A DNA stretch of 64,000 nt from an uncultured delta proteobacterium (GCA_963796685.1 CAWCMR010000025.1:576001-640000), one strand, 5' to 3'. Positions 1 through 64,000 are shown, counted from the first letter of the stretch. The notes: a model not told the origin generated them from the sequence alone. Numbers and translations: made by a program.

Positions 1-1540
1 AGTAATCGACGCCGCGCTCGTACCCGCGCTGGTCGGCGCGGTTGAAATAGCTGTAGGCGTAGAAAGCCGCCGTGGTGTAACCCAGGCCCTTCATGACCTG
101 GGCGATCATCGGCTGGGTGGGCGCGATACGCGGCCACCAAATCGACTCGTCCCAGTCGATGGCCGAAGGCCAGCGGCCCGTGGCGATGGCCGGCATCGAA
201 TAGCGCGTGGAGGGCGCGTGGGCCCAGCCGTTGACGAACAACGTGGACTCGGCGGCCAGGCGATCGATATTCGGCGAGGTCGGCCGCGCGTAGCCGTAGC
301 AGCCCAGGTGATCGGCGCGCAGGGTGTCGATGGTGACGAGCAAGAACTTCAGATCCTTCGGCACGGCGTCGGGAACCGGCTGAAACGGCGGCGAGCGCAG
401 GGCCTCGGCCGTGGCGTCCTTGCCGTCGCAGTCCTGATCGATGCCGTCGTCGGGCCAGTCGCGCGCGCCAGGATTACGCTCCGGATCGCTGTCGTCGCAG
501 TCGCCGCCGCCGAAGAAGCGCGCGTAGCCGTCGTGGTCGAAATCGGTCAGACGCTGCCCGAGGGCCAGCAGTTGGCCGCCCAGGCCGGCGTGCGCCGAAG
601 CCGCCTTGCGGGCGGGCTCGTATTCCGAGGCCGTGAAGACCGACACCAGCGCAAGAAGCGGCAAACCGATTACCAGCGCGAGATTCCAGCGTCGGGCCAG
701 AGCACGCCCGCGCAAGAGCAGCGTGAGGGCCGTTCCCGCGACGATGACTCCGACGATCACCGCCACCAAGGTCCAGGGCAGGAATTGAAAATCCTTGACC
801 CAACGCAATCGAATCAGAGCGACCACGGGCACTCCGAACAGCACGGCGGCGACGATCGCGGCCTGCCACCCGCGCACCCGCGCAAGGCGCGCGCTCGACC
901 ACGCCAGCGCGAACGGAAGCAGGCCCGACAGGCAAGCTGCCCAGGTCGCGCGTGAAGAAAGAATGTCTTTGCGCAAGGGCGCGCGCGTGCGCCACACGAG
1001 CATGAACACGCAGGCTTCGAGGACCAGGCCGAGAAGAGGCGCGAGCACGAGCACGCCGGCCGGGCTGACCGCTGGCGCAACTCCCGGCGCGGCTGACTTG
1101 GCGCGAAAACCGGGCAACGAACCGAGCACCCGGCGCAATGCCGGGCCGACAAAGGACGCCGCGAAGCCCGCCGCGAAGGTGGCCAGCACCACGACCCCGG
1201 CGGCGAGAAAGCGATTGTTGCGCTGGGCTGTACCCGTGACAGCGGCGACGGCTGCGCCCGCGGAGGCCGCCCCGGCCAAGAGCCAGCCCAGGCCACCCGC
1301 AAGCCAGCCGGACTTTCGGCCGCGCCCCCAACTTGCCACGACCAAGAGCAGCGCCAGGGCGGCACCGGCCGCCGCGGCCGCCAGTACGTCGAAGCCGAGG
1401 GTCAAGACCACGCACGCGAGCAAACCCGCGAGCTGAACATGCCCCAGAACCGCGGCCCGGAGACCGTCCGCGACGCCAACCAGCACGCCCGCCAGCACGG
1501 CGGCGCGGAGCACGACAGCGGGTAGCTTCGGAGAGGACAT
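1..1540 (-). CDS. Membrane-anchored sulfatase/LTA-synthase-like hydrolase (3' end outside window)
   Basis: Not in the ORF track because it runs off the edge. Read manually from ATG at 1540 ([18 protein letters not shown]...): several TM segments, an acidic Cys motif [27 protein letters not shown], then [30 protein letters not shown] and [14 protein letters not shown], typical of the alkaline-phosphatase/sulfatase superfamily. Confidence 0.8.
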
Positions 1541-1714
1541 CGACTTTACTGCTAGCAGGGATTGCCCCCAGGTCAAAGCAGGTTAGGAGCAGAAGACGAC
1601 GAAGAGGAGACCGGAGAGCCAACCGCGTCGGTGTGGTTGGCGAGGGAGACGTTCGATGACTCGTGGACAAGCTGTGGGTAGCGCGGAATCTGCCCTCCTT
1701 GCTACTATTTCTCC

Positions 1715-2167
1715 GTGACGATCTTCGAGGAACTACGCGCGGTGTTAGCTGCGCTCGACCAGGCCGGGGTGGAATATGCGCTGGTTGGCGGATTGGCCGT
1801 CGCAGTCTGGGGGGCACCGCGGGCCACGAAGGACATCGACTTGCTCGTCCAACCGGCCGATCTATCGAGAGCCATGGCCTCCGTGCGCACGCGCGGATTC
1901 ACCCTCGAAGCCTTGCCCTTCGAGTTCAAGGACGGCACGACCCTCCATCGGGTGAGCAAGGTGGACGAGCAAGGCAACCTCATGACCCTGGATTTCATTC
2001 TCGTCGACCACAACCTCGCCCCCGCATGGGCGAGCCGGTCATCGCTTCCACTTGGGACCGAACACGTCGTCGTCATCTCACGCGAGGCCCTGATCGCGAT
2101 GAAGGCTCTCGCGGCCAGACCCCAGGACCTCGCGGACATCCAAAATCTCAAGGATGGCGATCGATGA
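1715..2167 (+). CDS. Nucleotidyltransferase-family protein (DUF6036/AbiEii-like)
   Basis: YALVGGLAVAVWGAPRATKDIDLLV (GG..DxD NTase motif); C-terminal LIAMKALAARPQDLADI. Confidence 0.8.
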   Translation: MTIFEELRAVLAALDQAGVEYALVGGLAVAVWGAPRATKDIDLLVQPADLSRAMASVRTRGFTLEALPFEFKDGTTLHRVSKVDEQGNLMTLDFILVDHNLAPAWASRSSLPLGTEHVVVISREALIAMKALAARPQDLADIQNLKDGDR

Positions 2168-2370
2168 GCATCGACATGTCGGGGCAAGCCATCGAAGCGC
2201 GATTGCGTAAGGCCAGTCGGATGGTCGGCTCGCTACGACCGGAGTCGCGTCTGGACACGAAGCTGGACCTGAGCGGCGCCGCGGTTGCCGCCCGCCTCAA
2301 GGAGGCGTCCGACCTGCTCGACCTGTGCCGGTCGTTGGCGCGCGCTCAGCAAGTTACCGGCCCAGCCTGA
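2164..2370 (+). CDS. Small 68-aa partner protein with internal duplication
   Basis: ATGA overlap with the NTase stop; MSIDMSGQAIEARLRKAS...LDLSGAAVAARLKEASDLLDLCRSL. Confidence 0.65.
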   Translation: MSIDMSGQAIEARLRKASRMVGSLRPESRLDTKLDLSGAAVAARLKEASDLLDLCRSLARAQQVTGPA

Positions 2371-2481
2371 GCTTCGCCGCCAGCCATCCACGGCACACAC
2401 GCTCTGCCGCGCATCCCGCCCGATAACCTGCCAGGTGAGGCCGAGCACGACGACCGGTTCGACGCCGACCTGGAGACGCTC

Positions 2482-3698
2482 GTGCGCTCGTTGCGGCATG
2501 CAACTCGCGCAAGGCTGCCGTTGCCGCCACGTGAAAAGAGCCGCCTGACCGCAGTACGACAGCCGCCGCCCTGGGAGCGGTTGTTGGATCAGGCGAGGCA
2601 ACAGGCTGGCCCAGAACCGGTGGTGGCCCGCCCGGTGGCGCGCGTGCTCCTGTACGTCGTCGACGCGGTACGGAGCAGCGGTGGCGATCTCGTGCTTTTG
2701 GTGATGGAGCGGTCGCAGCGCAAGGATGGCAAGTGGGGCAAGGAGAAACGCGCGCGCGTGCCTATCGCCGAGCTGCCGCTGCTGGCCGACGAGCACGACC
2801 GCGAGATCCTCCCGTTGCTCCAAACCGCCAGCGGTCCCAGCAGTAGCTATTACTACGGGTACACGGCACCCACCTTTGTCAGCGAGGTTCGCGTGCCTGC
2901 GGACATGGTCGCCATGCTGATGCCGCGACTTTCAGCGACCGGGCGGCTGCACATGCGCACCGGCCCGGACGAGATGAAGCCCGCGAGCTACGACGGCGAG
3001 CGCGCCTGGGAGCTTGCGCTGGTGGTCGAGCGCGACGCCGCTCGACCTTACACGGACGTGGTGGGCCAGCTCCGACGGGGCGACGAATGCGTGGATCTCG
3101 CCGTTCCTCTGGTGCTGGCCCGGGCGGGCTGGCTCTTGTTTCCGGATTGCGTCTCCCGGTTCGAGCATTTCCACGCCTTCGGCATGGTGGCCACCCTGTG
3201 CGAGCACCAGCGCATCCGGGTACCGCGCGGCCAGGAAGATAAGCTGCTCGCCAAGCTCCTGGCACTGCCCGGCTTGCCGCGCCTCGTGCTGCCCGCCGAG
3301 CTCGCGCTGCGCGAGATCGCGGTGCCACCGCAACCGGTCCTCAAGATCGGTCCCCCCGACCAGCGCTCGCGCTGGCGCACCTCGGACGATCGGCCGGTGG
3401 CCGAGCTGCTCTTCGACTACCAGGGGGCGTGGGCCTGAATCTCACCGCCGCCGACTACGTCTTCATCCTCGACCCCTGGTGGAACCCCGCCGTCGAAGCG
3501 CAGGCCGTGGATCGCGCCCACCGCATCGGACAGGGCAAGCGCGTGTTCGTCTATCGCCTGCTGGCCAATGAAACCGTCGAGGAGAAGGTCGCGGCGCTCC
3601 AGGAATCGAAGCGCGGGCTCGCGGAATCGATCATCACCGGCGACAACAGCCTGCTACGCGAGCTCGACCGCGAGACCCTGGAGGCGCTGCTGGGCTAG
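2482..3698 (+). pseudogene. SNF2-family helicase remnant with large internal deletion
   Basis: N-terminal SNF2-associated region (2482-3438) joins out of frame at ~3425 directly to the helicase C-terminus [36 protein letters not shown]. No Walker A or DEAQ motifs are present. Confidence 0.75.
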
Positions 3699-3732
3699 CG
3701 GATACAAACGAGGGCGACTTGCCCCCTTACGC

Positions 3733-5670
3733 TCATTCGATCGGCCCTTGATTCTTCTTGGGCTTGACGAATCGGGGTGGCGCCTTGACCGGCCCGAGCG
3801 GCGAGCGATGGAGCAGCACCGGCAGGACCTTGCCGCTGGTGACGATCTCCATGTGTCCCAAGTCGGACGCGATTTCGAGCACAGGCGTCTTGCGCTCGGC
3901 TGGGGTCAGATCGCGGTAGGTTTCGGGCAGGCTCGCCCGCCGCGTGGCAGCGGAAACTTTTTCGAGAAACGACGCCACGCGGTTGGCGGTGTCCTTGGAG
4001 ACCAAGGTCATGCGCGGCTCTTCGCCGCTCGGCTGGCGCGCGAGCCAAGCCTGGAACTTGTCGTCCATCCCGTAGAGCGCATCGAGGAGGATGAAGTCGT
4101 CGACCTTTGCGCCATCCTTGTCTTGCTCTTGCGCCCAACTTCCGAGGGTGCGCCACGCGCCGCTGTGCCCGACCGCGACGATGGGTCCGCGCGCCTTGAT
4201 GCCGGCAAGCTGCCGCTCGACCTCTTTGAGCAGCTCGGAAAGCACGGGCCAGAACACCTCTTCGTTGCCGCCGCTCGGAGCCTCGGGAACGATGAACAGC
4301 GCGTTCAGCTTGCTGGCCGCGAACTGTTCGGCCAGGGCGTGCTGCACCCAGGCCCCGTCCACGTTGGTGTAGTAGCCGTGCACGTAGAGCACGGTGCCGG
4401 CGCTGGTGGGGTCGTAGCCGCGCGGCCGCCACACATGAATGGGCCCCTTGTCGGTTTGCAGGCGCCAGTGGGCGCCGCCCGACACCTGATCCGTCGCCGG
4501 CTCCGAGGTCTCGGTCGCCGCGGCCTTGCCGGTCCGCCTGGTCACCATCATGTGTCCGTGTCCATCGATGTCGGGATAGCCGAAATAGAAGGGCAGCATG
4601 CGTTTGGGGCTGGCCTGCCACAGGGTCAGAAACTCGCTCTTGATATGGGAATGCTTGGCCAGGAACGGCCCGTGAAACTGGCCGTAGCACTCCTGCTCGA
4701 AGCCGGCCGCGCGCGCCAGCGACGGCTGGATACCGGTCGAGTCGGAGATCATCCACGCCGCGTGGTCGAGCAAATAGGAACGGATGTGCGAGAAGGTGTC
4801 GAACCAAAGCAGGTAGCTGGCGGCCTTGATCAGCACCGATACGTTACCTTTGGCGGTCAGATACAAAGCGAGCGGGCGGTTGGCCAGGAAATGCGCGTCG
4901 TCCAAGTTCGCAGCGATGTGTCGGTACACGCGCAGCGGCGCCTTGGCATCTTGGCGCGGCCGGAAGGTGATCTCCACATTGGCAAAGGGGTTGGGGGCAT
5001 CCTTTGCCCGCGGCACACCGACCGCCGGCAACTCGCTCGCCGAGAGGTAGGTCAACTTTCCCTGCTCACCCAGACGGAAATAGCGCAGCGACACCGGCAC
5101 GTAGTCGAAGACCGAGAAGGCCACCAGGGCAAAGGCGATTTCGCCGGGCAGCGAGGAATGCGAGCCGGCCTTGAGGTTGGTCGTCTTGGAGTGGCTGACC
5201 GCAAAGAGGCAACGCAGGTGCTCGAGGGTGGAATCCAAGCTGGTCTTGAGCTGCCTACCCGTGAGCGATTCCAGCCCGCGCACATCGCCGGCGGCCTCCA
5301 GGGAAATGGTGGTGAATTCGTCGGCATTGGGGAAGGTTGCCAGCGCGGTCACCAAGTCGCCGCCGCCAAAGGGATAGACCACGGACTTGGGCAAGTCGGC
5401 CGGAACGACGCGTGAAAGAAATGGCCGCGTGCGCTCGATCCAATGTGCATGGTATTTGGCGGTCTGCTCGCGCAGCATCGCGCAGTGGTGCTCGAGCAAC
5501 GGAGCAGGCCAGCCCGCCGGCATCTCCGCGTCACCCGCGCAGGCGACCAGATGGTAAAGCAGTCGCGCCTCGACGATGAAATCGGTGCCATCCTGGCCGG
5601 CGACTTCGGGCTTGGTGGGCTCGGCGTGCCCGGCCGAAGCCGGTCCCAGGCAGCCCAGCAACACAAGCAT
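3733..5670 (-). CDS. Secreted two-domain hypothetical protein with C-terminal alpha/beta-hydrolase-like domain
   Basis: C-terminal part of ORF 3733..6717. Signal-like MLVLLGCLGPASAGHAE; conserved-looking VVYPFGGGDL domain; C-terminal VLYVHGYY, AVGHSGA, ILLDALYG. Start uncertain (5670 or 5763). Confidence 0.65.
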   Translation of the reverse strand: MLVLLGCLGPASAGHAEPTKPEVAGQDGTDFIVEARLLYHLVACAGDAEMPAGWPAPLLEHHCAMLREQTAKYHAHWIERTRPFLSRVVPADLPKSVVYPFGGGDLVTALATFPNADEFTTISLEAAGDVRGLESLTGRQLKTSLDSTLEHLRCLFAVSHSKTTNLKAGSHSSLPGEIAFALVAFSVFDYVPVSLRYFRLGEQGKLTYLSASELPAVGVPRAKDAPNPFANVEITFRPRQDAKAPLRVYRHIAANLDDAHFLANRPLALYLTAKGNVSVLIKAASYLLWFDTFSHIRSYLLDHAAWMISDSTGIQPSLARAAGFEQECYGQFHGPFLAKHSHIKSEFLTLWQASPKRMLPFYFGYPDIDGHGHMMVTRRTGKAAATETSEPATDQVSGGAHWRLQTDKGPIHVWRPRGYDPTSAGTVLYVHGYYTNVDGAWVQHALAEQFAASKLNALFIVPEAPSGGNEEVFWPVLSELLKEVERQLAGIKARGPIVAVGHSGAWRTLGSWAQEQDKDGAKVDDFILLDALYGMDDKFQAWLARQPSGEEPRMTLVSKDTANRVASFLEKVSAATRRASLPETYRDLTPAERKTPVLEIASDLGHMEIVTSGKVLPVLLHRSPLGPVKAPPRFVKPKKNQGPIE

Positions 5671-5862
5671 CAGGCGAAAGTGACGCGGACACCTCGCGCG
5701 ATGTTTCCCATCGTGTTTCCGATCGCATTTCCGACGAAGCACGCGGCGCAATCTACCCCACATGGTTCGAGGCGACCATAATCCCACGATAGCCGCAGAA
5801 GGTCGTGGCCGTGGTCGCGGTCGTGGTCTTGGATCGTCGGTACCATGGGGTAGACTCCAACC

Positions 5863-6420
5863 ATGCGGCCTGCCAGCTACGAGGACATCCTTCGGCTGCC
5901 AGACAACGTGGTCGGCGAAATCGTCTACGGCGAGCTGGTTGTCTCGCCTCGACCTGGACCAAGGCATGCACTCGCGAGCTCGACTCTCGGTATTGAAATC
6001 GGTGGTCCGTTCAGCCGTGGGCATGGCGGGCCTGGCGGCTGGATCATCCTCGACGAACCCGAGCTTCACCTCGGCCCGCAGGTTCTGGTCCCTGACTTGG
6101 CCGGCTGGCGGCGCGAGCGCATGCCGGCCCTTCCTGACGCCGCATGGTTCACCCTCGTGCCCGACTGGGTGTGTGAAGTTCTCTCGCCCTCTACGGCCAT
6201 TGTCGATCGCACCGGGAAGCAGGACATCTATCGCGAGCAGGGAGCTCCCTGGCTGTGGTTCGTGGACCCGGCCGCCCACACCATCGAAGCTCTCAGCCGC
6301 GCCGAGGCGCACTGGATCCTCGCCGGCTCGTTCGGTGGCAGCGGCGAAAGGCGCATTCCGCCTTTCGATGCCGTTCCTATTGACGTCGGTGCCCTCTGGG
6401 ACAACCCTGGGGCGCCCTAG
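5863..6420 (+). CDS. Uma2 (DUF820) family endonuclease-fold protein
   Basis: EIVYGELVVSPRP, LVPDLAGWRRER, PDWVCEVLSPST, WFVDP. Confidence 0.9.
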   Translation: MRPASYEDILRLPDNVVGEIVYGELVVSPRPGPRHALASSTLGIEIGGPFSRGHGGPGGWIILDEPELHLGPQVLVPDLAGWRRERMPALPDAAWFTLVPDWVCEVLSPSTAIVDRTGKQDIYREQGAPWLWFVDPAAHTIEALSRAEAHWILAGSFGGSGERRIPPFDAVPIDVGALWDNPGAP

Positions 6421-6741
6421 CACAGACGTCGCCCGCAACCCAAGGCTTCCGGCTCCAGGCTTCGGGTTTTCTGGTCGAGAGTAGCGCTCCTCGGCCAGGC
6501 TCGGACCGGTGGTACGCGCCCTGCCACACCTTGGAAACCGTGAGCGCGCGTTGTCTGCCTCTTGTGCTGGGAGCTCGGCCAGATAACGGAATCGCGACGC
6601 TCGCGCCACTGCACGAACAATGGAGCTTCTCTGCCGAGTAGTCATGAACAGGTTTGGTGCGTCAACCTCGGAGTTGGCGTTCGACGAGGAGTGCACAGAG
6701 CGCTCCATGCAGAACACGATGGCTTCAGCTTGGAGGTTTTC

Positions 6742-8184
6742 ATGCGCCTAGCACGATTCAATAGGGTCGCTCTCTCACTCTTCCTTGGGTTCCTCGGGTG
6801 TTCCTCAGGAACCGGAGGTACTGCCGGCCAAGGAGGTGCTAGCACCAATGGCGGCACCTCGGGCAAGGGCGGTGCGACCGGCTCGGGCGGTGCGACCAGC
6901 TCGGGCGGTGTGACCGGCTCGGGCGGTGCGACCAGCTCGGGCGGTGCGACCGGCTCGGGCGGCGTGACTGGGAGTGGTGGCCACGGCTCGGGCGGCGCGA
7001 CCGTTGCGGGCGGCGCGAGCGGTTCGGGTGGCACGACCAGCTCAGGTGGCACGACCAGCCTGGGTGGTGCGACTGGCGGTGGCGGTGCGACAGGCTCGGG
7101 CGGCGCGACTGGTTCGAGTGGCGCGACAGGCTCGGGCGGCGCGACCGGCTTGGGCGGCGCGACCGGCTTGGGCGGCGCGACCGGCTTGGGCGGCGCGACT
7201 GGCTTGGGTGGCGCGACTGGCTTGGGCGGCGCGACCGGCTTGGGCGGCACTACCGGAGGCCTCTCCGCCGCGGTTCCGAGCAAGGGATGTGGCAAGACCG
7301 ATGGTGCGAAAACGGTGACGACCGGCGGCTCGTCGATTTCAGGCGGTCTTTCCACGTCGACCCGACTCAAGATCACGAGCGGCGGAGCGAGTCACGAATA
7401 CATCATCGACATTCCGGCGGATTACGATCCGACGCACCCGTATCGCCTGATCTTTTCCTGGTACCAGGCGTATGGTTCGGACACCGGCAATGCGACCGGC
7501 CTACATCCCGCCAATGATGGTCCCAACTTCAACGCAACCGACTATGCCTATTACGGCCTCCAGCGCGAAGCGACCGCGGCGAAACAGCCAGCCATCTTCA
7601 TAGCGCCCGCAGGGAGCGGCAACACGCCCTGGGATTTCACGCGAGACAGTGTCCTCTTCGACGACATTCTCGCCTTCGTCGACGCGAACCTGTGCATCGA
7701 CGACAGCAGGGTTTTTTCCACGGGCTTCAGCTTCGGAGCGATGATGACCTATGCCCTGTCGATCACGCGTCAGACGAAGCTTCGCGCGGTGGTTGCCATG
7801 GCGGCGGCCAACTACAACCTTCCCGGTGAGCCGACGGATTCCAATGCGGCGCCCATCGCGTACATGGGTACGGTCGGCATGAGTGATGGAACCTGTCCTT
7901 ACGTCAACTCGGATTCGAGCAAGACGGGCGGAAAATGGTGCGCGATTACCCACGCCCAGGACAATGGCTGCACGATTCCTACGACCATCCCAACCACAAC
8001 GGTCGGCAGCAAGAAATATCTCTGCTACGATTTCGAAGGGTGCAAGGCGGGTTATCCCGTCAAGATGTGCACGTTCGATGGCCCACACACCCCATCGGTC
8101 GTGGATGACGGGTCCAACACCGGGGATGACGGCCTGAAGGCCTTCATTCCACCGCTGGCCTGGCAGTTCATCACGCAGTTCTAA
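6742..8184 (+). CDS. Lipoprotein with Gly/Ser/Thr linker and feruloyl-esterase/PHB-depolymerase-like (CE1-like) domain
   Basis: GGAGG RBS; lipobox FLGC; long GGATG linker; PSKGCG, CIDDSRVFSTGFSFGAMM (GxSxG), FDGPH, WQFITQF. Confidence 0.8.
   Translation: MRLARFNRVALSLFLGFLGCSSGTGGTAGQGGASTNGGTSGKGGATGSGGATSSGGVTGSGGATSSGGATGSGGVTGSGGHGSGGATVAGGASGSGGTTSSGGTTSLGGATGGGGATGSGGATGSSGATGSGGATGLGGATGLGGATGLGGATGLGGATGLGGATGLGGTTGGLSAAVPSKGCGKTDGAKTVTTGGSSISGGLSTSTRLKITSGGASHEYIIDIPADYDPTHPYRLIFSWYQAYGSDTGNATGLHPANDGPNFNATDYAYYGLQREATAAKQPAIFIAPAGSGNTPWDFTRDSVLFDDILAFVDANLCIDDSRVFSTGFSFGAMMTYALSITRQTKLRAVVAMAAANYNLPGEPTDSNAAPIAYMGTVGMSDGTCPYVNSDSSKTGGKWCAITHAQDNGCTIPTTIPTTTVGSKKYLCYDFEGCKAGYPVKMCTFDGPHTPSVVDDGSNTGDDGLKAFIPPLAWQFITQF
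6868..7250 (+). repeat. 18-bp coding tandem repeat (GGATG[S/L])n
   Basis: Repeated GGCGGCGCGACCGGCT(T/C)G units encoding the linker. Confidence 0.85.
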
Positions 8185-8562
8185 TCTCGCGCCAGTTCCG
8201 CGGCTACACCTATCCACGACTCGCCGATATCCCGGGTTTCGAGCGGACCCTGTACCACGACCAGCTCATGCTCCCCAAGGGACCTGAACTCCGGGGAGAA
8301 CTACACGGATGCCGTCGCACACGACCTGTGGCCCGCCGGCCCCGCTCTCGTGCTGGGGCCGCCCGCCAGGGGACTTCCACCGCCCATGACGTGAGCTCGC
8401 GGGATTCGCCCTCGCCCGCCTGGTCGGTGCCTCCTGCTTCGGCGTTCGCCGCATCTGGCGTGGGCGGCGCTGGGGGGGTCGGCACCACCTTGGCGCGATC
8501 CTTGGCCGTGGTCGTCGCGGCCAGGCCCGGCCTGGTACACTCCCGGCCACACCTTGGAAACC

Positions 8563-9105
8563 ATGAGCACGCGCATTCTCTGCCTCGGCAACGAGCTCGT
8601 CCGGGACGATGGGGTCGGCATACGCATCGGGCAAATCCTGATGAAGCTGCGCTTGCCTGCCGACGTGCGCGTCGAGCTGGCTCCCCAGTTGGGCTTCGAT
8701 CTGCTCGAGGTCGTCGCCGGGGCCGAGCGCGTGGTGCTGGTGGATGCCATGGCCACGGGACGCGCGCCCGGAACCTGCGTCACCCTCGACGGCCGAGCCA
8801 TCGAGCATTACAGCGCCGGCGCCTCGGCCTCGCACAGCATCGGCATCGCCGAGCTGATGGATCTGGCGCACCGCCTGGCGCCGGCCCGCGCGGCTGCTTC
8901 CCTGCATTTCGTGGGCGTGGAAGGCATCGCGTTCGGCGAATACGGGACCGACCTGAGCCCCGAGGTCGAAGCGGCCATCCCCGAGGCGGTGGAAGCCGTT
9001 CTTCGGCTGGTTGGCGCGAACGCCGCGCTCCTGGCGGCCGGGAAAGCCGCCGCTCTGAGCAGCGAGGCGCTGCGACCCGGCATCCTCGGCGAGCCCGTTC
9101 CGTAG
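8563..9105 (+). CDS. [NiFe]-hydrogenase maturation protease (HyaD/HycI family)
   Basis: ILCLGNELVRDDGVG, VVLVDAM, SASHSIGI, FVGVEG, LSPEVEAAIP. Confidence 0.9.
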   Translation: MSTRILCLGNELVRDDGVGIRIGQILMKLRLPADVRVELAPQLGFDLLEVVAGAERVVLVDAMATGRAPGTCVTLDGRAIEHYSAGASASHSIGIAELMDLAHRLAPARAAASLHFVGVEGIAFGEYGTDLSPEVEAAIPEAVEAVLRLVGANAALLAAGKAAALSSEALRPGILGEPVP

Positions 9106-9221
9106 ATTCGGCGAGGGGCTCCGCTCCCCTGCGTGCGACCGAGCGGTGGCGGTTTGCATCCAAGAGACGCGGGACGAAAAGCGCGCTCACCATTCAACGA
9201 CGTCACGCGGAAGCTCCCGCC

Positions 9222-10157
9222 ATGGATGTACTTCGTTCGGACATACCCTTGCCGACTCGCAGCAGGTTGAAAACCTTTCTGCGCGTGGCCGGCTGCCTCG
9301 TCGTCGGCGCGAGCGCCTATCTGTTCGTCCGACACATCGACGGTCACGCCCTGCTGCACGCCCTCGGCCAGGCCCACCTCTCGCTGCTTGCCGTCGCCGG
9401 TCTGCTCTCACTCGGGCAGCTCGCCTGCCGGGCCAGCGTGTTTCGCACCCTGCTCTTCCCGGTGATCGCCCTTCCCTGGTGGCACGTCCAGCGCTTCATG
9501 CTCGCCACGATGGCGACCACCGCGGTGGTGCCGGGCCGTGCTGGCGAGTTCGTGCGCGCCTATCTGCTCAAACGCGACGACAAGGTGGCGGTGGCTTCGA
9601 CGGCAGCGGTGGCCGCGGTCGAGAAGGGGCTGGAGGTCCTGACGCTTTTTCTCGTCATTGCACCCGTGCCGTTCCTGTTGCAGCATTTCCCCGCATGGGT
9701 CGGTAAGGCAATCCTATGCGCGGCGGGCATCGCGGCCGGCCTGCTGTCGGTGATCGTGCTGCTCGCCACCCGAACCCGACCACCACGCTGGCTGGCTTCG
9801 TTCAGCGCCGGTCTCGAGATCGTTAGGCGCCCGTTGCTCTTCGGCAAGGCCCTGTTGATGGAGCTCGGCAGTTGGCTGCTCGATTTCGCGTGTATCCTGT
9901 TGGTGATGCGAGCTGTCGGGGTCTCCGCGCCCGCCGCTTCTGGCCTGCTCGTCCTGCTTGCCGTGAACCTGGCCATCGCGGTTCCCGTGGTACCGGGCAA
10001 CCTCGGCACGTTCGAGTTGGGCGCGCTCGCCGGGCTTCAGTCCTTTGGTGTGTCCCCCGCGCTCGGCCTCGCCGTCGGGTTGCTCTATCACATGGCGCAA
10101 GTGCTTCCCATCGCGACCCTGGCCCTCCTCGACAGCCGATTCGTCGTCAGAAAATGA
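9222..10157 (+). CDS. Lysylphosphatidylglycerol synthase TM-domain (flippase-like) protein
   Basis: Multi-TM; VPGRAGEFVRAYLL and PVVPGNLGTFE motifs; C-terminal part of ORF 8268..10157. Confidence 0.85.
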   Translation: MDVLRSDIPLPTRSRLKTFLRVAGCLVVGASAYLFVRHIDGHALLHALGQAHLSLLAVAGLLSLGQLACRASVFRTLLFPVIALPWWHVQRFMLATMATTAVVPGRAGEFVRAYLLKRDDKVAVASTAAVAAVEKGLEVLTLFLVIAPVPFLLQHFPAWVGKAILCAAGIAAGLLSVIVLLATRTRPPRWLASFSAGLEIVRRPLLFGKALLMELGSWLLDFACILLVMRAVGVSAPAASGLLVLLAVNLAIAVPVVPGNLGTFELGALAGLQSFGVSPALGLAVGLLYHMAQVLPIATLALLDSRFVVRK

Positions 10158-10208
10158 CGCGGCGTGGTTTGCAAGTGTTCACGCCACTCTCGCGAAAGTC
10201 CAGTTCTC

Positions 10209-11451
10209 CTACGGACAGGAACCGAACAGGGTGAACAGCGCGTCCGCGTCGGGCTTCATCGCCACCACGTCCAGCAGACCATCGCCATTCAAGTCGCCAA
10301 GCGCGACTCCCGCTATCCCTAGCGTGTAGACCTTCGGCGCCCCGAAGGTCCCGTCGCCTCTTCCGAACCACGCGGAGAGCGTGTCGGGGTCTCTCGACGT
10401 CACAACGTCCAGCGTGCCGTCACCGTCGACATCGCCGAGAACGATCTGATTCCTAACCCACGGCGCGGGTTTCACCGGTGCATCGAAGGTTCCGTCACCG
10501 TGCCCCAGGGCGGAGGTGTCCACCGTCATGATGTCCAGCTTGCCATCACCGTTGAGATCGGCGAGCGCGATCCAGTTGGGGCTCTCCCCCGATGGGGAGC
10601 TCTTCGGCGGCGCCGAAGCTTCCGTCGCCTTTCCCGAGTAGGACACTGAGCGACCAAGCGCCATCCAGTCCCGAGTTGGCCACCGCGAGGTCGAGCTTAC
10701 CGTCGCCATTCACGTCCCCCACCGCCACCCCATCCGGCATCACGCCTGCCTCGAAGTCGGTCTTGGCGCCGAAGCTTCCATCTCCGTTTCCAAGTCGTAC
10801 GCTCACCGTGCCTATTCCGCCATTCGTGGTTGTTTCCACATAGTTCGCCGTTACGACATCCAGCTTGCCATCGCCGTTGAAGTCACCGAGCGCCGACCAA
10901 TCGGTGCCGATGCCCGTGCCGTCGTCAGGCTTGACCGTGAACGTTCCGTCGCCTTTGCCGAACAGCACGGCCACATTGGTCACGATGTCCAGGTTGCCAT
11001 CGCCATTCAGGTCGCCGAGCAGCAAGACCCGCGGCGCCCCACCGACCGGGTAGTCGGTTTTTGCGCCGAAGCTGCCGCCTCCACGCCCGAGCAGCACGCT
11101 CAGCGAGGCGGCGTTTGCCGTGACCACATCCAGTTTGCCGTCGCCGTTCAGATCACCCAGCACGACGGATGTGGCACCGGCGCCGGTTGGGTATTGGGGC
11201 AGGCTGGGACCGAAGCTTCCGTCGGCTGCCTGCAACAGCACGCTCACGTCGTCCGAATCCATGTCGTAGTAGCGCGCCATCGCGACGTCCGGCCTGCCGT
11301 CACGGTTCAGGTCGGCGATCGCCAGCACAGCCGCGGATTCTGAAAAAGTCCCCCCCTCTTCTGCGAGCCGTCGGAGTGCGGAAAGTTTCGCCCCCGAGCA
11401 CCATCCCCGCGAGCACGGGGAGACCGTGAAACCTCTCCGGCATCGCCACAT
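10209..11451 (-). CDS. FG-GAP/VCBS repeat protein (frameshift near 10590; 5' end unclear or truncated)
   Basis: Many GD[LFV]NGDGKLD[VL]..AN and LGxGDGxF repeats split over ORFs 10546..11451 and 10209..10709; no signal peptide visible. Confidence 0.75.
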
Positions 11452-11507
11452 TTTTGTTGCGCACGCAGGGCTCGAGTTGGGTTTATCTGGGTAGCCATGC
11501 GGGAATC

Positions 11508-11997
11508 ATGAACCCGGAACGCCTGACTCATCTCTATCGACGCTATGGGCCGGCCATCTATGCGCGCTGCCGCCTGCTGCTCATGGATGACGGGGCAGAC
11601 TGAGGACGCCACGCAGGAGACTTTTCTCCGCGTATGGCGCCACCTCGACCGGGTTCCCGATGCCCGCGAGGCGCTCTATTGGATCTACCGGGTGGCGACC
11701 AACTACTGTCTCAACGAGATCCGGGACCGCCGCAGCCGGGATGTCCCGACCGGAAAATTGCCGGAGGTCCGTGAGGCGGCTCGGGCTGCGGAAGCGCGCA
11801 TCGCGGATCGGGACCTGGCCCGCCACCTCATCGAGGGCGCGCGAGCCAACCAACGCGTGGTGGCCTGGCTGTACCACGTCGACGGTTTCGAGCAGGAGGA
11901 TGTCGCAAGAGTGGTCGGGATTTCGCGGCGGACGGTGGTCACCCGCCTGGCCGCCTTCCGCGCGGGCGCGCAGAAACTCAGGAGGAGCGTAGGATGA
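11508..11997 (+). CDS. ECF sigma factor (frameshift near 11595)
   Basis: MNPERLTHLYRRYGPAIYARCRLLL continues in a shifted frame as EDATQETFLRVW..WIYRVATNYCLN (region 2) and QEDVARVVGISRRTV (region 4 HTH). Confidence 0.85.
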
Positions 11998-12782
11998 AAA
12001 ACGAATCTCACGTCACTCTCTTGGACCTCGACTTGGTGGTCCTGGACCAAGCTACCCCGGAGCACCTCGCAAGCATCGAGGCGCACTGCATGTCCTGCAC
12101 CGGGTGCGCCGCACGCCGAGTTGAGCACGGCGAGCACGTGCAGAACTTCCGCGGCATGGTGTTTCCCCGTACCGTCGACAACCTGGTGCTTCGGCGACGT
12201 CCGGCGGCCAGGTGGCCCTGGATGTTCGGGCTCGCGCTACCGCTCGCGGCGTGTCTGCTGATGCTCGTGCGAAGCCACCCGAGCGGCAAGAAGTCCGCCC
12301 CTGCCTTCGATCCGCCACACGACCCCGGAACAATCGGGATCAAGGGCTCGCCCGTGGTACGGGTATTCGCACGACGGAACCGGCCCGACGCCGACGTGAT
12401 CAAGGTCAAGGACGGCGATCGCCTGGCGGCAGGGGACGCCCTGCGCTTCGTACTGTCGCCGACGGGCTTGCCCTATGTTCTCATCGCCTCCGTCGACGGC
12501 GCCGGGCAGGCGAGTGTATATTACCCGTTCCATGGCGAGGCCAGCGTCGAGGTGGATCCAAGGGGCACGGTTTCGGTTCCGGGCAGTATCGTCCTCGACA
12601 AGGCCCTCGGCCCCGAGCGCATCTTCGTCATCTACAGCGAGAAACCCATCCAGGCCGAGACCGTGCGCGAAGTGCTGACAAAGCTCGGCGCGGGTGGCGC
12701 AGGCACGATCCGGGGGGCGCAGCACCTGCCCATCGCGGAAACCGTCCAGTCCTCGCTGTTGTTCGAGAAGGAGGAGCCTTGA
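11994..12782 (+). CDS. Putative anti-sigma factor: zinc-finger (HxxxCxxC), TM helix, DUF4384-like domain
   Basis: ATGA overlap with sigma; HCMSCTGC; TM WMFGLALPLAACLLML; GIKG, LAAGDALRF, SIVLD..GPERIF. Confidence 0.7.
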   Translation: MKNESHVTLLDLDLVVLDQATPEHLASIEAHCMSCTGCAARRVEHGEHVQNFRGMVFPRTVDNLVLRRRPAARWPWMFGLALPLAACLLMLVRSHPSGKKSAPAFDPPHDPGTIGIKGSPVVRVFARRNRPDADVIKVKDGDRLAAGDALRFVLSPTGLPYVLIASVDGAGQASVYYPFHGEASVEVDPRGTVSVPGSIVLDKALGPERIFVIYSEKPIQAETVREVLTKLGAGGAGTIRGAQHLPIAETVQSSLLFEKEEP

Positions 12783-14389
12783 TGGGGAAGCGCCTCGGAG
12801 TCTCGGACCTGGAGACCAGGTTTTCCATCGCAGCGCGGTTGGGGTTGACTGCCCTGGCCCTGATCGCCGGGGCAAGCCAAGCGCACGCGGAGACCCGTCG
12901 CATTGCCGTCGTCGTCGGGAGCAATCGCGGCGCCCCCTCGCACGCGCCGCTTCGCTTCGCCGAGCAGGACGCATCCAAGTTCGCCGCAGTTCTCGCCGAG
13001 CTGGGTGGCCTCGCCCAAGCTGATGTCCTGCTGCTGCATGGGCCGACGCCGGCCGAGGTGCGCGCAGCCCTGGACGAGGCCACGCGGCGCACGGCCGGTT
13101 GGCACGCGCAACACCGCGGGCAGGTCGTGCTCATGTTCTATTTCTCCGGGCACTCCGACGGGACCATGTTGGAGATGGGAAATCAGGGTCTGCCCTTCGC
13201 GGAGGTGCGCAGACGCGTGGACGAGGTCGGCGCCGACGTGCGCCTGGTTATCTTGGACAGCTGCCGCAGTGGCGCCCTGCTCGCCCTCAAGGGCGGTACG
13301 CTGGGAGAATCCTTCGACATCCGCATGACCGACGACCTGGCCAGCACCGGAGAAGCGATGATCACCTCCAGCGCAGCCGACGAGGCTGCCCTGGAATCCG
13401 CGGAGATAGGTGGTTCGTTCTTTTCGCACCACCTGATTTCGGGCCTGCGCGGTGCCGCAGATCTCTCCGGCGACGGCATGGTGACCCTGGCGGAGGCCTA
13501 TCAATACGCCTTCGTGCGAACCCTGCGCTCCACTTCGGATACGACGGTGGGCCCCCAGCACCCGGCCTACGACTACCGTCTGAGCGGCCAAGGCGAGCTC
13601 GTGCTAACCCAGCTGAGGAAACCGTCTGCGGTTCTGGAGCTTCCCGTAGGATTCGATCGCCTTCTGCTTGTGGCCGTGCCGAGAGAACAGGTATTGGCCG
13701 AGCTCGGTCCGCGTTCGGGGCACAGAATTGCGGTGCCGTCCGGAATGTACAAGCTGCGGGCCTGGAAGGGAACACAGACCTTCGCTGCCCGGGTGGCGGT
13801 GGCCTGGGGACAGACGTTGCAAGTGGCTGCGGCCGAGCTGATTCCCGTGCACGCCGGGCTCGCCGTCAGCAAGGGCGGCACCGATGTCGATGTGACCGCA
13901 GTGGGTGCGGCTGCCGCCAGCCAAGAACAAGAGCAACGTCCGTGGTCGCTCACGGTCGGGCTGGGCCTCATGGACGGGGTGGCCAAAGATGCCGTGCTCG
14001 AAGGCGTCGACCTCGGAGTGCAGCGACGGTTCGGAGCGAGGCGCGTGGACGTGGTCCTTCGTGCCGGCTCTGGGCGGGCCCCGGGTATGCGCGAGAACCG
14101 AGTGACGGGAGAGGTGATACCTTCCCTATGGGCAAGCCTGGGCCGGCTCAGCGCCGGCCTCGGCGTCGGCCTGGGTGCGGGGACGGCCATCGAGCAGGTC
14201 GACGGCCACCAAATCCATTGGTCTGGCCTGGCCTTTGCCAGTCCTACGGGTTCGGTTGGGTTCCGTCTGAATCGTGATTTTGCCTTGCAGGCAAGCGCCG
14301 ACATTCCCATCACACTGCTTCGCCGGAACGACCGCATGACCATCACGGCTGTCGGGGCGTTGTGGCTCGGTCTGTCGCGAGAGCTCTGA
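12782..14389 (+). CDS. Secreted caspase-family (peptidase C14) protein with beta-rich C-terminus
   Basis: Signal peptide ending AHA-E; RIAVVVGSN, LRFAEQDA, FYFSGHSD (His), ILDSCRSG (Cys), GLRGAAD.SGDG.VTL.EAY. Confidence 0.85.
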   Translation: MGKRLGVSDLETRFSIAARLGLTALALIAGASQAHAETRRIAVVVGSNRGAPSHAPLRFAEQDASKFAAVLAELGGLAQADVLLLHGPTPAEVRAALDEATRRTAGWHAQHRGQVVLMFYFSGHSDGTMLEMGNQGLPFAEVRRRVDEVGADVRLVILDSCRSGALLALKGGTLGESFDIRMTDDLASTGEAMITSSAADEAALESAEIGGSFFSHHLISGLRGAADLSGDGMVTLAEAYQYAFVRTLRSTSDTTVGPQHPAYDYRLSGQGELVLTQLRKPSAVLELPVGFDRLLLVAVPREQVLAELGPRSGHRIAVPSGMYKLRAWKGTQTFAARVAVAWGQTLQVAAAELIPVHAGLAVSKGGTDVDVTAVGAAAASQEQEQRPWSLTVGLGLMDGVAKDAVLEGVDLGVQRRFGARRVDVVLRAGSGRAPGMRENRVTGEVIPSLWASLGRLSAGLGVGLGAGTAIEQVDGHQIHWSGLAFASPTGSVGFRLNRDFALQASADIPITLLRRNDRMTITAVGALWLGLSREL

Positions 14390-14430
14390 GAAAGATTGCG
14401 CACAAGCGGCGGCGCTCGGGTTTCTCAAGC

Positions 14431-15186
14431 ATGACGAAGACATCACCTACGACGCCGATCTCGACCAGAAACTGTCCTTTTCTGCCTGCGCTCGTGTCGG
14501 CGGCCATCGGCATATGGGGAGCCGGCTGCGGAAGCGGCGTCCTCAGCCAGGTGGACGATGACGATGCTGCACTGGGCGTTGATGGCGGCGCCATGGGCGG
14601 CAGCGGCGGTGTGGTCGGGACGGTCGACGCGGACAGCGTCGGCGGTGCCGGCGGCAGTGTTGGTGGTTCCTATGGTGGACCGAATTGCCCGTGCTCGCGG
14701 CGTCCCGGCGAGAACAACGCCTTCATGTGCCCACCTGGGACCGGCCAGGCCAGCACGACAGCCCTTGGTACCGACGGCGGAAACGCCAGTCTCGACGGCA
14801 CCCCTTCCACCGCTAGCGTCCCCGTCAGGCTCACCCTCTTGCCCACCGCTCTTGGACAGTCAGTTTCCGTCACCATCACCGAGACGACCACGCCACCGCC
14901 CGCGGGCTATGTGGACGAGTCGCCGATCTATTCCATTGCGATGCTGCCAGGGCTCACGCTTTCGACCCCCGCGAGGCTTGTCCTGCCCTACCAAAGTAAT
15001 CTCAGTCTCATCTCTAGCCAACTCGCCATCTATTTCTCTACCGACGGGACGACCTACACGCGCGTTCAAGACTCGTACGTCAATGCAGGCTTCTTACAGG
15101 GCTCCTTGACGAAATCCGGGTTCGTGTTCGCGGGCTACCCAAAAACCGCGGCCGACCTCGCCGCGTGTGGGGTGAGTGCGGAGTAG
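14431..15186 (+). CDS. Hypothetical lipoprotein (ZU5-like C-terminal region)
   Basis: Lipobox GAGC, Gly-rich linker, LPTALGQSVSVTITE...SPIY...TLSTPARLVLPY. Confidence 0.6.
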   Translation: MTKTSPTTPISTRNCPFLPALVSAAIGIWGAGCGSGVLSQVDDDDAALGVDGGAMGGSGGVVGTVDADSVGGAGGSVGGSYGGPNCPCSRRPGENNAFMCPPGTGQASTTALGTDGGNASLDGTPSTASVPVRLTLLPTALGQSVSVTITETTTPPPAGYVDESPIYSIAMLPGLTLSTPARLVLPYQSNLSLISSQLAIYFSTDGTTYTRVQDSYVNAGFLQGSLTKSGFVFAGYPKTAADLAACGVSAE

Positions 15187-15229
15187 TGTTCCCCCCCCCC
15201 GACGTTTGCCTTCCGCCACCAATCCGCGT

Positions 15230-15827
15230 CTAGGAGGCTGGTCTCTTCAAGAGGGCGAGCAGCTTCCGACCCTCGCAGCGGGGGTGTGCGGTTCGGACCA
15301 GTCCGGCCTGCTCGGCTGCGGCGATTTCGGTTTGGAACAGCTCGCGCGAGCAATGACCCGACGGCTCGATGAGCAGGAGTTGACCTCCCGGCTTCAAGCA
15401 CCGGGACAGCGTGGTCACGGTTGCCGCGGGGAATACCGTCTCGTGCACGACATGAATGGCCAACACGAGATCGCAACTTTCCCGCTGGTCATGAAGCCCC
15501 AAATCCTGATGGGTGCTCAGGCGCAGCTCGGCGCGATCGCGCAAACCGCGCTTTTCGAGACGTTTGTCCAGGCTTGCGAGCATCGACTTTTGCACCTCCA
15601 CGCACACGACCTTGCCAGTGGCACCGACGGCCTTCGCGACCGGCAGGGTAAAGAAGCCCAGGGCAGGCCCGAGCTTCGAGCACACGGTCGCCGGGTTTCA
15701 CCAGAGGCAAAACCAGCTTGTTTGGGCTCTCCGCGAGGCGCCGCACCGGACTGGCCAGAAGCAGCCCAATCCAATAAGGACAGGTGTGCGCGGGATGGGG
15801 CTCGCTCGAATTCGTTTGCTCGTTCAT
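15230..15827 (-). CDS. Class I SAM-dependent methyltransferase (frameshift near 15675)
   Basis: HTCPYWIGLLLASPVRRL..VKPGDRVLE continues as LGPALGFFT..GKVVCVEVQ..LKPGGQLLLIEP. Confidence 0.8.
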
Positions 15828-15913
15828 GGTCCCTCCTCGTTGCCCGATGGTTTGGCTCGGGCACAGCTGCTACTATGCCGGGAGCGGCTCGTTTCGACGA
15901 CTCGCCTTTCACC

Positions 15914-16615
15914 ATGAACGATTTTTCCCTGCATTTGCCGACGAAGTCGCGGCGCCAGGGCGCAGACGAGCGCTCCCGTGCTCGCGTTTCCAAGGCCACC
16001 TTGCGGCTGAAGGCACGCCGAAATCCGAGGCAAGAACGCTCCCGGCAGACCGTGGAAGCCATCGTGGAAGCCGCGGGACGGCTTCTGGTGGAACACGGTC
16101 GGGCTGCGGTCACCACCAACGCGGTCGCGCAGCGGGCGTGGGTCTCGATTGGCTCCGTCTATCAGTACTTCCCCAACAAGGACTCGATCTTCTCGGCGCT
16201 GCAGGAGCGCCACCGCGGTCAAGTGATGCCGCTCATTCGCCTTGCCTTGGCACGGCTCGAGGATCCCGCCGAGGATCTCGTCCTCGGAATCGTGTCGCTG
16301 ATGAAAGCCATGGCGGAATTGAACCGGGATGATCCAGGACGGATGCGTGCCTTGGACGAAGATCTACTCGAGCGGTCGTCGGCCACCGACATTCAGGCAT
16401 TCGCCGATGCCATCGCAGGCCTCCTGGCCGCGCGCACGGGCTGCTCCGAGGACAGCCTGCGCCCTACGGCTTGGCTCGCGTCCCTGACCCTCACTCACGT
16501 GGGACGAACCCTGGTCCATCACCCGCCGCCACTCCCCATGCAACCGATCCTCGATTCGCTGACCTCGATGTTGCGTGGTCTATTTTCCCCCGATCCCCTC
16601 CCGGCTGGCCGCTGA
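15914..16615 (+). CDS. TetR/AcrR family transcriptional regulator
   Basis: PRQERSRQTVEAIVEAA, TTNAVAQRA.VSIGSVYQYFPNK; divergent from the methyltransferase. Start 15875 or 15914. Confidence 0.9.
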   Translation: MNDFSLHLPTKSRRQGADERSRARVSKATLRLKARRNPRQERSRQTVEAIVEAAGRLLVEHGRAAVTTNAVAQRAWVSIGSVYQYFPNKDSIFSALQERHRGQVMPLIRLALARLEDPAEDLVLGIVSLMKAMAELNRDDPGRMRALDEDLLERSSATDIQAFADAIAGLLAARTGCSEDSLRPTAWLASLTLTHVGRTLVHHPPPLPMQPILDSLTSMLRGLFSPDPLPAGR

Positions 16616-16789
16616 ATTCAAGCTGAGAAGCGTGTTTGGCATCACGGCCTCGGGTCGGGCAGAAGATTTGTGTGGGTTCTGACGCCGGGGTGCGCACTGA
16701 CCTGGTTCATCCAGTACGGCACGGGCGCGGCCACGCCTGCGGGCAGCACGCGGCCCCACTCGCGGCCGTAGGGATAGGCATACGTCGTG

Positions 16790-17090
16790 CCGAGTGGGTG
16801 TTTGATGGATGGCCAGCCCCTCGTGCTCGATGCGCTCGCGGAACGATGGTGGCAATGACTCGAACGTCAGCAGGTCCACTTCGAGCCCGAGCGCCGTGCA
16901 CAAGGCGACCTCGATCGATGTCGAGGTCTGCCCGTCCACATTGACGAGCACGATGTCGACGTCGCTGCGCACCCCGAATACCCCCAGGCCAGCGAGCCGA
17001 TGAGCCATGCCCGACCTCCGGCGGGAAGTTGTCCACGCACCAGCGCCACGGCCAGGCCATCGACTCGCGGTGCAAGACCCACTAAACTAG
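16790..17090 (-). pseudogene. Minimal nucleotidyltransferase (MNT) remnant
   Basis: RAWLIGSLAWG / FGVRSDVDIV..VDLLTFESLPPSFRERIEHEGL split by a frameshift near 16980. No clear start and no HEPN partner; boundaries approximate. Confidence 0.6.
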
Positions 17091-17174
17091 GACTCTCGGT
17101 TGCGTTCTCACAGCGCCCACGACAAATCATCCATGAATTTTCTGCATGCCATGTCGTGTTTTCATGGTACATGA

Positions 17175-18341
17175 ATGGTCATGCTCGATCGAGCCGGGCA
17201 TCTTGGCGCCATCAAGAAACTGTTCCAGTCCCATTCCGTCGTGGCCATCCTCGGCCCGCGCCAGGTGGGCAAGACCACCTTGGCCAGGCGCTATGCCGAA
17301 ACCCTCCGATCCCGCGCGCACCACTTCGATCTGGAAGACGCAGACGATCTCGCCAGGCTTAGCGATGCCAAGCTGACCCTCGGACGGCTCCGTGGCTTGG
17401 TCGTCATCGATGAAATCCAGCGGCGGCCCGAGCTTTTCCCCACCTTGCGGGTGCTGGTGGACACCCCCAAAGCATCTTTGCGGTTTCTCGTGCTCGGCAG
17501 CGCTTCACCCGAGCTCCTCAAGCAATCCTCCGAAACCCTCGCCGGGCGCGTCGCCTACCACGAGCTTACCGGCTTTTCCCTCGAAGAGGTCGATCCTCGG
17601 CGCATGGATCGGCTCTGGCTGCGTGGTGGATTTCCCCGCTCCTTCTTGGCCAAATCCGATCCGGCCAGCCAGGACTGGCGCGCAGGCTTCGTCCGCACCT
17701 TCCTTGAACAAGACCTGCCCCAGCTTGGCCTGAATTTGCCGGCCCCTCAGCTGCGACGCTTTTGGACCATGGTCGCCCACTACCACGGCCAGATCTGGAA
17801 CGCCTCCGAGATTGCCGCATCCATGGGGATTTCCGATACGACGGCCCGTCGCTATTTGGATCTGCTTGCGTCCACGTTCATGGTGCGCCCGCTCCCTCCC
17901 TGGGCCGAAAACCTCGGCAAGCGCCAAGTAAAATCCCCGAAGATTTACTTCGCCGATAGCGGAATCCTGCACACCTTGCTTGGCTTGCGCACCATGGGCG
18001 ACCTAGAAACCAATCCCAAGCTCGGTGCCTCCTGGGAGGGTTTCCTCCTTGGCGAGGTCGTCTCGCGACTCGATGTCGACAAGGAGGAATGCTATTTCTG
18101 GGCAACCCACCAAGGCGCCGAGCTGGATCTACTGGTCGTGCGCGGACACCGACGCCTTGGCTTTGAATTCAAGCGGACCTCGTCGCCCACGATCACCAAG
18201 TCGATGCATATCGCCATGCAAGACCTGAAGCTGGATCAGCTGACGGTGATTCACGCGGGCGAGCACAGCTTCCCTCTCTCCAACGAAATCCGAGGCGTTT
18301 CTGCCCATCACCTGCTTACCGAGATCCGCCCCCTGCGCTGA
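17175..18341 (+). CDS. AAA_14 ATPase with DUF4143 domain
   Basis: GPRQVGKTT, VIDEIQ, LGSAS, LAGR, RGGFP, KSPKIYFADSG, ELDL..GFEFK. Confidence 0.9.
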   Translation: MVMLDRAGHLGAIKKLFQSHSVVAILGPRQVGKTTLARRYAETLRSRAHHFDLEDADDLARLSDAKLTLGRLRGLVVIDEIQRRPELFPTLRVLVDTPKASLRFLVLGSASPELLKQSSETLAGRVAYHELTGFSLEEVDPRRMDRLWLRGGFPRSFLAKSDPASQDWRAGFVRTFLEQDLPQLGLNLPAPQLRRFWTMVAHYHGQIWNASEIAASMGISDTTARRYLDLLASTFMVRPLPPWAENLGKRQVKSPKIYFADSGILHTLLGLRTMGDLETNPKLGASWEGFLLGEVVSRLDVDKEECYFWATHQGAELDLLVVRGHRRLGFEFKRTSSPTITKSMHIAMQDLKLDQLTVIHAGEHSFPLSNEIRGVSAHHLLTEIRPLR

Positions 18342-18421
18342 GGTGGACGGGCAGGCTCGCGCACGTCCGCTTTGGAGAGTGCACCACGCGGTAGGGCCGC
18401 GACCGAGGCCAACGTTCCTCG

Positions 18422-20008
18422 CTACGGCGTGATCTGCGTGAAGTCCACCAGGTTACCGGTCATCATCAGCAGCGACAGCGCCGTCCATGATTTCTGGTAG
18501 TAGATGGTTCCGGCGTTGAGGTTCAAGGTGGCCACGGCGGCGTAGGCGGCGTCGAGGAATGCCTGGTACTTGGCATCGCTCATGGCGCCCACGCCCGCGG
18601 GACCGACGAACGAGGCCGCCTGGGTGCCGTTCACGGCACGATCGGGTTTCGGGGTTCCATTCAACTCGTAGCCATCAACGATGTTGGCCACGCCGACGCC
18701 AACGTAGAAGGACGTGATCTTGGCCAGGTAGCTCTTGGCGCGCGGCTCGCCGAAGAAGCAGTCGTCCTCGCCCACGCGGAAGGGCGTGCGCGTGGAGTCG
18801 TTCTGAAAATACATGGGCGCACCCGAGTACGGGGAGACGGGTGTGCCGGAGGAATCGCACCAGGCGGGCACGAGGCCGTTGTCGGCGTTGCCGCTCTGGG
18901 TGTTGAGGCTGCGCTCGAGGATGTCGTAGTTGCCCGCGATGACCTTGTTCCAATCGTCGACCTTGCCCGTCACCTGGCCGAAGACACGATAGTAGGCCGG
19001 CGCGAAGTACGACGGGTTGGTGACGTCGACGTTGCCCCACTGGTCGCCCGGCTTGAGCATGTCGTTGCGGGTCTGGTCGACCTCGAGGCTCCAGATGAGG
19101 CCAATGAGCTTCTTGGCATGGTTGAGATAGGTGTCGGACAGCGCCCCCTTCCCACCCCACTGCTTGTCGGCCATGACCAAGGCCCAGGCCATGTCCTCGT
19201 CGCCGTCGGTGGCGGCGCCCGTGCCGCCCGAGGTGACCTTGCCGTCGGGGCCGATCTCCCAGTTCATGAGGCCATTGCCGTCGAGATAGAGCTGCTCGTA
19301 GTTCCACAGGTCGTCGAACAACTTCTGGTCGTTCATGTACACGGCCAGGATCATCCCGTAGCCGATCCCCTCGGACACGGTCGAGCCGATGACCGTCCCC
19401 GAGTCGGGCTTCTTCACGCGCTCGAAGCCGCTGGCGCCGTCGGAGGTGACGGTCGCGTCCTTCCAAGCCTGGTAGGCCGCCTTCACCTTGTCGTTGTCGT
19501 AGGCCGTGGGATAGGTGCAGTACTGCCCCTTGTAGTTCTGCGGGAAGGGATAGGCGACGCCGGGTGAGCTGGTCGCGCCGCCGCTGCCCGTGGCCCCGCC
19601 CGTCGCGGTGAAGCTGCCGCCGGTCGCGGCATTGCCCCCGCTGCTCGTGGTTCCGCCGGTCATCAGGGCGCCGCCAGTGCCTGGGATCCCACCGGTCGTC
19701 ATGACGCCGCCGCTGCTGGTCGCGCCGCCAGCGGCCTTCGTTCCGCCCGTGCTCGGCACACCGCCCGATCCTATCGCCCCGCCGCTGCCCACGACGCCGC
19801 CCGAGGCGCTGCCACCACTACCCACCATGCCGCCGCTGCTCGCGATGCCGCCCGTGGCCGACGCCCCGCCATGACCGGTTGCCCCACCGGTGGCCACCGT
19901 CCCGCCGCTGCCCGAGGATTGGGTCGAACCTTTGGTCGTGCAGGCCGCGCCCACCTGGCATGCGAGCACGAGGGCAAGGACGAGAGATCCGCTGCTTGAA
20001 CGGGTCAT
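18422..20008 (-). CDS. Glycoside hydrolase family 8 lipoprotein (endoglucanase/lichenase-like)
   Basis: Lipobox GAAC, Gly-rich linker, TVSEGIGYGM, AATDGDEDMA, NPSYFAP, NDSTRTPFR. Confidence 0.9.
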   Translation of the reverse strand: MTRSSSGSLVLALVLACQVGAACTTKGSTQSSGSGGTVATGGATGHGGASATGGIASSGGMVGSGGSASGGVVGSGGAIGSGGVPSTGGTKAAGGATSSGGVMTTGGIPGTGGALMTGGTTSSGGNAATGGSFTATGGATGSGGATSSPGVAYPFPQNYKGQYCTYPTAYDNDKVKAAYQAWKDATVTSDGASGFERVKKPDSGTVIGSTVSEGIGYGMILAVYMNDQKLFDDLWNYEQLYLDGNGLMNWEIGPDGKVTSGGTGAATDGDEDMAWALVMADKQWGGKGALSDTYLNHAKKLIGLIWSLEVDQTRNDMLKPGDQWGNVDVTNPSYFAPAYYRVFGQVTGKVDDWNKVIAGNYDILERSLNTQSGNADNGLVPAWCDSSGTPVSPYSGAPMYFQNDSTRTPFRVGEDDCFFGEPRAKSYLAKITSFYVGVGVANIVDGYELNGTPKPDRAVNGTQAASFVGPAGVGAMSDAKYQAFLDAAYAAVATLNLNAGTIYYQKSWTALSLLMMTGNLVDFTQITP

Positions 20009-20020
20009 CCTGAAAGTCTA

Positions 20021-21838
20021 TCACTCGCGCCGGTCGCCCGAGTCGTCTACTTCCGCGCCCGAGACGATGGCTGCCAGCTCGGCGATGGCGCGCGCGGCAG
20101 GGGCGGTCTCGGGCTCGCCCGGTCCCAAGGTGGCCATGCCCAACCCTTCGCCAGCGCTGTCGAACAGGCGACAAGTCAGCACCATGCTGTTGCGGTCGGT
20201 GACCCGTACCGAATCCACCTCGGCCAGCGGCAGCAGCATACGCGCCCGCGAAACCATCTCGCCGGCCACCGCCGCGAACGCAGCCAAGCCTTCCTGCACC
20301 GCGGACTCGCCCGCGCCGGCGATGAGGAAGCCCTGAGCGTCGGCCAGTACGGCCGTGCGCGGACCGCCTGGACCCACCAGCGAGTGCAGGTTGGTCTCCA
20401 TGTCCGACACCGGGTTTTGCGCCAGCAGCTCGCCGCTGACGACCGGCATCTCGCGGCTGGCGTACAAGCCGCTGGCATAGAGCTGCGCCTCCAGATCCTT
20501 TTCCCGGCGGCGCAAGTACGCGACTTCCTCGACCAGCGACGCGGCCTCCGCGGCCTGCGCGCGCAAGGAGACCAGCTCGTTGCGATCCTGCAGCAGCTCT
20601 TGCAGCCGACGCGCCATCAGCTCGGCGTCCAGACGCAGCTGCTTGTGCGCGATGGTCAAACGCTCGAGCTCGCCGCTCGCTTCCTGGTGCTGGCGCAGCT
20701 CGGCCGCCTCATCGCGCAACCTGCGATTTTCCTCGAGCACATCGCCAAGCTCCACCAGCTTGGCTTGCGCCGCCGCGAGCTCGACCTTGACATCTTTGAC
20801 CTCCCTGGCCTCGTCCCCACGCCCCGCCTGCCACTCGGCCTCGCGCACGAGCTCCGCTTGTTGCGCGCGCAGCCCGGCGTTTTCCTGCACCAGGCGATCC
20901 AGGGTGGCCAGCCGGGTTTCGGCCGCGCGCAGCGCCTCGTCCGCAATCCTGCCCTGTTCGCGTTCGTGCGCGACGGCCTCCTCCAGTGCGCGCAGGCGTA
21001 TTGCAAGCTCCGACTTCTCGGCCAGCCCGTCCTGCCCCGCCGCCTCGACACGCTCGAGCTGCTCGACGAGCCGTTGCTTCTCGGCCTGCGCGCTTGCCTG
21101 CGTCGACCGCAACGCCTCGTCGGCCGCGACCACCCTTCCCTGCCACGAAGCCTCGACCTCCGCGATACGGCGAAGCGCCTCGCGCTCGCGCCCCTCGGCC
21201 GCCAAGAGCGCCTGCTGCAGGCCATCGCGTTCCGCCTCCCATAGCACGTGCTCCTCGACGAGACGCGCCTGCTCGGCCGCCAACCTTTCGGACTCGGCGC
21301 GCCGCTGCTCCAACTCCTCGACCAGGCGTGCTCGCTCGGCCTCGTGTCGGCCGACCTCGGCGCGTAGCTGCCCGAGCTCCTCGCGCTGGACCTGGTCCTG
21401 GCGCTTCTGCTCGGTCTGGGTGGCTTGCAGCTGCGCGCCCCAGGCCTCGGCCTGCTTCTCCTCGCGCTCGAACGCCTCGCGATTCCGATCCTCGGCGATG
21501 CGCAGGCGCTCGGCCAGGGTCCGCTCCCTGGCGGACAGTCGTTCGATCTCGGCGCGCGCGCCGTCACGCTCGCGCTCGGCCAGCGCGCACTTCTCTTCCT
21601 CCAGCTTTCGTGTGCCGGCCTCGGCCTTGTGCTCGGCCGTGGCGTCGGCAAGCGCGACCTCGCTACTCTTCTGTTCCAGGCGCAGGCGTTCGAGCTCGCC
21701 TTCCAGGTCCTCGTGCCGACGGACCTCCTTGCCGAGATCGACATCGCCGCCACGCGGCCGGCGCAGCAGGAACCCGGCCAGGAAGAAGGCCAGCGCGGCG
21801 ACCAGGCTTGCGGCGATGAGGTAGACGAGAAGCGACAT
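20021..21838 (-). CDS. Membrane-anchored long coiled-coil protein with C-terminal roadblock/LC7-like domain
   Basis: N-terminal TM; ~420 aa of E/R/A-rich heptads; C-terminal RTAVLADAQGFLIAG..GLAAFAA resembles a roadblock fold. Confidence 0.7.
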   Translation of the reverse strand: MSLLVYLIAASLVAALAFFLAGFLLRRPRGGDVDLGKEVRRHEDLEGELERLRLEQKSSEVALADATAEHKAEAGTRKLEEEKCALAERERDGARAEIERLSARERTLAERLRIAEDRNREAFEREEKQAEAWGAQLQATQTEQKRQDQVQREELGQLRAEVGRHEAERARLVEELEQRRAESERLAAEQARLVEEHVLWEAERDGLQQALLAAEGREREALRRIAEVEASWQGRVVAADEALRSTQASAQAEKQRLVEQLERVEAAGQDGLAEKSELAIRLRALEEAVAHEREQGRIADEALRAAETRLATLDRLVQENAGLRAQQAELVREAEWQAGRGDEAREVKDVKVELAAAQAKLVELGDVLEENRRLRDEAAELRQHQEASGELERLTIAHKQLRLDAELMARRLQELLQDRNELVSLRAQAAEAASLVEEVAYLRRREKDLEAQLYASGLYASREMPVVSGELLAQNPVSDMETNLHSLVGPGGPRTAVLADAQGFLIAGAGESAVQEGLAAFAAVAGEMVSRARMLLPLAEVDSVRVTDRNSMVLTCRLFDSAGEGLGMATLGPGEPETAPAARAIAELAAIVSGAEVDDSGDRRE

Positions 21839-21846
21839 GAAGAACC

Positions 21847-22561
21847 TCAGTGAATCGCGATCTCGACCCTTCGGTTGTGCGCCTGGGCCGCTATCGAATC
21901 AGCCGAGCGGTCACCCGCGAGCGGCCGCGTCGAGCCGAATCCTTGGATGTCCATGCGCGCGGGATCGACCCCGTGCCCTTCAAGCCAGCGAGCACACCTG
22001 CGCGCGCGTTCCAGCGACAGCGCGCGATTCGAGCTCTTCCGGTCCGACGCTGTCGCTGTGCCCGCTTATCACGACCCGCCGGCTGGGTTGCTCGGCGAGG
22101 GTCGCGGCAACCTGGGCAAGGACCTCGCGTGCCGGTGACGACAACCAACTCGTGTTTCGCGCAAAGAGCAGGTTGGGAAACCCTGGGGGGGTGGGCTCGG
22201 CCGACGGCGAGGATTCGCCGGTTGGCGACACCGCCTCGGCGAGTGGCGGCGCGGTCTTGGCGGGCGGTGGTGCGACTGGCGCGAGAACCCTCGCCGCCGC
22301 AGGTACGGGCTCAGCCGTCCGCGGCGGCGCGGGCGGCAACCCCGGGCTCGGCCTTTCCGCCGAGACCGGTACGCGCAAGGCCGGTCTCGAGCGCGTGGCA
22401 CCGCTCAAATAGCGGGGCAGCAGCACGAGGTCGATGGCGGCGAGGTCGCCCACCCCGAGCAGCAGCAGTCCCGCCGCCAGCGCGTGGCGCACGAACGTCG
22501 ACGACTGGGCTGTCGCACCACCGGCGCCCTCGGACCGATGCGCGTACCCCTGCGCTGTCAT
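21847..22561 (-). CDS. OmpA/MotB-like peptidoglycan-binding protein (frameshift near 22030)
   Basis: TM, Pro-rich linker, LLFARNTSWL, VVISGHSDSVG, then in a shifted frame NRALSLERA..IQGFGSTRP..NRRVEIAIH*. Confidence 0.85.
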
Positions 22562-22569
22562 GATCGCCT

Positions 22570-22950
22570 CTAGGCGGAGGCGGCGATGGCCTTGCCCAGC
22601 TCCACGCAGCGACGCTTGACCTCGATGAACACCAGGCCCAGCTTCGCGTCCTTGCTGGTCAGCACCACCAGCACCGAATCGGCGCCGACCGCGTTGAGGA
22701 CCACATAGCCCTTCTCGCTGCGCACGTAGACCTGCTCCATGGTCGAGGCCATGAGCTCGGAGGAGATGCGCTCGCCGACGCCCAGCATGGCCGCCGCCAT
22801 GCCCGAGACCAGCTCCTCGTCGACCTCGGCGGGCAAGACCGAGGCCACGATGAAACCATCGATGCTTACCACCGCGGCGCCGATGATGTCAGGCGAGGCC
22901 CCACGAAGGCCGCGCAAGATGTCCTGCATTTTTTCCGTACGAGAAGCCAT
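22570..22950 (-). CDS. Roadblock/LC7 domain protein (MglB-like)
   Basis: IIGAAVVSIDGFIVAS, VSGMAAAMLGVGERIS.EL, KLGLVFIEVKR. Confidence 0.9.
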   Translation of the reverse strand: MASRTEKMQDILRGLRGASPDIIGAAVVSIDGFIVASVLPAEVDEELVSGMAAAMLGVGERISSELMASTMEQVYVRSEKGYVVLNAVGADSVLVVLTSKDAKLGLVFIEVKRRCVELGKAIAASA

Positions 22951-22973
22951 GGTCCATTCCTCCTAGGTTGCGA

Positions 22974-23693
22974 TTAGTTGCGAATTTGGAATTTCATGGT
23001 GCATTGGCCGACCGTGCCGAGCGTGGCGACGGTGTAGCTCTTGCCCGAAAAGGCGCTCATGAGCCCGGCGAAGTACTCATGAAACAGCTCGCACAAATTG
23101 GCGCTGCCGGCAATCTCTCCTTGCGCTGCGACCACTTTGTGCAGGGCGCAGCTTGGAAAGGTCAGGGACACGGTGGTCCCGTCCGCCTCGATCTTGGCGT
23201 CGAAGTCGAAGGCGTGAACGAAACGGCGGCGCAGGCCCGCCAGCAGGTCCTCCATGCGCGAGGACTCGTACATCTCGGGCATGTGGGCGGCGGCCAGGTT
23301 GCCCGCCGAGCGCCCCACGGCCCGTTGTCCGCGCCCCATGATCTCTTTGAGCGCGTCGGCCAAGGCCTTGAGCCGCACGTGCGTGTCCTTGAGCGCCTCG
23401 TCGTAGTCGGCCTGGCCGAGTTGCTCGGTCGCGGGGATCTGCTGCAGAAAGCGCGACACCAGCGCGGCATGGGTTTCCATGCGGTGAAACGGCCGCTGCA
23501 ACTTCGCGTCGGTCACGGTCAGACAGCGCGACGGGCACAGGTACACGCAAGACGTGCAGCCGATGCAGTCCTCTTGGCGGACGACCTTGGCCAGCTTCTT
23601 CGACGTTTCCTCCTCGAACACCTTGGTCGGGCAGATTTCCACGCACAGGCCGCAGTCGCGGCAGCCGGATTCTTCGATGTGAACCGTGGGCAC
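22974..23693 (-). CDS. 2x[4Fe-4S] ferredoxin fused to V4R-like domain
   Basis: CRDCGLCVEICP and CIGCTSCVYLCP; C-terminal FPSCAL..NLCELFHEYFAGL..CTMKF. Confidence 0.8.
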   Translation of the reverse strand: MPTVHIEESGCRDCGLCVEICPTKVFEEETSKKLAKVVRQEDCIGCTSCVYLCPSRCLTVTDAKLQRPFHRMETHAALVSRFLQQIPATEQLGQADYDEALKDTHVRLKALADALKEIMGRGQRAVGRSAGNLAAAHMPEMYESSRMEDLLAGLRRRFVHAFDFDAKIEADGTTVSLTFPSCALHKVVAAQGEIAGSANLCELFHEYFAGLMSAFSGKSYTVATLGTVGQCTMKFQIRN

Positions 23694-23696
23694 AGG

Positions 23697-25100
23697 TCAC
23701 CTCCTTGCCGTGCGAATGGTTTGCCCGCCCTGCCACAGGTTGATTTCCATGGGCATTTGCCCCACGCGATGGGTGGAGCAAGACAGGCACGGGTCGTAAC
23801 AGCGAATCGCGAATTCCACGCCGTCCAGCAAATCGCTGTCGCTCTTGTCGAGCAATTGCGTGGCCGCGTTCTTGATGGTGGTGTTGATGCTGGCGATATT
23901 GTGCTGGGTCGCCACCACGAAATTGGCCGCTTCGATGATGGCGTTTGCGTCCACGTGGTAGTCGTGGATCAGCACCCCGCGCGGAGCCTCGACGTGGGCC
24001 ACGGCGTGGCGGTTGATGGCGCCGGGGGCGGTGCGCACCTCGGGCGAGCGAATGGCCTCGTCGGAGAGCATGGCCACGGCCTTTTCCGCGCAGTGGAGAA
24101 TTTCCACCAGGCGCGCCCAATGCCCGGCCACGATCTGGCTCGACGGGTCGCCGCACGTCGCTTTGAATTCCGCCAGGGCGGCATCGGCCAACGGCGTGCC
24201 CGTGGCCTCGGCGCAATTGAGCCGGGCCAGCGGGCCGACGCGGTAGGGGTGCGTGGCCCCGCTTGCGTCCTTGAGCAAGACCTGCTTGCCGTAGCTGTGC
24301 GGCAGCGCCTCCTCGACGAGATGGGTGGCGTAGTCGGCGCCTACGAAATCCAGGGCCACGCTGCCGTCGGGACGGCGCACGCGCAGCTTGCCGTCGTACA
24401 GATCCAGGTTCTTGCCCTGCAGCGTTCCCATGTCGCTGGTCGCGAGCGGCAAGCGGGTCAGGAGCTTCGGATCCTTGAGCAGGGCCTTCTTGCCGGCATC
24501 GAGGACCACCTTGGCCAGCTCCAGCGCCTCGGCGGCCAGCAGCTTCAAGGTGTCATGATTTTGCGACGTGAGCGCGAAGGACATACCACCTGCCACCGCG
24601 GTCACCGGATGCGTGCCCCGGCCGCCGACGATCTCCACCATGGTCTGGCCGATGCTGCGCAGGCGCAGGGCCTTCTTGGCGAGCTCGGGCGCGGCCTCGA
24701 GCAGACCCACGAGATTGCGTTTTTGCACCGGGCTCGACTGCCCGAGAAACAGATCGGGACCGGCCAGGGCGAAGAAATGGATGGCGTGCGAGTGGATCAT
24801 GCTGCCGCAGTTGAGCAGTTGGCGCAGCAGCAAGGCGGCCCTGGGGGGCGGCGCCGAGAACATGACGTCCAAGCACTTGGCGGACACCAGGTGGTGGGCA
24901 TGCGGGCAGGTGCCGCAGATGCGCGTGGTCAGGGTGGGCATGAGCTCGGCCTGCATGCCCTGCACGAAGCGCTCGAAGCCGCGAAACTCGAGCACGTGCA
25001 GCGTGGCCGCGCCGACCTTGCCGTCGTCGCCGATTTCGATGTGCACCTTGGCGTGACCCTCGATGCGCGTGACGGGATTGATGGTGAGTTGGCGGCTCAT
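23697..25100 (-). CDS. [NiFe]-hydrogenase large subunit, group 3 (MvhA/HoxH-like)
   Basis: Start MSRQLTINPVTRIEGHAK; L1 TRICGTC; EAPRGVLIHDY; L2 RCYDPCLSCSTH followed by a cleavable C-terminal tail. Confidence 0.93.
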   Translation of the reverse strand: MSRQLTINPVTRIEGHAKVHIEIGDDGKVGAATLHVLEFRGFERFVQGMQAELMPTLTTRICGTCPHAHHLVSAKCLDVMFSAPPPRAALLLRQLLNCGSMIHSHAIHFFALAGPDLFLGQSSPVQKRNLVGLLEAAPELAKKALRLRSIGQTMVEIVGGRGTHPVTAVAGGMSFALTSQNHDTLKLLAAEALELAKVVLDAGKKALLKDPKLLTRLPLATSDMGTLQGKNLDLYDGKLRVRRPDGSVALDFVGADYATHLVEEALPHSYGKQVLLKDASGATHPYRVGPLARLNCAEATGTPLADAALAEFKATCGDPSSQIVAGHWARLVEILHCAEKAVAMLSDEAIRSPEVRTAPGAINRHAVAHVEAPRGVLIHDYHVDANAIIEAANFVVATQHNIASINTTIKNAATQLLDKSDSDLLDGVEFAIRCYDPCLSCSTHRVGQMPMEINLWQGGQTIRTARR

Positions 25101-26032
25101 CGGGCGGCTCCTTGCTGCGCGATCCAGCGCCGCAGAAGAAAGGTCGGCTTCTGACGAAACACCGGCGAGGCCATGGCGTAGGCGTAATAGGTCTTGGCCT
25201 GCTTCTCGATCTCGGCGGTGATGGCGGGCTTGGGAATCTTGGTCATCATGGACATGCGCGTGGCGATCTCGGTGCGGATGTCGCGATTCGGCTCGAGCAC
25301 GATGGCCTCCGACGGCCCCGTGCAGCCCGAGCACGGCATGCCACGGGTCGGGCAGGCGCCGCGGCAGCGATCGAGCGTGGCGCTGCCCATGCACAGGATC
25401 CCCTGCGAGAGAAAGCACGTGTCCTGCTCTATCGGGCCCTCGTGCACCCGGCGCAGGGCCGACACCTCGGTGTGTTTCATGTGGCGGTCGCAATGGAAGC
25501 ACACGTTGTGCTCGCCGAACTCGGGTGGCTTGCCGTGCAGCACCGATTTGAGCGCCTCGAAGACGTAGAAGGCGTGCGGTGGACAACCTGGCAGATAGAG
25601 ATCCACCGGAATCACGGCGTCCACCGGCAACACGCCTTCCGCGAGCAGCTTGGGCACCCCCTGGTCGGGCACGAAATGGGTCGAGGTGGTCGGGTTCTTC
25701 ACGAAGGCCGACTCGGCCAGCTCGCTTTGCGCGTGGGCGTAGCCCGAGCCCTGCGGTCCGCCGTAGACGCCGCACGTGCCGTAGGCCAGGATGGCGGCGC
25801 AGCTTGCCCGCATCTTCTTCGCGCACTCCACGTCGTGGTCGGTGCGCAGGGCTCCGGTGATGATGCCGAGCGCGGCCTTGGGGTAGTCCTTCACGTCCAT
25901 CAAGATGGGCAGGCGAACGATGTCGATCTCTTCCAGCACGGCCAGCAGGCGCTCGTGCAGATCGACGATGGAAAGCTCGCAACCCGAGCAACCGGAAAGC
26001 CATTCGAACGAAACCGTGACCTTGGCCATCAT
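25097..26032 (-). CDS. [NiFe]-hydrogenase small subunit (MvhG-like, three FeS sites, no Tat signal)
   Basis: WLSGCSGCE, GTCGVYGG, LPGCPP, VCFHC, CFLSQGILCMG, CRGACP..PCSGCTG; ATGA overlap with the large subunit. Confidence 0.9.
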   Translation of the reverse strand: MMAKVTVSFEWLSGCSGCELSIVDLHERLLAVLEEIDIVRLPILMDVKDYPKAALGIITGALRTDHDVECAKKMRASCAAILAYGTCGVYGGPQGSGYAHAQSELAESAFVKNPTTSTHFVPDQGVPKLLAEGVLPVDAVIPVDLYLPGCPPHAFYVFEALKSVLHGKPPEFGEHNVCFHCDRHMKHTEVSALRRVHEGPIEQDTCFLSQGILCMGSATLDRCRGACPTRGMPCSGCTGPSEAIVLEPNRDIRTEIATRMSMMTKIPKPAITAEIEKQAKTYYAYAMASPVFRQKPTFLLRRWIAQQGAAR

Positions 26033-26049
26033 TCCCCTCCTGGTTTCTC

Positions 26050-26535
26050 CTAGCCCTGCAACATGAGCTCTTTGAGACAGGCGTTCTCCCCGGCGTGCAG
26101 GATTTCCAGCTCGGCGCGCTTGCCGGTGATCTTCTGCACGTACCCGCAGAACAGGCCGTGGTTCATCATGCACAGCGATTGCTTCTGCTCGTGGCCATAG
26201 CGGAACAGGGCGCAGCGAACCATGCAGTTCCGGAATACCAGCTTGACCGCCTGCTTGCCATCTTTCTCGTAGAGGAAGCTCTTTTCTGCGGCCGGCTTCC
26301 ACGCTTCGAAGGGCCACTCGATGCCGTTGGCCCTGAGCGCCTCGCCCACCTTGCCGAGAGCGACCAGGATGTCGCTTTCCTTTTCGGCGATGCTGCTCTT
26401 GAGACCCACGGTCTTGCCCGACCGAAACGTCACGGTCTCGGCCCCGCGGCCGAGAACCTGTTCTAGACCATGCGACAGCGAGGCCATGACCACGAGCAGG
26501 CCTTGCAGTTCATCCCTTGTTTCAGACGGACCCAT
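26050..26535 (-). CDS. Stand-alone V4R-like domain protein
   Basis: GGAGG RBS; FRNCMVRC..SLCMMNHGLFCGYVQKITGK..ENACLKEL Cys pattern. Confidence 0.7.
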   Translation of the reverse strand: MGPSETRDELQGLLVVMASLSHGLEQVLGRGAETVTFRSGKTVGLKSSIAEKESDILVALGKVGEALRANGIEWPFEAWKPAAEKSFLYEKDGKQAVKLVFRNCMVRCALFRYGHEQKQSLCMMNHGLFCGYVQKITGKRAELEILHAGENACLKELMLQG

Positions 26536-26599
26536 ACTGTCCTCCGATCTAGGTAACGCGCCAGACGACACCCGAGAAGACACGCCCAAGCGTGCCGAT

Positions 26600-27604
26600 C
26601 TAGCGCGTCGACTTGCTCTCTAGTTTTTTCAGGTTGAGATCCAGGGAACGGTTATCGGGATCGAGCTCTTTGGCGGCGAGCCAGCACTGGCGCGCCTCCT
26701 CCACCTTGCCGGCCCGCAGAGCCGCGAAGCCCTTGTCCACCAGCGACGCCGCCGCGCCGACCGGCCGAGGGGCCTTGCGAGACTCGGAGGGAACCAACGC
26801 ATTCATCGCCCGGCGCTCGCTGGGCGCGCCGTCGCCACCGGGCGAGGAGATCTTCTCGAATACGGAATTCTCGACGCGAATGGCGGGAAAGGATCCGGTC
26901 TGGCGCGGCGAGGAATTGGCGCGCTCGTCGAGCGTCCGCACGGCCTCCATCAAGGCGAACTGCCAATTGCCGTGAATGTTCGGCTCGACGTCGTTGGGTA
27001 GGGGCGTGGTGCGAAAGACGCCGTCCTGGGCGTCCAGAATGGAGCACAGCGCTTCGTGCCCCACGAGCGGGCCCCACGAGGCGTGGAAGAGCTTGCCCTC
27101 CTTCACCATGACCGAGCCGGCCTCGCCGTGAGCGGTGATACGAAGCGCTGCGGTCCTTTGGGCTAGACAAAGCATTTGAATGAGGTCTGCTGCGGAAAGG
27201 GCCGAGAAGCACCCGGACAAGCGATGTATGCAATCGAGCGCTTCGTTGACGATCTTTAACACTTCTTTTGGCTCACATGGCTTTGGCAGAAGACGCAAGC
27301 AGCCAAGACCAGAGACGCGTTGCTGTAGCTGACGGACGTCGTCGTTGGTTTGCACCACGAACAAGGTCTCGGGAAACTCGATAGCGCCCCAGCAGACCAG
27401 ATCCACACCACCGGCGCTGGGCAGATCGGCATCCGTGATCAGGACATCGATCCCGACATCGCGCATGACATTACGTGCCACATCGGCCGAGGCGGCGAGC
27501 ATGACGTCGAAATTCTCGCCGCCCTCATAAAGAACGCGGTGGAGCGCAAGGGATGCCTCCTTGTCTCCGTCGACGATCAAGACCTTCGGGCGACGTCTCC
27601 CCAT
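26600..27604 (-). CDS. Response regulator: REC + DUF4388 (PATAN) + C-terminal TPR-like helix pair
   Basis: KVLIVD..VLITD..LPKP; LSAADLIQMLCLAQRTAAL..GKLFHA..GHEAL..DGVF; LVDKGFAALRAGKVEEARQCW..LDPDN. Confidence 0.85.
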   Translation of the reverse strand: MGRRRPKVLIVDGDKEASLALHRVLYEGGENFDVMLAASADVARNVMRDVGIDVLITDADLPSAGGVDLVCWGAIEFPETLFVVQTNDDVRQLQQRVSGLGCLRLLPKPCEPKEVLKIVNEALDCIHRLSGCFSALSAADLIQMLCLAQRTAALRITAHGEAGSVMVKEGKLFHASWGPLVGHEALCSILDAQDGVFRTTPLPNDVEPNIHGNWQFALMEAVRTLDERANSSPRQTGSFPAIRVENSVFEKISSPGGDGAPSERRAMNALVPSESRKAPRPVGAAASLVDKGFAALRAGKVEEARQCWLAAKELDPDNRSLDLNLKKLESKSTR

Positions 27605-27629
27605 CTGCCTCCGGCTATATCGATCTTCT

Positions 27630-27661
27630 GGGCCGCAAACTGTACTTCTAGGGCCGCAAAC
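27630..27661. promoter_or_regulatory. 11-bp direct repeat upstream of the hydrogenase-signalling cluster
   Basis: GGGCCGCAAAC at 27630-27640 and 27651-27661 (21-bp period). Confidence 0.35.
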
Positions 27662-27833
27662 AGCGCTTCGCTTGCGGCTTTTCAGAACGGCGGCTCCGAT
27701 ATTACAGCCACCTTGCTACCTTCGCTGGCCCGGTCTCCGAACATCAACGAATACGGAAGAACGATGCCAGACCGGACGAGGCGTCATTTTGCGCCCAAGG
27801 CCCGCCCGGGATCCAGCAAATTCGCGCCGGGAT

Positions 27834-29436
27834 CTACATCGGCGAGATCGACGTGTAGTCGAGGTAATTGGCCGTCATCATGAGCAGCGAAAGCACCATC
27901 CACGAATCGTCGTAGTAGGTGCCGCCCACCAGCGCCTTGCCTGTCACGAGCACCCCGTAGGCGTCGTTGACGAAGGTCTGGTAGCTGGAGTTGCTCATGG
28001 CGCCGACGCCGGCAGGACCGACGAACGCCGAGGACTGAATCTGCGCGTTTGCACCAGTCTGGTACTGGGCGTGGGCCGTCCCGTTCAGGTCGTAGCCGTC
28101 GACGATCTTGGTGGCGCCGCCAACCGACGTCCCGCTGAAGAAGCTGCTGGTCTTGGCCACGTAGGCCTGCGCCCGCGAGTCGCCGGTCCAGCAGTAGTCG
28201 AGCCCGATGCGGAACGGGGTTCTGCACGAGTCGTACTGGTAGTTCGTCGGCGACGCCCCGCCCGTGGCTCCGAAGGCCCCGCCATTCGGCGCGCCGTTGG
28301 TGTCGCACCAGGCCGGCACAAGCCCATTGTTGGCGTTGCCGCTCGACGAGTTTAGCGATTTGGCCAGAACGTCGTACATGGCGTCCGTGAGCGCCTTCCA
28401 GCCGCTCGCGTTCGCGGTGTCGACCTTGGCGAAGAGCTTGTAGTAGGCGGGAGCGAAGTACGAGAGATTGATGGGGGGCACAGACGTGGTCGGCCAGGGG
28501 GACAGGTACTTGCCCGAATTGACCTCTTTGTTCCAGAATCTTGCCGATGGTCTCTTGGGCCCAATCGATATAGGTCCTGGTCGAGGAGCCTTTGCCGCCC
28601 CATTGCTTGTCGGCCATGACCATGGCGAAGGCCATATCCTCGTCGGCGTCCGAGGCCGGCCCCGCGCCTGACGGATTCGAGCCCACGTCCGAGCCGTCGG
28701 CCTTGATGTACCAGTTCATGAGGTAGGTCTGGGTATCGAGATGCGCCTGCTCGTACTTCCACAGATCGTCGAAGAGAGACTGATCATCCATGTACACCGC
28801 CAGGATCATCCCGTAGCCGATGCCCTCGGACACCGTCGAGTTCGGCTCCAGGCCGGGCTCGTTTGGCCGCTTCACGCGGCGGAAGCCATTGGCCCCGTCC
28901 GAGGTCACGGTGTCGTTCTTCCACTGCGCGTACATCGCCTGCACGTCCTCGTTGCGGTAGAGCGCGGGGTAGATGCAGTTGCTGTTCTCCCGGTTCTGAG
29001 GAAAGGGGAAATTGGTGGTGCTCGTATGCACGGTGGGACCGCGCGATGGCGCCGGGGGAGGCGCATCGGCGGTGTCGACAGCCGCGTCGGGGATCGTGCT
29101 GGTTCCGCCCGCGCCACCCGCACCGCCAAAGGCCGTCGCTCCCCCGGTACCCGCGGAGCCGCCACCGCCGCCCTCCGACTTGGTTCCACCCGTTCCCCCG
29201 CTTCCCCCCGAGGCGGTGGCTCCACCCCCGCCCGCGCTTCCGCCCGCGGCCGAGCTTCCACCCGTCGACGCGTTTCCACCCGCTCCGCCCTGCCCACCCG
29301 CGCTCGATCCGCCGGAGCCACCGGTGCCGGGCGGGGTCCGTGGGCTCTCCGTGGGCCTACATGCCGCGATTCCGCAAAACGTGACGAGAGCTGCTGTCCA
29401 GACTGGAGCCTGCAGGATTCGACGAGGAAACATCAT
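27834..29436 (-). CDS. Second GH8 lipoprotein paralogue (frameshifted near 28480-28540)
   Basis: Lipobox IAAC, Gly linker, TVSEGIGYGMILAVYM, ASDADEDMA in ORF 27784..29496; continues NLSYFAP..YDSCRTPFR..LSLLMMT in ORF 27834..28481. Confidence 0.85.
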
Positions 29437-29556
29437 GTCGTTCAATCCCAAGTGCAATCCCGAGTGGGGTGGGTCATTTCCTGGTTGTAAGAACACCTAA
29501 CCCTGCCTGATCGCGCATGGAAAATCTAGAGGGGCAACGCCCGTGGCCCGGGACCT

Positions 29557-29665
29557 GACCTCTAAGGAAGCCAGGAAAGCAGGAAGAAAGAGTTGAAATC
29601 AAGCGCGTCATGGTCTCCCCAAGGCCACACTACCCCTTCCTGGCTTCCTCGCTTCCTTAGAGGTC
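29557..29665. repeat. 30-bp imperfect inverted repeat (MITE/REP-like)
   Basis: GACCTCTAAGGAAGCCAGGAAAGCAGGAAG (29557-29586) pairs with CTTCCTGGCTTCCTCGCTTCCTTAGAGGTC (29636-29665). Confidence 0.75.
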
Positions 29666-29698
29666 TCCTTACGCGCGCAATCGCGTAGGCTTGCGCGC

Positions 29699-32600
29699 AT
29701 GGCTGCGCAGGCGCTCGAACGGTTCCACCCACTGGTTCGCCGGTGGTTCGAAAGCCGCTTCGCCGCGCCCACGGATGCGCAGGCGCAGGCCTGGCCCGTC
29801 ATCGCGCGGGGCGAGCACGTGCTGGTCAGCGCCCCCACCGGCAGCGGCAAGACCCTCACCGCGTTCCTGTCCGCCATCGACAACCTGGTGACCGAGCGGT
29901 GGACATGTGGGGGCGTTCGGGCGCTCTATCTGTCGCCGCTCAAGGCGTTGAACAGCGACGTGCGCCTCAATCTGCTCGCACCGCTGACCGAGCTGCGGGC
30001 CCTTTTCGAGCAGGAGCATTGCGCGTTTCCACCCATCCGCGTGATGACCCGCTCGGGCGACACCCCCGACGACGAACGCCGCGCGATGCTGCGCCACCCG
30101 CCCGAGATCCTCATCACCACCCCCGAGAGCTTGAACCTCATGCTCACGAGCAAACAGAGCCGGCAGCTCTTCGGTGGGCTCGCGACGGTGATCCTCGACG
30201 AGATCCACGCCTTGGCCGGCAGCAAGCGCGGCATTTACATGATGACCGCGGTCGAGCGGTTGACTCTATCCTGCCCGCCATTCCAGCGCATCGCCCTGTC
30301 GGCCACGGTGCGACCGGCAGAGACCGTCGCGGCGTGGATGGCCGGGTACGAGATCGTCGAGCCCGGCCCGGATACGCGCTACCGGCCGCGTCCGGTGCAT
30401 GTCGTGCACGCGACGGATCGGCGTTCGATTGCGCTGACCCTGCGCGCGCCGGAGGTGGAGAGGGTGAGGGGCCCGGACTCCGCGGATCTGTGGTGGCAAG
30501 CCCTGGCTGGCGATCTCAAGAAGATCGTCGAGAAGAATCGCTCCACCCTGATCTTCGCCAACAGCCGGCGCACGGTAGAGAAGCTCGCGCGCCTGCTCAA
30601 CAGCGGCGAGAACGAGCCCGTCGCCTATTCGCACCACGGCTCGCTGTCGCGCGAAATCCGCCTGGACGTGGAAGAGCGCATGAAGCAGGGTCGTCTGCGT
30701 GCCGTCGTGGCCACCGGATCGCTGGAGCTCGGCATCGATATCGGCTCCGTCGACGAGGTGATCCTGGTCGGCACGCCACCCTCGGTGGCGCAGTCGCTCC
30801 AGCGCATCGGCCGCGCCGACCACCGCGTGGGCGGCACGAGCAAGGCGAGCCTCTTCGTGCTGCACGGTCTCGACGGTGCGCAAGCGGCGTCCATGGAGGC
30901 CATGGTCGGGCGCGCGGACGTGGAAGCGATCCAGCCTATCCGCAACGCCCTCGACGTGCTGGCCCAAGTGCTGCTGTCCATGGGTTGCAACACCGTCTGG
31001 GATCTCGACCGGCTCTTCGCCTTCGTGCGCACCATCGCCGCCTACCACGAGCTGCCCCGCCATCACTTCGATCTGGTCGTCGCCATGCTGGCTGGCCGCT
31101 ACGCCGACGCACCCATTCGCGAGCTACGCCAGCGGGCGCTCGTGGACAGCGCCAAGAACACCTTCACCACGCGCGCGGGGACCGAATTCGTGCTCTACCA
31201 GTCGGGCGGCACCATCCCCGATCGCGGCTACTACCACCTGCGCCTCGCCGACAGCAAGGCCGTGATCGGCGAGCTGGACGAGGAGTTCGTGTGGGAACGC
31301 CGGCTGGGCGATCAGTTCAGCCTGGGCACGCAGGCCTGGCGCATCTTGAACGTCACCCACAACGACGTCGAGGTCGGACCCGCGGATGCGCGCGGCCCCA
31401 TGATCCCGTTCTGGAAGGCCGAGGAGCAAAATCGCTCTACCCAGGCCTCGTTCGCGCTGCTCGACTTCTTCGACGCTTGCGAGCCGCGGCTCGGCGAGCC
31501 CGATTTCGCCGACCAGCTCGGCAGGGAGCACGGCATGGACGCGGCCAGCGCGCGCGGCCTGGCGAGCTTCCTCGTCCGCCAGCACGAGATCTCGCGGGCA
31601 CCCCTGCCCGGCCGCCAGCGCGTGCTCGTCGAGTGCGGCAAGGATCCCTCGGCGCCGACGGAAAATCAACAGGTGGTGCTGCACACCTTCTGGGGCGGCA
31701 AGATCAACCGTCCCCTGGCCATCGCGCTGGCGGAGGCGTGGCAGCGCGCACGCGGCAGCCCGCTCGACGCCTTTGCCAGCAACGACCACATTCTGCTCAC
31801 GCTGCCCGAGGGCATCGACCCGGTGGGGGTGTTCGAGCTGGTTCCCGCGCGAGCGCTCGACGAGCTCTTGCGCGCGGGTCTGGAGAGGACCGCGCTCTTC
31901 GGCGCGCGCTTCCGCGAGAACGCCAGCCGGGCGCTCCTGCTCCCGCGCGGGGACGCCAGGAGACGCTACCCGCTGTGGCTCAACCGCCTGCGCTCGAAGA
32001 AGCTGCTCGCCTCGGTGTCGCGGTTCGAGGATTTTCCCATCGTGCTCGAGACCTGGCGCGACCTACTCGAGGACGAATTCGAGATTCCTACCCTGGCGGG
32101 TCTGCTCGACGACATCGCGCAAAAACGCATCGCCCTGCACCTGACCCGGCCGGCCCACCCGACGCCCTTCACCGACGGCATCGTCTTTCGCCAGACCAAC
32201 TACCACATGTACCTCGACGATGCGCCGACCTCGGGCGTGCGTTCGGGCCTGGCGGACGAGCTCTTTCGCGATCTGTTCCACGGCGCGAGCAGCTACCCCG
32301 CCGTGCCTGCGCAACTCGCGGCCGCGTTCACGGGCAAGCTCCTGCGCACCCACCCCGGTTACCAGCCGACCACGCGCGAGGAGATCCTGCTCGCCGTGCG
32401 CGAGATCCTCCTGACGCCCGCCGCAGCTGTCGACAGATGGCTGGCCGAGCTTCCACCCGACGAGCACGTCGCGGCGAACGAAGATCTTCTTTCCGCGCTC
32501 CTTGCCTATACCCTTCCCGGGGCCAGAGAAGAGCTGGTGTCCGACCTTGGCGATGTACCGCGCATTCTCGCTTTGCGTGGCATCGGCGTCGACGACCTGC

Positions 32601-34159
32601 GCACGCTGCGCCCGCTGCTCGGCGGAGCGGCTGCGCGGTCCGTGGAGCATCTACGGGCCCATCCCCATGGCACGGATTCCGAGTCCGGGGCCACGCTGGT
32701 CGGCGAGTATCTGCGCACGCGCGCGGCGGTCTCTGCCGATGAGATTTCCGCCGCCCTGGGTTTCGACGGCGCGGACCTGCCTGCGCTCCTCGACGAGCTG
32801 CTCGAGACCGAGAGCATCGTCGCCGGGCAGCTGCTCGAAGGGCGGACCGAGCGCTGCTTCTGCGACGCCGACAACGCCGAGCGCTTGCTCCGCCTGCATC
32901 GAGCGGCTCGGCGCGCGTCCGCCGAACAGGCGCTCCGCCCGCGGCCCATGGAGGATCTGCCGCATTTCTTCAACGAATGGCAGGGGCTTGGCCGGCAAGG
33001 TGGCGACCTCGAAGCACTGCAAGGCGCGCTCGACCGCCTGTTCGGCTTTCCCCTGTCCGCCGGGCTGTGGGAAGAGGCCGTGCTGCCGAGCCGACTTACG
33101 CCGTACTACCCGTCGTGGCTCGACACCCTCTTTCAGTCCTACGGTCTCGCCTGGTTCGGCTGTGGCAAGGAGAGGGTCGCTCTTGCGTTGGCCAGCGACC
33201 AGGAGCTGTTCCTGGACAAGCCCGAATCCGATGCCGGGGGCGACGAGCAGGCCCAATCCGCGCTCGTGCGCCGCCTGGAAGAATCGGAGCGCGGGCTTGG
33301 CTTCTTCGATCTCGCGCCAGCCACGGGGCTCGGCACGGCCCGCGTGGCCGAGATGTTGTGGGATCTGGCATGGCACGGCCGCGTCGCCACCGACAGCTAC
33401 GAAACCATCCGGCGCGGTATCGCGAGCAACTTCGCGCCGGACGAGGTGAGCCCGGCCGGAGGCGGTGGCCGCGCAGGGTTTCGTCGCTGGGAGCGCTCGC
33501 GTCCGAGCGCCGGCACTTGGCGCCTGTTGCACGACGGGCGGGATCGGAGCCCGGTCGAAAACGCCGAGCTGGAAAAAGAACGCGCACGCCTGGTGCTCGC
33601 CCGCTACGGGGTGGTCTTTCGCGAGCGGCTCGAGCACGAATTGCCGCTCTTGCGCTGGGCCCGGCTCTTCCGTGCCCTGCGCCTGCTCGAGCTGTCGGGC
33701 GAGATCGTCTCGGGGCACTTCTTCGAAGGCGTTCCCGGCATTCAGTTCGCAACCCACGAGGCCCTTCGTCGCTTGCCCGAGCCGCTACCAGGCGAGCGCC
33801 TGTATTGCATGAACGCGTGCGATCCGGCCTCGGTGTGCGGCCTCGGCATGGGCGGATTCCCTGCCCAGCTCCCGCGCCGCATCGCGAGCAACTGGATGGT
33901 GTTTCAGGGCAGGCAACTCGTGCTGGTGTTGCAGAAGAACGGCAGGGAATTGTCGGTCCTGGTCGAGGCGCACCATGCTGCGCTCGTGCCTGCGCTCGAG
34001 ATGTACCGCTTCTTCCTTCGTCGGGAGACCTCTCCCCTGTCCTCGGTCACCGTGGAGACCGTCAATGGCGTGAATGCCGGCGCCTCGCCCTTCGCCGATG
34101 CGCTGCGGGCGGCGGGCTTTGCCAACGACTACCGCGGGATGATCCTGTGGAAACGCTGA
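29699..34159 (+). CDS. lhr: Lhr-family DEAD/DEAH helicase (long form)
   Basis: APTGSGKT, LSPLKAL, TTPESL, ILDEIH, LSAT, HHGSLS, LQRIGR, GGTIPDRG, GELDEEFVWE; C-terminal ACDPAS. Confidence 0.9.
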   Translation: MAAQALERFHPLVRRWFESRFAAPTDAQAQAWPVIARGEHVLVSAPTGSGKTLTAFLSAIDNLVTERWTCGGVRALYLSPLKALNSDVRLNLLAPLTELRALFEQEHCAFPPIRVMTRSGDTPDDERRAMLRHPPEILITTPESLNLMLTSKQSRQLFGGLATVILDEIHALAGSKRGIYMMTAVERLTLSCPPFQRIALSATVRPAETVAAWMAGYEIVEPGPDTRYRPRPVHVVHATDRRSIALTLRAPEVERVRGPDSADLWWQALAGDLKKIVEKNRSTLIFANSRRTVEKLARLLNSGENEPVAYSHHGSLSREIRLDVEERMKQGRLRAVVATGSLELGIDIGSVDEVILVGTPPSVAQSLQRIGRADHRVGGTSKASLFVLHGLDGAQAASMEAMVGRADVEAIQPIRNALDVLAQVLLSMGCNTVWDLDRLFAFVRTIAAYHELPRHHFDLVVAMLAGRYADAPIRELRQRALVDSAKNTFTTRAGTEFVLYQSGGTIPDRGYYHLRLADSKAVIGELDEEFVWERRLGDQFSLGTQAWRILNVTHNDVEVGPADARGPMIPFWKAEEQNRSTQASFALLDFFDACEPRLGEPDFADQLGREHGMDAASARGLASFLVRQHEISRAPLPGRQRVLVECGKDPSAPTENQQVVLHTFWGGKINRPLAIALAEAWQRARGSPLDAFASNDHILLTLPEGIDPVGVFELVPARALDELLRAGLERTALFGARFRENASRALLLPRGDARRRYPLWLNRLRSKKLLASVSRFEDFPIVLETWRDLLEDEFEIPTLAGLLDDIAQKRIALHLTRPAHPTPFTDGIVFRQTNYHMYLDDAPTSGVRSGLADELFRDLFHGASSYPAVPAQLAAAFTGKLLRTHPGYQPTTREEILLAVREILLTPAAAVDRWLAELPPDEHVAANEDLLSALLAYTLPGAREELVSDLGDVPRILALRGIGVDDLRTLRPLLGGAAARSVEHLRAHPHGTDSESGATLVGEYLRTRAAVSADEISAALGFDGADLPALLDELLETESIVAGQLLEGRTERCFCDADNAERLLRLHRAARRASAEQALRPRPMEDLPHFFNEWQGLGRQGGDLEALQGALDRLFGFPLSAGLWEEAVLPSRLTPYYPSWLDTLFQSYGLAWFGCGKERVALALASDQELFLDKPESDAGGDEQAQSALVRRLEESERGLGFFDLAPATGLGTARVAEMLWDLAWHGRVATDSYETIRRGIASNFAPDEVSPAGGGGRAGFRRWERSRPSAGTWRLLHDGRDRSPVENAELEKERARLVLARYGVVFRERLEHELPLLRWARLFRALRLLELSGEIVSGHFFEGVPGIQFATHEALRRLPEPLPGERLYCMNACDPASVCGLGMGGFPAQLPRRIASNWMVFQGRQLVLVLQKNGRELSVLVEAHHAALVPALEMYRFFLRRETSPLSSVTVETVNGVNAGASPFADALRAAGFANDYRGMILWKR

Positions 34160-35175
34160 CCTCCCCGTCCGCGCGACAACGCGCGCTCCTGGCCTTCTAC
34201 GACAAGCACGCACGCGATCTGCCTTGGCGCCGAACACGCGATCCCTACGCCATCTGGGTTTCCGAGGTCATGCTCCAGCAGACCCAAGTCCAGACCGTGA
34301 TTCCACGTTTCGCCGGGTTTCTGCGACAGTTTCCGACCGTCGCGGCCCTGGCCGCCGCGGACGAGCGCACGGTGTGCGAGGCATGGGCCGGCCTTGGCTA
34401 CTACCGGCGCGCACGCAACCTGCACAAGGCCGCGCGCATGATGGTGGCCGAGTTGCACGGCGAGCTACCCGGCCGCGAATCGGCGCTGAGGCAACTGCCC
34501 GGCATCGGGGCGTACACGGCCGCCGCCATCGCCTCCATCGCCTTCGCCGAGAGGACCCCCGCGGTCGACGGCAATCTGGTGCGCGTGCTCGCGCGCGTGC
34601 ATGCCCTGCCCGGCCGGGCCGACGATCGCGCCCTGACGCTCGCGGTGCGGGAGCAGGCCCGGTCCCTCGTGGATTGCCGCCAGCCAGGAGAGATCAATCA
34701 AGCGCTCATGGACATCGGCGCGACCCTGTGCCGACCGGAAAATCCCGTTTGCCGAGAATGCCCGTTGCGCCGGGCCTGCCTGGCTTTCAACCAAGGAACG
34801 CCGACGGCATATCCAGGCGGCAAGTCGAAGGCCGCGCGCAAATCCCTACGCATCGCCTTCGCCTGGATAGAAGACAAGGGAGCCTTGCTGCTCGAACAGC
34901 GCCCCCTCGAAGGACTATGGGCCGGCCTGTGGGAACTGCCCAGCGCAAGCGGCGCGCGTGCCAAGCATTCGCTGGAACAGCGCCTGGAACAACCGTTGGG
35001 CGAGCCCTTGGCGCGAATTTTCCACGAGCTGACTCACCGCCATGTGACAGCCAACATTTATCGGGCAAGCGCGAAACCGCGACCGGGACAGCGCTGGTGG
35101 AAGGAGCCGCTGGGCGCGCCGTTGTCGTCGCTGGCGCGCAAGGCGATCATGGCCGTCGAACAGCGACGGTCGTGA
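34147..35175 (+). CDS. mutY: A/G-specific adenine glycosylase
   Basis: RDLPWR, WVSEVMLQQTQV, WAGLGYYRRARNL, LPGIGAYTA, VDGN, CRPENPVCRECPLRRAC, GLWELP. Confidence 0.93.
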   Translation: METLTSPSARQRALLAFYDKHARDLPWRRTRDPYAIWVSEVMLQQTQVQTVIPRFAGFLRQFPTVAALAAADERTVCEAWAGLGYYRRARNLHKAARMMVAELHGELPGRESALRQLPGIGAYTAAAIASIAFAERTPAVDGNLVRVLARVHALPGRADDRALTLAVREQARSLVDCRQPGEINQALMDIGATLCRPENPVCRECPLRRACLAFNQGTPTAYPGGKSKAARKSLRIAFAWIEDKGALLLEQRPLEGLWAGLWELPSASGARAKHSLEQRLEQPLGEPLARIFHELTHRHVTANIYRASAKPRPGQRWWKEPLGAPLSSLARKAIMAVEQRRS

Positions 35176-35739
35176 ACGGACGGGCCACTCGAGATACGCC
35201 GCGAGACCGGTCGGCCATTCGCTATTCCACCACCGCCCGAGGCCGCTCCCGGCCCATCCGCAGCTGAACCTTGCAGGCACCGAGAAGCAGGCCCTCTCTG
35301 CGGGCTCAGGGGGCTTGAGCCCCCTTCACGCAAGTAAGGGTGCTTTCAGGCACCTTCCCTCAGGAGTCAGGAAAGACCTCCAGCGGCATAGACTGAAGGT
35401 GGTAATGTTCTAGGAACTGGTCATAACCAGGGCCAAACGAGATACTACATGCCGGATATGTGGTTCAGATATCAATTCACCATGCACCGAACCCGCCGTG
35501 GGCTGCAGCGACATGAGCAGTGGCATAGTAACCTGTGCGTGCTTCGGGATTGCCTCGGACGCCTCGATTGGGACCTGGCAGTGCAGCTCTGTAATCTAAT
35601 CGACTGATCGCGTGCTGCAGGGTGAAGGACAGATATCTGTTCCGTATCCCATAATACACCGTGGCGAAATGTATTCTCTACACTGTTTGGGCGAAGGCTC
35701 TGCTCGGTGCGCTCTTTGCCAACCCGGAGCAGTCCGATT

Positions 35740-36738
35740 CTACACGAACGACCATTCCCTTGCGGTCGGGGCCGTTCGCGCCAACGGCATCGGACACGGT
35801 GTCGCCGTTTCTTCCACCGCAAAGGCCCAGGGGTGCTCTCGGGCCTTCACCGCCTCCTCCAACGCCTGGGCGAATGCGAGCACGCTGTCGAAACGACCTT
35901 CCTTCTTCTTGCAGAGCGCCCGCAGGAGCACGCTTTCGAGTCTCGGAGCGAGTCCGCGCGCCAAGCAAAGGGCCGCGGGCGCTTCGTAGACGACCTGAAA
36001 GAGGAGGGATTGGATAGAATTTGCGGCGAATGCCGTGCGTCCCGACAACGCTTCCCATGCGATGCAGGCCAATGCCCACTGGTCGGTACGTTCGTCGACG
36101 GTGTCGACTTGGCCAAGCGCCTGTTCGGGAGACATATAGTGGGGTGTTCCCATGATGGGCTCGGGCTGCGCGGCAAGCTCACTTGCCCTGCAGGCCTTGT
36201 TGACCCCGAAGTCGATCACCTTCACGTAATCCACTTTGCAGGCAGCGTCGCACAGGAAGATGTTCGCAGGCTTGAGGTCCCGGTGGACGACGCCCTTGGC
36301 ATGAATTGCGGCGAGCGCCGCAGCCGTTTGCTTGATCACGCGTAGCGCAGTCCTCGACGAGAGTCTCCCCGCGCGGCGAAGGCGGCTGTCGAGATCTTCT
36401 CCCTCGAGGAATTCCATCACCAGGTAGGGCTGGCCGGTGTGCATGACGCCGAAGTCGAAGGCATGGACTATGTGCGGATGATCCAGTTGGATCGTGACCT
36501 CTGCCTCGCGGCGGAACAACGCGACAGCCTCCTTATCCGTTGCGAGAGCATGATGCATCGCCTTGAGAGCGACGCGTTTGTTGCAATGAAGCTCCGCGGC
36601 CTCGTAGACGTTGCCCATTCCGCCCTGCCCGAGAAGGCGGTCGATGCGGTAGGCACCGTTGATGGTTTGGCCGAGAAGAGGATCCGCAGGGTCGGCGCGC
36701 GGGACATCCCGCGCCGGAGTGGGCGTCTCCGCGCGCAT
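35740..36738 (-). CDS. Ser/Thr protein kinase (Hanks type)
   Basis: LGQGGMGNVY, VALK, HRDLKPANIF, DFG, GTPHYMSPEQ, DQWAL. Confidence 0.9.
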   Translation of the reverse strand: MRAETPTPARDVPRADPADPLLGQTINGAYRIDRLLGQGGMGNVYEAAELHCNKRVALKAMHHALATDKEAVALFRREAEVTIQLDHPHIVHAFDFGVMHTGQPYLVMEFLEGEDLDSRLRRAGRLSSRTALRVIKQTAAALAAIHAKGVVHRDLKPANIFLCDAACKVDYVKVIDFGVNKACRASELAAQPEPIMGTPHYMSPEQALGQVDTVDERTDQWALACIAWEALSGRTAFAANSIQSLLFQVVYEAPAALCLARGLAPRLESVLLRALCKKKEGRFDSVLAFAQALEEAVKAREHPWAFAVEETATPCPMPLARTAPTAREWSFV

Positions 36739-37189
36739 GGAGCGCGGACGCAGGTACCGATCCAGCTTCTCGCGTTTGTGTGATCCTGATGTGGGCGGAA
36801 GACGCAGACACCGCCCGAAGCGGGATCGAGCCCCGCCCCTCTGACCCCGATAGGCCGTTAGGCCCACCGGGGTCCCCCCCATCCATCAGCCGGAGGCGGC
36901 GGCTGACCGTTCGCCCATCGGCCGTACAGGCTAGTCTGTTCATAGGCAGCGCAGGCCTATGCAAGGCGAGTGCCCCGCACGTGGCCCCGGATATCCGCCA
37001 AGTGCGTGCTGGCCTTATCCACGGCCAGGTGGGAATGCGATCACATTCGCGAAAGCACTTTCGGAAATGGATGTTGGCGTCATGCGCGACGGACGCGTGA
37101 TAACGAAATCGATGCAGCGCCGTGACTCGCTCTTGACCGCGAGCGCGGACGCGGTATGGATAGCGTCACAGCATCTCCGGGAGCGTCAC

Positions 37190-37840
37190 ATGAAGCAGAA
37201 GATTGGAATCATCGGAACTGGAGACGTCGGAAAGGCGCTGGCCCGAGGGTTTCTTCGGCGTGGCCACCCAGTGATGGTCGGATCGCGCAGTGCCGAAAAG
37301 CTCGCGGCGCTACGGAGCAGCATCGGCCAGCAGCTGGCAACCGGAACCCTCAAGGAAGCGGCCGGCTTCGCAGAAGTCGTCGTCTTGGCGGTCAAGGGGA
37401 CCGGTGCCAAGGACGCGATCGCCAGCATCTCGGGCCCTGAGCTTGCGGGAAAGGTGATCATCGATACCACCAACCCCATCGCCGATGCACCGCCCGTCAA
37501 TGGGGTGCTCCAGTTCTTCACCGGGCACAACGAATCGCTGCTGGAACAGCTCCAGCAAGCTGCCCCGAGCGCCCGCTTCGTCAAGGCGTGGAGCTCCGTG
37601 GGCAGCGCGCACATGGACGACCCGCACTTCGCGGCGGGCAGGCCCACTATGTTCATCTGCGGCAATGACCAAGACGCCAAGGTCCTGGTCACCGAGATCC
37701 TGAAGGACTTCGGCTGGGACGCCGAGGACATGGGGGCGGCGGAAAGCGCGCGCGCCATCGAACCGCTGTGTCAGCTCTGGTGCATTCCCGGGCTGCGCTC
37801 GAATCAGTGGAACCACGCGTTCAAGCTCCTCAAGGCCTGA
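37190..37840 (+). CDS. NADPH-dependent F420 reductase-family oxidoreductase
   Basis: IGIIGTGDVG, GSR, VVLAV, IIDTTNP, ARAIEPL. Confidence 0.88.
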   Translation: MKQKIGIIGTGDVGKALARGFLRRGHPVMVGSRSAEKLAALRSSIGQQLATGTLKEAAGFAEVVVLAVKGTGAKDAIASISGPELAGKVIIDTTNPIADAPPVNGVLQFFTGHNESLLEQLQQAAPSARFVKAWSSVGSAHMDDPHFAAGRPTMFICGNDQDAKVLVTEILKDFGWDAEDMGAAESARAIEPLCQLWCIPGLRSNQWNHAFKLLKA

Positions 37841-37877
37841 GCCGGCCTTCGCCAGCGCTCGCCCGCCGAAGATCGGC

Positions 37878-39632
37878 TCAACGAACGAAGCGCTCGAAGT
37901 AGCGCGCGAGCTGTTTGACGGCGGTCCCCCGGTCGGCCTGCAGTCGCGCCGCGGTCTGCGAAGCGAAGGACGACATCGCCTCCTCGTCCATCGGCTCCGA
38001 ATCGCCGCCCGAATTGCCGAGATGGAAGAAGAGCAGCGGCTTGAGGTACTTCTCGTTCCACTCCTTCTGGTCGTCCCAGCTCCTTGGCTCGTGACCGTGG
38101 TCTTCGAAGAAGGCCTCGACAGCCTTGACGGCGAGATCGGCCCACTGGGGGCGCGCCGAGTCGTCGCTGTCCACGGTCGTCGGCGCGGGCGGTGCCCGCA
38201 AGGCGCCTGCCTGCAGAGCCTGCTTGCAGCTCTCCGGATCGATCGACCCGTGGGTCGCGTCGCGCGGGAGCCGCAGCCCGAAGTTCATCAGCTCGCGGAA
38301 ATTCCCCTCCCAGGCGTGATTCTGAAGCACCTTGAGCGCGTCCGCGGTGAGCGCGTCGCGCGCAGAGGTACCTGGGTTGAGGCGCGTGTTCTCCAAGCAG
38401 GCGAGCACGTCTTCCCAGCGCGAGCGCAGCGAGGGCACCTCGACGACGTAGACCGACAGTCGGTACCACAGATCGACCCGAAAATTCCCTGCCCGCGTGG
38501 CCGCACGCAGATCGCGGTTGGTCGCGGCCACGACGCGGACATCGGCGCTGCGGGCGCGACCCGATTCGCCGACGCGCTCGTACTCTCGGCGGTCGAGAAA
38601 GCGCAGGACCATGGCCTGCACGTCAATCGGCAGCTCTCCGATCTCGTCGAGGAACAGCGTGCCTCCCTGCGCCCGCTCGACGGCCCCGACGATCCGCCGC
38701 GTGGCGCCCGTGAACGATCCCGGTTCGGCCCCGAACAGCTCCGAGCGAAGCAGCTCCTTGCTGAAGGTGGAGCAGTTCGTGGTGACCAAGGGGCCGCTTC
38801 GACCCGACTCCCGATGGAAGACCTCGGCCAGCACCTCTTTTCCGGCCCCCGATGGCCCCATCAAAAGCAGCGTCTTCGCATCCCTTTGCGCGGCTTCGAC
38901 GACGTCGCGATGGGCTTTCCGAATTGCGCGCGAGGCCAGGATCATGCCTTCGTTGCGCGTATTCTCCTCCGACTCGAAAAGCGAATTCTGGCGACCGACC
39001 CAGCGCCAGACGTGCTCCAGTGTCCCCGCCCAGGTCGCGTCGGCGGTCGCGAGAGCGACGACGTCGAGCACCGCGCCGTTGGCGAGAGGGATCTGGCTCG
39101 GAGAGTGGTTCGTCGCGGGGTCGTCGTCTCGAACCATCACGCGCGCGTCCACCTCGCGGACGGAGAGCCAGTCCTCGATCGATCGCGCGATGGCCGGGGC
39201 GAAGTCGTGACGATCGTGCCAGACCGGCGGCTCAGGGTCATCCGCGCGCAGGAGGTTGGCCTTGGCCTTCCCGAGCTGCAGCACGACATCCGAATCGCCG
39301 ACGTCGATGGGACGGTCCTTGGGAAGCAAGAGCCACGTGCCATTCCGGCTTCCAAGATCCCGGACCTGGGATTGCCCGTCATGGTTCGATACGAGGACAT
39401 GGTTGGCGGACACGCTCGGGGACAGGATGCGCACCGGATCGATGGGCGGCGACTGGTCGCCGCCCGGGATCCCCGGCGCGTGCGCATCAGGGTTCCGCCC
39501 CAAAAGAAAGGCCCGCGCCGGCTCGAGCTCGGCCGCGTACGCCGCATGTCCTTCGGGTGCAAGAACGGTCAATCGCGTCACGAACGGTGCCTCCTTGGCG
39601 GCATCGTAGACCACCTCGCACGGATTCGGCAA
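37878..39632 (-). CDS. FHA-domain sigma54-dependent activator (bEBP)
   Basis: [21 protein letters not shown]; [53 protein letters not shown]. Confidence 0.9.
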
Positions 39633-39668
39633 TCTGTCTGCCTTCGGCTACCACGACCGTCGGCGCGA

Positions 39669-41036
39669 CTACTCCGGCCCGTTCTCCCCACCCCGTTTGC
39701 GCCCACCCCGTTTGCGGATGTAGGCTTCGCGCAGCACCGCGGCTCGCAGCTGTGCCTTCCCCTCTCGAAAACCGCAGCTCACGGCGAATCCCTCCATGTC
39801 CGGAGGCATCGCGCACCCTCGGCAGGCTTCGAAGTACCATTGCCAAAGCTCGGCCTCGGACATTCCGACATCGGCAAGGGAGGGCGTGACAAGACCGGCA
39901 TCGCGCAACTTTTGGGCCTTGTGCTCCACCTTTTGCAGCCAGCGGCCGTACTGCCCGGTTCCGCGCAGATAGTCCACCAGGTGGTTGCGGGCAATGCCTT
40001 CTTTGATGGGCCAGGCCCAGCTCAGCCTGGCTTCCGTCTCGAAGAAGTGTCGGTACTCGTCGTCCTCCAGCTGCTGGGCCGTACACCAGCGCTCGAAATC
40101 GTCGCGACTGCGCAGACCGCGGCGGAACCGGAACTCGGAACGAGCGCGTTGCACGACGGCGGCGTCGGGATGGGCTCCCGCCCGCATCGCCAATTCGAGC
40201 GCCAACCCGCGCGCAGCTGCGCCGTCGACCGCGCCTTCGTAGGCTCCGGCCAGCTTGAGCTCTTCTTCGAGCAGGGCATCCCCCGAGAGCGTTGGACCGA
40301 GGTCGGAGCCCTCCTCTGCCAGGACCATCCGCGTGGCCTCGTGCCACGAATCGGTGGGTTCGAAGCGGAAGGTGACCTGCTTGCGTGGCGGATCGCCGGC
40401 TGCCCATTCCCGTAGATAGGTGAGCAGTGCGATCGCGTCGTCTCGCTTCTGGTCCACCTTGCCGAGGGCAAGCCAGTCGCCGAGAGCTTCAACCTCGACT
40501 CCTCTCGCTGCCGCTTGCTTCAACAAGCCTGCGAAGCTGCGCCCCGCGTAGAACTGCCGCTTGGCCACCTCGAGCAAGGCGGCCTCGGTGGCTTGCGCGA
40601 TCACCTTCGCGCGCACGGCCGCGCGCAGCGACGCGCGGATGTTGACCAGGGCGTCCGAAAGTACCCGAAACTCGCCCTCCGCCGGAGCGTGCGCGACCGC
40701 AACCTCGTCGTCGTCCTCGAGCGTGCCGTCGCGGAACGCTTCGTAGACGGCACCAACGCCAACCATGCCGAAGGCATCGAGCTCTGCGGCGCGAAGCGCG
40801 CCCATGCTGCTCGCCCCGAACACATGGACGCCCTCGCTCATCGCCCAAAGAATCTCCTTGTGCCAAACCGCCGGCACCCGCTCGAAGTACCCGTCGATGA
40901 TGGCGATCGCCTCTCGCCCTTGCATGACGGCGCGGTACACGTCCCCAAACTTGGCCGGTCCAGACACGTCGGCGTCGACGATTTCGCGAACCGCCCGAGC
41001 TGCGAGCGTCGGCCCGACGAAGACGAGGAATCTCAC
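39669..41036 (-). CDS. tfuA: TfuA-like protein with C-terminal helical extension
   Basis: GTG start overlapping the ycaO stop (GTGA); VFVGPTL, IIDGYF..PAVWHKEIL, GASSMGALRAAEL..GMVGVG, DDDEVAV.H, DQKRDDA. Confidence 0.92.
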   Translation of the reverse strand: MRFLVFVGPTLAARAVREIVDADVSGPAKFGDVYRAVMQGREAIAIIDGYFERVPAVWHKEILWAMSEGVHVFGASSMGALRAAELDAFGMVGVGAVYEAFRDGTLEDDDEVAVAHAPAEGEFRVLSDALVNIRASLRAAVRAKVIAQATEAALLEVAKRQFYAGRSFAGLLKQAAARGVEVEALGDWLALGKVDQKRDDAIALLTYLREWAAGDPPRKQVTFRFEPTDSWHEATRMVLAEEGSDLGPTLSGDALLEEELKLAGAYEGAVDGAAARGLALELAMRAGAHPDAAVVQRARSEFRFRRGLRSRDDFERWCTAQQLEDDEYRHFFETEARLSWAWPIKEGIARNHLVDYLRGTGQYGRWLQKVEHKAQKLRDAGLVTPSLADVGMSEAELWQWYFEACRGCAMPPDMEGFAVSCGFREGKAQLRAAVLREAYIRKRGGRKRGGENGPE

Positions 41037-42259
41037 GACAAACGCCCGAGCAGGCGCTTGCCCGGTGTAAACCCGCTCGACCCTGCGATGCCTTCGAGGC
41101 CGGGGATCACGACCCGCACCACCGGGATGTGCAGCTCCGGCAGGGTCAGGTCGACAACCGCGATCTCCGCGATGCCGCTCGAACGCAGGCACTCGAGCTC
41201 CCACGCCACGTCCTCGTGAAAGGTCGCCGCGCTGTAGCTCGGGCCGTCGCCGAAGTTCCGGCCTGCCCCGGCCGCGGTGATCATCTCGGCGGCTTCCGCG
41301 GCGATGGTCGGATCGTGTCCGCGTCGATAGGTGGCGATGCTGAGATCGTCCCGGCTGCCCGCGATGACGGTCAAGCGTGTCTGTGCCGCTTCCGTCAGGG
41401 CTCGCAAGAGCGCGATGCCGCGAGCAGGATGGCATCCCGAGCCGGTCGCCGATGCAAGGGGACGCAATTGGCCGTTCGCGGGATCGTCCGCGATCATGCA
41501 AACGAACACCGGGATGCCGGTGTCGGTGGTGACGTCCCACACGCCGACTCGAATTCCCGCGTCCGTGAACTTCTGCAAGACGGACAGGCACGCGACGTCG
41601 TCAATCGTCCGCACATCCACCTTGCGGGTTTGTTGCTGAGCCCTCGGGCTGTATTCCCACAAGGTGACCGCGTCGCGTTCGGCCAGCTCGCAGATGGCAT
41701 GGCTCGTCGCCTCGAGGGGATGGTTTCCCGACGCCACGCCGCTGTCGTTCATCTGAAACGCGCCACTGGCAGTGGGCAGGGGCAGCGTGTACGCCGTGTG
41801 TACGAGCTCGAATGGTATCCAGATGGACGTGCGACCGAGGATTTCATGGCCCTGCACCCAGAGGAACGGCAAACGCGGATCCAGCATGCTGCCGGCGAGC
41901 CGCGGCAGCGCCGTCAAGTCGAGGGTCCGACCGCGCCCGCGCATCTCCTCCCACGAGGCCAGCATGAGGGGCAGGCGCACGCGCTCGGCGTGGTAGTTCT
42001 CGAGCGATTCCATGATCCCCGACACCTTCGCCGCGACCAGATCGAGCCCTTTGCCCTGTGCGACGGCAATCGAGCGCGAATTGGGCCGCACGACCGCCAC
42101 CACCGGGACGCCGATCACGTCGAGCCCGGTCACGTTCGCCACCCTGGTGATGCCGACCCGGTGCAAAAGCGGCTCAATCCGCCGGAGCGTCTCCTCGGGC
42201 GCGACGGCCCGGTGCGTGCCGAGCGTGTGCTGCTTGAATGTCTCGCTGGGCAACGGCAT
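41033..42259 (-). CDS. ycaO: YcaO-family ATP-dependent backbone-modifying enzyme (thioamide type)
   Basis: GITRVANVTGLD.IGVPV, QGKG, SGIMESLE, SGVASGN, ELAERDA, GSGCHP, ALTEAAQTR, VVRVVIPGLE; no PxPxP tail. Confidence 0.93.
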   Translation of the reverse strand: MPLPSETFKQHTLGTHRAVAPEETLRRIEPLLHRVGITRVANVTGLDVIGVPVVAVVRPNSRSIAVAQGKGLDLVAAKVSGIMESLENYHAERVRLPLMLASWEEMRGRGRTLDLTALPRLAGSMLDPRLPFLWVQGHEILGRTSIWIPFELVHTAYTLPLPTASGAFQMNDSGVASGNHPLEATSHAICELAERDAVTLWEYSPRAQQQTRKVDVRTIDDVACLSVLQKFTDAGIRVGVWDVTTDTGIPVFVCMIADDPANGQLRPLASATGSGCHPARGIALLRALTEAAQTRLTVIAGSRDDLSIATYRRGHDPTIAAEAAEMITAAGAGRNFGDGPSYSAATFHEDVAWELECLRSSGIAEIAVVDLTLPELHIPVVRVVIPGLEGIAGSSGFTPGKRLLGRLS

Positions 42260-42282
42260 GACCAGTTCCGCGGGTCAGGGAA

Positions 42283-42885
42283 CTAGCGCTTGTGCGCTGT
42301 ATGCCCGCGGTGGATCGCATCGCGCACGCGATGGGCGTGGTCGGTCTTGTTTTCGTAGCCCTTGAGCATGCCCGATCGCAAGCTGACCAGGCTCAACAGG
42401 ATACAAGTACAACCTTGCGGCGTTACTTTCGGTACGTTCGCCAAGACGGCGCCTTCCTCGCGCGCCATGAATTCCAAGTCCGGAATCTCGGTCGGCGACA
42501 ACGCCTGGCACTCTTCATATTCTGCCCGCGTCACCTGAAAGCAAGAATCGGGATCCTCGGGTGGAAAGACGATGAGGTCGCCGGGGCCAGGCTCGCTCTT
42601 CGAATGGGCCGGCGCCTTCGCCCGCGACTTCTTCGCAGCGCGTGTCTCGTCCGGCGGCACGAGCCGTGCCAGGTTGGCCACGTAGTAGTGCTTGCCCTGC
42701 TTGCCCAGGCTCGGCTCCGACAAAACAGCGTCCTGCCATCCCGGCTTCACCGCAACTCTTCGCGCCTCGTTCGTATAATAGTCGTGCGGGATCCAGCGAT
42801 TGACGATTGTCTCGTTGTCGTGATCGTCCAAGCCGCGGAAGAATAGGATCAAATCGTCGAGCTCGATCTTGTCGTTGTCTCTCAT
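42283..42885 (-). CDS. Hypothetical 200-aa protein with two degenerate repeats; candidate YcaO/TfuA substrate
   Basis: GAGG RBS; directly upstream of ycaO; DDLILF..DAVLSEP..QGKHYYVANLARL versus GDLIVF..GAVLANVP..QGCTCILLSLVSL. Confidence 0.7.
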   Translation of the reverse strand: MRDNDKIELDDLILFFRGLDDHDNETIVNRWIPHDYYTNEARRVAVKPGWQDAVLSEPSLGKQGKHYYVANLARLVPPDETRAAKKSRAKAPAHSKSEPGPGDLIVFPPEDPDSCFQVTRAEYEECQALSPTEIPDLEFMAREEGAVLANVPKVTPQGCTCILLSLVSLRSGMLKGYENKTDHAHRVRDAIHRGHTAHKR

Positions 42886-42900
42886 GGTTTCCTCACGTGT

Positions 42901-43635
42901 CTAGGTCGTGGGCGTATCCGCGAGTTGGGCTAGGCGTTCCGTGTAGATGGGGTAATACACCCGCCGCCTCGTCGTCTGCAAAAGCGTCATCATCTGGGCG
43001 TTGTAACGTCGGTATTCCTGCGCGACCTCGACGAGGTCCTGCGGAATACCCCTTGCGCTGCAGCCGCGAGGGTCGGGTACCCGCCACAGAACGGAGATCT
43101 CTGCGGGCTGGGCCGTGATTTGCGACGCCCACCAGATCAATTCCCAACCCGCCCGCCCTGCCATCACCGAACTAAGCCAGTTGAGCTCACGAAGGTAGGC
43201 ATGCGTGTCGCCCTCGCACGGCCGAGATACCTCGTAGAGGTAGGTGTAACCAGGCTCGTCGTCGGCCCGCCAACGAAGACCGGGTGCGGGTTGGAGAACC
43301 GCCGCATTGGTAAGAAGCTCCTGATCTTCCGACGCGAGCGATTCGCCGAGGGCGCGATACCACCCGGTCTCCGACAAATCCACCATCGTCTGGTAGAGCG
43401 TGTGCCAGGTCTCCAGACGCCATATCTGAATCATCTCGAAGCCGGGCTCGACAACATGCTTGTGTTGGAGCACGGGCCACTCGGCAAAGGCTGCAATGAG
43501 CGACCACCCCTTGTGCTTGGTGTGCTCGATGAACTTCCGCTTCCCCTCGATGAACATGTCCAGATAGGTGTTGTGCTTGTCCCACTTCATCCTGAACACG
43601 TTTCGCAGGTAGATCGTCGGCGTGTAGCCTGCCAT
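42901..43635 (-). CDS. Hypothetical protein, tandem NIPSNAP-like (dimeric alpha/beta barrel) domains
   Basis: AAGGAG RBS; two units IYL..GWSLIAA..IQIWRL and YLY..GWELIWW..SVLWRV. Fold call is pattern-based only. Confidence 0.55.
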   Translation of the reverse strand: MAGYTPTIYLRNVFRMKWDKHNTYLDMFIEGKRKFIEHTKHKGWSLIAAFAEWPVLQHKHVVEPGFEMIQIWRLETWHTLYQTMVDLSETGWYRALGESLASEDQELLTNAAVLQPAPGLRWRADDEPGYTYLYEVSRPCEGDTHAYLRELNWLSSVMAGRAGWELIWWASQITAQPAEISVLWRVPDPRGCSARGIPQDLVEVAQEYRRYNAQMMTLLQTTRRRVYYPIYTERLAQLADTPTT

Positions 43636-43686
43636 TGCCTTCTCCTTGCCGTCGGCGCGACTTGGGCTTCAGGTGCAACAACCCCA

Positions 43687-43702
43687 AGCAAGGCCTGGAC
43701 CA
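43687..43702 (-). promoter_or_regulatory. Putative sigma54 (-24/-12) promoter
   Basis: Minus strand TGGTCCAGGCCTTGCT = GG-N10-GC with TTGCT, about 50 nt upstream of the ATG at 43635. Confidence 0.6.
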
Positions 43703-43776
43703 TACAAATACGACGTGGGCACAACGAAATCCACCGGTTTTGGACGGAATGCGATCACAATCGCGGAGCCGACTCC

Positions 43777-43853
43777 CCTGAAAACACCTCGCCCCGCGGA
43801 GCGGGGAGAGGTCGCCGAGCGCAGCGAGGCGGGTGAGGGGCTGTCACGTCTCA
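43777..43853. repeat. REP-like palindromic element (intact copy; empty intron target)
   Basis: CCTGAAAACACCTCGCCCCGCGGAGCGGGGAGAGGTCGCCGAGCGCAGCGAGGCGGGTGAGGGGCTGTCACG; inverted near-identical copy split at 50400-50444 + 52520-52560. Confidence 0.85.
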
Positions 43854-43890
43854 CACCTGAAGGATCCGGGCTTCGGCCCGGCGGCGTTGC

Positions 43891-46800
43891 TCACAGGTAC
43901 CTGAGCCCGATCGCCAGCTCGACCACACCGCTTGCGGACAGCATCGCGGTTTCATGGTTCCCGCGCGAGCACGCTTCAATCGCGTGCTCCATGAGCTCTC
44001 GAAGCGGTGTCGGCAGAAGGTGCTGCGTCGGCGCCAACAGGGCTTTCCACTGCTCGACCGCCTTGTCGAGCTCTCCGTCAGCGGCGTGCCGGGCAGCCAA
44101 CGGCATTCGCACCAACCAGTGAAGGGGGTACTCGTAGGCGGGGAGAAGCTTGGCCCAAGCGGCGAGACAGACTGCCGCGTGGTGCTCGAGCTCGGGCTTA
44201 TCGCCGCCCTTCCAGGCCGCCCAGGCAAGACACGCGTGCGAGACTCCGACATAGTCGTGCATCCCTCCCTGGGCAGCGATGGAGGCCGCACGTTCCGCCA
44301 TCGTGCGCGACTGCACGAGACGCCCCGCGCGTCGATGAAGCACGGCATAGTACGACAGGAAGCGCGCCTGAAGCGTGGCATCGCCGATGCGATCGGCGCC
44401 GGCGATGGCGGCCTGGAACAGCGGTTCCGCCTCCTCCAGGTGTCCTGCACACAGCAGCGGGAAGGCCAAGAAGAACCGCGCCAGGGCCAGCTCCCGCGGG
44501 TCCTCGCACTGCTCCGCCGCAGCCAGCGATTTCCGACCGTACGCGATCGCCTGGTCGAGGTGCGCGTACCTTTCACGTCGCAAGGCCGTGTGAACGAGCG
44601 CCTGGAAAAATTGCGCGCGCTGCGATGCGACCCCGCGTCGCTCGACCACCGGGCGAACGCGCTCTACCAACTCGGACAGCTCGTCCACCCTGGCAAGCCA
44701 ATAGAGGTCCCAGGTCTTGTCGACCTGCACCTGCACCCATTCGAGCCACCACGCGTCCGCGTGCTCCTCGGCGAGCGCGGTGTCGCCGAGCTGTTCCTCC
44801 GCTCTCGCGAATTCCCGCAGTGCCTGCCCATGCTGGTGTTGGCGCTCCCAGGTGCGCGCGCACTTCCGCAGGCGTCTGCCCCGCGCGACCGAGGGGGCTT
44901 CGCGAGAGTCGATCAGCGCGGCTTCGAAAGCATCCCGCGCACCCTGCGCCTCGCCGGTGATGAGCAACAGATCGCCGATGGCTTCGTGGAGAGCAGCACG
45001 CGCCGCCGCCCGCTCGGTCGGACCGCGGAAGGCACGGTCGATCTGGTCGATTTGACCGATGGCCAGCCGGTACAACTTGACCGCGTCGCCGTTGGCATAG
45101 GTGCTGCGGGCGAGGTCGGCCGCCCGCCCGAAATAGTCGGCGGCGCGGTCCGGGGCTCCGGCTTTCGCCAAGTGGAAGCCGAGTGCGCCAAGGTGGGGAT
45201 GGAGCTCGCGCCCCGCGTAGCGTTCCTCGATCGACGTCGCTGCCCGCCGGTGCCGGTGGGCGCACGTGTCCGCTGCCATGGCCGAATAGGCGGCGTCCCG
45301 GAGTTGATCGTGCACGAAGCGAAGGATGCCCGACGGATCCTCCTCGAAGATCTGCCGTTGTCGGAGCGTTCCGTACGCCTCGTGGATGTCCGATACGTCC
45401 AGCTCCGCGGTGTGGGCCAGAAGCTCGGGGTCGAAGCCTCGGCCCAAGACCGCGGCAGCGTCGATGATCTGCCGAATCTTCGGACTCAGCCCTTCGATGC
45501 GCGAACGAATCAGCGCAGAGATCGCGGTCGGGATGGCCACGCCCATGAGGCGAGGATCGCGCAACACCCAGCGACCGCCTGCATTGCGCTCGAGTCGCCC
45601 TTCGGCGATAGCAGTCCGCAAGTACTCGGCGAGAAAGAACGGATTTCCCCCGGATACGGCGTGCAGGAACTCGACGAGCTCCGGCGGCGGCGCGCGCAGC
45701 GCAAGCATTCCGCCCACCATGCGTCCCACCTCTTCCTTGCCCAGTCGGTCGAGCTCCACGTAGAGGTTGCCAGGCTCGCGAAAGAGCCGCTGCAACCCCG
45801 AGGTCATCTCCTCGAGTCGACACGTCCCGAGCAGCAGCAGCGGCGCCCCCGCGCACTCTGCCGCCGCGATCGAGGACAGCAGGTCCAAGGATAGCTCGTC
45901 TGCCCACTGCAGATCGTCGATGACGAAAAAGAGCGGTCGCTCGCGAGCATAGTCCAGCACCAGCGAGGCCAAGGCACCGAGCATGCGCGCACGGGCGGCG
46001 TCGTGGGGAAGCGGCGGGGGTTCTGCCTCGTGCAGTTGGTCGGCGAGATCCTCCAGCAGTCGCTCGTGCGGCGCGAGCAGGCGAGCCCGGCCGGCGAGCA
46101 GCCTCCTGGCAATCGCCCCGTCCCCGCCACGGCAATAGTCGGCAACGCCCGTCAAAAGGCGCCGGACCGGGTGGAGCGGAGCACTCAGGGCCCGATGCCC
46201 GCCCTCGGCGGTGCCGGAAGGCAGACACTCGCCCGTGATCACCGCCATCCCCTTTTCCGCGGCCAGGGCGGCGGCCTCGAGCACGAGGCGCGTCTTACCC
46301 GCGCCGCTCGCCGCGGCGACGAAGACCTTGCTCCCTCGTCCACCGAGCGCACGATCGACGGCCTGTGCAAGGAGCGCGAACGCCTCTCGCCGACCGACGA
46401 GCTCGGAGCGGTACAAGTACGTCGTGGGCTTCGGCGACGGCGACCGCTCGTCCAATCCGCCCACGGATGCGAGCAGCGCCGCGACATCGTCGGCATAGCC
46501 GATACGGTCCGGCGGGCTGCGCGCCAGCAGGCCGAGGACCAGCGTGTCCAGCGCGACCGGGATCCCGGCGACCTTGGTGGAGGGCACCGGGGGATCGGGC
46601 GAAAGCTCGTGAACCCCCGCCGGCCCGAAGGGCAACACCCCGGTCAGAGATTCGTACAAGACGCAGCCCAGGGAAAAGAGGTCGGCGCGCGCGTCCACGA
46701 ATCGCCCGAAGCGCTGCTCGGGGGCCATGTAGGCGAGTGTTCCCAAGCCCGCATCGGCAAGGTCGAGCGTTTCCCTACCCATTCCTCCAAAGGAAAAACC

Positions 46801-47376
46801 CAGTCCGAAATCGGCGAGCACGGGTGTCCCGTCGGCGCGAATCAGGATGTTCTCGGGTTTCAGATCGCGATGCACGACGCCGCACCCGTGCAGAAAGGCG
46901 AGGCCCCGGCAGATCGGGATCGCCAAGCGAACCATCTCGGCGATCGACAGCCGGACGATGGCGGCCGGTTGAAAGGTTTCAGCACGCGCCTGCGCCACGA
47001 CACCCTCGGCGTCGGCCAGGGTCTCGGCTGCTCGGGCATCTTCCGTTTCGCGAAGCGACCTGGTCGGTTCTCGCCGCGGCCAGAGCAATGCACGGAGGCT
47101 GGTGCCGTCGACCATCTCCATGGCAAACCAGGGAACACCGCCGCTCGACCCCTGATCGAGAATACGCACGATGTTCGGGTGTCGCAGCCCCGCGAGGATA
47201 TGAACCTCACGACGGAACGAGGCGAGTAATCCCGGAGCTTGGGTGCGCAGCACCTTGACCGCCACCGCCTCCCCGCTGACGGTATGACGAGCGCGGTAGA
47301 CGATCCCCATCGCGCCGGATCCGATCGACCCTTCCACCTCGTATGGGCCGAAGCTCCTGCCCGCCGGGATCGCCAT
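43891..47376 (-). CDS. Ser/Thr kinase - AAA (STAND-like) ATPase - TPR multidomain protein
   Basis: IGSGAMGIVY, HRDLKPENIL, DFG, GTLAYMAPEQ; LVGRRE, ASGAGKTRL, IDDLQWAD, SGGNPFF, FVHDQLR; helical repeats. Confidence 0.9.
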   Translation of the reverse strand: MAIPAGRSFGPYEVEGSIGSGAMGIVYRARHTVSGEAVAVKVLRTQAPGLLASFRREVHILAGLRHPNIVRILDQGSSGGVPWFAMEMVDGTSLRALLWPRREPTRSLRETEDARAAETLADAEGVVAQARAETFQPAAIVRLSIAEMVRLAIPICRGLAFLHGCGVVHRDLKPENILIRADGTPVLADFGLGFSFGGMGRETLDLADAGLGTLAYMAPEQRFGRFVDARADLFSLGCVLYESLTGVLPFGPAGVHELSPDPPVPSTKVAGIPVALDTLVLGLLARSPPDRIGYADDVAALLASVGGLDERSPSPKPTTYLYRSELVGRREAFALLAQAVDRALGGRGSKVFVAAASGAGKTRLVLEAAALAAEKGMAVITGECLPSGTAEGGHRALSAPLHPVRRLLTGVADYCRGGDGAIARRLLAGRARLLAPHERLLEDLADQLHEAEPPPLPHDAARARMLGALASLVLDYARERPLFFVIDDLQWADELSLDLLSSIAAAECAGAPLLLLGTCRLEEMTSGLQRLFREPGNLYVELDRLGKEEVGRMVGGMLALRAPPPELVEFLHAVSGGNPFFLAEYLRTAIAEGRLERNAGGRWVLRDPRLMGVAIPTAISALIRSRIEGLSPKIRQIIDAAAVLGRGFDPELLAHTAELDVSDIHEAYGTLRQRQIFEEDPSGILRFVHDQLRDAAYSAMAADTCAHRHRRAATSIEERYAGRELHPHLGALGFHLAKAGAPDRAADYFGRAADLARSTYANGDAVKLYRLAIGQIDQIDRAFRGPTERAAARAALHEAIGDLLLITGEAQGARDAFEAALIDSREAPSVARGRRLRKCARTWERQHQHGQALREFARAEEQLGDTALAEEHADAWWLEWVQVQVDKTWDLYWLARVDELSELVERVRPVVERRGVASQRAQFFQALVHTALRRERYAHLDQAIAYGRKSLAAAEQCEDPRELALARFFLAFPLLCAGHLEEAEPLFQAAIAGADRIGDATLQARFLSYYAVLHRRAGRLVQSRTMAERAASIAAQGGMHDYVGVSHACLAWAAWKGGDKPELEHHAAVCLAAWAKLLPAYEYPLHWLVRMPLAARHAADGELDKAVEQWKALLAPTQHLLPTPLRELMEHAIEACSRGNHETAMLSASGVVELAIGLRYL

Positions 47377-47447
47377 GGCCGGTCATTGTCGTCGCCGGTC
47401 TTTTACCCAGCAAGAGAAAAGCGAGGCTGGCGAGCGCCCCCTGCCCC

Positions 47448-47756
47448 TTATCGGGTGCCGCCCGATGTGCCACGCGATGTGCCGCCTGCAATGGCCAGAA
47501 CCAGGGTGAGCACGTCGCCGTCGCGCACGCCCACCGCTTGACACGGCCCCAAGGCGCGGACGTTCTCGCTACCCACGAACACGTTGACGAAGCTGCGAAG
47601 GCGCCCCTGGTCGTCGAACAGTTGACGGCGCAAGTCGTTGCTCCGGTCGGCCAGTGCGGCAAGCGCGCCGGACACGTTGTCCGCGGCGACTTCGATTCTC
47701 TCGCTGCCATCCACGAAACGCCGAAGAGGCGTGGGGATGAGGATGGTCACGGGCAT
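47448..47756 (-). CDS. MoaD/ThiS/CysO-family ubiquitin-like sulfur carrier with C-terminal extension
   Basis: MPVTILIPTPLRRF..GRLRSFVNVFV..DGDVLTLVLAIAGG followed by TSRGTSGGTR*. Confidence 0.88.
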   Translation of the reverse strand: MPVTILIPTPLRRFVDGSERIEVAADNVSGALAALADRSNDLRRQLFDDQGRLRSFVNVFVGSENVRALGPCQAVGVRDGDVLTLVLAIAGGTSRGTSGGTR

Positions 47757-48211
47757 GACGGGACCTGCCCCGCGAACGGGTTGAAAGCGCGAGCCGGCTC
47801 CGCGCGAGCACGGCGAAAGGCCCCTCCCTGGCCGGTCAACGTGAACAGGCCCAAGTCCACCGCGCGTGCCTTCGCCACGGAGCAGATGATGTAGAGGTAG
47901 CCTGGCCACGCTTGCGCACGGTCGCAGTCCGACGGCAGGGCTTCACAATCGGGATGGCTGTGATAGTAGCCCACCACGTCTTCACCCGCTTCCCGGGCCT
48001 GGCGTTCGGCGGACAACTGAAATTCCGGCGCGACGAGGTAACGGCAACGCGGATCATCGTCGTCATTACGGGCCGCGATTGACCGTGTGACGTGCCAGGG
48101 CACACGTTCCCCATTTCCCCGACCGAGCAGCACCCCACAGGCCTCGAGCGGATAGGCTGCTTCGCAAAGGCCGGAAATCTGCGCCCGTATGGCCTCGGAG
48201 AGTCGGACCAC
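47747..48211 (-). CDS. M67/JAB (Mec-like) metallopeptidase
   Basis: AYPLEACGVLLG, VVGYYHSHPDCEALPSDCD (JAMM motif), YLYIICSV. Start GTG 48211, or ATG 48376. Confidence 0.88.
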   Translation of the reverse strand: MVRLSEAIRAQISGLCEAAYPLEACGVLLGRGNGERVPWHVTRSIAARNDDDDPRCRYLVAPEFQLSAERQAREAGEDVVGYYHSHPDCEALPSDCDRAQAWPGYLYIICSVAKARAVDLGLFTLTGQGGAFRRARAEPARAFNPFAGQVPSCP

Positions 48212-48388
48212 CCTTGCCGATGCATACCGACCGGGATGGGGCGCGGGATCTCGGCGTGACACGCGCGCGAGTCTGCCAGTATTCGAGCCTCCTGGGAAGG
48301 CTGACGGAAGGCGCGATAAACCGGCTTTGCCAGGTCCTCTTTTGCGTGGCAGGTTCGGTTCGTTCGGTTCGTTCATTGGAAAGGAGGA

Positions 48389-49276
48389 ATGCTCATGATT
48401 TGCGTGTTTGGAGCTTCTGGAAATACGGGTCGGGCCGTTGCGACGTCCCTGCTCAAGGTTGGAAAGAAGGTTCGCGTGGTGGGCCGGCAGCGCGAGAAAC
48501 TGGCCACCTTGGCCCAGGCTGGCGCGGAAAGCTGCGTGGGCGATATCGAGAATCCTGGCTTCGTGCGCGAGGCGTTGTCAGGCGCGGAGGCCGCCTACCT
48601 TCTGATCCCGCCCAACGCGGTGACCGACGATTTTCGCGCCTACCAGAACCACTTGGCCGAGACCTTGTCGGGCGGCATCGAAGCAACCAAGGTGCGCCAC
48701 GTCGCGCTCCTCAGCAGCCAGGGCGCGCACCACAGCGCGGGAACCGGCCCCATCGTCGGCCTCCACAACTTCGAAGAGCGATTGAAGAAGATCGCCGGCC
48801 TGAACGCGCTCTTCGTGCGAGCCGGCTTCTTCATGGAGAACGTCCTCATGGGCCTGGGCACCATCAAAGCCCAGGGCATCTACTCGAGCCCCATGCCCGC
48901 GGAAGCCGCGGTGCCCATGATCGCATCGTCCGACATCGGCACCTACGCGGGTTCGCGGCTCGGCCGCCTGGACTTCAACGGCACCAGCGTCGTGCACCTC
49001 GTTGGTCCGAAGGCCATCAGCCAGACCGAGCTCGTGGCCACCCTGGGACGAGCCGTCGGCAAGCCGATTCGCTACGTGCAGGCTTCCTTGGCCGACGTGG
49101 AGCAGGGAATGAAGCAGGCCGGCCTCAAGCCATCCGTGGTTTCGGTGTACCTGGAAATGTACCAGGGCGCAGGCAAGGGCCTCGTCGCACCGGAAGAAGG
49201 AGGCGTGGTGCTGCCCATGGCGACCACGTTCGAAACCTTCGCCAAGCAGGTGTTCGCGCCCGCCTATCGCGCATAA
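48389..49276 (+). CDS. NmrA-family NAD(P)-binding protein
   Basis: VFGASGNTG, LLSSQGA, RAGFFMEN, MIASSDIG. Confidence 0.9.
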   Translation: MLMICVFGASGNTGRAVATSLLKVGKKVRVVGRQREKLATLAQAGAESCVGDIENPGFVREALSGAEAAYLLIPPNAVTDDFRAYQNHLAETLSGGIEATKVRHVALLSSQGAHHSAGTGPIVGLHNFEERLKKIAGLNALFVRAGFFMENVLMGLGTIKAQGIYSSPMPAEAAVPMIASSDIGTYAGSRLGRLDFNGTSVVHLVGPKAISQTELVATLGRAVGKPIRYVQASLADVEQGMKQAGLKPSVVSVYLEMYQGAGKGLVAPEEGGVVLPMATTFETFAKQVFAPAYRA

Positions 49277-49288
49277 CCACGCGAGGGT

Positions 49289-50227
49289 TCACCCGCGCAG
49301 CTTGGTCACCATGGCAACAAACTCGGGCGGCGGCGGCGCGCTGAAGCGCAGCCGCTCGCCCGTGACCGGGTGATCGAACCCGAGGGTCGCCGCGTGCAGC
49401 AGCAGACGGTCCGAGGGAATGGGCTTTCCATTGCGGCGCAGGAGATCGCGGATGTAGACGGACTCGCCCACCAGGGGATGGCCCTGTTCGGACAAGTGGA
49501 TGCGGATCTGATGCGTGCGGCCGGTCCGCAGGCGTACCCGGCACAGCGTGGCGCCGCGCAGGCTCTCGATGACCTCGACATCGGTGATGGCGTGCTGGCC
49601 GTCGCCGAAACGCTTGGAGCTGCCGCGCAGCCCGTCGCCGCGGTTCTCGATCAGGCGCGATTCGATGCGGCCGGCCCGCACCTGCCCTTGCGCCACCGCG
49701 GTGTACTCGCGCTCGGCCAAGTGCTCCTTGAAGATCTTGTGCAGGCCACGCTCGGCCAATTTGGTCTTGGCAAAACAAACCAAGCCCGAGGTGTCCTTGT
49801 CGATTCTGTGAACGGTGTAGAGCGGCGTGGCCGTGGCGCGCCTGCCCTGTCTGCGCCAGGCTTCACGGACGAGGTCGAGGGCGCTGCCGCTTTCCTTGCG
49901 CTCGTAGGGCACGGTGGACACGCCCTCGGGCTTCTCGATCACGATGAGGTGCCCGTCCTCGAAGACGATGCGAAAGCCCGGGCGCTCCACGCGCCGCCGC
50001 GGATCGGGCCTGCCCATGTTCCAGGCCACGTTTTCGCCCCCGGCCAAGCGGTGGGCGGGCTCGATCACGCGTTCGCCGTCCACCGTCACCTTCCCCGACG
50101 CGCACAGCTCGCGCACCTGCCGCCAGCTGTGGTCCGGCAGGTGCTCGCGCAAGGCTGCGGCGAGGGTGATGGCCGGGGACGCCTTGAATTCGCCTTGACC
50201 GCAGGGCGCGCGCGTAGCGGGTGTCAT
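49289..50227 (-). CDS. RluA-family pseudouridine synthase with S4 domain
   Basis: VIEKPEG, VHRIDKDTSG, TGRTHQIRIH, HPLVGE..Y, LLHAATLGF.HP. Confidence 0.92.
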   Translation of the reverse strand: MTPATRAPCGQGEFKASPAITLAAALREHLPDHSWRQVRELCASGKVTVDGERVIEPAHRLAGGENVAWNMGRPDPRRRVERPGFRIVFEDGHLIVIEKPEGVSTVPYERKESGSALDLVREAWRRQGRRATATPLYTVHRIDKDTSGLVCFAKTKLAERGLHKIFKEHLAEREYTAVAQGQVRAGRIESRLIENRGDGLRGSSKRFGDGQHAITDVEVIESLRGATLCRVRLRTGRTHQIRIHLSEQGHPLVGESVYIRDLLRRNGKPIPSDRLLLHAATLGFDHPVTGERLRFSAPPPPEFVAMVTKLRG

Positions 50228-50444
50228 TCCTTCATTCCGTCGTTCAAGCTGCCATTTCTGCCACTCGGGCTGCCGATTGGCCAGCAGGCTTCCAGTCGCG
50301 TGGGCAGCCCGCCAGCTTTGCTGGCGGCGTACCATCGCGGGAAGGTATGGAAACCCTCTCAGTACCGCCGCCGGGCCGATGGCCCGGACCCTTCGGTCAT
50401 GAAACGTGACAGCCCCTCACCCGCCTCGCTGCGCTCGGCGACCT

Positions 50445-52519
50445 GTCGAGTAGCCAGGGGAGGTTACCCTCCCCCAGCTCTCACAGAACCGGACTTGTGG
50501 GCCTCACATCCGGCTCTTCGGGACGCTGGCGTTCGGGAGCGACCCGTAGTCCAGCGCCGGCATTGCTGCCCGCAGCTATCCTGGCTCCAGGGCCGGGTCC
50601 ATGAAGTCCAAGGCGTGATGGTCCTTCCACCGCTCGGCCAGGCTGACAAGCCCGCGTTCGGCAAAATATGCGTTGCGCAGTCCTCGTTCAACTACCGATG
50701 TGTGGCTCAGCGCCCACCAGGAGCGATGCCCCTTGTAGACCCCTTGCCACGCGGTTTTCGGTCTCACCCCCAGGCTGATGAGGTGTCGTGCGATGAAGCG
50801 TCTGCGTTTCCAGTGCCGTAGCACTATCGCTCGCAGCCGCCGCCTGATGTGTGCGTCGAGTGCCTGCAGCGTCCGCTCTTCCGCGGCCGTGCAGATACAG
50901 AAGAAGCCGATCCATCCGAGCAAATACGCGTTGACCTGTTTGATGCAGCCCTTGAGGGACTGCCCAAGGTTTCGCGGCGTCAGCTCTCGGACCTTCTCGT
51001 CAATGCGGCTTTTGCTCCGCGCCGACGGCAGCACCTCCGCTTCCCCCGTCAGCGGCTCGCGCCGCAGCCGGAATCCCAGAAAGTGCCGCTCTTCCGGTCG
51101 GGCCACCGCGCTCTTGGCCAAGTTCACCTTCAACCGCATCCGGCCTTCGATGAACTTGACCACGCTGGCCATCACACGCTGACCCGAGCGCTCGCTTCCG
51201 ACGTAGATGTTGCAGTCGTCCGCATAGCGCACGAAGCGGTGACCGCGTTGGGCAAGCTCGCGGTCGAGCTCGTCCAGCACGATATTGCTCAGTAACGGCG
51301 AAAGCGGACCACCTTGTGGCACTCCTTCTTCCGTCGCCACCACCACTCCGTCGGGCATCACCACCTTGGCTTTCAGCATCTGCCAGATGAGCTCGATGAG
51401 CCGCCGGTCCTTAACCCTCTGTTCTAGCCGCGCCACCAGCCGTTGCCAGTGGACCCGGTCAAAGAACTTTTCCAGGTCGAGGTCGACCACCCATTCGTAC
51501 CCTTCCTCCAGATACTGCTTGGCCTCGGCGATGGCCGTGTGACAGCTGCGCCCAGGTCGGAAACCGTGGCTCGACGGGTGAAACGTCGGCTCATAATGCG
51601 GACCGAGCACTTGGTGCACGGCCTGCTGAACCACGCGGTCCACCACGTTCGGTATGCCAAGGCCCCGCCGCCCGCCACCGCTCTTCGGTATCCATACCCG
51701 CCGGATGTCTCCGACTCGGTATGTCCCGTCGAGCAGCGACCGCGACAGCGCCGGTATCAGCGTCCCCAACCCCTTCGCCACTTCCCCCACGCTTTGCCGG
51801 TCCGGTCCAGGTGCGCCTTTGTTGGCCTTCACTTGCTCGAACGCTCTTTTCAGGTTTCCTTCGCTCGCTACCTCCTCCATCGTCATGGGCGGCAAGGTCC
51901 TCTCTTCCTCGTTCCCCGACTTCGGCACCTCGCTCCGCGCAGGCACGGGTTGGCCCGGATCCGCTTGGGCGGTGGTCCCTTTCGGGTTGTCGGCTGTCTC
52001 GGGAAACAGTCCGAGCTGCCTTGCCTCTTTGCTGGCCGTGGTCGCCTTCCCTCCCCGCCTTCTGGCGGTTGGAACCGGCTTTCGCCGGCCTTCCGGTATT
52101 ACGCGACCATCCGACTCCTCTTGTCCCTTCTTCATCTCGTCCTTTCGTTCTCGATGAATTCCGCTTGCGATTCCTCGCCGCGGAGGCCAAGAGGTCTCTC
52201 CGGGTAAGAACGCAGAACTTCGCACCGACTCCGTCGCCACTACGCGGGCCGCCCGACGAATATTGGGCTTTGCCGCCGAAGGCCAGCTTGCCCAGCGGTA
52301 CCCACGCCTTACGGCGCTTCACTTTCGTTCGGTTCGGCGCTGCACCATAGACTTCCACCAGACACCTCCTCGCGGGAGACGGGCCTTGCGGCCCGTCTGG
52401 CCTGGTGCTCCAGACCGGCGCCCTTGTCTCGTAGGTGGGAGGTTCCCTCCGTCAGGGTCCCCAGAGGACTTGGCTATTTCATGGCTTCACCTCTTGTTCT
52501 GCGTCCATGCCGGACGCAC
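50445..52519 (-). mobile_element. Group II intron, class IIC-like, full length
   Basis: 5' GTGCGTCCGGCATGGACGCAG at 52519; short domain V GAGCCGGATGTGAGGCCCACAAGTCCGGTTC; domain VI and 3' end CTACTCGAC at 50445. The flanks rejoin to rebuild the REP element. Confidence 0.92.
50576..52135 (-). CDS. ltrA: Group II intron reverse transcriptase/maturase (no endonuclease domain)
   Basis: NKGAPGPD, RGLGIPNVVDR, SHGFRPGRS, DLDLEKFFD, GVPQGGPLSPLLSNI, RYADD, FLGF, GWIGFF, RGLVSL. Start uncertain (52135 or 51886). Confidence 0.95.
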   Translation of the reverse strand: MKKGQEESDGRVIPEGRRKPVPTARRRGGKATTASKEARQLGLFPETADNPKGTTAQADPGQPVPARSEVPKSGNEEERTLPPMTMEEVASEGNLKRAFEQVKANKGAPGPDRQSVGEVAKGLGTLIPALSRSLLDGTYRVGDIRRVWIPKSGGGRRGLGIPNVVDRVVQQAVHQVLGPHYEPTFHPSSHGFRPGRSCHTAIAEAKQYLEEGYEWVVDLDLEKFFDRVHWQRLVARLEQRVKDRRLIELIWQMLKAKVVMPDGVVVATEEGVPQGGPLSPLLSNIVLDELDRELAQRGHRFVRYADDCNIYVGSERSGQRVMASVVKFIEGRMRLKVNLAKSAVARPEERHFLGFRLRREPLTGEAEVLPSARSKSRIDEKVRELTPRNLGQSLKGCIKQVNAYLLGWIGFFCICTAAEERTLQALDAHIRRRLRAIVLRHWKRRRFIARHLISLGVRPKTAWQGVYKGHRSWWALSHTSVVERGLRNAYFAERGLVSLAERWKDHHALDFMDPALEPG

Positions 52520-52600
52520 CTCCCCGCTTCGCTTCGCTACGCGGGGCGAGGTTTTTCAGGTCAGGGTTTCCATATCGGTGATCTGGTATAGACAAACGTC

Positions 52601-52951
52601 ATGGACACCGCCCCATCGCTTGTCGACGAGCTTCGCGCATTCGTTGCCGAGCGCGACTGGAGTCAGTTCCACGATCCCAAGAACCTGGCCATGCTGCTGG
52701 CCTCGGAGGCCGGCGAGCTTCTGGCCGAATACCGCTGGGTGCGAAACGACCAGGCCGACGCCTTCTCGCACGAACCCGAGGCCCGCCAGCGCATCGCCAA
52801 CGAGATTGGCGACGTCGGCATCGCGCTCATGCTGCTCTGTGACCGCACCGGGATCGATCTGCGGGCGGCCATGCGCGACAAGCTGGCGAGAAATCGAATT
52901 CGCTACCCCGTGGAACAGTCGAGGGGCCGGGCCACCCGGCCGGTGGGCTGA
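52601..52951 (+). CDS. MazG-like nucleotide pyrophosphohydrolase
   Basis: FVAERDWSQFHDPKNLA..EAGEL, EIGDV, KLARN..RYP. Confidence 0.9.
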   Translation: MDTAPSLVDELRAFVAERDWSQFHDPKNLAMLLASEAGELLAEYRWVRNDQADAFSHEPEARQRIANEIGDVGIALMLLCDRTGIDLRAAMRDKLARNRIRYPVEQSRGRATRPVG

Positions 52952-53036
52952 GCGCTGCGAGCGGTCATCCTGCCACGAACCTGGCACCCTTCTTGAAGAC
53001 TAGGAGTATGCTTCCATCAACCGCAAGGAGTTACAA

Positions 53037-53957
53037 ATGAGGTCATCCGCGATGACTCCCAGATTCCGCGTCTTTTCCTTCATGACTCTAGCCGGGGCAT
53101 CTGTGCTGGTTTTTCACAGTGCCGCCTTTGCGCAACAGGCGGAGCCGGCAGCCAAGGACGCCAGCACGACCAAGCCCGAGGCGACCAAGGCCGAGGCGAC
53201 CAAGGCCGAGGCGACCAAGCCGGAAGCGGCGGCTGAAGCCGGAACCAAGCAACAGCCGGCCCAGGAATTGCCGCCCGAGTACGGCCCACCGCCCGGCTAT
53301 CGCCACGGACCGCCAGCGCCGCCGCCGCCGCCACCCGGATACGGTCCCTACTACCATGAGTACTATGGACAGCCCGGATACCCACCGCCGCCACCACCCC
53401 GCTACTACCGATCGCGCTACTACCAGCCCGCGCCCCCGATGCGCTATTACCAGGAGCCTGAAACGTATCGGCCGTTCTTCTTCGGTTTCGGCCTGGGCGT
53501 CGGTGGGGTCGGCATCATCTTCAACGACACCAGCCAGAACAGCAATGCCTCCCGCGCGGGCCTCGGCTACAACCTGCGCTTCGGCTTCGGGGTTTCGCCC
53601 CGCTGGTCGATCCTCCTGTCCGCGGACGGCGCGCAAGCCTATTTCTACGGTTCCAGCGTGACCGAGACTGCGTGGACCATCGGGCCGCAAGTGTTCATCA
53701 CGCGCCAGCTTTACGCCCGAGCCGGCGTGGGTGCCGCGACCTACTCGGAAGATGCCGGCAACTGCGATAGCTACGGCAACTGCTATGACGGCAGCGCAAG
53801 CGATTCGGGCATGGCCGGCACCGCGGCCATCGGGTTCGAATTCATGCAGCACTACCACACCGCGCTGGCTCTGGAGGCCGCGGGCACCATCGGCTATTTC
53901 CCCAACAAAGATAAAGTGAGCACCTTCGGATTAAACTTCGTGCTCAATCTGTTCTAG
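53037..53957 (+). CDS. Secreted Pro/Tyr-rich protein with outer-membrane beta-barrel-like C-terminus
   Basis: Signal peptide AFA-Q, EATK repeats, PPPGY tracts, alternating beta strands ending in F. Confidence 0.7.
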   Translation: MRSSAMTPRFRVFSFMTLAGASVLVFHSAAFAQQAEPAAKDASTTKPEATKAEATKAEATKPEAAAEAGTKQQPAQELPPEYGPPPGYRHGPPAPPPPPPGYGPYYHEYYGQPGYPPPPPPRYYRSRYYQPAPPMRYYQEPETYRPFFFGFGLGVGGVGIIFNDTSQNSNASRAGLGYNLRFGFGVSPRWSILLSADGAQAYFYGSSVTETAWTIGPQVFITRQLYARAGVGAATYSEDAGNCDSYGNCYDGSASDSGMAGTAAIGFEFMQHYHTALALEAAGTIGYFPNKDKVSTFGLNFVLNLF

Positions 53958-53966
53958 TGTTGAGGG

Positions 53967-55345
53967 GTGGCGCACAGACTGGTCCCTCGGTTCCCTCCAA
54001 ACCTGGAAGCCTCCTTGCGTCACCTCCCAGGACGACGCCTAGCGTGCCCGTTTCTGCTGGGTGTCGTCCTTTTATTCGACGGCTGCATGGGACATGTGCC
54101 ACAGCCGCCCGTGCCCGAGGGCTGCGGGTCGGACAAGGACTGCAAGCTCGACCGCGTGTGCGAAGCCAACCGCTGCGTGTGGCCGCGGCGACCCGCCGAG
54201 GTGACGACGAAGCCCGCACGCCCGGCGGCCCCGGTCGGGGCGGCACAGGAAGCCAGGCCAACCGGCCCGCCCGCGCAAGGCATGTTCCGCTTCGATCCGC
54301 GCCATCGCGGCCGATCGCCCTTCCTGTTGCCCAAACAGAAACCCGACATTCTCTGGACCCTGGAGACCCCCGCGCCCGTGACCTCGTCTCCGACGGTCTT
54401 CGCCGATGGCCGTGTGCTGGTGGGCAGTCACAGCGGCATGGTCGTCGCGCTGGGAGGCGAGGGCAAGCCCGCCTGGACCTTCTTGGCCGCCGATTCTCGT
54501 GTGGAGCACGCCCGCCATCGCCGCCGACGGCACCGTGTACGTCGGCTCGGACGACGACAACCTGTACGCCCTGGAGGGCAAGACCGGCAAGCTCTTGTGG
54601 AAGTACCGCGTGGGCGCTTGCCAGCAGACCATCGGCATCGGCCCTGAAGCCACCCGCTGCGACGTGGACGCGGGCCCGACTATCGGCCCCGACGGCGCCC
54701 TGTACACCGGCGGCGATGGCATCTACGCCATCAACCCGAACGGAAGTCTACGCTGGCGCTTCGCCACGGGTGGCCACGTGGCAAGCACGCCCGCCCTGGC
54801 CGCCGATGGAACCGTGTACGCTGGCAGCCAGGACAACAGCATTTATGCCATCAATCCGGACGGCCGGCGGCAGTGGGAGTTCCGCGCGCGCGACGACGTG
54901 GATTCGACCCCGGCTATCGAGGAGGACGGCACGATCTACATCGGCTCCGACGATAACCGCCTCTACGCCCTGAGCCCGCAAGGACAGGCTGCTGTGGGCC
55001 TTCACCACCGGCGACGACGTGCGCGCCTCGCCCGCCATCGGGCGCGACGGCACCGTGTATATCGGATCCTACGACGGCCTGCTATACGCGATTCGCCGCG
55101 ACGGCACCCTCTTGTGGGCCTTCCGCACCGGCGATCGAATCCAGTCCTCGGCGCTCGTCGATGGCAACGGCGCCATCCTGGTCGGCTCGCAAGACGACCG
55201 CCTGTACGCCATCGAGCCCGACGGCAAATTGCGTTGGTCGATCGAGCTTGGCGGCGACGTGGACAGCTCGCCCATCATCGCCCCGGATGGCACCATCTAC
55301 GTCGGCTGCGACGACGGCAAGCTGTACGCCCTGCGTGGCAAGTAA
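53967..55345 (+). CDS. PQQ-like beta-propeller repeat lipoprotein (frameshifts near 54495 and 54988)
   Basis: Repeats S[ST]PA..DGT[VI]Y.GS.D..LYA[LI]..G...W across ORFs 53967, 54406 and 55019. Start uncertain. Confidence 0.8.
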
Positions 55346-55356
55346 ACCGAGCGGAT

Positions 55357-56676
55357 TCAGGCGGCGCGCAGGCGTTCCAGCACCGCAGGGTGCGCGCGCA
55401 CGTCGAAGATGACCGCGTCCTCTTGGTAGCGCTCGCCCAGCACCTCGCAGGACGCGAAGATCTCGCCGCGCAGGTGCTGCCTATCGTAGGGCACGCGCAG
55501 CTCGCCCACGATCAGCTCTCGGCCGAAGAAGGCCATCAGGCGTTCGCGCAGGCGCGCCACGTCCTCGGGACGGCGCGCCGACATGGCAAAGGCGTCCGGC
55601 CAGCGCCCGAGCAGCTTCTCGATCGCCGCGGCCTCACTGGGCGCGTCGCCCACACGGTCCATCTTGTTGAAGACAACCAGGCGCGGAATGTCGCCGGCGC
55701 CGATGTCGGCCAGGACCTCACGCGTGACCTCCAGCTGGCGTTCGAACGCCGGATCCGAGGCATCCACCACGTGCACCAGAAGCCCCGCCTCCAGGGCTTC
55801 ATCGAGCGTGCTCTTGAACGAAGCCACCAGGCCGTGCGGCAGCTTGTCGATGAAGCCCACGGTGTCGGAAACCAGGATGCGCGGAAGTGATTCGGGCACC
55901 AGCGTCCGCACCGTGGTGTCGAGCGTCGCGAACAGCTTGTCGGCGACGTACACCTCGCTGCCGGTCAGGGCGCGCATCAGCGTGGATTTTCCGGCGTTGG
56001 TGTACCCCACCAAGGCCACGCGGTTCATGTCGCCGCGTCGGGCTCGCTGCGTGGCTTGCTCCGCCGCCATGGACGAGAGCTCGCCCGTCAGCTCGGCGAT
56101 GCGATCGCGAATCTTGCGCCGATCCAGCTCCAAGCCGGACTCGCCCGCGCCTTTGCCGCCGATGCCACCGCGCTGGCGATCCTTGCCCGCGCCGGTTTCG
56201 CGCATGCGCGGCGCCATGTACTGCAGGCGGACGATTTCGACCTGGGCCTTGGCCACGCGCGAGCGGGCATGGCGGCGGAAGATCTCAAGAATCACGGCCG
56301 TGCGATCCATGACCTCGGCGCCGGTCGCTTTTTCCAGGTTGCGCGCCTGGGAAGGACTGATGTCGTGATCGACCAGCACGACCTTGATGGGCCCGGCATC
56401 GTCGGGCGCGCGCGTCGCCTCGGCTGATTCCTCGTCCGTCGCCACGCCGGTGAGTGCCTGCAGCTCTTGGAGCTTGCCGCTGCCGATCACCGTGCCGGGG
56501 TGAAACGAGGTTCGCCGCTGCGTGAGGGTGGCCGCGACCGCGAGCCCGAGCGTGTGCGCAAGCCGGTGCAGCTCGGCCAGCGAGGCCGCGAAGGCCACAT
56601 CGTCCACGCCTTGCACCTGCACCGCGAGCAAGACCGCGCGCAGCGGCTCGGATTCCCGTTCGGACTGATACGACAT
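55357..56676 (-). CDS. hflX: GTPase HflX
   Basis: DRTAVILEIF..HA, GAGES.LELDRR, LVGYTNAGKST, LFATLDTT, DTVGFI, NKMD. Confidence 0.95.
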   Translation of the reverse strand: MSYQSERESEPLRAVLLAVQVQGVDDVAFAASLAELHRLAHTLGLAVAATLTQRRTSFHPGTVIGSGKLQELQALTGVATDEESAEATRAPDDAGPIKVVLVDHDISPSQARNLEKATGAEVMDRTAVILEIFRRHARSRVAKAQVEIVRLQYMAPRMRETGAGKDRQRGGIGGKGAGESGLELDRRKIRDRIAELTGELSSMAAEQATQRARRGDMNRVALVGYTNAGKSTLMRALTGSEVYVADKLFATLDTTVRTLVPESLPRILVSDTVGFIDKLPHGLVASFKSTLDEALEAGLLVHVVDASDPAFERQLEVTREVLADIGAGDIPRLVVFNKMDRVGDAPSEAAAIEKLLGRWPDAFAMSARRPEDVARLRERLMAFFGRELIVGELRVPYDRQHLRGEIFASCEVLGERYQEDAVIFDVRAHPAVLERLRAA

Positions 56677-56764
56677 AGGCCGCGTAGTATAGGCGACCCT
56701 GACACCTTCGCCCGACCTACTTGCACGGGCCGGTCGCTGGCGACCCGGTCGAGTGGCGGGTCGT

Positions 56765-58264
56765 CTACAGCAGCTGCCCGCGAACCCAGGTCAGCAGATC
56801 GGCGCTGCCCGGGGTGGGCGCCACCGTGCTCGGCAGGTAACGCAACATCCAATGCATGGTCCACACCAGCGTGCCGCCCGCGGGGATTGACTGGTAGAGC
56901 CCCTGCTGCTCGAACTCCTCATAGGTGTTGCTTTGGTCGACGTAGATCTCGACCTCTCGCTCGGTCGGGTTCACGGTTTCATCGGACACGGGGGTGTCGG
57001 TCCACTGCTTGATCAAGATCGGGCTCTTCGCGCCCGAGGCGCAGGTCTTCTTCAGCCCGGTCCCACACACGATGTGCGCCGCCCAGCCTTCCAGACCGTC
57101 GGCGCCGCCCTTCACGTTCGAGGTGTAGCTCGCGGCATTGTCATTGAACCAGACCGCGCCCTGCGACGTGGTGACGGGGAGGATGCTGAAGCTGGCGTCG
57201 CCTTGCTTGATCCAATCATCCCCGTTGGGGAAGAACGAGAGCCCGCCGGGATAGACGCGCGTGATCTCCCAGGGCGCGTTCGACACCGGGGTCGAGTTGG
57301 TGTTGTGGATGGTGTACTCGAGGGTAATCGCTTGGTTGTCGACGTTGCCCCAGTAGCGTTTGGAAATGGAGATTTTGTCGGTCGACCCGACCGGCCCGGT
57401 CATGGTCAGGATGTTGTCTTTCGAGCTCGGCGTGTACGCCGTGCCATCCGCCATCTCGGTCGGCGGCGGCCAATGCCCGCTCGTGTACCAGTCACTCTGC
57501 GGGCTGGTCCAGAACACGGAGCCGTTGCTGGCCGAGTTCTTGACGACGATATCCGTGCCGTCGATGGTGAGGGAGGAGACCATGCCGGTCGAGGAGGCGT
57601 CCACCGCCAAGACCACCGTACCGAGGGTGATGGTCCACATGTTCGACCCGTTGTTGTTGGTCACGGTGGCGGTCGCGGCGAAGGGATCGGCGCACTTGCC
57701 CGAGGCGCAGCTCCCGCCGCGACAATCGCCGTCCACCTTGCAGCTTTGTCCCGCGCCGCACTTCGGGCAGGTCGAGCCGCCACAGTCGTTGTCGGTTTCA
57801 TCGCCGTTCGTCGTGTTGTCCGTGCAACTGATGCCACCACCGACCTCGCCGCCCGAGTCATCGTTCGACGTGACCGTGTCGCCGCCACCGTCTTGATCGC
57901 CCGGGTTGCCGCCGGTCCCACCATCGCGGGGCGAGGTCCCGCCTGTGCCACCGCCCGTCGCCGCGCCACCCGTCCCGCCACTGCCGTCGCCGCCCGTGCC
58001 CGCGGAGCCGCCAGCAGCGCCGCCGGTGGCCCCGGAAGTCCCGCCGACCGCCGTCGCGGATGTGCCCCCGCCGCCGCCGCTCGCGCTCGAGCCACCGCCG
58101 CTGCCACCGCTCGCCTTCGTCGCGCCGCCGGTCCCGCCACCCTGACTGCTGCCACCCGCGCCGCCGCTGCCCGACGGTGGCGGGCTGGAAGACGATGTGC
58201 ATCCGAGCGGCAACACCGACAAGATCAGGAACGCGAACGATAGACGAAGGCTGGTCCTCTGCAT
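56765..58264 (-). CDS. Lipoprotein with Gly linker, Cys-rich repeat and DUF4380-like beta-sandwich domain
   Basis: Lipobox PLGC; CTDNTTNGDETDNDCGGSTCPKC; GSVFWTSPQSDW, APWEITRV, EVEIY..YEEFEQQG. Confidence 0.7.
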   Translation of the reverse strand: MQRTSLRLSFAFLILSVLPLGCTSSSSPPPSGSGGAGGSSQGGGTGGATKASGGSGGGSSASGGGGGTSATAVGGTSGATGGAAGGSAGTGGDGSGGTGGAATGGGTGGTSPRDGGTGGNPGDQDGGGDTVTSNDDSGGEVGGGISCTDNTTNGDETDNDCGGSTCPKCGAGQSCKVDGDCRGGSCASGKCADPFAATATVTNNNGSNMWTITLGTVVLAVDASSTGMVSSLTIDGTDIVVKNSASNGSVFWTSPQSDWYTSGHWPPPTEMADGTAYTPSSKDNILTMTGPVGSTDKISISKRYWGNVDNQAITLEYTIHNTNSTPVSNAPWEITRVYPGGLSFFPNGDDWIKQGDASFSILPVTTSQGAVWFNDNAASYTSNVKGGADGLEGWAAHIVCGTGLKKTCASGAKSPILIKQWTDTPVSDETVNPTEREVEIYVDQSNTYEEFEQQGLYQSIPAGGTLVWTMHWMLRYLPSTVAPTPGSADLLTWVRGQLL

Positions 58265-58280
58265 GGCGAGCTCCAAGAGT

Positions 58281-58320
58281 CGTTGAGCCCCGTTGAGCCC
58301 CGTTGAGCCCCGTTGAGCCC
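58281..58320. repeat. 10-bp tandem repeat x4
   Basis: (CGTTGAGCCC)4, perfect, in the 5' region of the lipoprotein gene. Confidence 0.95.
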
Positions 58321-58519
58321 GTGCAGTATACCGCGCACCCGGACATACCGGACGTTTCTTTTCCCCAGGTGCCGGAGCGGGCGGCACCCTTCAGCTTCGG
58401 GCCGGCCGCGGAACAACGAGATCCCGACCGGGCGGCGAACCCGCGCGAGGCAAGGGTGGCCTTTATCGTCGCAGCGCCGGTAGCGGAGTCGCCGAGGACG
58501 TGTATGATCGCGAAAACTT

Positions 58520-60637
58520 ATGACTACATCCAGCGAAAGTGCGACGGCGCGAATCGTCTCGGGCCGGATCAAGCTTCACCCCGACGGCTATGGTTTCGTG
58601 GTTCCGGACGATCGTTCCGAAGACATCCACGTTAGCGTCCGCAACCGCGGCTCGGCCATGGACAGCGATCGCGTCGAGGTCGACTGGTGGGTTGGCGGGC
58701 GTGGGCTCGAAGGCCGCGTGACCCGGGTGCTCGAACGCGGGCGCGGAAAGATCACCGGCCAGCTCGCGGGGCACGGCAACAGCCTGCGCTTCGAACCCGA
58801 CGATGCGCGTATCCAGGCGCAAGTCGTGGTTCGCGGCGGGATCAGTGCGCGCCCCGGCCAGTCCGTGGTCGCCGAGATCGTCGGCTATCCCGAGTCTCCC
58901 CAGGCGCCCATCGAGGTCACGCTGCTCAAGGTTCTGGGCAGCCCCGACGACCCGCGTACCGAGGTCGAGAAGACCCTGGCTTGCGCCGACATCTCCGAGG
59001 AGTTCCCCGCTGCGGTGGTCAGCGAGGTCGGCCAAATTCCGAGCGTCGTGCAGCCAGCGGACTTCCACGACCGAACCGACTTGCGCAAGGTGCCCTTCAC
59101 CACCATCGATCCCGAAACCGCGCGCGACTTCGATGATGCCGTGGCCCTGGAAGAGCTTCCCCGCGGCGGGCATCGCCTGTGGGTCGCGGTGGCCGACGTT
59201 TCCCACTACTTGCGCGAGGGCACCGCCCTCGACCACGAGGCCCAGGCGCGCGGCGTGAGCGTGTACCTGCCGAATCGTGCCATCCCCATGCTGCCCGAGG
59301 CGCTGTCCGGGCACTTGTGCTCGCTGGTTCCCGGCGAGGATCGCCTGGCCATGGTGGTGCGCATCGACTACGACCGTGGCCTGGCCATCACCGAGGTGGA
59401 CTTCTGCGCGGCGGTCATTCACTCGCACGGCCGCCTCGACTACCCCGGCGTGGCGGCGGCCCTGGCCGGCGATGTCCGTGGCAAGCGCAAACACTACGAA
59501 CCTTTCTTGCCCAGCCTGCGCGCCATGGATGCCCTGGCCGGCAAGCTGCGCGTGCGCCGACAAGAGCGCGGGGCGTTGGATTTGGATCTGCCCCAGGTCG
59601 TGGTCGAGCTGGACCACGACGATCCGGCCCTGGTGCGCGATGTGCGCCGCGCCCGCCGCGATCCGGGCGAGCGCCAGGCCTACGCCATGATCGAGGAATG
59701 CATGCTCGCGGCCAACGAGGCCGTGGGCGACAGCTTCCGCGATCGCAACGAGGACACCGCCTGGCGCGTTCACGAAGTTCCCGATGAAGAAAAGGTGGCC
59801 GCCTTCGCCGTGGTGGCCGAGCGCTATGGCATCAAGTTCGACCCGGCGGAGGCCGCAACGCCGCTCGGGCTGGCCGCGGTCCTCAAGCGCTTGCGTGGAC
59901 ACCCGGCGGAAAAGCCGCTGTCCTTTCTGCTTCTGCGCGCGCTCAAACAGGCCACCTACGACGTGGTCAACGTGGGCCACTTCGGCCTGGCCTCGCCCGC
60001 GTACCTGCACTTCACCTCGCCCATCCGCCGCTATCCCGACGTCATCGTGCACCGGTTGCTCAAGCACCGCCTGGCCAGCCTGGGCAAGCCCGCGGGCGGG
60101 TTTGCGCCCATGGCCGCCACGGACATGCCGGCCAGCGAGATCCTGCAACGGGCCTCCACCCACGCCTCGTTCTGCGAGCGCAAGGCCATGGAGGTCGAAC
60201 GCGAGGTGGTGGATCTCTACCGCGCCTTCTTCATGCGCGATCGGGTGGGCGACGTGCTCGAAGGCGCCATCACCGGCGTGACCTCGTTCGGCGTCTTCGT
60301 GGTCATGGACGAGCCCTTCGTCGAGGGTCTGGTGCGCACCGACTACCTGGCGCCCGACGATTTCTACGACTTCGACGAGATCGCGTGTCGCCTCATCGGC
60401 CGCAGGAGCGGCAAGAGCTTTTCCCTCGGCGATCGGGTGAAAGTCGAGGTCCTGCAAGTCAGTGTGGCCCGCCGACGCATCGAACTGCGCCTCGCCGGCG
60501 CCACCGCGCATGGACCACGTGGCAAGCGACAGGACAAGCAACGCGACCGGCCCCAGGACAAGCCCAAACCCGGCCGTCAGGAACGCCGCCAAAAGACTCG
60601 CGGACAGAACCGCCGACGAAGCAAGGCGCGGAAGTAG
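58520..60637 (+). CDS. rnr: Ribonuclease R (RNB family)
   Basis: HPDGYGFV, TIDPETARDFDDA, VAVADVS, RGVSVYLP, IEECMLAAN, HFTSPIRRYPD, S1 domain, basic tail. Confidence 0.93.
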   Translation: MTTSSESATARIVSGRIKLHPDGYGFVVPDDRSEDIHVSVRNRGSAMDSDRVEVDWWVGGRGLEGRVTRVLERGRGKITGQLAGHGNSLRFEPDDARIQAQVVVRGGISARPGQSVVAEIVGYPESPQAPIEVTLLKVLGSPDDPRTEVEKTLACADISEEFPAAVVSEVGQIPSVVQPADFHDRTDLRKVPFTTIDPETARDFDDAVALEELPRGGHRLWVAVADVSHYLREGTALDHEAQARGVSVYLPNRAIPMLPEALSGHLCSLVPGEDRLAMVVRIDYDRGLAITEVDFCAAVIHSHGRLDYPGVAAALAGDVRGKRKHYEPFLPSLRAMDALAGKLRVRRQERGALDLDLPQVVVELDHDDPALVRDVRRARRDPGERQAYAMIEECMLAANEAVGDSFRDRNEDTAWRVHEVPDEEKVAAFAVVAERYGIKFDPAEAATPLGLAAVLKRLRGHPAEKPLSFLLLRALKQATYDVVNVGHFGLASPAYLHFTSPIRRYPDVIVHRLLKHRLASLGKPAGGFAPMAATDMPASEILQRASTHASFCERKAMEVEREVVDLYRAFFMRDRVGDVLEGAITGVTSFGVFVVMDEPFVEGLVRTDYLAPDDFYDFDEIACRLIGRRSGKSFSLGDRVKVEVLQVSVARRRIELRLAGATAHGPRGKRQDKQRDRPQDKPKPGRQERRQKTRGQNRRRSKARK

Positions 60638-60639
60638 CC

Positions 60640-61275
60640 GTGATCGCCAAGCCGGTGCCAAACCGCCCGCCCACGGGCGCGAACGCAACCACGATCCTGG
60701 AGGCGTGGCTGCCCGAGGTCTTTTCCTCGGCAGGCAAGGCCATGGAAGGCACCTCGCCTCGCCTTCGTCTTTCCTTGTCCGGTCCGGAGGGCGGCGAATG
60801 GGATCTGCAGATCGCGGATGGAGTCTTCCTCGCCGCACGCTACACGCGGACCATCGGTCCCCGTCGCAACGATCCCGACGTGTGGATTCGCCAGCCCGCC
60901 ACCGATTTTCTGGCCGTGATCTTCCCCAGCGAGGATCTTTTCGAGCTCATGCCGGCAACCGTCGACGTGGTCGACTTGCTTCGCCCGGACTCGCAGGAAA
61001 TGGAGCTGCTGGAAAAGCTCGATGGTCGCATCAAGTTCGAGCTGGAAGGCCGGCGGCGACGCCGCTGGTCCGTCGACGCAGCCTTCGGCCGAGCGGGCAT
61101 GCTGGCGGGCCGACCGCGCACCACCGTGAACATCGACGCCGGCACCTGCGAGAAGCTGGCCGCGCGTACGCTCAACCCGCTGCAGGCCCTGCTCGCCGGC
61201 CGCCTGCGCGTCGACGGCGACAAGACCTTCGCCATGCAAGTGCTCATGCTGCTAGCGATGCGAATCGGCGGCTGA
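60640..61275 (+). CDS. SCP2 sterol/lipid-binding domain protein (two SCP2-like units)
   Basis: LSGPEGGEW..PDVWI and LNPLQALLAGRLRVDGDKTFAMQ. Confidence 0.75.
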   Translation: MIAKPVPNRPPTGANATTILEAWLPEVFSSAGKAMEGTSPRLRLSLSGPEGGEWDLQIADGVFLAARYTRTIGPRRNDPDVWIRQPATDFLAVIFPSEDLFELMPATVDVVDLLRPDSQEMELLEKLDGRIKFELEGRRRRRWSVDAAFGRAGMLAGRPRTTVNIDAGTCEKLAARTLNPLQALLAGRLRVDGDKTFAMQVLMLLAMRIGG

Positions 61276-61593
61276 GAGCCGACCCGTCGCCCGCGACCCC
61301 GATCCAAGGCCCGAGAGCCAGACGCCAGGATCCTCACGAGCACAACAGCGTGAAATGCTGTGGAACCGACCGGCCCAATTGAAGATGATCCATCTGAAGG
61401 ACAAGAAATTCCCGGGTAATCCGACAAAGTCACACTGCTCCCGCGATCCGCTCCTTGTCACCGGCGAAATCTTCGATTGGCCGAAACCTACCGCTGCCTG
61501 ATTCAGACGGACGGTCTTGGCGGAGATCTGGCCCTCGGTCAGGGACTTAAGGTTACGCGTCATTCTGCCGATGTCTGGACCGGGAACCCCTCG

Positions 61594-62655
61594 ATGAAAA
61601 CGCCATTTCGCCAGGAACGGTTTCGACCCTTCCTGGCAAGACAAGCCCATGCGTCTCTCCTTCTCCTGATGGTCACGTTTGCATCGTCGTGTTCTTTCGA
61701 CGCGAGCAAGCTGCGCGCTTCACCGACGCGGGTGCTGGATGGGGCCATCAATCGTTGGGCTGGTGCGGATGGCGTACAGGCCGGCACCGGGGGAACAATG
61801 GAGGTCGGGCAGGTCGACTCTGGCCAGGAGGATCCGTCGCTTCCTGCCGCTGGAACCGATGCGGCTCTTGAAGACGGCCCGGATAGCAGCGGCCCGCACC
61901 TCGATGTCGCGCCGGGTGGGGCCATCGATCCTTCGGCTGATGCCGGTGCGGTAGAAGCCGCCAACGGCGAACCAATGGAGGTCGGGCAGACCGATTCCAG
62001 TGCGGTGGATCAGTCGCCTCCTACCACCGGAGTTGATGCGGCTGTGGGCCAGGCCAGTCAGGACGGCAGCGGCGCGCAACCTGACACCTCCCTCGATTGG
62101 GCCTCCGACGATACGGCCGGTGGGACGGATCAGGCTCCGCCCTCCGCCGGGGCTGACGCGGCTGCGGGCCCGGACAGCAGTGACGTGAATCCTGACACGA
62201 GCACCGGCGCCGGGATCATCCCCGATGGCACCTACCGCGTGACTGCGCGTCACAGCGGCAAGGTCCTTGATGTCTACAATGCCGTCACAGGGGACGGCAC
62301 CAACGTCGATCAGTGGTCGTATAACGGGGGCAATAACCAGCTCTGGACGTTCACGCACCTCGGTGGGAACGTGTACAAGATTCTTGGTGTCCAGAGCCGC
62401 AAGGCGCTCGAGGTGGCCACCGCCTCTACAACAGACGGCACCAACGTCGACATTCGGACGTACACTGGAGCTGCAAATCAGCAGTGGACGATCAGCTCTC
62501 TCACCGGCGGCAACTTTCGATTGTCGCCGGTAAGCAACAGCGGCTCGGCACTCGATGTTGTCGGCGCTTCGACTGCGGACAGTGCCAATGCCTGTCAATA
62601 TGCCTGGTTGGGCGGCAACAATTACAACCAGCAGTGGAGCATCCAGCCGCCCTAG
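61594..62655 (+). CDS. Lipoprotein with C-terminal RICIN (CBM13-like) lectin domain
   Basis: Lipobox-like SSC; acidic repeated linker; HSGKVLDV, NNQLW, ANQQW, YNQQW (QxW repeats). Confidence 0.85.
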   Translation: MKTPFRQERFRPFLARQAHASLLLLMVTFASSCSFDASKLRASPTRVLDGAINRWAGADGVQAGTGGTMEVGQVDSGQEDPSLPAAGTDAALEDGPDSSGPHLDVAPGGAIDPSADAGAVEAANGEPMEVGQTDSSAVDQSPPTTGVDAAVGQASQDGSGAQPDTSLDWASDDTAGGTDQAPPSAGADAAAGPDSSDVNPDTSTGAGIIPDGTYRVTARHSGKVLDVYNAVTGDGTNVDQWSYNGGNNQLWTFTHLGGNVYKILGVQSRKALEVATASTTDGTNVDIRTYTGAANQQWTISSLTGGNFRLSPVSNSGSALDVVGASTADSANACQYAWLGGNNYNQQWSIQPP

Positions 62656-62738
62656 CAGTCCGTGGTTCCAATGAGAACGATAACGGGCGGGTCGTTGACC
62701 TGCTTGCGCCTGGTCGCCGAGCTGCCACAATAGTCAGG

Positions 62739-63488
62739 GTGTTCATCGCTTCGCACAAGCCGGGTTCTGCGTTGGGTGTATTGTGTTTTCTCTCTTCGAC
62801 CCTGGTAGGATGCCAGCACGGCAATGGTCCAAACGCCCCGACCCAAGTCCCGGCACCGACCCCGGCGGGCAATCCCGCCATCGATTTCGATTCTCGCGTG
62901 CATGACTTCGGCACCGTGAACGAGGGCACGGCGCTCAGGTATGTGTTCACGGTGAAGAACACCGGGACCTCGCCGCTGGGGCTGACCGGCGTCATCACTT
63001 CCTGCGGTTGCACCGCGGCCACCCTTGGGGTCCACGAGATTTCTCCGGGAGGAAGCGGACCGATCGAATTGAAATTCGATACGCACGGATTCCAAGGGAT
63101 TGGCAGCAAGACCATCTCGGTCTCCTCCAACGACCCACAGAATCCGACATCAACCTTGGTGATCAGGTACGACGTCGAACGCTTGCTCGGGCTCGATAGG
63201 GTGTTCGTTCGTTTGGATACGAAGCGTGGGGCCGACGCCATCGAGAAGGTTTGGCTGACAGGCAAGCTCGCGGAACAGGCCAGGCCGCGTGTTGCCAAGA
63301 TCGAGGGCGGCGACAAGCAAGTGATGGTGGAAACCATCGAAGCCCGTCACGATGGCAAGATCAGAAGAGGGCTGGAGATCAAGCTCAAAGGAAGAAGGCC
63401 GGTTCCCGGCAATGGCAACATCACGATAGCAACCGGCATCCCAGACCCTGCCCAGTTGGTTGTTGGGTTCGATGTTGCGGCGAATTAG
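62739..63488 (+). CDS. DUF1573 domain lipoprotein
   Basis: LVGC lipobox; HDFGTV, FTVKNTG..PL, SCGCT, ISPGGSG, KTISVSSNDP. Confidence 0.85.
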   Translation: MFIASHKPGSALGVLCFLSSTLVGCQHGNGPNAPTQVPAPTPAGNPAIDFDSRVHDFGTVNEGTALRYVFTVKNTGTSPLGLTGVITSCGCTAATLGVHEISPGGSGPIELKFDTHGFQGIGSKTISVSSNDPQNPTSTLVIRYDVERLLGLDRVFVRLDTKRGADAIEKVWLTGKLAEQARPRVAKIEGGDKQVMVETIEARHDGKIRRGLEIKLKGRRPVPGNGNITIATGIPDPAQLVVGFDVAAN

Positions 63489-63559
63489 CCACCGCACGGC
63501 AGTCGCACCAATAACGCAACGGGACCACTCACGCCGAGCTGCTCACACTACCGGCATCC

Positions 63560-63790
63560 CTACGGCGCTTTGTCGCCCGGCTTGGCGGATTCCTTCTTTT
63601 CCGCCTGAGCTGCGCTATCCGTATCGGGCTTCTTGGCTGTGGCCACGATTTCGTTCGCGCCTCCTATGGCGCGTTTGAAGCTCCCGATGGCGCGCCCAAG
63701 ACCGTCGCCCAAGGCAGGCAGCTTGCTGGCCCCAAATACGAGCATGACCACCACAACAATCAGGATGATTTCGCCGGTGCCGAGTCCCAT
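63560..63790 (-). CDS. tatA: Twin-arginine translocase TatA/TatE subunit
   Basis: MGLGTGEIILIVVVVMLVFGASKLPALGDGLGRAIGSFKR. Confidence 0.92.
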   Translation of the reverse strand: MGLGTGEIILIVVVVMLVFGASKLPALGDGLGRAIGSFKRAIGGANEIVATAKKPDTDSAAQAEKKESAKPGDKAP

Positions 63791-63808
63791 GGATCGCTCC
63801 TAAACGGT

Positions 63809-63838
63809 CAATACCACCCAATACCACCCAATACCATC
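63809..63838. repeat. 10-bp tandem repeat x3
   Basis: CAATACCACC x2 plus CAATACCATC, just upstream of tatA. Confidence 0.8.
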
Positions 63839-64000
63839 ACAGGCAACCCGAAAGCCAGGGACTCGAGATCCAGGCACAGGACCGCACAAAAGTGCCTTCG
63901 TCGTGCTGTTGATGAAATGCGAGCTGGATCCAGCATCGCACATCTCTACCCAAGACCGCCCGAATATGCTCCAAATGGTGATTGTGATCCGCGATCTGCA

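Follow-up and report, generated by a model that had tools for sequence, protein, structure and literature searches.

Why genes for a [NiFe] hydrogenase should be packed together with genes for receiver, roadblock and peptidoglycan-binding proteins is the question raised by a locus of an uncultured delta proteobacterium, located in a window of 64,000 nucleotides (the whole stretch of DNA that was analysed). Eight ORFs, all on the minus strand, occupy positions 20021-27604 of the window (Table 1) and are separated by spacers of 64, 17, -4, 3, 23, 8 and 8 nt, in line with the eight tightly packed, co-oriented genes of the initial annotation. A GH8 gene lies 12 nt past g8 on the same strand. Based on a comparison of genes and gene neighbourhoods, the cluster is proposed here, with slightly better than even confidence, to encode a sensor derived from a cytoplasmic [NiFe] hydrogenase of the Mvh type, with outputs that have been swapped between lineages.

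Table 1. Genes of the hydrogenase cluster and the maturation protease, with positions counted from the first nucleotide of the window.
Feature	Position	Strand	Description	Evidence
g1	26600..27604	-	receiver + DUF4388/PATAN + TPR-like C-terminal tail, 334 aa	Pfam
g2	26050..26535	-	V4R-superfamily-like protein, 161 aa	alignment; homology to g5 C-terminal domain
g3	25097..26032	-	MvhG/VhuG-like small subunit, 311 aa	Pfam Oxidored_q6, NCBIfam VhuG
g4	23697..25100	-	[NiFe] large subunit, 467 aa	Pfam NiFeSe_Hases, PDB, NCBIfam VhuA
g5	22974..23693	-	2x[4Fe-4S] ferredoxin + V4R-like domain fusion, 239 aa	Pfam Fer4 families, alignment
g6	22570..22950	-	roadblock/LC7 protein, 126 aa	Pfam Robl_LC7
g7	21847..22561	-	OmpA-like peptidoglycan-binding protein, frameshifted near 22030	Pfam OmpA, tblastn
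g8	20021..21838	-	TM helix, coiled coil, roadblock-like C-terminus, 605 aa	hydropathy, Pfam, hhalign
HycI-type maturation protease	8554..9105	+		Pfam HycI 7.8e-13

The hydrogenase subunits had been labelled MvhG-like and MvhA-like, and both labels are borne out by the best matches. The large subunit (g4) belongs to NiFeSe_Hases (Pfam, 7.5e-28), its top PDB match is MvhA (5odc, 6.1e-105) and its best NCBIfam model is VhuA, at 335 bits and thus under the 800-bit equivalog cut-off. Its L1 and L2 motifs (RICGTCPHAHH and DPCLSCSTH) are intact, with C62, C65, C438 and C441 invariant in the alignment, and a C-terminal extension of 23 residues follows DPCLSCSTH. The small subunit (g3) was assigned to Oxidored_q6 (Pfam, 1.3e-23), and its best NCBIfam model is VhuG (190 bits, under the equivalog cut-off of 450 bits). 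It is of the long, three-cluster type, carries 13 cysteines that are invariant among 30 clade members, and measures 311 aa compared to 162-224 aa in diaphorase-linked loci. Its C-terminal tail is conserved, specific to the clade and unlike the tail of MvhD-linked enzymes, while no twin-arginine motif could be read from the translated N-terminus. The HycI protease of the window is 67% identical to the protease located directly after g8 in one relative (L011), and in most relatives such a gene adjoins the core; judged from this homology, the protease belongs to this hydrogenase and has been displaced by ~11 kb. The hyp genes are located elsewhere in the genome.

Whether the enzyme groups with MvhD- or diaphorase-linked hydrogenases, as the initial annotation had asked, was examined in large-subunit trees, in which it formed a clade of its own. 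Thirty-five large subunits (the window and 34 loci) fall into this clade (UFBoot 100, SH-aLRT 99), which has a stem length of 0.52 in the tree of 81 rows, was recovered in 100% of 200 bootstrap trees, and has MvhD-adjacent enzymes as its nearest neighbours. Phylogenetically, the hydrogenase is Mvh/Vhu-like but lies in a separate, strongly supported clade, which on gene content is defined by a four-gene core consisting of a V4R-like protein, the small subunit, the large subunit and a ferredoxin-V4R-like protein. Among the 80 best-scoring loci taken in each scan, many of them closely related so that locus counts are not independent events, g2-like and g5-like genes both flank the hydrogenase in 34 and neither does in 45, L027 being too short to judge these neighbours or the roadblock gene. 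Not one of the 36 core loci yielded FlpD/MvhD, even with the window covered over its full 64 kb, whereas all seven nearest-outgroup loci did. A search of the genome likewise gave no FlpD/MvhD match in the 64-kb window, nor was a CCG/HdrB match present there. NuoE/F/G-like genes were absent from the core loci and the window, had tblastn matches elsewhere in the genome, and as partners are confined to more distant loci. The reported lack of mvhD, hdrB, hoxEFU and a Tat signal in the window was confirmed in this way, and the comparison of loci shows a loss of MvhD/Hdr from the core.

A canonical group 3c enzyme might still work in trans with MvhD/Hdr-like complexes encoded elsewhere, the signalling neighbours being coincidental. 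Five FlpD/MvhD matches and CCG/HdrB matches at C3 and C10 are indeed present in the genome, none of them beside a hydrogenase, and could in principle provide electron acceptors, which also speaks against a sensor; MvhA/VhuA and VhuG are, moreover, the best PDB and NCBIfam matches. We regard this explanation as very improbable in view of the distribution of MvhD between core and outgroup loci, the long and fully supported clade stem, the distinct small-subunit tail and the synteny with signalling genes across three phyla.

The partners kept by the core are the V4R-like proteins. The start of g2 is most likely the ATG at 26535, which is preceded at 5 nt by GGAGG and coincides with the point at which its orthologues begin. 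No Pfam family at E<=0.01 and no NCBIfam family was assigned to g2, and Pfam V4R (PF02830, cut-off 31 bits) did not match the window protein itself, was sub-threshold in nine of 28 orthologues (best E 0.051), and was detected in seven of 10 longer family members (8.6e-5 to 0.0098), always under 31 bits. The g2 protein is homologous to the C-terminal domain of g5 (hhalign 96.9%, E 2e-10), and its ESM Atlas leads are TRAPP, ATC_hydrolase and V4R clusters. The g5 domain has an ATC_hydrolase match of 6.5e-4 and 21 bits, below the cut-off of 28.1 bits, while the ferredoxin part of g5 has its nearest match in the MvhB polyferredoxin (9sw6_G, 1.3e-15). Taken together, the name "V4R-like", proposed for g2 and for the g5 fusion, holds at the superfamily level only; the ferredoxin half of g5 was correctly described, and its C-terminus has the sub-threshold match just mentioned. 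Three cysteines and one histidine are invariant in the alignments of both proteins (C104, H115, C122 and C153 in g2; C182, C201, H205 and C231 in g5). In Geobacter-type loci the counterpart of g5 is split into a ferredoxin and a V4R-like gene. The wider family includes tandem V4R-like proteins, ferredoxin-V4R-like proteins and one kinase-like fusion, and the 10 longer or multi-stretch members scanned, of 107 representatives, included none in which the domain is fused to an MCP, histidine kinase or cyclase.

V4R has been proposed, in general terms, as a small-molecule-binding domain (PMC2614490), which leads to another reading: the V4R-like domains would bind a small molecule, the hydrogenase would reduce this ligand, and the neighbours would sense the product. 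The recurrence of fusions between electron-transfer and V4R-like domains (g5, P0145, and ESM leads to rubredoxin-linked RdxA_C clusters) is consistent with such an H2-driven reductase, as is the invariant Cys3-His set. As the core has no conserved neighbours for biosynthesis or transport, and no ligand can be named, we consider it unlikely.

The remaining genes point to signalling and to the cell envelope. In g1, a receiver (Response_reg 3.1e-9, 37.4 bits, cut-off 30.2), which by eye has the typical Asp (LITD) and Lys (LPKP), is followed by DUF4388 (4.2e-16, 59.5 bits, cut-off 25) and by a TPR_2 match under its cut-off (1.2e-4). The last ~50-77 aa are common to Ser/Thr kinases encoded at the same position in L015 and L021 (36-38% identity); on this evidence the signalling head of the upstream gene is swapped (REC-PATAN or kinase) and the TPR tail is kept. 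The window cluster itself has no kinase. Apart from the roadblock gene g6 (Robl_LC7, PF03259, 1.3e-13, 50.9 bits, cut-off 23 bits), the genome has a single Robl_LC7 gene. The g6 protein is 81-94% identical across aligned Myxococcota orthologues (up to 98% by tblastn) and more conserved than the large subunit across them. An mglBA-like pair is located at C18, away from the cluster, and g6 is 27% identical to the MglB-like protein of this genome. For g7, the OmpA match (PF00691, 5.1e-6, 27.2 bits) is exactly at the cut-off and covers the first frame only; the domain runs on in the second frame, and orthologous proteins align in two frames (tblastn). As four close relatives (L094, L095, L098, L099) have a single open frame, the frameshift is regarded as limited to this assembly. 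One N-terminal hydrophobic helix was found in g7 (hydropathy maximum 2.13, residues 30-48) and an N-terminal TM helix in g8 (maximum 2.63, residues 3-21). No Pfam family was assigned to g8 at E<=0.01; a putative coiled coil, taken as the ~430 aa between its helix and the C-terminal domain, precedes a C-terminus that may be roadblock-like, with a weak Robl_LC7 match (E 0.017, 15.3 bits), an hhalign match to the g6 family (E 6.3e-5 but 64% probability), an ESM lead of 0.83, and LAMTOR5 (0.0042) in the counterpart from L024. Of the domain names first given to these four proteins, roadblock for g6, REC-DUF4388 for g1 and the TM helix of g8 can be retained as they were; the TPR part of g1 is sub-threshold, the OmpA domain of g7 is not complete in one frame, and the roadblock label of g8 is weak.

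A survey of the neighbourhoods of homologous hydrogenases, which the initial annotation had called for, revealed that signalling neighbours are kept across three phyla in differing gene orders. Myxococcota loci carry the roadblock, OmpA-like and TM-coiled-coil-roadblock-like genes, with REC-PATAN-TPR or Ser/Thr kinase-TPR upstream and no GTPase in this type of cluster. Acidobacteriota loci are rearranged, with roadblock, REC-PATAN/DUF4388 and ParA-like ATPase or small Ras-like GTPase genes that are upstream or divergently transcribed, and L170 is a second case of GTPase plus roadblock. A roadblock gene is present in 17 of the 19 loci of the non-Geobacter subclade and absent within 10 kb in L026, a core locus with full flanks; only L022 and L025 have a PAS-histidine kinase next to the system. 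Among metagenome contigs that reach far enough, g3 (46/46), g4 (31/31), g5 (26/26), g6 (23/23) and g8 (22/22) are always present and OmpA nearly so (20/23); of 50 upstream genes, 33 are g1-like and 13 encode a Ser/Thr kinase. The Mvh-like Geobacter cluster near chemotaxis genes, mentioned in the initial annotation, belongs to the same enzyme clade with a different output: Geobacter, Geomonas and Pelobacter loci have the same four-gene core in the same clade, and the Geobacter-type subclade has an MCP in each of its 16 loci, six of them with CheW directly upstream. In these Geobacterales loci the MCP resembles Aer2 and lacks a hydrophobic N-terminus (soluble). In the loci compared, the core is always beside signalling genes, and which ones differs by lineage; these neighbourhoods show that it is genetically linked to lineage-specific signalling modules.

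Could the enzyme instead be a metabolic, ferredoxin-coupled cytoplasmic hydrogenase, with the V4R-like proteins as structural or electron-transfer subunits, and neighbours that position or regulate it so that signals flow inward? The catalytic ligands, the three cluster sites with their 13 invariant cysteines, the C-terminal extension and a HycI protease of its own are all kept, as they would be in a working metabolic enzyme. The resemblance of the g5 ferredoxin domain to MvhB and the anchor-like hydropathy of g7 and g8 also fit. In addition, the Mvh of G. sulfurreducens (GSU2416-2423), a cluster that includes an MCP annotated as MvhV, is treated as metabolic rather than sensory in passages of PMC7894505 and PMC8691401. 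The consistent presence of the MCP in Geobacter-type loci (a set of fetched loci that does not include the one from G. sulfurreducens) and the retention of the core while outputs are swapped argue against this explanation, as do the separate Hox-type hydrogenase with diaphorase and the group-4-like enzyme already present in the genome, and the rarity of the system (three of 401 sampled genomes of the phylum). To our knowledge, no role of MCP or CheW in positioning enzymes has been described. A metabolic role is rated as possible but rather improbable.

Compared with group 3c (MvhADG/VhuAGD), the enzyme is alike in its two subunits, the long three-cluster small subunit and its cytoplasmic nature, but differs in the missing MvhD/Hdr of the 36 loci, its own g2 and g5 partners, its separate stem and its scores beneath the equivalog cut-offs. 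From group 3d (Hox, NAD-linked) it differs by the lack of a HoxEFU/NuoEFG-type diaphorase and by a small subunit longer than the HoxY type. Large subunits of group 2b lack a cleaved C-terminal extension. In partner genes and this extension, the features compared with group 2b, the window enzyme differs by having the extension and a HycI protease and no cluster kinase in place of the histidine-kinase partner. Sensory or putative sensory hydrogenases listed in PMC5037454 are the [NiFe] groups 2b (histidine-kinase-linked) and 2c (diguanylate-cyclase-linked) and the [FeFe] groups C1-C3, linked to kinase, MCP (C2) and phosphatase; in passages of its HydDB table, roadblock, PATAN or small-GTPase outputs are not given for any class, and in the paper the word "sensory" occurs once, in the heading of Group 2, and "chemotaxis" once, for [FeFe] C2. 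The underlying logic, a genetic tie between a hydrogenase and signal-transduction proteins, is the same here, whereas the enzyme is of the group 3 Mvh-like lineage with V4R-like adaptors. The output in the window (roadblock, OmpA-like, coiled-coil and REC-PATAN proteins) differs from the MCP and CheW of Geobacter-type loci and is reminiscent of MglA/MglB modules and PATAN regulators, through g6, g1 and the acidobacterial small Ras-like GTPase. In Synechocystis, response regulators of the PATAN type are reported to direct motility by type IV pili (bioRxiv 10.1101/2021.06.11.447907).

The initial proposal of a hydrogenase used as a sensor is supported in part, by the kept signalling neighbours and the separate clade, while we infer that H2 is the signal, that it flows outward from the enzyme, and that it passes via the ferredoxin and V4R-like proteins to the roadblock. 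In such a sensor, H2 oxidation at the Ni-Fe site would load the three small-subunit clusters and then the pair of clusters in the ferredoxin domain of g5, whose redox state would change the paired V4R-like domains; their invariant residues could, as a conjecture, form a metal or cluster site. The output protein of each lineage would read this pair. In the window it may be g6, which would bind the membrane-anchored g8 at its roadblock-like end; g7 would hold g8 at the wall, and g1 might couple the system to the control of motility or polarity. The MCP and CheW of Geobacter would take their input from the same core, which would lead to H2 or energy taxis. As its metabolic partners have been replaced by two small V4R-like proteins and signalling genes, though different between lineages, are always alongside, the hydrogenase probably informs the motility or polarity machinery of the hydrogen or redox state.

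The eight-gene, co-oriented cluster of the initial annotation was borne out with four corrections, most of its labels being backed by Pfam (see table), and the gaps between successive genes from g1 to g8 are 64, 17, -4, 3, 23, 8 and 8 nt. The translation start first described for g2 was replaced by ATG 26535, which lies just downstream of a GGAGG and is the most likely one. The OmpA-like label of g7 stands on a match exactly at the cut-off, but its frame is broken: orthologue proteins align across two frames and, since the gene is a single open frame in four close relatives (loci L094, L095, L098, L099), the break reflects misassembly or a recent lesion. Strongly hydrophobic segments are confined, among the cluster proteins, to g7 and g8, in both near the N-terminus. 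The large subunit g4 carries the motifs RICGTCPHAHH and DPCLSCSTH, the latter followed by 23 further residues, and its nearest relatives come from metagenome-assembled genomes (MAGs) named Polyangia or Myxococcales. The small subunit g3 has no twin-arginine leader, and 13 of its Cys are invariant among 30 relatives.

Features of the hydrogenase gene cluster and its surroundings in the window (feature, position, strand, remarks)
Feature	Position	Strand	Remarks
g1-g8 cluster	20021-27604	minus	eight ORFs
g1	26600-27604	minus	Pfam REC and DUF4388; TPR sub-threshold
g1 tail	26600-26830	minus	last 50-77 residues
g2		minus	V4R-like; no family matched in Pfam or NCBIfam
g3	25097-26032	minus	Pfam hydrogenase small subunit
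g4	23697-25100	minus	Pfam [NiFe] large subunit
g5	22974-23693	minus	Pfam 2x[4Fe-4S] domain
g6	22570-22950	minus	Pfam roadblock; 126 aa
g7	21847-22561	minus	Pfam OmpA, score equal to cut-off; frameshifted near 22030
g8		minus	C-terminus possibly roadblock-like; no family matched in Pfam or NCBIfam
GH8 gene, downstream	18422-20008	minus	glycoside hydrolase; 12 nt after g8
GH8 gene, upstream of g1	about 27784-29496	minus	
HycI protease	8554-9105	plus	cognate protease
Interval HycI to g8	9106-20020		besides GH8: DUF4143/AAA_14 ATPase, TetR regulator, FG-GAP repeat protein, DUF4384 protein
Lhr-type helicase	29699-34159	plus	1486 aa; DEAD, DEAD_assoc and Lhr winged-helix domains; divergent, upstream of cluster region

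The GH8 gene following g8 was added to the first description, and together with the second one it flanks the cluster. The downstream GH8 product begins with a lipoprotein-like leader and contains a linker rich in Gly, Ser and Thr, and GH8 genes also adjoin the system in two relative loci (L014, L028) and several metagenome contigs. The HycI protease shares 67% identity with the protease found directly after g8 in relatives; in the window about 11 kb separate the two, and this interval looks like an insertion or rearrangement. Scans of 17500-30000 were uninformative, with no promoter-like site and seven terminator-like sites, compared to 7.6 expected, and a scan of 17000-30000 at the Rfam gathering threshold gave no match.

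Relatives of the large subunit were collected from one genome per species: the scan matched 599 stretches, 590 of which were such relatives, and the 80 best loci were retained and searched by tblastn with the eight window proteins. Genes were called with a crude GC3-based script, the 996 ORFs within 7 kb of the large subunit were clustered, cluster representatives were annotated by Pfam, and maps were drawn per locus. In 34 of these 80 loci both g2- and g5-like genes surround the small and large subunits, forming a four-gene core, while 45 loci, with large-subunit identities of 44% or less, have neither; L027, only 2 kb long, was left out of this judgement. As the initial annotation had anticipated, the core-bearing hydrogenases among these best 80 loci keep signalling neighbours: the core is persistently linked to signalling genes, whose type and order depend on the lineage. 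In Geobacter, Geomonas, Pelobacter, Desulfocicer (L038) and locus L050 the order is (CheW)-V4R-like-small-large-ferredoxin-V4R-like-HycI-MCP, with the MCP in 16/16 and CheW in 6/16 of such loci; this MCP, which resembles Aer2, combines HAMP_2 and MCPsignal domains with a hydrophilic N-terminus. In Myxococcota the order is (REC-DUF4388-TPR or Ser/Thr kinase-TPR)-core-roadblock-OmpA-g8-(HycI). Two Acidobacteriota loci (L022, L025) show a divergent gene set adjoining HycI and the core, namely a PAS-histidine kinase, REC-DUF4388, a 132-140-aa protein, roadblock, a ParA/MinD-like ATPase and a weakly roadblock-like protein. A third (L023) carries, on one strand, DUF4388, a small Ras-like GTPase, two roadblock genes, HycI and the core, and a Desulfobacteraceae MAG (L024) has HycI-core-roadblock with a shorter g8-like protein. 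The 140-aa protein of L025 (c45) was considered as a GTPase of the L023 type and rejected, as no relationship was detectable.

The first tree, labelled like the second by gene context, comprised 81 large subunits (79 loci, the window, and the Hox-type enzyme of the source genome as outgroup); L045 was left out (best segment <380 aa) and in-frame TGA was read as X. The core-bearing enzymes formed one clade of 35 rows (SH-aLRT 100, stem length 0.52), which splits into an MCP-linked subclade of 16 rows and a roadblock-linked subclade of 19 rows, and a careful search with 55 rows recovered it with UFBoot 100 and SH-aLRT 99 and in 100% of 200 bootstrap trees. A roadblock gene is present in 17/19 loci of the roadblock-linked subclade; of the other two, L026 lacks one over 10 kb and L027 does not extend far enough to judge. 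The nearest neighbours of the core clade are seven loci, in all of which an MvhD (FlpD) gene adjoins, compared to none of the 36 core loci. Of 32 core loci, 31 have small subunits of 306-322 aa and one has a small subunit of 244 aa; the core small subunits have a conserved C-terminal tail of their own type. Those of MvhD-linked loci measure 297-306 aa, and in more distant loci NuoE/F/G-like partners accompany short small subunits (162-224 aa). The best solved relative of the large subunit is MvhA (5odc, 6.1e-105), followed by an Acetomicrobium NiFe enzyme and then an NAD-reducing enzyme. Both trees place the enzyme apart from the MvhD-linked and NuoE/F/G-linked enzymes, in a distinct Mvh-derived clade whose members share a fixed four-gene core and have lost MvhD.

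Metagenome contigs were also scanned with a g2 profile. The best 80 of 244 were retained, most of them closely related, and genes were counted only on contigs reaching far enough. On these, g3 (46/46), g4 (31/31), g5 (26/26), g6 (23/23) and g8 (22/22) were always present, the OmpA gene in 20/23, and upstream a g1-like gene in 33/50 or a kinase in 13/50. The GTPase-roadblock arrangement recurs in L170. Separately, six of the 120 loci carrying the L1 motif (L023, L025, L026, L027, L159, L170) have an in-frame TGA for its second Cys (RICGT*PQAHH; codon 65 of the large subunit, at locus position ~10193 in L023, L025 and L026), and the frame past it runs on to the normal DPCLSC end. This TGA is a candidate selenocysteine codon; a hairpin 3' of it is present, although not distinctive, and each of the five genomes searched, among them those of L023, L025 and L026, has SelA. 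In known [NiFeSe] enzymes selenocysteine lies in the C-terminal motif.

The g2 protein is homologous to the C-terminal half of g5 (hhalign 96.9%, E 2e-10), each having three invariant Cys and one invariant His. Neither attains the Pfam V4R cut-off; V4R was matched by 9/28 g2 orthologues (best E 0.051) and by 7/10 longer family members (E 8.6e-5 to 0.0098), DUF2507 by 5/28 orthologues, and ATC_hydrolase by g5 (6.5e-4) and its Geobacter counterpart (5.2e-5). Since V4R, ATC_hydrolase and DUF2507 belong to one Pfam clan, the V4R label given initially may reasonably be kept for both as V4R-superfamily-like, but not as membership of Pfam V4R itself. ESM Atlas features of g2 led to clusters with RdxA_C, TRAPP, ATC_hydrolase and V4R (TRAPP-domain score 0.92), and the profile of the g2 orthologue alignment gave two chance-level matches only among PDB sequences. 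In a database protein of 722 aa (P0144) a g2-like domain is fused to a kinase-like region.

Four weak signals agree that the C-terminal domain of g8 may be roadblock-like: Pfam (E 0.017), hhalign (E 6.3e-5 at 64% probability), a LAMTOR5 match of the L024 counterpart (0.0042) and an ESM lead of 0.83. The roadblock protein g6 is 81-94% identical over aligned Myxococcota orthologues (up to 98% by tblastn), compared to 57-85% for the large subunits, a mark of unusually strong constraint for its length. The g1 tail is common to the kinases taking the place of g1; in the window and in the genes upstream of the core in L015, L019 and L021 the same TPR-like tail (...ELDPxNR...NL..L) follows either a REC-PATAN or a Ser/Thr kinase head.

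The genes mvhD, hdr, hox, hyp and mglA, named earlier as worth seeking in the source genome (7.3 Mb, 26 contigs, completeness 88.6%, contamination 6.5%), all have counterparts outside the cluster. The genome encodes three large subunits in total. Contig C15 carries a Hox-type cluster, which includes NuoE/F- and NuoG-like genes and is adjoined by HypF; a group-4-like enzyme lies on C11, and HypA and HypB on C13. None of its five FlpD matches, nor of the CCG matches on C3, C10, C5 and a distant part of C25, adjoins a hydrogenase. Besides g6 there is a single roadblock gene (C18), adjoining an Arf/Gtr1-like 199-aa GTPase located through this neighbour, an mglBA-like pair; tblastn of the L023 GTPase against the genome gave no match at 1e-5. 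The g2 marker is rare overall, occurring in 3/401 genomes sampled from the phylum of the window (source genome included) and in 107 representatives at E<=0.001 among 1.84 billion proteins, and commoner in the family of Geobacter hydrogenophilus, with homologues in 19/87 genomes searched, single-contig genomes included.

On balance we lean towards the hydrogenase of the cluster being an H2 or redox sensor, as first proposed; strong comparative evidence supports this in part, and the mechanism is one that we infer. The signal would run from H2 through the clusters to the ferredoxin domain, the V4R-like pair and an output protein. The strongest argument is that unrelated outputs, MCP/CheW versus roadblock/PATAN/GTPase, were recruited to the same core, which is difficult to reconcile with a purely metabolic enzyme. 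Against the sensor reading stand, above all, the apparently fully catalytic make-up of the enzyme and the MvhD/Hdr partners encoded elsewhere in the genome.

TRAPP combines Bet3/V4R-fold and roadblock/longin-fold subunits acting on a small GTPase. By analogy, it is conceivable, if improbable, that a bacterial TRAPP-like assembly is made up of the V4R-like pair and the roadblock-fold proteins and acts on a small GTPase, gated by the redox state of the attached hydrogenase, so that H2 would directly switch a Ras-like polarity GTPase. Some Acidobacteriota have the gene for this GTPase within the cluster; in Myxococcota its part would be taken by the MglA-like protein, acting in trans. This proposal draws on the match of g2 to TRAPP-domain clusters (score 0.92), on loci L023 and L170, in both of which a GTPase gene and two roadblock genes immediately precede the core, and on the V4R-to-Bet3 relationship (PMC2253512, PMC3791482). 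V4R has been described as a domain that binds small molecules and from which Bet3 probably descends (PMC2614490, PMC3791482); PMC2253512 names the relationship in its title, and its accessible text has no occurrence of hydrogenase, roadblock or GTPase. PATAN response regulators have been tied to the type IV pilus motor (bioRxiv 10.1101/2021.06.11.447907).

Recognised sensory hydrogenases belong to [NiFe] group 2, and a sensory role has been proposed for [FeFe] group C. In the accessible text of the HydDB paper "sensory" occurs once, in the Group 2 heading, and "chemotaxis" once, for [FeFe] C2 (PMC5037454). According to the available parts of two proteomics papers, the Mvh cluster of G. sulfurreducens (GSU2416-2423) includes an MCP named MvhV, and Mvh possibly acts in hydrogen metabolism rather than uptake (PMC7894505, PMC8691401). 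The literature searched, with subscription papers and supplements outside its scope, contained no link of [NiFe] or group 3 hydrogenases to roadblock, V4R or MCP-based H2 sensing and no group-3 [NiFe] sensor proposal; a sensory proposal for Geobacter Mvh in such sources is possible.

If true, a group-3, Mvh-derived sensor with dedicated V4R-like adaptors would add a class of sensory hydrogenase and give a function to the long-unexplained "Mvh" enzyme of Geobacter. One core placed on chemotaxis arrays in one lineage and on roadblock/PATAN/GTPase polarity modules in others would be a natural experiment in the coupling of a redox enzyme to behaviour, and may also reveal how anaerobes seek or shun H2 in syntrophic settings. 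The family of Geobacter hydrogenophilus, with g2 homologues in 19/87 genomes searched, opens the matter to direct experiment.
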